A DNA stretch of 28,252 bases, taken from contig JAFOXT010000409.1 in assembly GCA_017425745.1 (NCBI GenBank), positions 1 to 28,252 on the forward strand. Reading direction: 5' to 3'. The first letter of the stretch is position 1. Each line of letters opens with the position of its first letter. This document shows, piece after piece, positions 1 through 28,252 of this stretch. Under the pieces are notes generated by a model. The model made no database searches, had not been told where the DNA came from, and saw only the letters and a list, made by a program, of their open reading frames with translations. This stretch comes from Clostridia bacterium. Lineage in GTDB: Bacteria; Bacillota; Clostridia; Oscillospirales; Acutalibacteraceae. A program made the translations under genes and the position numbers.

Positions 1-855
1 GTTGAGCTTATGGGGTACGAGCTTATTAAATCTTCAATTCAGAAAATTCTGAATCCCGATAAGGTTGTTTTCAGCTACGGAGCTATAATTGTTCTTGCTT
101 TTTCAATTCTCGGGAAAATCTGGATGGGCTTTTTCAACAAAAAGCTCGGCAAAGCAATCAACTCCCCTGCTATGATTGCTGTCGCTTCCGACAGTCTCAG
201 TGATACGGCAGCAACATTTATCTCGCTGCTTTCACTTTTATTGTCAAAGTTTACCGATTTACCTCTCGACGGCTTTATGGGTATTATCGTATCTTTCTTT
301 ATCCTTAAATCAGGCTTTGAAATACTCAAAGAAAGTATTGCTATTATTCTCGGTGCTCCGCCGTCTAAAGAGCTTGTAGATGAGCTCGTAGAGCAAATAA
401 CCTCGTATGACGGTATTCTCGGTATTCACGATCTTGTTATACATTCCTACGGTGAAACAAGAATGTTCGGAACAGTTCATATTGAATTTGCCGCAGACAG
501 TGATTTGCTTGAGGCACATGAAACCGCCGACACAATCGAAAAAGAAGTCAAAGAAAAATTCGGAATTGAGCTTGTTGTTCACCTCGATCCGCTCATTACT
601 AACGATGTTAGAATCAACGCACTCAAGGAAATGGTTGGTAAAGAGCTTAAATCAATAGGAAACGAGCTTACTTTCCACGATTTCAGAGTTGTAGACGGAC
701 CTACAAGAACCAATCTTATTTTTGATGTGGTACTGCCACATGAGTATAATCTCAGCGAAGAGGATGTTAAAACAAAGCTTCAGAGCCGGATTGCAGATAT
801 TGACAGCCGATATGCTCTTGTAATTATGTTCGATTACGACTATATTTCGTCTTAA
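1..855 (+). CDS. Cation diffusion facilitator (CDF) family transporter, 5'-partial
   Basis: Frame is open from base 1 (gtt gag ctt atg), so the true start is probably upstream of the window. Hydrophobic TM segments, CDF TM5 motif ASDSLSD, cytoplasmic dimerisation domain (IHDLVIHSYG...AHETAD...VVHLDP) and a second CTD-like C-terminal repeat. Confidence 0.85.
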   Translation, partial: VELMGYELIKSSIQKILNPDKVVFSYGAIIVLAFSILGKIWMGFFNKKLGKAINSPAMIAVASDSLSDTAATFISLLSLLLSKFTDLPLDGFMGIIVSFFILKSGFEILKESIAIILGAPPSKELVDELVEQITSYDGILGIHDLVIHSYGETRMFGTVHIEFAADSDLLEAHETADTIEKEVKEKFGIELVVHLDPLITNDVRINALKEMVGKELKSIGNELTFHDFRVVDGPTRTNLIFDVVLPHEYNLSEEDVKTKLQSRIADIDSRYALVIMFDYDYISS

Positions 856-946
856 AAAGCATATGAAGTGTAATCAGTGGTTAATATGCACAAAATAAGC
901 TATTTTGTTTACAGATAATTTTATATGACAAATCTTCAAGAAACTA

Positions 947-974
947 TTGAAAAGTTTTAAGAAACAAGTACAAT
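947..974 (+). promoter_or_regulatory. Putative sigma-A promoter of prs
   Basis: TTGAAA (947-952), 16-bp spacer, TACAAT (969-974), about 50 bp before the GGGGG RBS and ATG at 1027. Confidence 0.45.
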
Positions 975-1026
975 ATATATGTATGTGTTTAAAATTACAC
1001 GAAGTTTAACATGGGGGTAAATTAAT

Positions 1027-2208
1027 ATGTCTAATGCAGTATCTGATTATTTTGAAGGAATTCAGGGACGCCTCGGCATTATTGCTATGAGAGGCTGCGA
1101 AGAATTCGCAAAAAAGGTAAGCGATCAGATTGTTGAAATCCGCGAAAAAATGGGTGACACAGAAATTATCGGCTACCACAGAGATTCTTATATTCTTGAT
1201 GCAGAATTTCCCAGATTCTCAACCGGTGAAGGTAAAGGCGTTATCAAAGAAACAATCAGAGGTTACGACCTTTTCATTATTTCCGACTGCTTCAATTACA
1301 GCGTAACTTACAAAATGTATGACCTCAAAGATGCTGACGGTAAGCCTCTTCAGGTTCCGATGAGTCCCGACGATCACTTTGCAGATCTCAAGAGAGTTAT
1401 CTCAGCTTGCGCAGGTAAGGCTAAGAGAATTACTGTTATTATGCCTATGCTTTATGAAGGAAGACAGCACAGACGTACTTCAAGAGAATCACTTGACTGT
1501 GCACTTGCACTTCAGGAGCTCGAAAATCTCGGCGTAAGCAACATTATCACATTCGACGCTCACGATTCCAGAGTACAGAACGCAATCAGAATCGGTTTCG
1601 AAAGCGTTTCACCTACATATCAGATGATCAAGGCTCTTGCCAAGAGTCAGAACAATGACATTCAATTTACACCTGAAAATACAATGATTATCTCTCCTGA
1701 CGAAGGTGGTATGGGCAGATGCGTATACTACTCACAGGTTCTTGAGGTAGACCTTGGTATGTTCTATAAGAGAAGAGATTTCACCCGTGTTATCGACGGA
1801 AGAAACCCCATTATCTCACACGAATTCCTTGGTGACAATGTTGAAGGCAAAGACGTAATTGTTGTTGACGATATGATTTCAAGCGGCGACTCAATGATCG
1901 ACGTTTGCAAGCAGCTTAAGAATCTCAACGCAAGAAGAATTTTTGTTTTCTCTTCATTCGGTCTTTTCTCATCAGGTCTTGAAAGATTTGACAAAGCTTA
2001 TGAAGAAGGCATCTTTGATAAGATTTTCACTACTAACCTTATTTATCAGACACCTGCTCTCATTCAGAAGCCCTGGTACTATTCAGTTGATATGTCAAAA
2101 TATGTAGCACTTATTGTTGACACGCTCAATCACGATAAGTCAGTTAGTCAGTTCCTCAATCCTATTCAGAAGATCAACGACTATGTAAAGAGATATAATC
2201 TCAAATAA
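1027..2208 (+). CDS. prs: Ribose-phosphate pyrophosphokinase (PRPP synthetase)
   Basis: RFSTGEG, PMLYEGRQHRR, ITFDAH, ISPDEGG and the PRPP-binding VIVVDDMISSGDS motif. Confidence 0.95.
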   Translation: MSNAVSDYFEGIQGRLGIIAMRGCEEFAKKVSDQIVEIREKMGDTEIIGYHRDSYILDAEFPRFSTGEGKGVIKETIRGYDLFIISDCFNYSVTYKMYDLKDADGKPLQVPMSPDDHFADLKRVISACAGKAKRITVIMPMLYEGRQHRRTSRESLDCALALQELENLGVSNIITFDAHDSRVQNAIRIGFESVSPTYQMIKALAKSQNNDIQFTPENTMIISPDEGGMGRCVYYSQVLEVDLGMFYKRRDFTRVIDGRNPIISHEFLGDNVEGKDVIVVDDMISSGDSMIDVCKQLKNLNARRIFVFSSFGLFSSGLERFDKAYEEGIFDKIFTTNLIYQTPALIQKPWYYSVDMSKYVALIVDTLNHDKSVSQFLNPIQKINDYVKRYNLK

Positions 2209-2219
2209 AATTAAAGCTT

Positions 2220-2252
2220 AAGCGACCCTTCAGTCTGAAGGGTCGCTTTTTT
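2220..2252 (+). terminator. Intrinsic terminator after prs, possibly bidirectional
   Basis: AGCGACCCTTCA-gtc-TGAAGGGTCGCT perfect 12-bp stem followed by a T run, between convergent stop codons at 2208 and 2258. Confidence 0.9.
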
Positions 2253-2257
2253 ATATG

Positions 2258-3001
2258 CTATATGTATTCAGTTAAAGAAACTATACCACCCACATCGGTC
2301 AGCTGTATATTTTTGGGATAAACAGCTTTACAATGGTGTTTATCAAGAAAAGCTAAGATTTCATCAGAATTTCTGTGCAGTCTTATATCACCAAAAAAAT
2401 AAATCTCATCTTTCGAAATCTTTGCAGATGCACCACCGATAAAGCCGTATTCGTGACGTCCAAGAACAATGTCACCTTTTTCAATCAAAAGGATATCAAA
2501 GGCATTTTTGAGCGTTTTAAACACAGACATATCATCAGTAATCAAGGCTTTTTCATTAACAGGTAATATCGAGCACTTTGTATATCCCTGTTTCACAGTG
2601 TATTTGTTAAATTCGGTAATTCTTTCAAGTACATTCTTATCGCTGTAAGAAAAAGCTCCGACCGCATTTTTGCCAAACAAAGCAACGTTAAGCTTTACAT
2701 CCTCGGGATACTCCCCTGCTATCGGTTCAATAGTTTTAACAACATCGAAGCCACGCAGTTCAAGTTTATGAATGAGATTTATCTGGTTTTTATCAACAGC
2801 AACTTTGTTTCCGCCAAAATGAAGTGCACACATATCAGCATGAGTGCTGACGGCTATGTCGATATGATTATTCGGTTCAAAATTCAATATTTCAATGCCG
2901 TTTTCTTTGAAAAACAATTCACATTCATAAGGAATCTGACCGCAGATTGCACTTGCAACTCTGCCTTCGGGTAAATTTGGCTTATCAATAAACTTAATCA
3001 T
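2258..3001 (-). CDS. Conserved hypothetical protein, DUF6873-like (GME/pentein-type fold suggested)
   Basis: 247-aa ORF whose ATG overlaps the radA stop. Motifs HADM, Y(P)EDVKLN, KQGYTKCS, ITDD and YGFIGGAS recall the clostridial DUF6873 family (from memory, not searched). Confidence 0.6.
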   Translation of the reverse strand: MIKFIDKPNLPEGRVASAICGQIPYECELFFKENGIEILNFEPNNHIDIAVSTHADMCALHFGGNKVAVDKNQINLIHKLELRGFDVVKTIEPIAGEYPEDVKLNVALFGKNAVGAFSYSDKNVLERITEFNKYTVKQGYTKCSILPVNEKALITDDMSVFKTLKNAFDILLIEKGDIVLGRHEYGFIGGASAKISKDEIYFFGDIRLHRNSDEILAFLDKHHCKAVYPKNIQLTDVGGIVSLTEYI

Positions 3002-4374
3002 AATATTATAGCTTCAAAGGCTTCTCTGATTGTACGTACACCCCTGACCTCAATTTCAGCTTTAAGTGATGCTGAAATGTTTTTCAGGTTGCTTTTAGGA
3101 ATCACGCAACGGGTAAACCCAAGACGTGCAGCTTCTTTAATTCGTTGTTCACAGTGTGATACACCTCTGATTTCACCTGCAAGACCGATTTCACCAAATG
3201 CAAGCACATCATCACGCAGTGAATAATCCTTTAAGGATGAAACAAGAGCCATAACAATTGTAAGATCAAGCGCCGGTTCATCAAGCTTCATACCGCCGAC
3301 AACATTAACATAAACATCGTTACCCGCGAAGAAATACCCTGCCCTTTTTTCGAGCACAGCCAGAAGCATATTAAGTCGGTTGAAATCAAAGCCGTTGGTA
3401 ATTCTGCGTGGGTTGCCGTAATTGTTTGAAGCAACAAGCCCCTGAATTTCAGCGAGAATTGGTCTTGAGCCCTCCATAACACAAGCAACACAAGAGCCCG
3501 GGGTATTCTTCGGTCTGCCTGATATAAGCATTGCCGAGGGATTTTCAACCTCTTTAAGACCTACATCAAACATTTCAAATACACCAATTTCATTTGTGGA
3601 ACCGAATCTGTTTTTAACAGCTCTGAGAATTCTGAAGGAAAGATTTCTTTCACCTTCAAAATAAAGCACTGCATCAACAATATGTTCAAGAACCTTAGGA
3701 CCTGCTATATTACCATCCTTATTAACATGACCGACCATAATTATGGGAATTGAAAGACTTTTTGATGTTCGCATAAGAAGATTAGAGCATTCTCGCACCT
3801 GAGTAACACAGCCGGGTGAAGAATTGAGTGCCGTAAAATTCATTGTCTGAATCGAGTCGATTATAACAAGATCGGGAGTTGTTTGTCTGATATGCTCACA
3901 AATTAATTCAATATCAGTTTCACACAAAATGAAAAGATTATCTGCTGAAACCTTCAGTCTGTCTGCTCTGAGCTTAATCTGACTGTATGACTCTTCACCT
4001 GAAACATAAAGAACCTTAAGCTTCTTTCCAAGCTCCTTACAAATCTGCAGGAGTATTGTTGATTTACCAATACCGGGATCACCACTAAGAAGCACAAGTG
4101 AGCCTTTTACAATCCCGCCGCCAAGCACCCTATCAAGCTCTTTCATACCGGTTTTATATCTGAGTTCGGTGTCGGTTTTGATTTCACTAATTGCATAAGA
4201 TGTAATGTTCTGAACAGTTCTTTGCACAGCTTTTCCGTTTTTTTGCGGTAATTCCTGTCTTATCTGTTCTTCAAGTGTTGCCCACTCGCCACAATCAGGA
4301 CATTTTCCCAACCATTTTGGTGTTTCATATCCGCAGGATGAGCACACATAATAAGTTTTCGTTTTCCCTGCCAT
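2998..4374 (-). CDS. radA: DNA repair protein RadA/Sms
   Basis: N-terminal C4 zinc finger (CSSC...CPDC), Walker A GDPGIGKS, IIDSIQT, KNRFG signature and Lon-like C-terminal domain (GEIGLAGEIR). Confidence 0.97.
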   Translation of the reverse strand: MAGKTKTYYVCSSCGYETPKWLGKCPDCGEWATLEEQIRQELPQKNGKAVQRTVQNITSYAISEIKTDTELRYKTGMKELDRVLGGGIVKGSLVLLSGDPGIGKSTILLQICKELGKKLKVLYVSGEESYSQIKLRADRLKVSADNLFILCETDIELICEHIRQTTPDLVIIDSIQTMNFTALNSSPGCVTQVRECSNLLMRTSKSLSIPIIMVGHVNKDGNIAGPKVLEHIVDAVLYFEGERNLSFRILRAVKNRFGSTNEIGVFEMFDVGLKEVENPSAMLISGRPKNTPGSCVACVMEGSRPILAEIQGLVASNNYGNPRRITNGFDFNRLNMLLAVLEKRAGYFFAGNDVYVNVVGGMKLDEPALDLTIVMALVSSLKDYSLRDDVLAFGEIGLAGEIRGVSHCEQRIKEAARLGFTRCVIPKSNLKNISASLKAEIEVRGVRTIREAFEAIIL

Positions 4375-5138
4375 TATAAATCTCCTTTTGCTATGAAATA
4401 TTCATTCAATCCGTTCAATATAACCAAAGACATTTTTATCTGATATTCTTCATCATTAAGCAAAGCTGTCTCTGTAGGATTAGACATAAATCCACATTCA
4501 ACCATAACCGATGGCGTTTTTGAATGATAAAGCAAATAAATTTCCTTACCGCTTTTCTTTGTTTTTCTTTCGTTTTCTGTCTGAAGGCCTTCCCTGACTG
4601 AATTCTGTATATAATCAGCGATAAGCTTACTTTCAGGATTATTAGGTGAATAAAAAATCTGGGCACCGTTATATTTTTGCTGAGTAAAATAATTCTGATG
4701 TATGCTAAGAAATACACTTTCAGGATTATTTTCAATAACAGACATTCGGTTTCTTATATCAGAAACCTTTTTACTTCTCATTGATTCATGAGAACCGCTG
4801 TAAATCAATTTATCCTCGTTCCTTGTCATCAGTGTATTGTAACCGCACAGAGTAAGAAGTATGTCAAGCTTTCTTGAAATTGAAAGATTGATATCCTTTT
4901 CAACTATTCCGTCTGCTGATGAAGTACCTCCATCCTCTCCTCCGTGACCGGGATCAATTATTATGAGAGGCAAAGCGCTCATAACTGACACGTTACTTGT
5001 CGCTTCATTACTGTCAACACCGATATAAAATGACAAAATCAAAAGCAAATAAGATGCTATTGCCATAAGACTGATAACAGAGGAAAATAAATTTTTGAAC
5101 TTTATTGAAAAATATATGCCTTTATTCACTGTAATCAC
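4374..5138 (-). CDS. cwlD: N-acetylmuramoyl-L-alanine amidase (Amidase_3), CwlD-like spore cortex amidase
   Basis: N-terminal TM helix, IIIDPGHGGEDGG, EKDINL, SIHQN, VECGFMSN. The start may be the GTG at 5129 (RBS GGGTGA). cwlD orthology is inferred from size and architecture. Confidence 0.75.
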   Translation of the reverse strand: MITVNKGIYFSIKFKNLFSSVISLMAIASYLLLILSFYIGVDSNEATSNVSVMSALPLIIIDPGHGGEDGGTSSADGIVEKDINLSISRKLDILLTLCGYNTLMTRNEDKLIYSGSHESMRSKKVSDIRNRMSVIENNPESVFLSIHQNYFTQQKYNGAQIFYSPNNPESKLIADYIQNSVREGLQTENERKTKKSGKEIYLLYHSKTPSVMVECGFMSNPTETALLNDEEYQIKMSLVILNGLNEYFIAKGDL

Positions 5139-5144
5139 CCATAA

Positions 5145-5171
5145 ATTTTATGAGTAAAAGCATTTTTATAT
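5145..5171 (-). promoter_or_regulatory. Possible sigma-E (sporulation) promoter upstream of the cwlD-like gene
   Basis: Minus strand reads ATA-N16-CATAAAAT versus the sigma-E consensus ATa-N16-18-cATAcanT. The region is AT-rich and the inferred +1 lies very close to the RBS, so this is weak. Confidence 0.3.
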
Positions 5172-5234
5172 AACAAAGTATAACTCAAAAAACAAAAATA
5201 ATCAACTGCATAGAGTCCACAATTTGTCACCGAA

Positions 5235-5267
5235 CAAAAAAACAGAGGCAAGGATCAACCTTGCCTC
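5235..5267 (-). terminator. Intrinsic terminator after ilvE
   Basis: Minus strand GAGGCAAGG-ttgat-CCTTGCCTC followed by TGTTTTTT, 7 bp after the ilvE stop. Confidence 0.88.
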
Positions 5268-5274
5268 ATTATAA

Positions 5275-6342
5275 TTATTTAACTTCAATTCTCCAGCCGT
5301 AGGGATCTTCCTTCTTGCCCCACTGGATACCTGTAAGTTCATCGTAAAGCTTCTGTGTGAGTTCACCGATACCGCCGTCACCGATTGTCATAACATCGTC
5401 AACATAACGAAGCTTACCAACGGGTGAAACAACTGCGGCTGTACCTGTACCCCATACTTCTTCAAGAGTACCGTCTTTTGCGGCAGCAACAAGCTCGTCA
5501 ACAGAAATTCTTCTTTCTTCTACTTCGTAGCCCCATGATTTGCAAACATGGATAATTGAGTTACGAGTGATACCGGGAAGAATGCTGCCGTTGAGCATAG
5601 GTGTAACTACCTTGCCGCCGATTTTGAAGAAGATGTTCATAGCACCTACTTCTTCGATGTACTTTCTTTCTACACCATCAAGCCAGAGTACCTGTGAATA
5701 ACCGCTGTCGTGTGCCTTAACCTGAGCAATAAGAGAAGCAGCGTAGTTACCGCCTGTCTTAGCAAAGCCCATACCACCCTTAACAGCACGAACATATTCG
5801 TCTTCAATCCAGATACCAACAGGAGCAAGACCACTTTCGTAGTAAGCACCTGAGGGTGAAAGAATTATAATGAAGAGATATGTCTTTGAGGGAGCAACAC
5901 CGAGGAATTCATCAGTTGCAATAATGAAAGGACGGATGTAGAGTGATGTACCTTCGTCTGCAGGCACCCAATCTCTGTCCACATCAACAATAGCCTTAAC
6001 AGCATCAACAAAATCATCAATAGGAAGTTCGGGGATGCAAAGTCTTTCATTGGTAGCGTTTGTTCTCTTAGCGTTCATATCAGGACGGAAAAGGTAAATC
6101 TTATCGCCTTCGCCTCTGTATGCCTTAAGACCTTCAAACATTTCCTGGCCGTAATGGAAAACCATAGCACTGGGGTCAAGTGAAAGGTTGCCGTAAGGAA
6201 CAATTCTTGCGTCATGCCAACCCTTGCCTTCAGTGTAGTTCATCATAAACATATGGTCAGTAAAAATATGACCGAAACCGAGCTTTTCGCCCTTAGCAGG
6301 CTTTGCTTTCGGAGTAGTTGTTTTGGTAATTTTGATATCCAT
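5275..6342 (-). CDS. ilvE: Branched-chain amino acid aminotransferase (fold type IV PLP enzyme)
   Basis: LGFGHIFTDHM, FHYGQEMFEGLKAY, LYIRPF, KTGGNYA, EVGAMN, ILPGITR, GTGTAAVVSP. RBS GAGGTG supports the ATG at 6342 rather than 6351. Confidence 0.96.
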   Translation of the reverse strand: MDIKITKTTTPKAKPAKGEKLGFGHIFTDHMFMMNYTEGKGWHDARIVPYGNLSLDPSAMVFHYGQEMFEGLKAYRGEGDKIYLFRPDMNAKRTNATNERLCIPELPIDDFVDAVKAIVDVDRDWVPADEGTSLYIRPFIIATDEFLGVAPSKTYLFIIILSPSGAYYESGLAPVGIWIEDEYVRAVKGGMGFAKTGGNYAASLIAQVKAHDSGYSQVLWLDGVERKYIEEVGAMNIFFKIGGKVVTPMLNGSILPGITRNSIIHVCKSWGYEVEERRISVDELVAAAKDGTLEEVWGTGTAAVVSPVGKLRYVDDVMTIGDGGIGELTQKLYDELTGIQWGKKEDPYGWRIEVK

Positions 6343-6360
6343 AATTAACACCTCAATATT

Positions 6361-6894
6361 TTAAAACTCATAACCAAGCTTAACAGCCTTAAGGTTAACA
6401 TCAATGAGATTTGCTTTTCTGGGAGGAACAACCTTTTTAACTGCGTCTTCAACCTTTGCATATCCTACATTGTCGCAAACCTTCATAAGCTTGCCCATAA
6501 GAATCATATTAGCGAGAGTTGAAAAGCCTTCATCGGTTGCAATTTTTGTTGCAGGTACATAGTAAACGTTAACATCATCTCTCTGAACCTTTTCAGAAAT
6601 AAGTGTTGAGTCAACAATAATTGTGCCGCCTGAAACAACTTCACTTTCATACTTTTTAAGTGAAGGAAGGTTCATTGCAACAAGAACATCGGGATTTGAT
6701 ACGATAGGTGAACCAACAGCTGTATCGCTGACGATTACACTGCAGTTGGCAGTACCGCCACGCATTTCCGGGCCGTATGAGGGAAGCCAGCTGATCTGCT
6801 TATCTTCGAGAAGCCCCTTATAAGCGATGAGCTTGCCTGCAAAAAGTACGCCCTGACCGCCGAAGCCTGCAATAAGAATCTGAGTTGTGCTCAT
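6361..6894 (-). CDS. 2-oxoacid:ferredoxin oxidoreductase gamma subunit (Vor-type)
   Basis: AGFGGQGV and SYGPEMRGGTA motifs, NMILMG. ATG overlaps the stop of the beta subunit. Confidence 0.92.
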   Translation of the reverse strand: MSTTQILIAGFGGQGVLFAGKLIAYKGLLEDKQISWLPSYGPEMRGGTANCSVIVSDTAVGSPIVSNPDVLVAMNLPSLKKYESEVVSGGTIIVDSTLISEKVQRDDVNVYYVPATKIATDEGFSTLANMILMGKLMKVCDNVGYAKVEDAVKKVVPPRKANLIDVNLKAVKLGYEF

Positions 6895-7649
6895 TATTCT
6901 GCCTCCTTTTCTGCATCTCTGTCCTTATAAACACCAAGAGGATAATAAGGAAGCATATTGTCTTCAAGCCACTTAAGAGCATCTACAGGGCTGAGACCCC
7001 AGTTAGTAGGACAAGTTGAAACAACTTCGATAAGTGAGAAGCCCTTCTTATCAATCTGATTCTGGAATGCCTTCTTAATAGCTTTCTTTGCGTTTTTAAC
7101 GTTCTTTACATTATTTACAGCAACTCTTTCGATGTAGCCTGCACCGTCGAGCTGTGAAAGAAGCTCTGAAACCTTAACAGGGAAACCACAGTGGTTTGTA
7201 TCTCTGCCGTAAGGTGAAGTCTGTGTCACCTGACCGGGAAGTGAAGTAGGAGCCATCTGTCCGCCTGTCATACCGTAAATTGCGTTGTTAACAAAAATTA
7301 TTGTAATATTTTCATTTCTTGCTGCTGAGTGAACAGTTTCAGCCATACCGATTGAAGCAAGGTCGCCGTCGCCCTGATATGTGAAAACAATGTGGTTGTC
7401 AGGATCAGCACGCTTAAGACCTGTTGCAACAGCAGGAGCTCTGCCGTGAGCAGCCTCAACCATATCACAGTTGAAATAGTTGTAAGCAAGAACTGAACAA
7501 CCAACAGGAGCAACACCGATTGTCTTGCCTTCAATACCAAGCTCATCGATTGCCTCGGCAACAAGACGGTGAATAATACCATGAGTACAACCGGGGCAAT
7601 AATGTAAAGGCACATCTGCAAGTGACTTGGGTTTATCAAATACTACCAT
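6894..7649 (-). CDS. 2-oxoacid:ferredoxin oxidoreductase beta (TPP-binding) subunit (Vor-type)
   Basis: HYCPGCTHG, VGCS, HGRA, TPP motif QGDGD...NN, YGMTGGQMAPT, STCPT. Confidence 0.93.
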   Translation of the reverse strand: MVVFDKPKSLADVPLHYCPGCTHGIIHRLVAEAIDELGIEGKTIGVAPVGCSVLAYNYFNCDMVEAAHGRAPAVATGLKRADPDNHIVFTYQGDGDLASIGMAETVHSAARNENITIIFVNNAIYGMTGGQMAPTSLPGQVTQTSPYGRDTNHCGFPVKVSELLSQLDGAGYIERVAVNNVKNVKNAKKAIKKAFQNQIDKKGFSLIEVVSTCPTNWGLSPVDALKWLEDNMLPYYPLGVYKDRDAEKEAE

Positions 7650-7650
7650 T

Positions 7651-8712
7651 TTATTTTCCCTCCTTGTCTACAGAAATAATGCTTTCAAGAACCTGCTCGG
7701 GAGAAGGAATCATACCGCCTACTCTGTTGCAGAGATGTACGTTTTTCTTGCAATCTGTTGCGAGTCTGATGTCTTCAATCATCTGACCCATTGAAAGCTC
7801 AACAGAAATGAATGCCTTAACCTTGTCAGCTGCCTTCTGGAAAGGAGCCTTGGGGAAGGGCCAGAGTGTGATAGGTCTGATAAGACCAACCTTGATACCC
7901 TCTTCTCTTGCTTTAACAATTGCATTTTTAGCAACTCTTGCCGCAATACCGAAAGCAACAACACAGATGTCAGCATCGTCCATCATGTACTCTTCGTACA
8001 TAGCTTCATTTTCTTCGATAGTCTTGTATCTGTCGTATCTTTCAAAATTGAGTTTTTCAAGCTCATCGGGTACAAGTGAAAGAGAGTTAATAATGTTCTT
8101 CTTTCTTTCGAGCTTTGTGCCTGTAACAGCCCATGACTTATCATAATCGTTAACCTTAACCTCTGAAAGCTCAACAGGCTCCATCATCTGACCGATTGTA
8201 CCGTCAGCAAGAATCATTGAAGTCATTCTGTACTTTTCTGCAAGGTCAAAGCCCTTGATTGTAAGGTCAGCCATTTCCTGAACTGATGAAGGTGCAAGAA
8301 CGATCATTTTGAAGTCACCGTGTCCGCCGCCCTTAGTAGCCTGGAAATAGTCAGACTGTGAGGGCTGAATGCCACCGAGACCGGGGCCGCCACGCTGTAC
8401 GTTTACAACAAGTGCAGGAAGATCTGAACCTGCCATATAAGAAAGTCCTTCAGCCTTAAGAGAAATTCCGGGGCTTGAAGATGATGTCATAACTCTTTTA
8501 CCGGTTGATGCAACACCGTAAACCATATTAATTGCAGCAACCTCACTTTCAGCCTGAAGGAAGCAGCCACCGATTTTAGGCATTTTCTTTGCCATGTAAG
8601 CAGCAATTTCAGTCTGAGGGGTAATAGGATAACCGAAGTAATGTCTGCAGCCTGCAAGAATAGCAGCTTCAGCAATGGCTTCGTTACCCTTCATAAGTAC
8701 TTTTTCAGCCAT
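7651..8712 (-). CDS. vorB: 3-methyl-2-oxobutanoate (branched-chain 2-oxoacid):ferredoxin oxidoreductase alpha subunit, VorB-like
   Basis: MKGNEAIAEAA, FGYPITPQTE, QAESEVAA, SSSPGISLK, QRGGPGLG, QPSQSDY. RBS GAGGT...GGAA supports the ATG at 8712. Vor versus Kor specificity is inferred from the short alpha subunit and context. Confidence 0.88.
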   Translation of the reverse strand: MAEKVLMKGNEAIAEAAILAGCRHYFGYPITPQTEIAAYMAKKMPKIGGCFLQAESEVAAINMVYGVASTGKRVMTSSSSPGISLKAEGLSYMAGSDLPALVVNVQRGGPGLGGIQPSQSDYFQATKGGGHGDFKMIVLAPSSVQEMADLTIKGFDLAEKYRMTSMILADGTIGQMMEPVELSEVKVNDYDKSWAVTGTKLERKKNIINSLSLVPDELEKLNFERYDRYKTIEENEAMYEEYMMDDADICVVAFGIAARVAKNAIVKAREEGIKVGLIRPITLWPFPKAPFQKAADKVKAFISVELSMGQMIEDIRLATDCKKNVHLCNRVGGMIPSPEQVLESIISVDKEGK

Positions 8713-8722
8713 TTCCTTTACC

Positions 8723-8929
8723 TCACTTTTCAACTTTAATTATGCAATCGGGACACATAGTTGCGCAGAAAGCACAAGCAATACACTGACTTTCGTCTGT
8801 GATTTTTACAGGTGTGTGACCTTTTGCATTGATTACATCTGTATCAAGCACAAGAAGCTTTTTGGGACAAGCAGCAACGCAAAGTCCGCAGCCCTTGCAC
8901 ATATCGGTTTTAAACGTCAATTTAGCCAT
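8723..8929 (-). CDS. 2x[4Fe-4S] ferredoxin, delta subunit of the oxidoreductase
   Basis: Two CxxCxxCxxxCP motifs (CKGCGLCVAACP, CIACAFCATMCP); RBS GGAGGTG. Confidence 0.93.
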   Translation of the reverse strand: MAKLTFKTDMCKGCGLCVAACPKKLLVLDTDVINAKGHTPVKITDESQCIACAFCATMCPDCIIKVEK

Positions 8930-8947
8930 ATCGGCACCTCCGTTTTA

Positions 8948-9622
8948 TTAAAACTGTTTTTTCTGAAGCGTCAACGGAAAATACTCATTTCCCGATTTTT
9001 TAACAACATCATATATATTACTCTCAACCGAAGAAAAAAGCAAGGGTAAAGATGTTATTTTACAAAGTTTTTTCACTTCATTTTCTGTGGAAAATATATC
9101 CTCTTTTGTCGTTAAAGCTCCAAGATTGGAGTTGTTGACAATTGCTGTAAATTTAAGAGAGCTTACCGCTTCAATTTCTCTCATAATCTCAACAGCATCT
9201 TCAGCTGTTCTTGTAATAGGTCTGAAAAAATTAACAACGAAAATCATTTCATAATTATCTTCGCTTTTAATTGCATTTGCAAGCCTGCCGAGAACAACAG
9301 AGCCTGCATCGTCGCCGCCGATATCAAGAACTGCATAGCTGTTTTTATCATTAATAATTCTGTTAATTGTAAAAGGCAACGCAGGAATATCAAGATTGGT
9401 TGCAGCAAACTCAGAACATATGAGGTCAATCCCCTCTTCCTTCAACTCGTTTTCACTATCCTTGGAGCGGAAATATGGATTAACTATATCCAAGTCTGCA
9501 AGGGCAACCGATTTGCCGCTTTTTTTAAGCTCTTTTGCAAAATTAACTGCAATATTGGTCTTACCACTGCCGTAGTGACCTGCAAAAATCACTACTCGCT
9601 TACTGTTATCAATATATCTCAT
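8948..9622 (-). CDS. Uncharacterised P-loop ATPase of MinD/ParA/CobQ (SIMIBI)-like type
   Basis: Walker A GHYGSGKT, ADLDIVNPYFR, VLDIGGD, VNNSN. Its ATG lies 2 nt after the upstream stop (TAAttATG). Confidence 0.8.
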   Translation of the reverse strand: MRYIDNSKRVVIFAGHYGSGKTNIAVNFAKELKKSGKSVALADLDIVNPYFRSKDSENELKEEGIDLICSEFAATNLDIPALPFTINRIINDKNSYAVLDIGGDDAGSVVLGRLANAIKSEDNYEMIFVVNFFRPITRTAEDAVEIMREIEAVSSLKFTAIVNNSNLGALTTKEDIFSTENEVKKLCKITSLPLLFSSVESNIYDVVKKSGNEYFPLTLQKKQF

Positions 9623-9624
9623 AA

Positions 9625-11886
9625 TTACAGCTTGTTTCTCTGAATCTTGCCGCTGATTGTTTTGGGAAGCTCATCACGGAAGACTACTATTCTGGGATAT
9701 TTATAAGGAGCGGTATTCTTCTTAACATAGTTCTGAATTTCTTTCTTAAGCTCTTCTGTCGGTTCAGTACCCTTTGTGAGAACAATACTTGCTTTTACAA
9801 CCTGACCTCTCATATCATCAGGAGCAGCAGAAACACCGCATTCAAGAACATAAGGAAGCTCCATGATTACGTTTTCAATTTCAAAGGGTCCTATACGGTA
9901 GCCTGATGACTTAATAACATCATCGATACGGCTTACATACCAATAGTAACCGTCTTCATCGCACCAAGCAGTATCACCTGTATGATACATACCGTCATAC
10001 CATACTTCGTTTGTCTTTTCATCATCATTGTAGTAGCCCTTGAAAAGACCGCAAGGAATCTTCTTATCAGTTCTTACAACAATTTCACCTGTTTCACCAA
10101 CAGCACATTCTTTTCCGTCGGGATCAACAATTGCAATATCATAGCAGGGAACGGGCTTACCCATAGCGCCCGGCTTAGGTATTGTTCCTGCAAGGTTAGC
10201 GATTGTAAGGGTTGTTTCGGTTTGGCCGAAGCCTTCCATAATTACAATGCCTGTAGCCTTTTCAAATTGATAGAACACTTCAGGATTAAGAGCTTCACCT
10301 GCAGTTGTTGCATATCTGATTGAAGAAAGATCATATTTTGAAAGATCCTCCTTGATAAGCATTCTGTACATTGTGGGAGGAGCACAGAATGTTGTGATAT
10401 GATACTTAGCAAACATAGGAAGAATTTCAGAAGCATTAAATCTGTCAAAGTCAAATGTAAATACTGCACCTTCACACATCCACTGACCGTAGAACTTGCC
10501 CCACATTGCCTTACCCCAACCTGTGTCGGAAATTGTAAGGTGAAGGTCGCTGGGCTGAATTGTGTGCCAGTATCTTGCTGTTATAAAGTGACCGAGAGCA
10601 TACTTAAATGAGTGTGCAGCAATCTTCGGATATCCTGTTGTGCCTGAAGTGAAGAACATAAGCATTGTATCATCACCGCAGGCTGTATCCTCAGTACGGG
10701 CATAAATACTTCTGAAAAGCTTATATTCAGTATCGAAATTATGCCAGCCCTCTCTGTCAGCACCGACAATAATCTTATATTCAAGCGCACCGTAGGTTGC
10801 GGCAGCCCTATCAATGTGGTCAGCAACAGCGCCGTCTGCAGTACAGACAATAGCCTTGACACCCGCAGCCTTAAAGCGATATTCAAAATCGTGCTCTACG
10901 AGCTGATTTGTTGCAGGAATAATTACTGCACCGATTTTGTGAAGAGCAAGAGCAGTAATCCAGAACTGATAGTGACGCTTAAGCACAAGCATTACTCTGT
11001 CGCCCTTTTTGATGCCGAGAGAAAGGAAGTAGTTGGCTGCACGGGCAGATTCCTTTTTCATATCCTTATAGGTGAATCTTCTTTCCGTCTTGTCATTTGA
11101 AATATGAAGCATTGCAAGCTTATCGGGATATTTATCGGCAACAGCATCAACGATATCAAAAGCAAAGTTAAAACTGTCCTCATTTTTGTAATCGAGCTTT
11201 TTAAGAACACCGTTTTCATCCTCTTCGGCTACTATGAACTTTTTCACCTCAAGGTTATGCTCAGCCTTTGCTGTTACAAAGGTTTTTTCAATATCCTTTG
11301 TGTCTGCCTTTTCGTCGTCAGAGATAACAACTGCAAGGAAGGTGCAGTCCTCACCGTCAACGGCAATCATACCGTGAGGTGACGAGCTCTTGTAATAGAT
11401 GCTGTCACCTTCTTCAAGAATTTCCGTGTGGTTACCAACACGCACCTTGAGCTTACCTGAAAGAACGATATCGAACTCCTGACCGCCGTGGGTAATTGTA
11501 TGAATGGGCTTATTCTGAAGCTCTTCTCTGTATTCATATTTTGCAAGATAGGGCTCAGCAAGCTTCTTTCTGAACAAAGGTGCAAGGTTATTGATTTCAA
11601 TTCCGTCTTCCTTTGACGTAATTTTACCCTGACCCTTTCTTGTAACGGTATAAGATGAAAGGTTGCTGCTTTTACCTTCAAGAAGGTCAGTCTTACCAAT
11701 ACCGAAAGCCTTTGCACATTTGTGGATAAACGAAAAAGGAAAATCTACTGTGCCTAATTCATATTCACAGTACTGCTCAACAGTAATGTCTGTTTTTGCA
11801 GCCATTTCCTCAACGCTGAATCCACACACCTCACGCATTTCTTTAATTCGTGATGCAACCTCCATAAGTTGATTGTTCATTTCCAT
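9625..11886 (-). CDS. Fusion: XRE-type HTH + cupin regulator domain + medium/branched-chain acyl-CoA synthetase (Methanosarcina AAE/MACS-like)
   Basis: Residues ~1-70 are HTH (RIKEMREVCGFSVEEMA...YELG) and ~110-190 are cupin (THGGQEF...GDSIYYKSSSPH). Then NFAFDIVD, FTSGTTGYPK, SDTGWGKAMWGKFYGQW, EGFGQTET, YHTGD and PKTISGK, closely recalling the M. acetivorans acyl-adenylating enzyme. Confidence 0.9.
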   Translation of the reverse strand: MEMNNQLMEVASRIKEMREVCGFSVEEMAAKTDITVEQYCEYELGTVDFPFSFIHKCAKAFGIGKTDLLEGKSSNLSSYTVTRKGQGKITSKEDGIEINNLAPLFRKKLAEPYLAKYEYREELQNKPIHTITHGGQEFDIVLSGKLKVRVGNHTEILEEGDSIYYKSSSPHGMIAVDGEDCTFLAVVISDDEKADTKDIEKTFVTAKAEHNLEVKKFIVAEEDENGVLKKLDYKNEDSFNFAFDIVDAVADKYPDKLAMLHISNDKTERRFTYKDMKKESARAANYFLSLGIKKGDRVMLVLKRHYQFWITALALHKIGAVIIPATNQLVEHDFEYRFKAAGVKAIVCTADGAVADHIDRAAATYGALEYKIIVGADREGWHNFDTEYKLFRSIYARTEDTACGDDTMLMFFTSGTTGYPKIAAHSFKYALGHFITARYWHTIQPSDLHLTISDTGWGKAMWGKFYGQWMCEGAVFTFDFDRFNASEILPMFAKYHITTFCAPPTMYRMLIKEDLSKYDLSSIRYATTAGEALNPEVFYQFEKATGIVIMEGFGQTETTLTIANLAGTIPKPGAMGKPVPCYDIAIVDPDGKECAVGETGEIVVRTDKKIPCGLFKGYYNDDEKTNEVWYDGMYHTGDTAWCDEDGYYWYVSRIDDVIKSSGYRIGPFEIENVIMELPYVLECGVSAAPDDMRGQVVKASIVLTKGTEPTEELKKEIQNYVKKNTAPYKYPRIVVFRDELPKTISGKIQRNKL

Positions 11887-11913
11887 TATGATCGCCTCCG
11901 AACAATTAATTTT

Positions 11914-11954
11914 AAAAAAAAATAAACCCGTCTCAAGATAATCCTGAGACGAGT
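11914..11954 (-). terminator. Terminator of the Ile T-box leader
   Basis: ACTCGTCTCAGGA-tta-TCTTGAGACGGGT followed by TTATTTTTTTTT. Confidence 0.92.
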
Positions 11955-12200
11955 AAAATAACTATACCCGCGGTACCACTCAAATTGCGAATTAACCGCC
12001 ACCTTCAAGCTCTGACAAGCTCTATGCACTAACGTAGCATTCACGAAAGACATCTACTTGCTTAAAGCTTTCGGGTCTTCAGCTCAGAAGTGATAGGATA
12101 ATGAAAACTTGCAATACCGACTTTACACCACCGTCGGCTCTCTGAAAAAGCTTATTTTCGTCCGTCTTCGTCACAGCTTTTGTTGAAATATTGAAATGTT
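11914..12200 (-). promoter_or_regulatory. T-box riboswitch leader, Ile specifier (AUC), transcriptional type
   Basis: Stem I with TGTGA K-turn strand, AGAGA and GGTG motifs. Specifier loop tcct-ATC-A-cttc (ATC at 12092-12094). Stem II AGTA/GAA, F-box-like ACGTTA, T-box AATTTGAGTGGTACCGCGG (11969-11987). Antiterminator GAG-UGGUACC-GCGGGUA..UACUCGU-CUC competes with the terminator. Confidence 0.92.
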
Positions 12201-12206
12201 GAATGT

Positions 12207-12235
12207 ATTTTATCACCTTAAAGCGCGAATGTCAA
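12207..12235 (-). promoter_or_regulatory. Sigma-A promoter of the Ile T-box operon
   Basis: TTGACA (12230-12235), 17 bp, TAAAAT (12207-12212) with extended TG. Confidence 0.85.
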
Positions 12236-12266
12236 TACATTTTTAAAAAATTTTTTTCTGATAAAA

Positions 12267-13073
12267 TCAGGGCAGTCTGATATCAAATAGCTCAGCAGCA
12301 TTTTCGTAATAAATTTTTCTGTATTCTTCATCACCAAGCTTCAGAGCTTCAAGATATTCATATTCGTCTTTATAGGACCACATTGGAAAATCTGTTCCGA
12401 ATATTACCTTATCGGCACCGTATTTTTCTATTATTTCCTTTGCTTTTTCCTTTTTAAGCCAATGAAAGCTTGACGAAGTATCAACATAGAAATTCTTGCA
12501 GCCGCTGAGCACATCAGAGGCTTCTTCCCACACTGACCAACCTCCGAAATGTGCGCCGATAACAGTGAGCTCAGGGAATCTTTCAAGAACATCTGCCATT
12601 CTATCCGGATTTGAGAAATCATATCTGTAATCACCTGTATGAAGAAGCACCGGTAGCTCTGCTTCACTGCACGCCTTATAAATAGAAAACAGTCTTTCAT
12701 CATTAATTCTGAATTTCTGAAAATCCGGATGAAGCTTAACACCCTTAAGACCGAGAGCTTTAATATTTTCTATTTCTGAAGCTACATTTTCAGTGTCGGG
12801 ATGGAGAGCTCCGAGCCCTGTGAATCTCCCCTCGCCCTCCTTGACACAGTTTGAAATAAAGCTGTTTATAGAGCCTACCTGATGCGGTGTTGTCGCAACC
12901 GAAAATATAATGTTGTGACAAACGCCTATTTGATTTCCTTTTTCAATAAGTGTTGAAGCCTTACCGTCATAGCACATCGGCAAATCATAGAAGCTGCCTA
13001 TACCTTCAACTGCCTTTTCCGCAATCTTATCAGGATAAATATGACAGTGAGAGTCAATAATAGGATATTGCAT
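12267..13073 (-). CDS. Amidohydrolase_2 family metallo-hydrolase of unknown substrate
   Basis: IDSHCH, GVKLHP, VLLHTG, GAHFGG, YVDTS, IFGTDFP. RBS GGGAG supports the ATG at 13073 (MQYP) rather than 13088. Confidence 0.88.
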   Translation of the reverse strand: MQYPIIDSHCHIYPDKIAEKAVEGIGSFYDLPMCYDGKASTLIEKGNQIGVCHNIIFSVATTPHQVGSINSFISNCVKEGEGRFTGLGALHPDTENVASEIENIKALGLKGVKLHPDFQKFRINDERLFSIYKACSEAELPVLLHTGDYRYDFSNPDRMADVLERFPELTVIGAHFGGWSVWEEASDVLSGCKNFYVDTSSSFHWLKKEKAKEIIEKYGADKVIFGTDFPMWSYKDEYEYLEALKLGDEEYRKIYYENAAELFDIRLP

Positions 13074-13087
13074 CTTAGTTACTCCCA

Positions 13088-15607
13088 TTATGCTGTTTCA
13101 ACTGAGTCGGCCTTCTGAAGTCCGTATCTCTTTACTGCATCTTCTCTCATCTGATACTTAAGAATCTTGCCTGCAGCATTCATCGGGAATGAATCAACAA
13201 AATCAACGTATCTGGGCACCTTATGCTTAGCCATATGGTCTCTTACGAATTGCTTCATTTCATCAACTGTCATGCTTTCGCCTTCCTTGAGAATGATGCA
13301 TGCAGCAATTTCTTCACCGTACTGCTCGTCAGGCACACCAATAACCTGAACGTCGCTTACCTTGGGATGAGTGTAGATAAACTCTTCAATTTCCTTGGGA
13401 TAAATGTTTTCACCACCGCGGATAATCATATCCTTAAGTCGACCTGTGATTTTGTAGTTACCGTCTTCTGTCTTGCAAGCAAGGTCACCGGTATGAAGCC
13501 AACCGTCTTTATCAATTGCAGAAGCAGTTGCCTTGGGCATCTTATAATAACCCTTCATTATGTTGTAGCCGCGTGCTACGAATTCACCGATTTCACCAAC
13601 AGGTAAATCTTCACCGGTTTCAGGGTCAACAATTTTACATTCAATTTCAGGAAGTGCTCTGCCGACTGTTGATACACGAACTTCAATGGGGTCGTCAGTT
13701 GAACTCATTGTGCATCCGGGAGAAGCCTCTGTCTGTCCGTAAACGATTGTGATTTCGCTCATATGCATCTTTTCAACAACGTCTTTCATTGTTGCGATAG
13801 GACAAGGTGAACCCGCCATAATACCTGTTCTCATATGTGAGAAGTCGGTCTTTTCAAAATCGGGATGCTCAAGCATTGCAATAAACATTGTAGGAACGCC
13901 ATGGAAAGCAGTAATTTTTTCTTGATTTACACATGCAAGTGACGGCTTCGGAGTAAAGTAAGGCAACGGATAAAGTGTTGCGCCATGAGTCATTGAAGCG
14001 GTCATTGCAAGAACCATACCGAAGCAATGGAACATAGGAACCTGAATCATCATTCTGTCTGCAGTTGAAAGATCCATTCTGTCACCGATACACTTACCGT
14101 TATTTACAACGTTATAATGTGTAAGCATAACGCCCTTGGGGAAGCCTGTTGTACCTGATGTATACTGCATATTACATACATCGTTGGGGTCAACTGTAGC
14201 TGCAATTCTGTAAACCTCTTCAAGAGGTACATTTTCACTTCTTTCAATTGCTTCTTCCCAAGTAAGACAGCCCTTCTTTTTAAAGCCTACAGTAATTACA
14301 TTTCTGAGGAAAGGAAGTCTGTGGCAATGAAGCGGCTGACCGGGCTTTGTAGTTTCAAGCTCAGGACAAAGCTCACCAACAATGTCAGCATAATGTGAAT
14401 CACGGTAGCCTTCAACAAGAATAAGTGTATGTGTGTCTGACTGCTTGAGAAGGTATTCAAGCTCGTGAATTTTATAAGCTGTGTTAACTGTTACAAGAAC
14501 TGCACCGATTTTTGTTGCAGCCCAGAATGCAATATACCACTGAGGAATGTTTGTAGCCCATACTGCAACGTGACTTCCGGGCTTAACGCCGAGAGCAAGG
14601 AAAGCTCTGCAGCATTCATCTACATCGTCACGGAATTCAGCATATGTTCTTGTATAATCAAGGGTTGTGTATTTGAAAGCATACTGGTCAGGGAATTCCT
14701 CAACCATTTTATCAAGCACCTGAGAGAAGGTTTTATCGATAAGTGCTTCTTTCTTCCATACAAATCTGCCGTCGCCTTTTTTATTTCTGTAAAGGTGATT
14801 TTTCTTTCTCGACGGAGCCTGGAATTTCTGCATATACTGTGAAAAATGTGAGAATATTACATCAATTTCAGTAAAATCTTCCATCCATAAAGGATTCCAT
14901 TCAAGTGAAATGTAACCGCTGTAATTTACTGATGAAAGAGCATTGATAACACTTTCAACAGGAAGCTCGCCTTCACCGATAAGACAGTACTGTCTTTCGC
15001 CGTCTACAATATGAGAATCCTTGATATGAACATGCTTGACAAAAGCACCGAGGTTTGTAATTGTAACGTCAGTTTCTTCGCCCTGCTCACAGAAGGTGTG
15101 ATAAACGTCCCACAAAGCTGCAACGGAATCACAAGCAAAGTTCATAAGAACATCGCGAAGCTTTGTTGTATCTGAGAACATACCGCAGGTTTCAATAAGA
15201 ACGGTAACATTCTTTGTTTCAGCATAGCTTACAAATTTGTCAAGACAGCTGATAACATTCTCAGTTGCATTTTCATTTTTACCTGATGCGTATACTCTTA
15301 CATAAGGTACATTAATACCTGCAGCAAAATCAATACATTCCTTGATATGTTCAGCGTTTTCATCAATTTTGTCTGATGAAATATCAACACTTATGTCAAA
15401 GCAAGGTACAGAAATGCCGTTATCTCTGAGCTCACGCATTGTAGCAACAGAGTTATACTGATGGAAAGGTCCGTTCTTTTCAACAAGGTCAGAACCGATT
15501 ACATTATGAAGTTCAATACCTGTAAAGAAATTTTCCTTGGCGAGCTCAACAAAATCGTTCCAGGAATAATCCTTCCATCCGTTTATTGAAAAAGAAAGCT
15601 TCATCAT
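13088..15607 (-). CDS. Fusion: xylose-isomerase-like/AP-endonuclease-2 TIM barrel + acyl-CoA synthetase (AMP-forming)
   Basis: N-terminal ~265 aa with metal-site motifs VLIET, WDVYH, HVHIKD and ISLEW. C-terminal ~550 aa with QYTSGTTGFPKGVMLTH, YGQTE, LHTGD, RLKDMIIRGGENIYP and PMNAAGK. RBS GAGGAGG. Confidence 0.88.
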   Translation of the reverse strand: MMKLSFSINGWKDYSWNDFVELAKENFFTGIELHNVIGSDLVEKNGPFHQYNSVATMRELRDNGISVPCFDISVDISSDKIDENAEHIKECIDFAAGINVPYVRVYASGKNENATENVISCLDKFVSYAETKNVTVLIETCGMFSDTTKLRDVLMNFACDSVAALWDVYHTFCEQGEETDVTITNLGAFVKHVHIKDSHIVDGERQYCLIGEGELPVESVINALSSVNYSGYISLEWNPLWMEDFTEIDVIFSHFSQYMQKFQAPSRKKNHLYRNKKGDGRFVWKKEALIDKTFSQVLDKMVEEFPDQYAFKYTTLDYTRTYAEFRDDVDECCRAFLALGVKPGSHVAVWATNIPQWYIAFWAATKIGAVLVTVNTAYKIHELEYLLKQSDTHTLILVEGYRDSHYADIVGELCPELETTKPGQPLHCHRLPFLRNVITVGFKKKGCLTWEEAIERSENVPLEEVYRIAATVDPNDVCNMQYTSGTTGFPKGVMLTHYNVVNNGKCIGDRMDLSTADRMMIQVPMFHCFGMVLAMTASMTHGATLYPLPYFTPKPSLACVNQEKITAFHGVPTMFIAMLEHPDFEKTDFSHMRTGIMAGSPCPIATMKDVVEKMHMSEITIVYGQTEASPGCTMSSTDDPIEVRVSTVGRALPEIECKIVDPETGEDLPVGEIGEFVARGYNIMKGYYKMPKATASAIDKDGWLHTGDLACKTEDGNYKITGRLKDMIIRGGENIYPKEIEEFIYTHPKVSDVQVIGVPDEQYGEEIAACIILKEGESMTVDEMKQFVRDHMAKHKVPRYVDFVDSFPMNAAGKILKYQMREDAVKRYGLQKADSVETA

Positions 15608-15610
15608 AAT

Positions 15611-17023
15611 TTATGCCTCCTCGTATACAATCTTGTTTACAGCGTTAAGATAAGCTCTGATGCTGGCGCCGATAATGTCGGTTGAAATACCCTTGCCTGA
15701 GTAGAGCTTTCCGTCGCTGCGAAGCTTAACAAGAGCTGAGCCCATAGCTTCACGGCCTTCAGTTACTGACTGAATCTGGAAATCATCAAGCTCATAATGT
15801 CTGCCGATAATCTGCTCAATTGCAAGGAAAGCAGCATCGATGGGGCCGTCACCGTTTGAAAGACCGCTGATTTTTTCGTCGTTCTTTCTGAGGGTAATAT
15901 TTGCAGTTGCTGAAATAACATTACCGCTGTTAATTACATATGATTCAATGAAATAAGTTGTGGGCACCTGCATTGCAGCTGAAGCAATAATCGCATCAAG
16001 CTCCTTAGCACCAACAGTTTTGTTACGGCTTACACGCTTGAAAGCCTCAAACACCTTTGAAATATCTTCCTGTGAAAGATCATAGCCGAGACCCTTTACA
16101 GCCTTAGAAACTGCAGTTATATCATCGTGATCATTAAGCACGAGATCGCTTGCAACACTACCTACACCAAAATCAAAAGCTGAATTCTTACTCTTCTTTG
16201 AATTTGCAATCCAATCAATCTGCTTTGAAATTCTGCCGAATTCTGTCATTCTGATTGATGTGTCAACACTGAGCTCATCACTGTGAATTCTGACTGCCTT
16301 ACAAACAGGTTCAAGGTTAGCAGATTCACTGCCGTTAATTGATGAAACCTTAATTTCTCTTACACCTGATTTAATTGCAGAAATACAGCATGCGCATGAC
16401 ATATTAACCTCGTCACTGCACTGAATACCTACTGTTACATCAGCAACTGCAGGTACTGCACTGTAAATATCATCAATAAAGGTTGAAATTTCGTCTGCAA
16501 GCATAGTGCCGGCTGTATCGCTGAGAGTTACAACTGAAGCGCCTGCAGCAACAGCAGTATCAATTGCTTTATAAAGGAAGTCTGCTTCACTTCTTGTAGC
16601 ATCGTCAGCAACAAACTCAACTTCAAAGCCAAGTGCTTTAGCCTTTGAAACAAGCTCCTTAATCATTTCAAGAACCATAGGAGGCTTTTTCTTGCAGATA
16701 TATTCCATCTGTACTGTTGAGGTAGGTACAACAATCTGAATTCTTGCTTTAACAGCCTCTTTAAGTGCATCAGCAACTCTTTCAACATCCTGCTCAGCAA
16801 GATTTACGGGCACAGCAATAACGCTGTGCTTTACGCATGAAGCAATTGACTTTATAAGAAGAACATCTGTTGTCTCCTTTACAATTGCAGGAAGCTCGAT
16901 TACAGAAACATTCACTTTGTCGAGAAGCTTAGCAATTTCAATCTTCTCTCTGAATGAAAGTGAATAATCCGCACCCTTAGCTGCTTGTTTTAAAGTAATG
17001 TCAGCAATTGATAATTTTTCCAT
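15611..17023 (-). CDS. 2-isopropylmalate synthase (LeuA) homolog with degenerate catalytic site and intact C-terminal regulatory domain
   Basis: LeuA-like barrel (EFVADDATRS, SDTAG) and regulatory domain (GDGPIDAAF, TEGREAMG, STDIIGAS). DTTLRDGEQ reads DITLKQAAK and HCHND reads QCSDE. RBS AAGGAG supports the ATG at 17023 (470 aa). Confidence 0.85.
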   Translation of the reverse strand: MEKLSIADITLKQAAKGADYSLSFREKIEIAKLLDKVNVSVIELPAIVKETTDVLLIKSIASCVKHSVIAVPVNLAEQDVERVADALKEAVKARIQIVVPTSTVQMEYICKKKPPMVLEMIKELVSKAKALGFEVEFVADDATRSEADFLYKAIDTAVAAGASVVTLSDTAGTMLADEISTFIDDIYSAVPAVADVTVGIQCSDEVNMSCACCISAIKSGVREIKVSSINGSESANLEPVCKAVRIHSDELSVDTSIRMTEFGRISKQIDWIANSKKSKNSAFDFGVGSVASDLVLNDHDDITAVSKAVKGLGYDLSQEDISKVFEAFKRVSRNKTVGAKELDAIIASAAMQVPTTYFIESYVINSGNVISATANITLRKNDEKISGLSNGDGPIDAAFLAIEQIIGRHYELDDFQIQSVTEGREAMGSALVKLRSDGKLYSGKGISTDIIGASIRAYLNAVNKIVYEEA

Positions 17024-17073
17024 TTTAAAAACTCCTTTTACATTTTTTAGATGATCTGAAGAGTATAACAAAG

Positions 17074-17110
17074 AAAAAAATCCTTGAAATTACAAAAGTA
17101 ACTTCAAGGA
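17074..17110 (-). terminator. Terminator of the Leu T-box leader
   Basis: TCCTTGAAGTTAC-tttt-GTAATTTCAAGGA followed by TTTTTTT. Confidence 0.92.
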
Positions 17111-17368
17111 CGAATATAATCCGTGGTACCACCTTGTTTATCGCACTGTTGCGATCACTCTTCAAGACTCTGACAAGCCTTTAGCCATGATAACGGGGCA
17201 TCCGTGATTGCCTACACAACAAAAAGCCTTCAGCAATCCTGCTCAGGAACGAGACTGAAATTCAATACCCTATCGGTTTTCACCAACCACCGACTCTCTG
17301 AAAGCAGCAAAAAGAACCTCATAATTCCGTCAAAGCATTTGTTAAACCATATAAATGGCTTTAAATTT
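17074..17368 (-). promoter_or_regulatory. T-box riboswitch leader, Leu specifier (CUC), transcriptional type
   Basis: Stem I with TTTGA, AGAGA and TGGTG motifs. Specifier tcagt-CTC-G-ttcc (CTC at 17251-17253), F-box CCGTTA, T-box AACAAGGTGGTACCACGG (17121-17138). Antiterminator AAGG-UGGUACC-ACGGA..UUCGU-CCUU. Confidence 0.92.
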
Positions 17369-17374
17369 TGAAGT

Positions 17375-17403
17375 ATTTTAACACATTAAACCGTAAATGT
17401 CAA
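17375..17403 (-). promoter_or_regulatory. Sigma-A promoter of the Leu T-box operon
   Basis: TTGACA (17398-17403), 17 bp, TAAAAT (17375-17380) with extended TG. Confidence 0.85.
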
Positions 17404-17427
17404 TACATTTATAAATATTTTTTATAA

Positions 17428-18060
17428 TTATTTTGTGCCGAAAATTCTGTCGCCGGCATCTCCGAGACCGGGAACGATATAGCCTTTTTCATTGAGCTTT
17501 TCATCAAGAGCTGCAACATAAACATTTACATCAGGATGAGCCTTTGTGAACGCTTCAATTCCCTCAGGAGCAGCAATAATACCCATAAAACGGATTGAAC
17601 GTGGGTTTCTGAGCTTTATCTGTGAAACAGCATCAATAGCTGAGCCGCCTGTTGCAAGCATCGGGTCAACAACAATTACGTCTCTTTCGCCGATATCCTT
17701 GGGAAGCTTGCAGTAGTATTCAACGGGCTTGAGAGTTTCTTCATCTCTGTAAAGACCGATATGTCCGATTCTTGCAGCCGGAATGAGTGAGCTTATGCCT
17801 TCAACCATACCGAGGCCGGCTCTGAGAATAGGCACAATAGCAAGCTTTTTACCGCTGATATGCTTAGCAGTCATTTTGCAGATAGGAGTTTCAATTTCAA
17901 CTTCTTCAAGAGGTAAATCTCTTGTTGCTTCATAGCACATAAGTGTTGAAATTTCAGATATAAGCGCTCTGAATTCCATTGAGCTTGTTTCTTTATTTCT
18001 GAGGATTGAAAGCTTGTGCTGGATAAGAGGATGGTCAAAAATTGTTACGTTACTGTTCAT
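17428..18060 (-). CDS. upp: Uracil phosphoribosyltransferase
   Basis: [34 protein letters not shown] motif [34 protein letters not shown] supports the ATG at 18060. Confidence 0.97.
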
Positions 18061-18096
18061 CAGGATACGTCCTTCCATTTCATATTTTCAATTATA

Positions 18097-18124
18097 TTAT
18101 ACACCTAACTGAATATAAATCAAT
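18097..18124 (-). promoter_or_regulatory. Putative sigma-A promoter of upp
   Basis: Minus strand TTGATT, 16 bp, TATAAT. Confidence 0.5.
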
Positions 18125-18173
18125 ACAAAATGATAAAATTTGTTGAGACACCACTATAATTAGTATAATACTC

Positions 18174-18201
18174 TTGACAAATTGACTATATGGATTATAA
18201 T
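18174..18201 (+). promoter_or_regulatory. Putative sigma-A promoter of the teichoic-acid-type operon
   Basis: TTGACA (18174-18179), 16 bp, TATAAT (18196-18201), divergent from upp. Confidence 0.65.
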
Positions 18202-18249
18202 TAAATAGATTGGATTATTATGTCCTGCCATATTTCAAGAGAGGAAGTT

Positions 18250-19647
18250 ATGAGCATGCACAATGTAAAAAAAGCTCTTCAAAAAACATTTCTTTATACA
18301 CTTGTTTATCTTAAAATTGTAAAATACTACAGAATCATCAAAAGAAAGGTTCACAAGTTCTTTTCTAAAATAAAGAAGAGAGTAAAAAAATTCATCAAGG
18401 GCAAGTGGAATGTAATTTACCGCCACTATATCCTTAAAATTCTCTATCCCAGAATTTATAAGAAATATTCGAAGCTTCCCGTTGATGAGAAAAAGGTTGT
18501 TTTTGTTGAAATAAGACTTCCGTCTCTCACCAACTCCCTTCAGCTTCTCTACGATAAGCTTTATATGGAAACTGACCTTGATTTACACTGTCATTTCCTA
18601 AGAAATACATTTGTTTCAAGAAAAGAATACAGAGAGCGCTGTAAAGCCTTCATCGCTGATATTGCAACAGCAAAATATGTATTTATGGATGAAGCAACAA
18701 ACGTAAACGGTTGCTTTGAAATGAGACCTGAAACAGTTGTAACTCAGCTCTGGCACGGTTGCGGTGCTTTCAAAAAATTCGGATTCAGTACTGCAGACGC
18801 TATTTTTGGTGCTTCAAGAAAGGATATGGAAAACTATCCCTTCAATAAAAACTATACTCATGTAACCGTAAGCAGCCCTGACGTTATCTGGGCTTACGAG
18901 GAAGCAATGAGATACACTCCCGAAAGCGGAGTTGTAAAAGCTCTCGGCAGCAGCCGTACCGATATTTTCTATGATGAAGAATTCATAAAATCAGCTTACG
19001 ATGAGCTTTATGAAAAATTCCCTGCAGCAAAGGGCAAGAAGGTAATTCTTTACGCTCCCACCTTCAGAGGCAGAGTTGCAAAGGCTAAATCTCCCAACGT
19101 TCTCAAGCTCAGAGATTTATACGAAGCCTTCGGCGATGAGTACGTAGTAATTATGAAGCATCATCCCCTTGTACGTAAGCTTCCTAAGATTCCGCAGGAG
19201 CTTATTGATACTTTTGCTGTTGACTTTACAACAGGTATGTCAATTGAAACTCTTCTTTGCGTAAGTGACATATGCATTTCAGACTATTCATCACTTGTGT
19301 TTGAATACTCAATTTTTGAAAGACCTATGATTTTCCTTGCTCACGACCTTGACGAATTTTTCGATTGGAGAGGCTTCTATTACGATTACGATGAGCTTAC
19401 TCCCGGTCCCGTTGTCAAGACAACAGAGGAAGTTATTGATTACATTTCAAACATTGACACACTTTATGATAAATCAGCAGTTCAGAAATTCAGAAGCAAA
19501 TTTATGAGTGCTTGTGACGGTCACGCAACAGACCGTATAGTTGAAACCGTATTCGGCGAAGATTATAAGAAAAACTTAAGAAGTGCTCCCCTGCCTAAAG
19601 CTCCTTATCATCTTGAGCCCAGCGCAGACGACTTCTTTAAAAAATAA
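18250..19647 (+). CDS. CDP-glycerol/ribitol:poly(polyol phosphate) phosphotransferase family protein (TagB/TagF/TarL-like)
   Basis: QLWHGCGAFKKFG, LGSSRTD, ILYAPTFRG, KHHP, ISDYSSLVFEY. RBS GAGGAAG supports the ATG at 18250. Lys-rich amphipathic N-terminus. Confidence 0.88.
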   Translation: MSMHNVKKALQKTFLYTLVYLKIVKYYRIIKRKVHKFFSKIKKRVKKFIKGKWNVIYRHYILKILYPRIYKKYSKLPVDEKKVVFVEIRLPSLTNSLQLLYDKLYMETDLDLHCHFLRNTFVSRKEYRERCKAFIADIATAKYVFMDEATNVNGCFEMRPETVVTQLWHGCGAFKKFGFSTADAIFGASRKDMENYPFNKNYTHVTVSSPDVIWAYEEAMRYTPESGVVKALGSSRTDIFYDEEFIKSAYDELYEKFPAAKGKKVILYAPTFRGRVAKAKSPNVLKLRDLYEAFGDEYVVIMKHHPLVRKLPKIPQELIDTFAVDFTTGMSIETLLCVSDICISDYSSLVFEYSIFERPMIFLAHDLDEFFDWRGFYYDYDELTPGPVVKTTEEVIDYISNIDTLYDKSAVQKFRSKFMSACDGHATDRIVETVFGEDYKKNLRSAPLPKAPYHLEPSADDFFKK

Positions 19648-19670
19648 AAATATATTTTGAGGTGAAAAAT

Positions 19671-20378
19671 ATGATATACGCAGTTATCGCAGCAGGTGGC
19701 ATCGGCAGCAGAATGGGAAACCTTGAAAAGCCCAAGCAGTACCTTACACTTAAGGACAAGCCAATTATTGCACACACTGTTGAAAAGTTCTATGTAAACA
19801 GCTATTTCCAGAAGGTTATTATTCTTTGTCCCGAACAGTGGGTTAACCATACCAAGAGTATTATTAAAAAACACGTTGGTGAAGATGAAAGAGTTGTTGT
19901 TCTTGAAGGCGGAAGCACAAGAAACGAAACAATTATGAATGCTATCAAATTCATTGAAGAAACTGACGGTCTCAACGATGATACAATTATCGTAACACAC
20001 GACGCTGTACGTCCCTTTGTAAGTGCAAGAATTATCAGCGAAAACATTGAAGCTGCTCTTAAATACGGCGCTACAGACACCGTTGTACCCGCAACAGATA
20101 CAATTGTTGAAAGTCAGAACGGCAAAATCATCAGCAACATCCCTGACAGAAGCAAGCTATATCAGGGTCAGACTCCTCAGGCATTCAAGGCAAAGCTCCT
20201 CAAGGATCTTTACTACAGCCTTACTGAAGAAGAAAAGGATATTCTTACAGATGCCTGCAAAATTTTCAGCATGAAGGGTCACGATGTTCACCTTGTTGAA
20301 GGCGAGGTACACAACATCAAAATCACCTATCCGTATGACCTCAGAGTTGCTATGACTCTTCTTGAAGAAGGCAAATAA
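19671..20378 (+). CDS. tarI: Ribitol-5-phosphate cytidylyltransferase (IspD/TarI family)
   Basis: AGGIGSRMG, GGSTRNET, THDAVRPF, QGQTPQAF, NIKITYPYDL. Adjacent tarJ favours TarI over IspD. RBS GAGGTG supports the ATG at 19671. Confidence 0.88.
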   Translation: MIYAVIAAGGIGSRMGNLEKPKQYLTLKDKPIIAHTVEKFYVNSYFQKVIILCPEQWVNHTKSIIKKHVGEDERVVVLEGGSTRNETIMNAIKFIEETDGLNDDTIIVTHDAVRPFVSARIISENIEAALKYGATDTVVPATDTIVESQNGKIISNIPDRSKLYQGQTPQAFKAKLLKDLYYSLTEEEKDILTDACKIFSMKGHDVHLVEGEVHNIKITYPYDLRVAMTLLEEGK

Positions 20379-20408
20379 TCAAAAGCTTAATCTGAAAGGA
20401 CTTAAAAT

Positions 20409-21434
20409 ATGTTAAATACAATATACAGATTGACTCAGCCGAGAAAATTTGAAATTGCATTCAGCGATATTGATATTTTCAGCGGTGATATTATTGTAAG
20501 ACCCACCTATCTTTCAATCTGCAACGCAGACCAGAGATATTATCAGGGTACAAGAGATGCAAAAGTTCTTGCACAGAAGCTTCCTATGGCTCTTATCCAC
20601 GAGGGTGTCGGCGAAGTTGTATTTTCAAGAGATGACAACTTCAAGCCCGGTGATAAGGTTGTAATGGTACCCAACACACCGACAGAAACAGATGAAATTA
20701 TTGCTGAAAACTATCTTCGCTCAAGTAAATTCAGAGCAAGTGGCTTTGACGGTTTTATGCAGGAATACATTTCAATTCCCGCTGACCGTCTTGTAAAGCT
20801 CCCTGATGATATTAATCCTGAGGTAGCTTCATTTACAGAAATTGTTTCAGTAAGTGTACATGCAATTACACGCTTTGATAAAATTGCGCATTCAAGACGC
20901 AACGTAATCGGTGTATGGGGCGACGGTAACCTTAGTTATATGACATGCATCTTCCTCAGAAAATTCTTCCCCGATGCAAAGATTTATGTTTTCGGTATCG
21001 TTCCCAAAAAGCTCAGCGACTTTACATTTGTTGACGAAACCTTCCTTACAACAGAAATTCCCGAGGATCTTAAAATTGACCACGCTTTTGAATGTGTTGG
21101 CGGTAACGGTTCTCAGGTTGCAATCAGCCAGATTATTGATTACATTAATCCCGAAGGCACAATTTCAATTCTCGGTGTAAGTGAATATCCGGTACCTGTT
21201 AATACCAGAATGATGCTTGAAAAGGGTCTTCGTATGTTCGGCAGCTCAAGAAGCGGCCGTGAAGACTTCCAGAAGACAGTTGATATGTATGAGCAGTATC
21301 CCGACATCGTTGAATATCTCAGCCATATGGTTGGCGTTGTAAAGCCTGTAAGAACTATCAAGGATATGATGGAAGCATTTGACCTTGACACAAAGAAGGC
21401 ATTCGGCAAGACCATTATGAAGTGGGAAAAATAA
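20409..21434 (+). CDS. tarJ: Ribulose-5-phosphate reductase / ribitol-5-phosphate dehydrogenase (zinc-ADH family)
   Basis: VRPTYLSICNADQRYY, MALIHEG, SKFRASGFDGFMQE, GVWGDGNLS, AFECVGG, GSSRSG. Confidence 0.92.
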   Translation: MLNTIYRLTQPRKFEIAFSDIDIFSGDIIVRPTYLSICNADQRYYQGTRDAKVLAQKLPMALIHEGVGEVVFSRDDNFKPGDKVVMVPNTPTETDEIIAENYLRSSKFRASGFDGFMQEYISIPADRLVKLPDDINPEVASFTEIVSVSVHAITRFDKIAHSRRNVIGVWGDGNLSYMTCIFLRKFFPDAKIYVFGIVPKKLSDFTFVDETFLTTEIPEDLKIDHAFECVGGNGSQVAISQIIDYINPEGTISILGVSEYPVPVNTRMMLEKGLRMFGSSRSGREDFQKTVDMYEQYPDIVEYLSHMVGVVKPVRTIKDMMEAFDLDTKKAFGKTIMKWEK

Positions 21435-21437
21435 TTC

Positions 21438-21468
21438 AATACGGCGGTCACCTGACTGCCGTATTTTT
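21438..21468 (+). terminator. Intrinsic terminator after tarJ
   Basis: AATACGGCGGTCA-cc-TGACTGCCGTATT followed by TTT. Confidence 0.8.
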
Positions 21469-21487
21469 ATAAAGATTGGAGAAGAAT

Positions 21488-22321
21488 ATGAAAGCAACAG
21501 ATATTAATATAAGAGACCCGTTTATTCTTAAAGAAAACGGAATTTATTACCTCTACGGTACAAGAGCAAGAAGCTTCGGACGATTTGTTGGCGGCTTCGA
21601 TGTTTACACTTCCACCGACCTTGAAAACTGGAGCGAGGCACACGAATGCTTTAACTCTGAAAATCACGGTATGAATATCGAGGTAAACTGGGCACCTGAG
21701 GTACATAAGTATAACGGTGACTATTATATGTTTGCAACCTTTACACGCGAAAATAAGCTTCGCGGTACCTTTATACTGAAAGCAACCTCACCAATGGGAC
21801 CTTTCGAGCCCTACAGCGAAGGGCCGGTTACTCCGGTTGAATGGGAATGTCTTGACGGTACACTTTACATTGAAAATGAAAAGCCTTACCTTGTTTTCTG
21901 TCACGAACACACTCAGATTATTGACGGTACAATCTGTTACGTTGAACTTTCAGCTGACCTTAAGAAAGCAATCAGTGAGCCTTACTATCTTTTTCATGCT
22001 ACCTCACCCTATTATGTGACAAAATCAGACGATCCTGATAAGCACTACATAACAGACGGTCCCTTTATGCACAGAAGAGAAAACGGTGACCTTTATATGC
22101 TGTGGTCAACCCACCTTAACAACAAGTACGCACAGTGTCTTGTTAAATTCACAGACAACACAATCACAGGTAATTTCACCCACGAAAAGCCACTGATTGA
22201 AAGTGATGGCGGTCACGGAATGCTCTTCAGAGATGGCGACAATCTGATGCTCACCTATCACTCACCTAATCAGACTGATTACGAGAGACCCGTATTTATA
22301 AAGCTCAACGAACTCAAATAA
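21488..22321 (+). CDS. Glycoside hydrolase family 43 protein, no signal peptide
   Basis: IRDPF, WAPEVH, CLDGTLY, TDGPF and GGHG five-bladed propeller motifs. RBS GGAG supports the ATG at 21488. Confidence 0.88.
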   Translation: MKATDINIRDPFILKENGIYYLYGTRARSFGRFVGGFDVYTSTDLENWSEAHECFNSENHGMNIEVNWAPEVHKYNGDYYMFATFTRENKLRGTFILKATSPMGPFEPYSEGPVTPVEWECLDGTLYIENEKPYLVFCHEHTQIIDGTICYVELSADLKKAISEPYYLFHATSPYYVTKSDDPDKHYITDGPFMHRRENGDLYMLWSTHLNNKYAQCLVKFTDNTITGNFTHEKPLIESDGGHGMLFRDGDNLMLTYHSPNQTDYERPVFIKLNELK

Positions 22322-22326
22322 AATTC

Positions 22327-22362
22327 AAGCAGCAAAGATTTAAATTTCTTTGCTGCTTTTTT
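22327..22362. terminator. Terminator between convergent GH43 and metallophosphoesterase genes
   Basis: AAGCAGCAAAGA-tttaaatt-TCTTTGCTGCTT followed by TTTT. Confidence 0.85.
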
Positions 22363-22363
22363 A

Positions 22364-23731
22364 TTATTTAATAAGAACGTTCCAAGCGTCAATGCCGTCA
22401 TTGTAAAGTGTTTTTGCCATTAATTCTTCAAGATCAACCTTGTTTCCGTAGTAATCTTTAAGCTTAATTACTTTGCTTAACTTTTTGATAATGGACATAA
22501 ACGCCTTGTATTCGTCAGTTTCAGGTGAATATACCTCCTGACCGCTGTACATATTTACAATTACATCGCAGATAAATTCAACAATTCTTTTATCTGCAAC
22601 TGCAGGTGCGCAGTATTTACTGCAACCAAAAAGCTTACAAAGCTTTGCCATTGTAAGTCTGTTTGCAAATTTACCCACCTTCTGAAGTATGGGCTGTACT
22701 TTTCTGAGCTTTTCACCTTCACCGCTGAAGCCCTGAGAAAGAACGATAAACTTTTCATAATCGTTTTCAACTGATTCGAATACACTCTTTATCATATATA
22801 CAAAGTGTTCCTTTGCATAATCAAGAACATCCTGACCCTTGAGATCCCAATCGATATTTTCTACCTGAATTGTTCTGATATCCATCCCTTTGTCAGAGAA
22901 GTTGACCTTTCTGTAAGCGAGAGGATAACCGGTAAGAGAACCGGTGTTGATCTGATAAAGTCGGTTGCCTTTTTTAGACTCGATGTAATTTATATCGTGA
23001 ATGTGAGTATGTCCGTCAAAAACATATCTGATTCCTAAATCTGCAAGATAAGGCGTAGTAAATTCATATCCGCCAAGCATAGCCTTATGTGAGAATAAAG
23101 GATAAACCGGTGCAGGATCAACTACAGGATGATGAGTCATTGCAAAAATTTCACAACCGGCTTTCTTTGCATCTTCAACCTGCTCTTTAATCCAGAACAG
23201 AAGGTCGTTATAATAGCCGCAAAAAGCATCGAAATCGCCGTCATCGTTAAGACAGAGTAATCTTACATCATCACTGAGCTGAACGCAATATGAGTAGGAA
23301 TTTTCATGTTCTGCAATAGCTTCACTATAGCCGAAATCATTATAGTGCGCACGAAGCTCTGCACGGGTATATTTCGGAAGGAAGGTTACACCCTCTTCGT
23401 CGGTATACTTTCTTGCTTCCATAAAGAAATCGTGAGTAGCGAAGGTGATAAAAACTCTTTTTCCGTTAGCTTTAAGGTTATTGAGCTTTTCTTTCAGTGC
23501 GTCGTGGCTCTGAACTTCACCGTCAAAGGTAAGGTCACCTGAAATAAGCACAATTTCTGTTTCTTTATCTTCAATTATGCTTTTAAAGGCTGAGTCAATA
23601 ATTGCACCGCTTTCAGCCATACATTTCTGGTCAACCTGACATTTTATATCATAAGCTTCACCGCTTGAACCGATGCGTTCATTAGCATAGTAATGAAGGT
23701 CGGTAAGGTGATAAAAATTTAAATCTTTCAT
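22364..23731 (-). CDS. Calcineurin-like metallophosphoesterase with helical C-terminal extension
   Basis: TDLHY, ISGDLT, ATHD (in place of GNHD), THHP, DGHTH. RBS AGGAG. Confidence 0.85.
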   Translation of the reverse strand: MKDLNFYHLTDLHYYANERIGSSGEAYDIKCQVDQKCMAESGAIIDSAFKSIIEDKETEIVLISGDLTFDGEVQSHDALKEKLNNLKANGKRVFITFATHDFFMEARKYTDEEGVTFLPKYTRAELRAHYNDFGYSEAIAEHENSYSYCVQLSDDVRLLCLNDDGDFDAFCGYYNDLLFWIKEQVEDAKKAGCEIFAMTHHPVVDPAPVYPLFSHKAMLGGYEFTTPYLADLGIRYVFDGHTHIHDINYIESKKGNRLYQINTGSLTGYPLAYRKVNFSDKGMDIRTIQVENIDWDLKGQDVLDYAKEHFVYMIKSVFESVENDYEKFIVLSQGFSGEGEKLRKVQPILQKVGKFANRLTMAKLCKLFGCSKYCAPAVADKRIVEFICDVIVNMYSGQEVYSPETDEYKAFMSIIKKLSKVIKLKDYYGNKVDLEELMAKTLYNDGIDAWNVLIK

Positions 23732-23749
23732 ATATTACTCCTAAGCGAA

Positions 23750-24056
23750 ATCACAGCGTAACGGGCGACACCTCATAAGGAATTAAAGCCTTAAAATTCA
23801 CTATTTTTGCGAATAACTTCGTTAAAAATGCTCGGAATCCATAAAGGATTCCTGTGCTTTTTGCCTTGTTCTTCATCAAAACTATCTGAATTTTAAGGTG
23901 CGAAGCAGTTTTTATTGAGATATTTTTTGATTTGATGAAGTGACAAAACCACCGCAATACTAGCGTATTACGGTGGTTTTTCACAATGTCAAAGCGGAAA
24001 ATAGCCAATAAAAACCTTTATTTCCTTATGAGATGCCGCCCAATATACGCTGTGAT
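23750..24056. mobile_element. 307-bp element bounded by ~40-bp imperfect inverted repeats with nested hairpins (MITE/REP-like candidate)
   Basis: 23750-23788 and the reverse complement of 24016-24056 align at about 35 of 41 positions. Internal inverted repeats at 23789-23800/23887-23898, 23834-23852, 23871-23880/23931-23940 and 23945-23980. No transposase and no clear TSD. Confidence 0.5.
23945..23980 (-). terminator. Strong hairpin, probable terminator of the iol operon
   Basis: Minus strand AAAACCACCGTAATAC-gcta-GTATTGCGGTGGTTTT; a single mismatch on the + strand becomes a G-U pair on the minus strand. Confidence 0.6.
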
Positions 24057-24065
24057 ATTTTAATA

Positions 24066-24959
24066 TTAAAGACCTGTCTTTTCTCTGATGTAGTTTCTTG
24101 CGAGAACTGCATATTCATAGGGATTAGCCTTTGCAGGATCCTGCTCAGCTTCAACAACAACCCAACCTTCGTAGCCTGCTTCGTCGAGAATATCAAAAAC
24201 AGGAGTGAAGTCGAAGTCACCGTCACCGGGAACAGTAAATGAACCTGCTCTTACTGAATCAAGGAAGCTGTATCCCTTAACCTTTGCATCTTCGATTACA
24301 TCCTTACGGATGCTCTTAAGGTGAACGTGCTTAACTCTGTTTACATACTTTTTAAGTACGCCGAGAACGTCTTCACCACTGAATGAAAGATGACCTGTAT
24401 CGAAAAGAAGGTAAACAAGGTCAGGATCAGTGATTTCCATAAGCTTGTCAATTTCTTCAGCTGTCTGAACACCTGTACCCATATGATGATGAACTGTGAA
24501 GTACATACCCTTTTCTTTAGCAAGCTCACCCATCTTGTTGAAGCCTTTTCTGATGAGTTCCCACTGTTCGTCAGTGTAAACGGGCTTTTCACCGAAGATG
24601 CTTACGTCCTTACCCTGAATGCTGTTACCCTGCTCTGAAGCACCGATAACCTTTGCACCGAGAGCGTGAAGAAAATCTCTGTGCTTGATGAAAGCTTCGA
24701 TTGTTGCATCATAACCCTCTGAAAGAAGAAGCGAGGAGAACCACGCATTACAGATTCTCATACCTCTTACGTCAAGCTTGTGCTTAAGAGTTCCAACATC
24801 TTTGGGATATTTGTTACCGATTTCGCTGCCTGTAAAGCCTGCAAGAGCCATTTCACTTACACACTGTTCAAATGTGTTTTCAGCACCGAGATCGGGAAGG
24901 TCGTCGTTTGTCCACGCGATAGGAGCGCAGGCAAGATATACTTTTTCTTTGTTAAGCAT
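24066..24959 (-). CDS. iolE: myo-inosose-2 dehydratase
   Basis: [46 protein letters not shown]. Confidence 0.96.
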
Positions 24960-24977
24960 TGTTATTTCTCCTTAGAA

Positions 24978-26825
24978 TTAATATAAACGTGCCTTTTCAA
25001 TATTTTCTTTCATTTCTTCGTAGCACTTCTGAACTGTTTCGCTTTCTGAAACCTCAGCAACGCCAACTCTCCACCATGAATCATAGCCGTCTGTCATTGA
25101 CTTGTGAGCTACCTTGATATCAAAAAGAGTTGAAACAGTCTGTTTCTTTGAATCTTCAAGTGCTGCGTAAAGCTCTTCTGCGTTAGTTACGCGATAAGCC
25201 TTACAGCCGTAGCCTTCAGCAATTTTAGCATAATCAGTATAAATGATTTCACCGTCAAGAAGACCGCTCTGTTCGTTTCTTCTTGTAAATCTTGTACCGA
25301 ATGTATCAGTACCCTGATTATTCTGAAGGTTTTCAATGCAACCCCAACCGCTATTGTCAAAGAGCATTACATTGATTTTCTTGTCTTCCTGAATAGCTGT
25401 ATAGAGCTCACTGTGAAGCATAAGGAAGCTGCCGTCACCTACCATTGAATAAACCTCTTTGTCGGGACAAGCAAGCTTTGCACCAAGTGCACCGCAGATT
25501 TCATAGCCCATGCATGAGAAACCGTATTCAACGTGGTATGTATTCGGAGCTTTTGACTTCCAGATTCTCTGAAGACAACCGGGAAGTGAGCCTGATGAAC
25601 CGATAATAACTGAATCATCAGCAACAACCTCATTGATGATACCGAGTGCTCTCATCTGTGAGAAGCCTTCAGCAGGCTCATCGTTGTAGCAACGGTCGAT
25701 TTCTGCGAAGAAATCAGCCTGTGCCTTTGCATATTCGCTATTCCATTCTGATTTATAAGCTCCGAGCTTTGCGCCGATTGCATCGATACCCATTTTAGCA
25801 TCGGCAATAACAGCTGTGCTGTCCATCTTGAATGCGTCAAATGAGCAAACATTGATTGAAAGCATTTTTACGTCGGGATTCTGGAAGCCCCATTTTGAGC
25901 AGGTTGTAAAGTCAGTAAGTCTTGTACCAACTGCAATAATAAGGTCTGCTCTCTTTGCGATATAGTTAGCTGAAGCGGTACCTGTTACACCGCAACCACC
26001 CATATTGAGATGATGAGCAAAGGGAATCTGACCCTTACCTGCCTGTGTTTCGCCGATAGGAATATCGTACTTTTCAGCAAATTTAAGCACTGCTTCGTAG
26101 GAATCTGAATATGTAACGCCGCCACCAACAACAATCATCGGCTTCTTAGCGTTTTTAATAAGCTCAGCCGCTGCTTCGATTTCTCTTTCTGAGGGTACCT
26201 TTCTGTCCATGTACCAAACTCTCTTCTGAAGGAAGTAATCGGGATAATCAAAAGCTTCAGCTTCAACATCCTGAGGCATTGCAATACAAACTGCACCCGT
26301 ATCAGCTGCGTCTGTAAGAACTCTCATAGCATTAATCATAGCAGTCATAAGCTGTTCGGGACGCTGAATTCTGTCCCAATATTTGCACACTGCCTTGAAT
26401 GCGTCGTTAGCAGTAATTGCACAGCTGTCATACTGTTCAATCTGCTGAAGAACGGGGTCGGGCTGACGGCAGGCAAAGGTATCACCGGGAAGCACAAGAA
26501 GAGGAATTCTGTTTGCAGTTGCAGTACCGCAGGCAGTTACCATATTAAGTGCACCGGGGCCGATTGATGAAGTGCAAGCAATAATCTTGCGACGCTTATT
26601 CTGCTTTGCATAAGCAATTGCAGAATGTGCCATACCCTGCTCATTATGACCCTGATAATATCTGAGGCTGTGTCCGCCCTGTTCAAGTGCCTGACCGATA
26701 CCAACTACACAACCGTGACCGAAAATTCCGAAAATACCGTCAACGAATTTTGTTTCTTTTCCATCAAAGCTGATGTACTGATTATCAAGGAACTTAACAA
26801 GAGCTTGCGCCATAGTAAGTTTCAT
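24978..26825 (-). CDS. iolD: 3D-(3,5/4)-trihydroxycyclohexane-1,2-dione acylhydrolase (decyclizing)
   Basis: LTMAQALVKFLDNQY, GIFGHG, HNEQGMAH, SIGPGA, QPDPVLQQ, EYGFSCMGYE, TPP motif GDGSFLMLHSEL. Confidence 0.96.
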   Translation of the reverse strand: MKLTMAQALVKFLDNQYISFDGKETKFVDGIFGIFGHGCVVGIGQALEQGGHSLRYYQGHNEQGMAHSAIAYAKQNKRRKIIACTSSIGPGALNMVTACGTATANRIPLLVLPGDTFACRQPDPVLQQIEQYDSCAITANDAFKAVCKYWDRIQRPEQLMTAMINAMRVLTDAADTGAVCIAMPQDVEAEAFDYPDYFLQKRVWYMDRKVPSEREIEAAAELIKNAKKPMIVVGGGVTYSDSYEAVLKFAEKYDIPIGETQAGKGQIPFAHHLNMGGCGVTGTASANYIAKRADLIIAVGTRLTDFTTCSKWGFQNPDVKMLSINVCSFDAFKMDSTAVIADAKMGIDAIGAKLGAYKSEWNSEYAKAQADFFAEIDRCYNDEPAEGFSQMRALGIINEVVADDSVIIGSSGSLPGCLQRIWKSKAPNTYHVEYGFSCMGYEICGALGAKLACPDKEVYSMVGDGSFLMLHSELYTAIQEDKKINVMLFDNSGWGCIENLQNNQGTDTFGTRFTRRNEQSGLLDGEIIYTDYAKIAEGYGCKAYRVTNAEELYAALEDSKKQTVSTLFDIKVAHKSMTDGYDSWWRVGVAEVSESETVQKCYEEMKENIEKARLY

Positions 26826-26865
26826 AGTTGTTTAATCCTTTCTTCGTTAAAATTAAGGGAAGAAA

Positions 26866-27879
26866 TTACATAATTTCTGAAATCTTAACAGGTCTGCCTT
26901 CCTTAACTGATTTCTTAGCTGCGAGAGCAACAAGGATTGAATTGAGACCGTCAACACCTGTTGTGGGTGTTTCTTTATCGTTAAGAACAGCATCAACAAA
27001 CTGAACCATTTCGTCACGGAATGACTGCATATATCTTTCAAGGAAGAAATAGAGAGGCTTGTCTGTTGTAACGCCTTCAGCATTCATAATTGTAACATTT
27101 GTGGGTGTGTCGTTTGCAGCCATTGCAGCACCCTTTGAGCCGAATACTTCGATTCTCTGGTCGTAACCGTAAGCAGCACGGCGGCTGTTGTCAATAACAC
27201 CGAGAGCACCGTTTTCAAACTTAAGGTTGATAATTGCTGTATCAACATCACCTGCTTCACCGATTGCGGGATCAACAAGGCATGTTGCACTTGCATAAAC
27301 TTCTGTTACATCGCTGCCTGCAAGGAAACGAGCCATATCAAAATCATGGATTGTCATATCAAGGAACATACCGCCTGATACTGCAGCGTATTCTGCCGGA
27401 GGAGGCTCGGGGTCACGTGAAGTAATCTTGATAAGCTCAAGGTTACCAACCTTACCTTCGTTGATAAGTGAACGAACGTGTGAGAAGTTGTGGTCAAAAC
27501 GTCTGTTGAAACCAACCTGAAGCTTAACGCCTGCTTCAGCAACTGCGTCGATTACAGCCTGAACCTTTTCAGGTGTAAGGTCAACGGGCTTTTCACAGAA
27601 AACGTGCTTGCCAGCCTTAGCTGCTTCAATTGAAATATCAGCGTGTGTATCTGTTGATGAGCATACAAGAACTGCATCGATATCCTTATCAGCGAGCATT
27701 TCTTTGTAATCGTCATAAACCTTTTCGATACCGTATTTATCAGCAAGCTCCTGAAGACCGTCTTTGAAAACGTCTGTAATACCAAGAACCTTTGCTGTAG
27801 GAACATTGTATGTAATTGACTGCATGTGTACCTTACCGATACGTCCGGCACCGATGATGCCGATGTTTAACTGTTTCAT
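26866..27879 (-). CDS. iolG: myo-inositol 2-dehydrogenase (Gfo/Idh/MocA family)
   Basis: IGIIGAGRIG, CEKP, GFNRRFD, ITSRDP, DMTIHDFD, YGYDQRIE. RBS GGAGG. Confidence 0.93.
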   Translation of the reverse strand: MKQLNIGIIGAGRIGKVHMQSITYNVPTAKVLGITDVFKDGLQELADKYGIEKVYDDYKEMLADKDIDAVLVCSSTDTHADISIEAAKAGKHVFCEKPVDLTPEKVQAVIDAVAEAGVKLQVGFNRRFDHNFSHVRSLINEGKVGNLELIKITSRDPEPPPAEYAAVSGGMFLDMTIHDFDMARFLAGSDVTEVYASATCLVDPAIGEAGDVDTAIINLKFENGALGVIDNSRRAAYGYDQRIEVFGSKGAAMAANDTPTNVTIMNAEGVTTDKPLYFFLERYMQSFRDEMVQFVDAVLNDKETPTTGVDGLNSILVALAAKKSVKEGRPVKISEIM

Positions 27880-27900
27880 TGCTTTTCAGCCTCCGTTTGT

Positions 27901-27937
27901 AAAAAATGTAAAATATGTAAAATATGCAAAATTCTGC
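27901..27937. repeat. Tandem 9-bp direct repeats in the iol leader
   Basis: AAAAAATGT-AAAATATGT-AAAATATGC-AAAATTCTGC; the minus strand shows TTTT(A/G)CA four times at 9-bp period. Confidence 0.7.
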
Positions 27938-27951
27938 ACATTATCAGAGTA

Positions 27952-27980
27952 ATTATAACACAAAGAACTGTTATATTCAA
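27952..27980 (-). promoter_or_regulatory. Sigma-A promoter of iolG-iolD-iolE
   Basis: TTGAAT (27975-27980), 17 bp, TATAAT (27952-27957) with extended TG. Confidence 0.75.
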
Positions 27981-28000
27981 GAAAAATATAACAGTTCTTT
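27962..28000. repeat. Perfect 16-7-16 inverted repeat overlapping the iol -35 (operator or terminator)
   Basis: AAAGAACTGTTATATT-caagaaa-AATATAACAGTTCTTT. Confidence 0.8.
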
Positions 28001-28045
28001 CAACCAAATATAATTATTAATTTATGTGCGACTTATACAAAATTA

Positions 28046-28252
28046 TCACTTTTTAGGCACAATCCAGAAGCTGAATTCAAGTTCTTTCATAAAATCAATC
28101 TTATACTTACCGAGAGTATCGGGTCCGCAGCTGTTTGTACCTGTTCCGCGCATAAAGCCGTCAATATTTACAGAAATAATTCCATCATCCTTAATATCTT
28201 CGATGTGTCTGCTGTTGCAGAGAGTTTCTTCGCTATAACGGTGTGCACTGAA
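28046..28252 (-). CDS. Beta-galactosidase (GH2, LacZ-type) C-terminus, 5'-partial; not in the supplied ORF track
   Basis: Minus-strand frame from base 28252 reads FSAHRYSEETLCNSRHIEDIKDDGIISVNIDGFMRGTGTNSCGPDTLGKYKIDFMKELEFSFWIVPKK*, matching the end of the GH2 small-chain domain (FSA-Y...H..el...G.G.nSCGP..l..Y). Confidence 0.8.
   Translation of the reverse strand, partial: FSAHRYSEETLCNSRHIEDIKDDGIISVNIDGFMRGTGTNSCGPDTLGKYKIDFMKELEFSFWIVPKK

Follow-up and report, generated by a model that had tools for sequence, protein, structure and literature searches.

A T-box-controlled gene cluster of a Clostridia bacterium with a proposed role in branched-chain amino acid synthesis from branched short-chain fatty acids

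We describe a gene cluster that most likely serves as a starvation-induced salvage system, converting branched short-chain fatty acids into branched-chain amino acids. The cluster lies in a 28,252-nucleotide stretch of DNA from a Clostridia bacterium (hereafter the window), and sequence analysis of the window shows that it consists of two promoter and T-box units on the minus strand. The support for this function is comparative only and no enzyme was assayed.

Organisation of the two units

Transcription meets the Leu T-box first and the Ile T-box second (Table 1). The Leu (CUC) T-box unit comprises a catalytically dead LeuA homolog (pseudo-LeuA), a fusion of a TIM barrel with an acyl-CoA synthetase, and an amidohydrolase. 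The Ile (AUC) T-box unit comprises an acyl-CoA synthetase with HTH and cupin domains, a ParA-like NTPase, a four-subunit 2-oxoacid:ferredoxin oxidoreductase (VOR) and IlvE. A preliminary description, made from sequence alone, had placed two T-boxes (AUC and CUC), synthetases, a Vor-type oxidoreductase, a ferredoxin and ilvE on one strand, and this is confirmed; its claim that each T-box is followed by a synthetase held only in part, since the LeuA-like gene comes between the Leu T-box and its synthetase. The ATG codons at 17023 and 8712 are the likely starts of the LeuA-like gene and vorB, respectively.

Table 1 Features of the two T-box units in the window
Feature	Position	Strand	Evidence
Promoter P1, Leu unit	17375..17403	-	TTGACA, 17 nt, TG-n-TAAAAT; 11/12 matches
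T-box leader, specifier CUC (Leu)	17103..17342	-	RF00230 119.4 bits
Pseudo-LeuA	15611..17023	-	HMGL-like + LeuA_dimer domains; degenerate catalytic site
TIM-barrel::acyl-CoA synthetase fusion, 839 aa	13088..15607	-	AP_endonuc_2 (PF01261) + AMP-binding (PF00501) + PF13193
Amidohydro_2 metal-dependent hydrolase or decarboxylase family protein	12267..13088	-	Amidohydro_2, 144 bits
Promoter P2, Ile unit	12207..12235	-	11/12 matches, extended -10
T-box leader, specifier AUC (Ile)	11942..12183	-	RF00230 78.8 bits, full model length
HTH-cupin::Macs/MbcS-type acyl-CoA synthetase, 753 aa	9625..11886	-	HTH_19 (XRE-type) + Cupin_2 + AMP-binding
CbiA/ParA-like P-loop NTPase	8948..9622	-	Domain search
2x[4Fe-4S] ferredoxin-like delta subunit (VorD), 68 aa	8723..8929	-	Two CxxCxxCxxxCP motifs
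2-oxoacid:ferredoxin oxidoreductase alpha subunit (VorB, NCBI naming)	7651..8712	-	NF005507 552.9 bits
TPP-binding beta subunit	6894..7649	-	TPP_enzyme_C; PorB_KorB family, below cut-offs
Gamma subunit	6361..6894	-	POR domain 125.6 bits
Branched-chain amino acid aminotransferase IlvE	5275..6351	-	NF009897 501.7 bits
Intrinsic terminator after ilvE	5245..5267	-	Terminator scan; closes operon

In the Rfam search, the Leu T-box (E = 3.4e-26) lies above the RF00230 gathering score of 93 and the Ile T-box (E = 2.7e-17) below it; the latter spans the full model (1-219), and related Ile/Val leaders score similarly, at about 84 bits. Specifier codons were taken from model positions 91-93. P1 and P2, both with an extended -10, are the region's two best sigma-70-like sites, and a comparable promoter stands ahead of each T-box in related loci. 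Likewise, the region's two best terminators are those of the T-boxes (17111..17080 for Leu and 11954..11926 for Ile). An internal promoter candidate at 9393..9366 matches the consensus weakly. Contigs of two bovine-gut metatranscriptome libraries span leaders and genes, and the genome encodes tRNA-Leu(GAG).

Both VorB and IlvE score above the cut-offs of their models (399 and 307 bits, respectively). A tblastn search found no second IlvE/BCAT copy in the genome, leaving the window's IlvE as the only one found. The ParA-like NTPase adjoins fdx-vorBAC in 31 of the 34 related loci that have vorB, and was not found next to the genome's second oxidoreductase, which belongs to a synthetase-fdx-oxidoreductase cluster without a T-box. 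Elsewhere in the genome, an operon of parallel logic has a UAC (Tyr) T-box ahead of genes for a synthetase, a Na+/solute symporter, the alpha and beta subunits of an indolepyruvate oxidoreductase, and a PaaK-like ligase.

Synthetase lineages and their T-box specifiers

Many uncultured Clostridia of the gut and rumen carry the cluster, and the linkage of its genes is kept despite reshuffled order in dozens of genomes. The TIM-synthetase fusion, with thousands of full-length relatives overall, has at least 598 in species genomes, of which the best 80 loci were examined for their neighbourhood. There, pseudo-LeuA is immediately upstream of the fusion wherever upstream DNA exists, and the NTPase-fdx-vorBAC-ilvE-synthetase block is adjacent, before or after, in about 45. 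The amidohydrolase adjoins the Leu module in 40 of the 80 and is missing from the other half. No further gene family is conserved around these 80 loci. A CUC T-box stands ahead of the Leu block in about 43 loci. Among relatives, the Leu T-box sits upstream of the fusion's operon or directly of the fusion gene, and in many genomes the unit consists of nothing but a Leu T-box and the TIM-synthetase.

Throughout the related loci, the type of T-box matches the synthetase it precedes. CUC (Leu) T-boxes always go with the TIM-barrel synthetase lineage, and the HTH-cupin (Macs/MbcS-type) synthetases divide without exception into two clades, one behind AUC (Ile) and the other behind GUA (Val) T-boxes, the AUC/GUA specifier changing once on the synthetase tree, with a support of 100. 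The window's HTH-cupin synthetase falls in the Ile-T-box clade. The earlier proposal of one activating enzyme per amino-acid signal thus held and generalises to related loci.

The synthetase domain of the Ile unit aligns over its whole length with PDB 3ETC (619 bits, roughly 57% identity), which is MacsMa of Methanosarcina acetivorans, whose preferred substrate is 2-methylbutyrate (PMC10455477). Its nearest named family is MbcS, although it scores 441 bits against that model (NF047394, cut-off 850). MbcS activates 2-methylbutyrate and isobutyrate and hardly isovalerate (PMC10026030), in keeping with Leu having a synthetase lineage of its own. We therefore propose, without biochemical data on the substrate, that the HTH-cupin synthetase is a 2-methylbutyrate-CoA ligase. 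Compared with MacsMa and MbcS, it alone carries an N-terminal XRE-HTH and cupin extension, for which a structure search found no solved relative, and it alone is under T-box control; the MbcS product goes to lipid synthesis, whereas that of the Ile synthetase would go to amino-acid synthesis. BirA, in which an adenylating enzyme is joined to a DNA-binding domain, offers an analogy for the HTH fusion of this adenylate-forming enzyme, with neither homology nor DNA-binding data.

The fusion is the putative isovalerate-CoA ligase, an assignment that is likewise inferred and lacks biochemical data. It scores 722 bits against PRK12583, below the curated cut-off (832) of this nearest NCBIfam model, and none of the close relatives of its synthetase domain is characterised. 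Its TIM-barrel domain (residues 1-285) is xylose-isomerase-like and in the window retains all four usual metal ligands; between a quarter and a third of family members have substitutions at these positions (Asn for Asp, Val or Ile for Glu). The nearest solved structure to the amidohydrolase is the uncharacterised BB4693 (3irs); its metal site is kept, with the HxH, His, His and Asp positions conserved.

The inactive LeuA homolog and the leucine genes of the genome

Pseudo-LeuA has the two-domain architecture of short bacterial LeuA (TIGR00973; barrels 3ewb and 3rmj), with HMGL-like and LeuA_dimer domains recognised at 116 and 103 bits, but reaches only 310 bits against the LeuA equivalog model (cut-off 532) and forms a separate clade on the tree. 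Its RDGEQ and HxH motifs are replaced, with loss of the active-site Arg, Asp, His and His ligands; the designation as a pseudo-LeuA in the preliminary description therefore held. These ligands are degenerate across the whole family and not just in the window. Identity is 0.71 in the regulatory, leucine-binding LeuA_dimer domain versus 0.41 in the barrel, the opposite of canonical LeuA, where the regulatory domain is not the best-kept part. By analogy with HisZ, pseudo-LeuA probably binds leucine and regulates the Leu branch as a partner protein, an inference for which there are no leucine-binding data. HisZ is a dead HisRS paralog that acts as an allosteric subunit regulating HisG; the pair would illustrate how a pseudoenzyme lends end-product sensing to a first salvage enzyme, but there is no homology and the interaction here is inferred.

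The gene inventory of the genome shows ilvA, ilvB, ilvC and ilvD, and therefore isoleucine and valine can also be made de novo. The inventory revealed no LeuB, no LeuCD and no active LeuA, although absence is unproven in a fragmented metagenome-assembled genome (MAG; 493 contigs, 91% complete, 5% contamination). It contains a single aconitase-family gene, for a PRK11413 hydratase, and a single Iso_dh gene, for an NADP isocitrate dehydrogenase; its sole LeuA homolog is the dead one. The prediction that ilvBCD, leuBCD and canonical leuA would be absent was thus met for leucine only. We infer from this incomplete MAG that the Leu branch is likely the genome's only leucine route.

Similarly, LeuB is lacking in 28 of 32 genomes with the cluster. 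In a 150-genome sample of the order, LeuB is present in 14 of 55 fusion-bearing versus 68 of 95 fusion-free genomes; the quarter of fusion-bearing genomes that retain it indicate that the route is not always essential. Pseudo-LeuA accompanies the fusion in 31 of 32 genomes without canonical LeuA/LeuB, while the fusion stands without it in 20 of the 22 that have them. A single split in the gene tree underlies this association with canonical-gene loss.

Proposed route, alternatives and known systems

In the proposed scheme, uncharged tRNA-Leu(GAG) would cause readthrough of the CUC T-box and expression of the fusion, which would convert isovalerate, ATP and CoA to isovaleryl-CoA. Uncharged tRNA-Ile would cause readthrough of the AUC T-box into the genes for the Macs-type synthetase, predicted to make 2-methylbutyryl-CoA, and for VOR and IlvE. 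With reduced ferredoxin, VOR would reductively carboxylate each acyl-CoA to a 2-oxoacid one carbon longer, giving 4-methyl-2-oxopentanoate in the Leu branch and 3-methyl-2-oxopentanoate in the Ile branch, and IlvE would transaminate these to leucine or isoleucine. The Ile branch would supplement the de novo route, and the dead LeuA may exert leucine feedback on the Leu-branch activation step, following HisZ-like logic. The sequence of acid, acyl-CoA, 2-oxoacid and amino acid, already put forward in the preliminary description, is supported by comparative evidence and by nothing biochemical; its view that a T-box-controlled oxidoreductase is biosynthetic and not catabolic is supported, with the direction of VOR itself inferred. 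A puzzle in the wiring is that both VOR and the sole IlvE are downstream of the Ile T-box, with no obvious induction under leucine starvation alone.

Three alternatives were considered. Firstly, the chemistry of the Leu unit may be different or more extensive, with the TIM barrel and amidohydrolase processing a non-isovalerate precursor before or after CoA activation and the dead LeuA barrel still binding a LeuA-like ligand. The simple three-step scheme has no need for the dead LeuA, the TIM domain or the amidohydrolase, yet all three are conserved Leu-module extras; the TIM barrel and amidohydrolase belong to isomerase/dehydratase and decarboxylase/hydrolase superfamilies, respectively, and keep their metal sites in the window, and the synthetase domain lacks a close characterised relative. 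Against this stand the replaced TIM ligands in part of the family, the half of loci without the amidohydrolase, the many genomes with the TIM-synthetase alone behind its T-box, and the lack of a conserved redox enzyme nearby, which such chemistry would need. We consider it unlikely. Secondly, the synthetases might supply branched-chain fatty acid synthesis with branched acyl-CoA primers when amino acids, the usual primer source, are short, with VOR and IlvE merely co-located. MbcS has a documented role in membrane fatty-acid priming in Staphylococcus aureus (PMC10026030), and acyl-CoA products could feed both lipid and amino-acid ends. However, T-boxes sense tRNA charging, that is, protein-synthesis demand; VOR and IlvE share a transcription unit and stay linked through order shuffling; the cluster is overrepresented where LeuB is lacking; and the Leu unit retains a leucine-binding LeuA domain, all of which make this reading very improbable. 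Finally, a catabolic cluster, in which branched-chain amino acids are broken down to acyl-CoAs by IlvE and VOR beside unrelated synthetases, is virtually ruled out, for although VOR-type enzymes are known chiefly for oxidation and the genome's second synthetase-fdx-oxidoreductase cluster lacks a T-box, catabolism would call for the reverse of a response to starvation for the same amino acid, AMP-forming synthetases spend ATP on acyl-CoA and conserve no energy, and specifier codon matches synthetase clade throughout.

The salvage reading shares its control with the T-box ilv-leu and aminoacyl-tRNA synthetase operons of Bacillota, where leader architecture, specifier logic and the terminator/antiterminator switch are the same and, in the ilv-leu operons, the sensed amino acid is the pathway product. 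It differs from the ilv-leu operons in that salvage enzymes (synthetases and VOR) are controlled instead of the canonical pathway, and in that several specifiers are spread over modules of one cluster. Its proposed chemistry, from acid through acyl-CoA and ferredoxin-dependent carboxylation to transamination, is that of rumen anaerobes, in which the formation of leucine, isoleucine and valine from isovalerate, 2-methylbutyrate and isobutyrate by reductive carboxylation is established physiology (PMC7356843). Labelling work by Allison, Robinson and others since the 1960s reportedly showed this route; a 2020 Prevotella paper still called the reverse route 'not proven' (PMC7709123). Methanogens have an anabolic VOR. 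The rumen work is physiological; in the literature searched we found no paper on this gene cluster and no gene assignment, T-box control or accessory proteins for the route. If our reading is true, the cluster would provide candidate genes and a control logic for the branched-acid route known from labelling since the 1960s.

Two T-box-led transcription units

The cluster lies on the minus strand throughout and is organised as two transcription units running from 17403 to 5245 (Table). It belongs to a MAG of 493 contigs, of 91% completeness and 5% contamination, and the nearest relatives of the window are labelled Acutalibacteraceae or Oscillospiraceae and derive from animal gut and rumen. The preliminary description had proposed a dual Ile and Leu T-box system that builds branched-chain amino acids from branched short-chain fatty acids. 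This observation held with small corrections: the order of the units and the layout of the Leu unit had to be revised, the Leu unit coming first and the LeuA-like gene sitting between the Leu T-box and the synthetase. The promoters of the two units are the two top-scoring sigma-70-like sites of the region, and the probable start codons of the LeuA-like gene and of vorB are at 17023 and 8712, respectively.

Table. Features of the two transcription units
Feature	Coordinates	Strand	Description
Promoter of unit 1	17403..17375	minus	sigma-70-like, 11/12 matches, extended -10
Leader 1 T-box, specifier CUC (Leu)	17342..17103	minus	RF00230, 119.4 bits (gathering 93)
Leader 1 terminator	17111..17080	minus	strong, overlapping antiterminator
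Unit 1 genes		minus	LeuA homolog; TIM barrel (xylose-isomerase-like)::AMP-forming acyl-CoA synthetase, 839 aa; Amidohydro_2 protein
Promoter of unit 2	12235..12207	minus	sigma-70-like, 11/12 matches, extended -10
Leader 2 T-box, specifier AUC (Ile)	12183..11942	minus	RF00230, 78.8 bits, under gathering 93
Leader 2 terminator	11954..11926	minus	strong, overlapping antiterminator
Unit 2 genes		minus	XRE-type HTH + cupin + synthetase, 753 aa; CbiA/ParA-like P-loop protein; ferredoxin; VOR alpha, beta, gamma; IlvE
Terminator ending unit 2	5267..5245	minus	

The sub-threshold match of leader 2 has an E-value of 2.7e-17 and covers model positions 1-219, i.e. the full RF00230 model, and the homologous Ile and Val leaders of another locus, L100, score similarly (~84 bits). 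In both leaders the specifier is read at model positions 91-93 and UGGU is present in the conserved T-box bulge sequence. A tRNA-Leu(GAG) gene is present in the genome; no tRNA-Ile was recovered among the 32 tRNAs of the MAG. Antitermination of each leader by its cognate uncharged tRNA is inferred. The two units are not separated by a terminator, so that transcripts from the first promoter continue into leader 2. The VOR genes and the only ilvE found in the genome are downstream of the Ile T-box, and we infer that, with leucine alone limiting, their expression must depend on basal read-through or on an internal promoter, for which the sole candidate (9393..9366) is a weak match to the consensus.

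The -35 boxes of the two window promoters lie in a shared, identical stretch (17390-17403 and 12222-12235, minus strand) that forms a short palindrome, AATGT-4 bases-ACATT. It was considered as an operator for the HTH domain and rejected, being absent from 65 of 65 homologous promoter regions elsewhere; its presence at both window promoters probably reflects a local promoter duplication.

Contigs from two bovine-gut metatranscriptome libraries are 95-100% identical to the window over both leaders and most genes, and one of them runs from the end of the amidohydrolase gene through leader 2 into the start of the synthetase gene. Such contigs may include DNA and show presence, not regulation. They cover vor-ilvE more deeply than the Leu unit, with almost no depth at cwlD; depth cannot rank the genes and is used for presence only.

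Conserved linkage and the match of T-box to synthetase

At least 598 relatives of the TIM-synthetase fusion occur in one-per-species genomes, and its TIM region is matched by at least 6343 protein clusters from gut and rumen metagenomes, annotated merely as “AMP-binding protein” or similar. The best 120 of these relatives are all plain three-domain proteins, with no LeuA-like::TIM::synthetase triple fusion among them. We mapped the window's proteins onto the best 80 fusion loci. A LeuA-like gene was found immediately upstream of the fusion wherever upstream DNA exists, the amidohydrolase adjoins this pair in 40 of the 80 loci, and the block formed by NTPase-ferredoxin-vorBAC(-ilvE) and the HTH-cupin synthetase is adjacent in ~45, either upstream or downstream of the Leu block. 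When all ORFs of the same 80 loci were clustered against one another, no further conserved family emerged. This neighbourhood survey, which the preliminary description had proposed, shows that linkage is kept although gene order is shuffled, and such persistence through rearrangement is good evidence for a functional unit.

T-box specifiers were surveyed by a pattern scan, with Rfam alignments checking selected loci. CUC leaders stand upstream of the LeuA-like/fusion pair in ~43 loci, HTH-cupin synthetases are preceded by AUC or GUA leaders, and all three specifiers occur together in several loci, e.g. L089 and L100. In a tree of the HTH-cupin synthetases, AUC- and GUA-associated proteins are split by a single branch (support 100, 0 exceptions among 21 labelled sequences), the window's protein sitting in the Ile (AUC) clade. 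We read the window as the two-module (Leu + Ile) form of a three-module system. The earlier claim of one activating enzyme per amino-acid signal also held, and this correspondence between T-box and synthetase clade is a general rule of the family.

Two further leaders were recorded. In L100 (10425-10669, minus strand, genome G160), the T-box before the dead LeuA reads CCC, not CUC, in the specifier register of the Rfam alignment, possibly as a variant, an error or an offset loop. In locus L097 of genome G154, a UUC (Phe) T-box (13908-14154, minus strand) is found 3.5 kb away from the Leu block and precedes an unidentified 467-aa ORF (12480..13883).

The substrates proposed for the synthetases are anchored unequally. 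The Ile-module synthetase domain aligns end to end with 3ETC, by far its top solved match (619 bits, E 5.5e-185, residues 5-519 versus 53-571, ~57% identity). 3ETC is MacsMa of Methanosarcina acetivorans, for which 2-methylbutyrate is the preferred substrate and the sole one with a clean two-step reaction (PMC10455477). The nearest NCBIfam model, NF047394 (MbcS), is matched at 441 bits and its cut-off of 850 is not reached; MbcS of S. aureus takes 2-methylbutyrate and isobutyrate, and isovalerate very poorly (PMC10026030). This last property provides a neat account of the layout, in which, we infer, the alpha-branched acids (for Ile and Val) would be handled by two paralogs of one family and beta-branched isovalerate by the separate lineage behind the Leu T-box. 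For the Leu synthetase domain no characterised protein is close: its best solved matches are feruloyl- and malonyl-CoA synthetases at ~260 bits, and its substrate is therefore inferred from context only.

For the domains fused to the synthetases there is less to go on. A PDB sequence search found no solved relative of the HTH-cupin extension, and a structure-atlas search with the TIM domain yielded generic family names only. The TIM domain matches PF01261 (86.6 bits), and all four Glu-Asp-His-Glu metal ligands are present in the window. Among 74 relatives, Glu139 and His194 are each kept in 71, position 167 is Asp in 50 and Asn in 19, and position 236 is Glu in 51, Val in 16 and Ile in 4. With two ligands replaced in a quarter to a third of relatives, it is doubtful that this domain is catalytic throughout the family. 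Stand-alone TIM-barrel relatives in other genomes (30-34% identity) were set aside as unrelated paralogs, as they are not beside LeuA-like or synthetase genes.

The amidohydrolase matches PF04909 (Amidohydro_2, 144 bits), with its metal columns (HxH, His, His and Asp) conserved across 41 sequences, and its nearest solved relative is an uncharacterised protein. Among the predicted-structure neighbours of this protein (window 12267-13088, minus strand) is a Bacillota cluster that joins this fold to a YbaK-type aminoacyl-tRNA editing domain (PF04073) in one polypeptide.

The dead LeuA, the proposed ligase and leucine supply

The preliminary description had held that absence of ilvBCD, leuBCD and a canonical leuA would support dependence on the branched-acid route. 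This holds for leucine; isoleucine has a de novo route too. In the MAG, ilvB, ilvC and ilvD lie together on one contig (C322) and ilvA on another (C47), all above cut-offs. The aconitase family is represented by a PRK11413-type hydratase only, the isocitrate/isopropylmalate dehydrogenase family by an NADP isocitrate dehydrogenase only, and the HMGL-like genes by the window's LeuA-like gene and a probable carboxylase subunit only. No second BCAT was found in the MAG, the window's IlvE being the only one. Subject to the 91% completeness, valine and isoleucine can be made de novo and the isopropylmalate pathway is missing; for lack of this pathway, and with the same proviso, the Leu unit is likely to be the sole leucine route and the Ile unit supplementary. 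A 615-aa TPP enzyme elsewhere in the window (24978-26825, minus strand) reaches 232 bits against the model for the acetolactate synthase large subunit, far under the cut-off, and is not the genome's IlvB, which is on C322.

Across genomes, LeuB is missing from 28 of 32 that carry the full Leu block. When 150 genomes, each at least 90% complete, were sampled evenly from the order and cross-tabulated by hand, LeuB scored above cut-off in 14 of 55 fusion-bearing genomes versus 68 of 95 others. We give no test statistic for these counts because related genomes are not independent.

The LeuA-like protein of the window does not meet its best equivalog (310 bits versus a cut-off of 532). In an alignment with solved LeuA barrels and 20 canonical LeuA sequences from the same order, its RDGEQ motif, which holds the substrate Arg and the metal Asp, reads KQAAK, and HxH, with both His residues, reads QCS. 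These positions are variable in 71 relatives of the dead LeuA and kept in the 20 canonical proteins. The C-terminal LeuA_dimer domain is retained (PF08502, 103 bits, positions 4-130 of 131), and conservation runs the opposite way to that of canonical LeuA: sequences of the dead family share on average 0.41 pairwise identity in the barrel and 0.71 in LeuA_dimer, versus 0.59 and 0.46 for canonical LeuA. In the tree, the dead proteins fall on one side of a branch from canonical LeuA, consistent with one origin rather than recurrent decay, and an early-branching copy (genome G123) has a half-degenerate site.

The LeuA_dimer domain binds leucine in relatives of the dead LeuA. With catalysis lost and this domain strongly selected, the dead LeuA is best read as a leucine sensor, a reading to which we give somewhat less than even confidence; leucine binding is itself inferred. 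A PDB sequence search with the regulatory domain alone gave no match. Complex prediction with pseudo-LeuA residues 17-486 and TIM domain residues 1-285 scored far below the mark used and speaks neither for nor against binding (0.02 versus 0.34).

The partners of the ligase could be judged in 54 of the 55 fusion-bearing genomes of the order sample. The dead LeuA precedes the fusion in 32, of which one has a canonical LeuB and none (0/32) a TIGR00973-grade LeuA; the fusion stands alone in the other 22, of which 20 have canonical LeuA and/or LeuB. Lone fusions keep a CUC T-box directly upstream, which argues that the ligase itself is the leucine-regulated enzyme. At least three taxonomic families contain both states, paired and alone, and in each of them the states follow the canonical genes. 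In the ligase tree, however, the lone proteins form one clade (support 100), and with this single contrast an independent-pairs test of pseudo-LeuA against canonical Leu genes is without statistical power.

The pairing pattern fits a ligase that works with a LeuA-type partner, dead or alive, and fits equally well two types of cassette sorted by genome background. A bolder form of the partner reading is that the dead LeuA would be a leucine-sensing allosteric subunit of isovalerate-CoA ligase, a pseudoenzyme giving the salvage pathway end-product feedback, with active LeuA as the same partner for lone ligases. Taken together with HTH-cupin sensor domains on the ligases for Ile and Val, this would put every branch under double control, by tRNA charging at the RNA level and by a ligand-binding domain at the protein level. 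We offer this proposal as a conjecture, with the balance tipped against it.

Some genomes with lone fusions show other arrangements. In eight (G035, G061, G083, G072, G086, G104, G114 and G165; e.g. L133:8513-11573), LeuA exceeds the TIGR00973 cut-off and in several has a CimA-like paralog as neighbour, LeuB is above cut-off in none and the TIM-synthetase is alone in all; the leuA pair of G035 has no leuBCD neighbours. In genome G109 (L141:9794-12195, minus strand), a lone TIM-synthetase with its own CUC T-box is immediately preceded by two LeuA/CimA-type genes with intact catalytic sites, possibly the ancestral neighbourhood of the fusion.

The oxidoreductase, an aromatic parallel and implications

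All four VOR subunit types are accounted for: alpha exceeds its cut-off (NF005507, 553 bits), beta and gamma are recognised as Pfam TPP_enzyme_C and the POR domain, both under NCBIfam equivalog cut-offs, and delta is a 68-aa 2x[4Fe-4S] ferredoxin with two Cys motifs. IlvE is well above both of its cut-offs (NF009897, 501.7 bits versus 307; TIGR01123, 412 versus 250). Activity of the VOR on branched 2-oxoacids and acyl-CoAs, and its reductive direction in vivo, are inferred from T-box control and neighbours only. The P-loop protein accompanies the T-box-controlled VOR in 31 of 34 loci and was not found at the genome's second oxidoreductase cluster. The protein lacks conserved cysteines, which makes an Fe-S carrier role unlikely; an assembly or helper role is possible and no more than a guess. 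Searches with this NTPase returned P-loop-level matches only (PDB sequences) and generic family names only (structure atlas). The second cluster, on contig C96 (L156:1268-5645, plus strand), consists of a synthetase, a ferredoxin and a three-subunit oxidoreductase without T-box or ParA-like gene, and its alpha subunit is 50% identical to that of the window.

A further contig of the same genome, C399 (L155:602-8312, minus strand), carries a T-box of 141 bits whose specifier register reads UAC (Tyr), the next base being C, not the usual purine. The genes behind it encode a synthetase, a Na+/solute symporter with similarity to monocarboxylate transporters, the alpha (above cut-off) and beta subunits of indolepyruvate:ferredoxin oxidoreductase, and a PaaK-like phenylacetate-CoA ligase. 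This operon is likely to serve salvage of aryl-acetates to aromatic amino acids, a conversion that rumen physiology has also documented (PMC7356843). The recurrence of the same logic makes the anabolic reading more credible for the T-box-controlled oxidoreductases of this organism and suggests that the strategy reaches aromatic amino acids.

The chemistry of the cluster is classical, as is T-box control of amino-acid genes, and Macs/MbcS-type enzymes have been characterised. Conversion of isoacids to Leu, Ile and Val has been known by labelling since the 1960s. A 2020 paper (PMC7709123) still regarded the reverse route as hypothetical where genes are concerned. In the literature searched, which left out most subscription journals, we found no description of the cluster, the T-box/synthetase correspondence, the dead LeuA, the two fusions or the gene set of the route; an older comparative T-box survey might mention T-box-linked vor genes. 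The pathway as a whole is likely, with nothing shown biochemically.

Many fibre-degrading rumen and gut anaerobes require branched-chain volatile fatty acids (“isoacids”), which are also feed additives. The cluster provides a complete and testable candidate gene set, in which the T-box specifiers act as built-in labels predicting the acid for each synthetase. If the pathway is true, it would explain cross-feeding between proteolytic and fibrolytic microbes and supply a clear example of a pseudoenzyme that is conserved and probably has a sensing role. Predictions of auxotrophy would also change, as uncultured Clostridia scored as leucine auxotrophs may not be.

Follow-up and report, generated by a model that had tools for sequence, protein, structure and literature searches.

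What is a metal-dependent TIM barrel of the isomerase type doing in front of an acyl-CoA synthetase, and why should the resulting protein be placed under leucine control? The question is raised by one gene in a 28,252-nucleotide stretch of DNA from a Clostridia bacterium of the Acutalibacteraceae, referred to here as the window. Anaerobes of the rumen and gut have long been known to build leucine, isoleucine and valine from branched short-chain fatty acids, and the genes responsible were never pinned down. With moderate confidence, we favour an answer in which an isovalerate ligase would be the catalytic part under selection and the barrel an accessory, structural or regulatory part rather than a second step of the pathway.

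A barrel-ligase fusion of gut and rumen Clostridia

Translation of the minus strand from 15607 to 13088 yields a single stop-free open reading frame of 839 residues, as the earlier note had described it without stating the strand. Pfam assigns an AP_endonuc_2/xylose-isomerase-like TIM barrel (PF01261) to residues 23–238 with 86.6 bits against a gathering score of 31.1, AMP-binding (PF00501) to residues 300–688 with 312.2 bits against 29.9, and AMP-binding_C (PF13193) to residues 739–814 with 70 bits against 24.5. The barrel (residues 1–260; 14828–15607) is joined to the ANL acyl-CoA synthetase (residues 291–839 and the stop codon; 13088–14737) by a linker (residues 261–290; 14738–14827) that carries the semi-conserved pattern L272-Y273-x-N275...G280...W284-x-K286 and is free of stops and indels. 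The ATG follows a GGAGG ribosome-binding site at a distance of 8 nt, and this site falls within the 3' end of the LeuA-like gene upstream.

The chance that this architecture is an artefact of assembly or annotation, with a stop codon lost between two genes, is negligible, and we regard it as ruled out. All of the best 120 database matches share the identical three-domain architecture, and the fusion occurs in 80 of 201 genomes sampled across the order (~40%). The junction is in frame at each of 12 loci inspected, where the apparent internal stops of some relatives proved to be terminal stops. Independent gut-metagenome contigs from two studies cover 14645–15607 and 14666–14950 and run across the junction without an indel. 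The earlier note had entertained both a lost stop at the junction and an absence of the fusion from relatives; neither agrees with these contigs or with a count of 80 fused genomes beside 37 that carry an unfused ligase orthologue. The two-domain fusion is real and widespread among Clostridia of the gut and rumen. Its description as unusual also held, as no curated family, solved structure or publication describing a barrel-ligase fusion was found in our searches, and a protein atlas labels one homologue only as 'sugar phosphate isomerase/epimerase'. RNA-library contigs cover parts of the fusion gene and are no gauge of its transcription or regulation.

Genomes with the two halves apart indicate how the fusion arose. 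A solo barrel orthologue is found in 32 of the 37 genomes with an unfused ligase, in 7 of them directly downstream of it, compared with only 1 of the 84 genomes without the ligase. This co-occurrence and adjacency indicate that barrel and ligase were already partners before they were fused, and we propose that the barrel was once a separate metal-dependent enzyme working alongside the ligase and was later fused to its N-terminus. Solo-barrel neighbourhoods at three loci include an aminotransferase, a GNAT protein, EutH and a 2-hydroxyacid dehydrogenase, among which a coherent pathway was not found.

Leucine control and the substrate of the ligase half

The fusion is the second gene behind a leucine T-box. 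On the minus strand, a TG-extended promoter-like site (TTGACA-17-TAAAAT; 17375–17403), with 11 of 12 consensus matches, precedes a T-box leader (RF00230; 17103–17342) that scores 119.4 bits against a gathering score of 93, carries the leucine specifier CUC and has a terminator hairpin at 17111–17080. At all six loci checked (window, L017, L019, L020, L029 and L041), a CUC T-box immediately precedes either the LeuA-like gene or the fusion, which confirms the leucine control proposed in the earlier note. The intervening LeuA-like gene (15611–17071, minus strand), found directly upstream of 48 of the 80 fusions, encodes an HMGL-like barrel with a LeuA_dimer regulatory domain. It scores 309.7 bits against the 2-isopropylmalate synthase equivalog, below the cut-off of 532, its RDGEQ motif has become KQAAK and its HxH metal ligands QCS. 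The loss of both the metal ligands and RDGEQ indicates that the protein is catalytically dead.

Downstream on the same strand, the start of an Amidohydro_2 protein (12267–13088) overlaps the fusion stop codon (TAATG); 7 orthologues share its HxH / H / H / D metal motifs. A second T-box leader (11942–12183), with the isoleucine specifier AUC and a score of 78.8 bits that falls below the gathering score, has its own promoter (12235–12207) and its own terminator (11954–11926). Behind it follow an HTH-cupin-acyl-CoA synthetase fusion (9625–11886), whose best model is MbcS at 441 bits, below the cut-off of 850, a CbiA/ParA-like P-loop protein (8948–9622), the subunits of a 2-oxoacid:ferredoxin oxidoreductase (VOR; 6361–8733) comprising a VorB-type alpha subunit (552.9 bits, above cut-off), beta and gamma, and the branched-chain amino acid aminotransferase IlvE (5275–6351; 501.7 bits, above cut-off). 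The synteny of the fusion with the second synthetase, the P-loop protein, VorABG and IlvE is conserved, with a gene order that varies between families.

The ligase half contains YTSGTTG (482), YGQTE (623), TGD (706), GRLKD (722) and GKI (813), and the core motifs A3, A5 and A7, the A8 hinge and the A10 lysine are 93–100% conserved among 140 fused homologues, so that the earlier statement that all adenylation motifs are present in the C-terminal part extends to near-invariance across the family. The nearest model is the fatty acid CoA ligase family NF009233 (PRK12583), at 721.7–723.1 bits. The ligase half aligns over positions 12–555 of its 558 and shares all adenylation and thioesterification motifs, but differs in its 280-residue N-terminal barrel, its leucine T-box and a score below the cut-off of 832. 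We take this group to be that of ACSF2 and YngI, and we know of no member that serves amino-acid synthesis.

Three lines of evidence, the T-box specifier, the neighbouring genes and the absence of leuB, suggest that the ligase most likely activates isovalerate to isovaleryl-CoA for a leucine synthesis dependent on VOR and IlvE; isovalerate had also been named in the earlier note, and it is the best inference from the gene set, which includes a second branched-acid ligase. Searches of the genome from which the window comes (91% complete) gave no leuA, leuB or leuCD, and the organism therefore appears to lack the isopropylmalate pathway. Across the sample, leuB exceeds its cut-off in 3 of the 48 genomes with a LeuA-linked fusion, in 20 of the 32 with a LeuA-less fusion and in 88 of the 121 without the fusion. 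An alternative, which we consider unlikely, is that the ligase acts on another acid, such as isocaproate, a 2-hydroxy or 2-oxo acid or short- and medium-chain acids in general, and is linked to leucine only indirectly. Its best curated model is indeed a generic one with a score below cut-off, an MbcS-like ligase already stands in the cluster, and the presence of leuB in 20 of the 32 LeuA-less fusion genomes means that the fusion is not simply replacing the isopropylmalate pathway. However, the T-box reads CUC in every case examined, leuB is missing from 45 of the 48 genomes with the LeuA-linked operon form and VorB exceeds its cut-off in all five LeuA-less fusion genomes tested. Furthermore, we know of no way to make leucine from an acyl-CoA other than reductive carboxylation of isovaleryl-CoA.

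In the model that we prefer, with isovalerate as the substrate, uncharged tRNA-Leu would act on the CUC T-box to release transcription, the ligase would convert isovalerate, ATP and CoA to isovaleryl-CoA, and the neighbouring oxidoreductase and IlvE would carry isovaleryl-CoA through 4-methyl-2-oxopentanoate to leucine. Counting against this model, VOR and IlvE stand behind the separate isoleucine T-box rather than the leucine T-box, so that their induction by leucine starvation is an assumption. Rumen anaerobes are known from classical labelling physiology to make leucine from isovalerate by reductive carboxylation. The locus matches that route in its set of ligase, VOR-type oxidoreductase and IlvE and in its gut and rumen origin, but the route has no need for the barrel, the dead LeuA or the amidohydrolase. 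To our knowledge the genes of the route have never been assigned, and our literature search found none described for isovalerate carboxylation. The fusion is the best candidate for the entry step of leucine synthesis from branched acids, and ~40% of the genomes sampled from this major gut order carry it. A proposed functional analogue is MbcS of Staphylococcus aureus, an AMP-forming branched short-chain acyl-CoA synthetase that activates scavenged acids and feeds fatty-acid synthesis (PMC10026030, PMC11167679). MbcS differs in belonging to another ANL subfamily and in lacking a fused barrel, and its model best fits the neighbouring HTH-cupin ligase rather than the fusion.

The barrel and its two clades

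The barrel of the window contains every motif of the E / DxxH / HxKD / E site listed in the earlier note, namely E139 (LIETCG), D167-x-x-H170 (WDVYH), H194-x-K196-D197 (HVHIKD) and E236 (SLEW), of which E139, D167, H194 and E236 form the metal tetrad and H170 and D197 complete a hexad. An AF2 model (pLDDT 96.8) places these residues at the C-terminal ends of strands 135–139, 162–167, 190–195 and 232–235. Foldseek aligns it with Art22, AsbF, IolI and others at TM scores of 0.75–0.81 and a probability of 1.0, all of them generic members of a family of sugar and cyclitol isomerases, epimerases and dehydratases. Fold and E/D/H/E positions are shared with Art22 (8z1i/9koj), the 3-dehydroshikimate dehydratase AsbF (3dx5), IolI (1i60), UlaE and the ketose 3-epimerases, but identity is only 12–20%, and orthologues in the window's clade do not conserve the site. 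A sequence search of the PDB gave weak matches, the best being Art22 (E 4e-6), on which our literature search found nothing usable. Named identities were rejected: the barrel scores far below the NCBIfam equivalogs for IolO (48 bits against 300), FrlC (36 against 305) and Hyi (36 against 353), and those for IolE, 2-oxo-tetronate isomerase and L-ribulose-5-phosphate 3-epimerase also lie below cut-off, the best score of all being the 48 against 300. The true IolE of the window is a separate, unrelated barrel gene (24066–24959; 394 bits).

Conservation of the two halves differs sharply. Among 140 fused proteins, 3% of barrel columns are invariant compared with 23% of ligase columns, and the metal tetrad is altered in 68. 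The changes are concentrated in one group. All six site residues are intact in 28 of 28 LeuA-less fusions, whereas LeuA-linked fusions keep the full hexad in 5 of 46 and the tetrad in 15 of 46 (31 altered). On a ligase tree whose outgroup root depends on long branches, the LeuA-linked group forms one clade (SH-aLRT 96), in which at least 46 site changes have accumulated over a subtree length of 9.29, as against none over 5.42 in the other clade. Because dS is saturated (>1) in all pairs, only ratios of dN were used; between barrel and ligase this ratio is 4–8 in the window's clade, still 5–6 among congeners of the window, and 1.7 in the LeuA-less pair L017–L019. Barrel dN nevertheless stays well below dS. 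Since purifying selection still acts on the barrel and no deletion of it is seen, a purely vestigial barrel does not account for the data.

The window's own copy and its closest relatives (82–91% identity) retain the full E/D/H/H/D/E set, so that this copy may still be active, but it carries H34, Y169, C173 and P239 in place of R34, H169, R173 and K239, which are 100% conserved in the LeuA-less clade and 65–88% conserved in solo barrels. The proposal of the earlier note thus survives in part. The barrel does look intact at its metal site, while the suggestion that it may convert a related acid fits poorly with the site changes of its clade, the elevated dN and the four lost pocket residues; an inactive and unconserved barrel, which that note had set against its own proposal, is approached both by the changes across the clade and by the pocket losses of this copy.

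Present role of the barrel

With the metal ligands kept and the pocket residues lost, the barrel of the window most likely serves today as an accessory or scaffold, in a structural or regulatory capacity, rather than as a second pathway step. The sequence comparisons show strict conservation of the active site in the LeuA-less sister clade, and suggest that in the window's clade, with a dead LeuA upstream and leuB lost, the site was freed from selection and the fold kept, possibly as a docking surface for the LeuA-like protein. Only one phylogenetic event separates LeuA-linked from LeuA-less fusions. It supplies one independent contrast, which leaves a comparison of LeuA adjacency with site loss without power, and it therefore shows correlation with the dead LeuA or the loss of leuB rather than causation.

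A bifunctional enzyme, in which the window's barrel is an active isomerase, epimerase or dehydratase that makes the ligase substrate or else acts on the ligase product or repairs it, retains a modest chance of being correct. The complete metal site of the window and its nearest relatives, the well-formed model with ligands at canonical strand ends, the clear ancestral role as a working partner of the ligase and the translational coupling of an apparently intact Amidohydro_2 enzyme downstream are all consistent with such activity. However, many relatives with the same operon carry K139, N167, R or K194, or A, V or D236, the window's barrel lacks the four pocket residues conserved in forms under selection, its dN is elevated even among congeners and enzymes of this class are not known to act on any leucine-related compound. 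Substitution of the Amidohydro_2 protein for barrel catalysis was also considered and ruled out, since the most degenerate barrels (ENGRDA type) have no Amidohydro_2 gene nearby.

It is improbable that the barrel instead aids the adenylation chemistry, as a hydrolase of pyrophosphate or of mis-activated acyl-adenylates for instance, with no action on the carbon skeleton. PF01261 also includes the phosphodiesterase endonuclease IV, the six acidic and histidine residues could hold two metals, ancestral forms keep five basic residues (R34, R104, R173, K196 and K239) that would fit an anionic ligand, and the barrel co-occurs tightly with the ligase and with no other conserved partner. Such a role is without precedent, however; the structural neighbours are not phosphatases, and it leaves unaccounted for why the function should be dispensable in one clade.

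The accessory barrel that we prefer might be taken further. A possible but doubtful extension is a leucine-sensing shell around the ligase, formed by the dead LeuA, with its leucine-binding regulatory domain retained, and the barrel with its decaying site. Leucine would then exert feedback on salvage through these proteins in addition to the T-box, and the intact barrels of the sister clade would have an undescribed activity towards another leucine precursor. More generally, the barrel offers a natural experiment in the loss of catalysis by a fused partner enzyme, strictly conserved in one clade and free to change in the sister clade that also gained a dead LeuA and lost leuB, and this contrast points to variants worth comparing for both the original reaction of the barrel and its present role. 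Fusion of this barrel family has a structural precedent in PDB 5hmq, where a xylose-isomerase-like barrel is joined to a 4-hydroxyphenylpyruvate-dioxygenase-like domain, a different partner in a different pathway.

The fusion gene and its occurrence

The 839-residue ORF (15607 to 13088, minus strand) joins a xylose-isomerase-like TIM barrel (residues 23-238) to an acyl-CoA synthetase comprising AMP-binding (300-688) and AMP-binding_C (739-814) domains, all three Pfam matches lying well over cut-off. This three-domain architecture recurs in 120 of the 120 best matches from a large protein collection and the fusion was counted in 33 of 41 relatives' genomes. How often fused and split forms occur, a question raised by the earlier note, can now be answered from an even sample of 201 Oscillospirales genomes, every one at least 90% complete: 80 hold the fusion, 37 an unfused ligase orthologue and 84 neither. 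The suspicion of a lost stop codon at the junction is dispelled, as all 12 junctions read directly are open and contigs of two independent gut-metagenome studies bridge the two halves with no indels. The fusion is therefore real. Its closest relatives are from Acutalibacteraceae MAGs of faecal and rumen origin. Bovine-gut metatranscriptome contigs from two libraries match parts of both halves (13088-15607) at 90-99% identity, which is compatible with, though short of proof of, expression of the fusion gene. A more distant fused form at a relative's locus, L046 (161-2632; barrel 33% and ligase 47% identical), has a different linker and the full set of six site residues; its reading frame is open upstream up to the contig end.

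The closest curated model for the ligase half is PRK12583, at 721.7 bits, below its cut-off of 832. In the barrel, the E / DxxH / HxKD / E metal site claimed earlier is borne out by E139, D167-x-x-H170, H194-x-K196-D197 and E236, which an AlphaFold model (50 homologues, pLDDT 96.8) places at the C-terminal strand ends. Structural neighbours are Art22 isomerase, AsbF, IolI, UlaE and the ketose 3-epimerases; the folds are alike (TM about 0.8) but identity is 12-20%, and a search of equivalog models found no curated equivalog near its cut-off. The norm for this barrel family is metal-assisted enolisation of an anionic substrate.

Leucine control and the canonical pathway

All operon genes, from the LeuA-like gene through IlvE, lie on the minus strand. 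A promoter (11/12 match) precedes a T-box leader (119.4 bits) with a CUC (Leu) specifier, followed by a terminator hairpin. The first gene (15611-17071, minus) encodes a LeuA-like protein that has lost the RDGEQ motif and HxH metal ligands and kept the LeuA_dimer domain. The fusion is next, its ribosome-binding site inside the end of the LeuA-like gene, and an Amidohydro_2 gene (12267-13088, minus) follows directly and is translationally coupled. The metal motifs of its product (HxH/H/H/D) are intact and conserved, and among solved structures the closest to this protein is BB4693 (3irs, E 2e-16), itself uncharacterised. This gene is found in many, though not all, operons of LeuA-linked fusions (those behind a LeuA-like gene) and in none of the LeuA-less operons examined.

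A second T-box leader (11942-12183, minus), with an AUC (Ile) specifier, scores 78.8 bits, below the Rfam gathering score of 93, and is therefore missed by a default scan. Its own promoter (TTGACA-17-TAAAAT, TG-extended) has the same two hexamers, equally spaced, as the one ahead of the Leu leader. Behind it lie a 753-residue fusion whose XRE-type HTH and cupin domain are joined to an MbcS-like acyl-CoA synthetase (9625-11886, minus), a CbiA/ParA-like P-loop protein (8948-9622, minus), three VOR subunits and IlvE. The HTH-cupin-ligase fusion is kept in relatives, with two tandem copies at one locus (L026). The P-loop protein matches no NCBIfam model, and its gene holds the same place in most relatives at 50-64% identity.

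Leucine control of the fusion, as proposed in the earlier note, holds beyond the window: a CUC T-box stands directly ahead of the LeuA-like gene or the fusion itself in 6/6 loci examined, including two families in which the fusion is monocistronic. The Leu module adjoins the ligase-VOR-IlvE module in an order that varies between families. At another relative's locus, L018 (genome G028), the whole cluster stands behind a single T-box (18711-18952) whose specifier appears to be GUA (Val); the genes are ordered HTH-cupin-ligase, P-loop, Vor, IlvE, LeuA-like, fusion and amidohydrolase, with no separate Leu leader.

Neither leuA, leuB nor leuCD was found in the window's own genome (91% complete), which instead shows only an aconitase-type hydratase, NADP isocitrate dehydrogenase and oxaloacetate decarboxylase. 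Within the 201 genomes, 48 of the 80 fusions come directly after a LeuA-like gene, and 48 of the 49 genomes holding a dead LeuA have it in this position ahead of the fusion. LeuB exceeds its cut-off in 3/48 genomes where the fusion follows a LeuA-like gene, 20/32 where the fusion lacks one, 20/37 with an unfused ligase orthologue and 68/84 with no ligase orthologue. The dead LeuA looks like a relic of a real leuA, retained after pathway loss. Each of the five LeuA-less fusion genomes tested has VorB over its cut-off. Because the only known route from acyl-CoA to leucine is VOR-type reductive carboxylation of isovaleryl-CoA followed by transamination, isovalerate is the most likely substrate of the fusion ligase, which would most likely serve as the isovalerate entry step in leucine salvage.

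The barrel before and after fusion

Barrel and ligase were partners prior to fusion. Where the ligase orthologue is unfused, 32 of 37 genomes also have a solo barrel orthologue, directly downstream of the ligase in 7 of those 32; of the 84 ligase-less genomes only 1 has it. Simple read-through as the origin of the fusion is ruled out, since the adjacent genes run ligase-barrel, the reverse of the fused order.

The ligase is the fusion's conserved catalyst and the barrel a former partner enzyme. Across 140 fused proteins, 23% of ligase columns are invariant versus 3% in the barrel. The ratio of barrel dN to ligase dN is 4-8 in the window's clade versus 1.7 in one pair of LeuA-less fusions, with dS saturated and dN far below it. 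The barrel is never truncated, so its fold is still under selection. Among 74 fusions of known context, the site residues E-D-H-H-D-E are kept in 28/28 LeuA-less fusions, and in the 46 LeuA-linked ones all six persist in 5 and the metal tetrad (E139/D167/H194/E236) in 15. The LeuA-linked fusions, the window's included, form one clade (SH-aLRT 96; ligase-only tree rooted on unfused ligases). In this clade the six positions underwent at least 46 changes along a subtree 9.29 in length, versus none along 5.42 in the other, where equal rates would predict about 27; as the tree has a single switch in LeuA adjacency, the comparison amounts to one evolutionary contrast and not a statistical association.

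In the window fusion and its closest relatives the hexad persists, as would be expected if the barrel were still a second working catalyst, while their sister group (80-82% identity) has K139/D236. R34, H169, R173 and K239, present in 100% of the LeuA-less clade and 65-88% of solo barrels, are H34, Y169, C173 and P239 in the window barrel, which retains R104 and K196. The 'complete metal site' of the earlier note thus stands as regards the hexad, but the ancestral pocket is no longer complete. For this copy a bifunctional protein is an unlikely, though not negligible, reading, and in the LeuA-linked clade the barrel today probably acts as a scaffold or accessory module. The window's IolE, considered as kin of this barrel, proved unrelated (BLASTP E 0.007); it belongs to a myo-inositol catabolism set at 24066-27879 (minus), in which IolE (394 bits), IolD (935) and IolG (492) all exceed their cut-offs.
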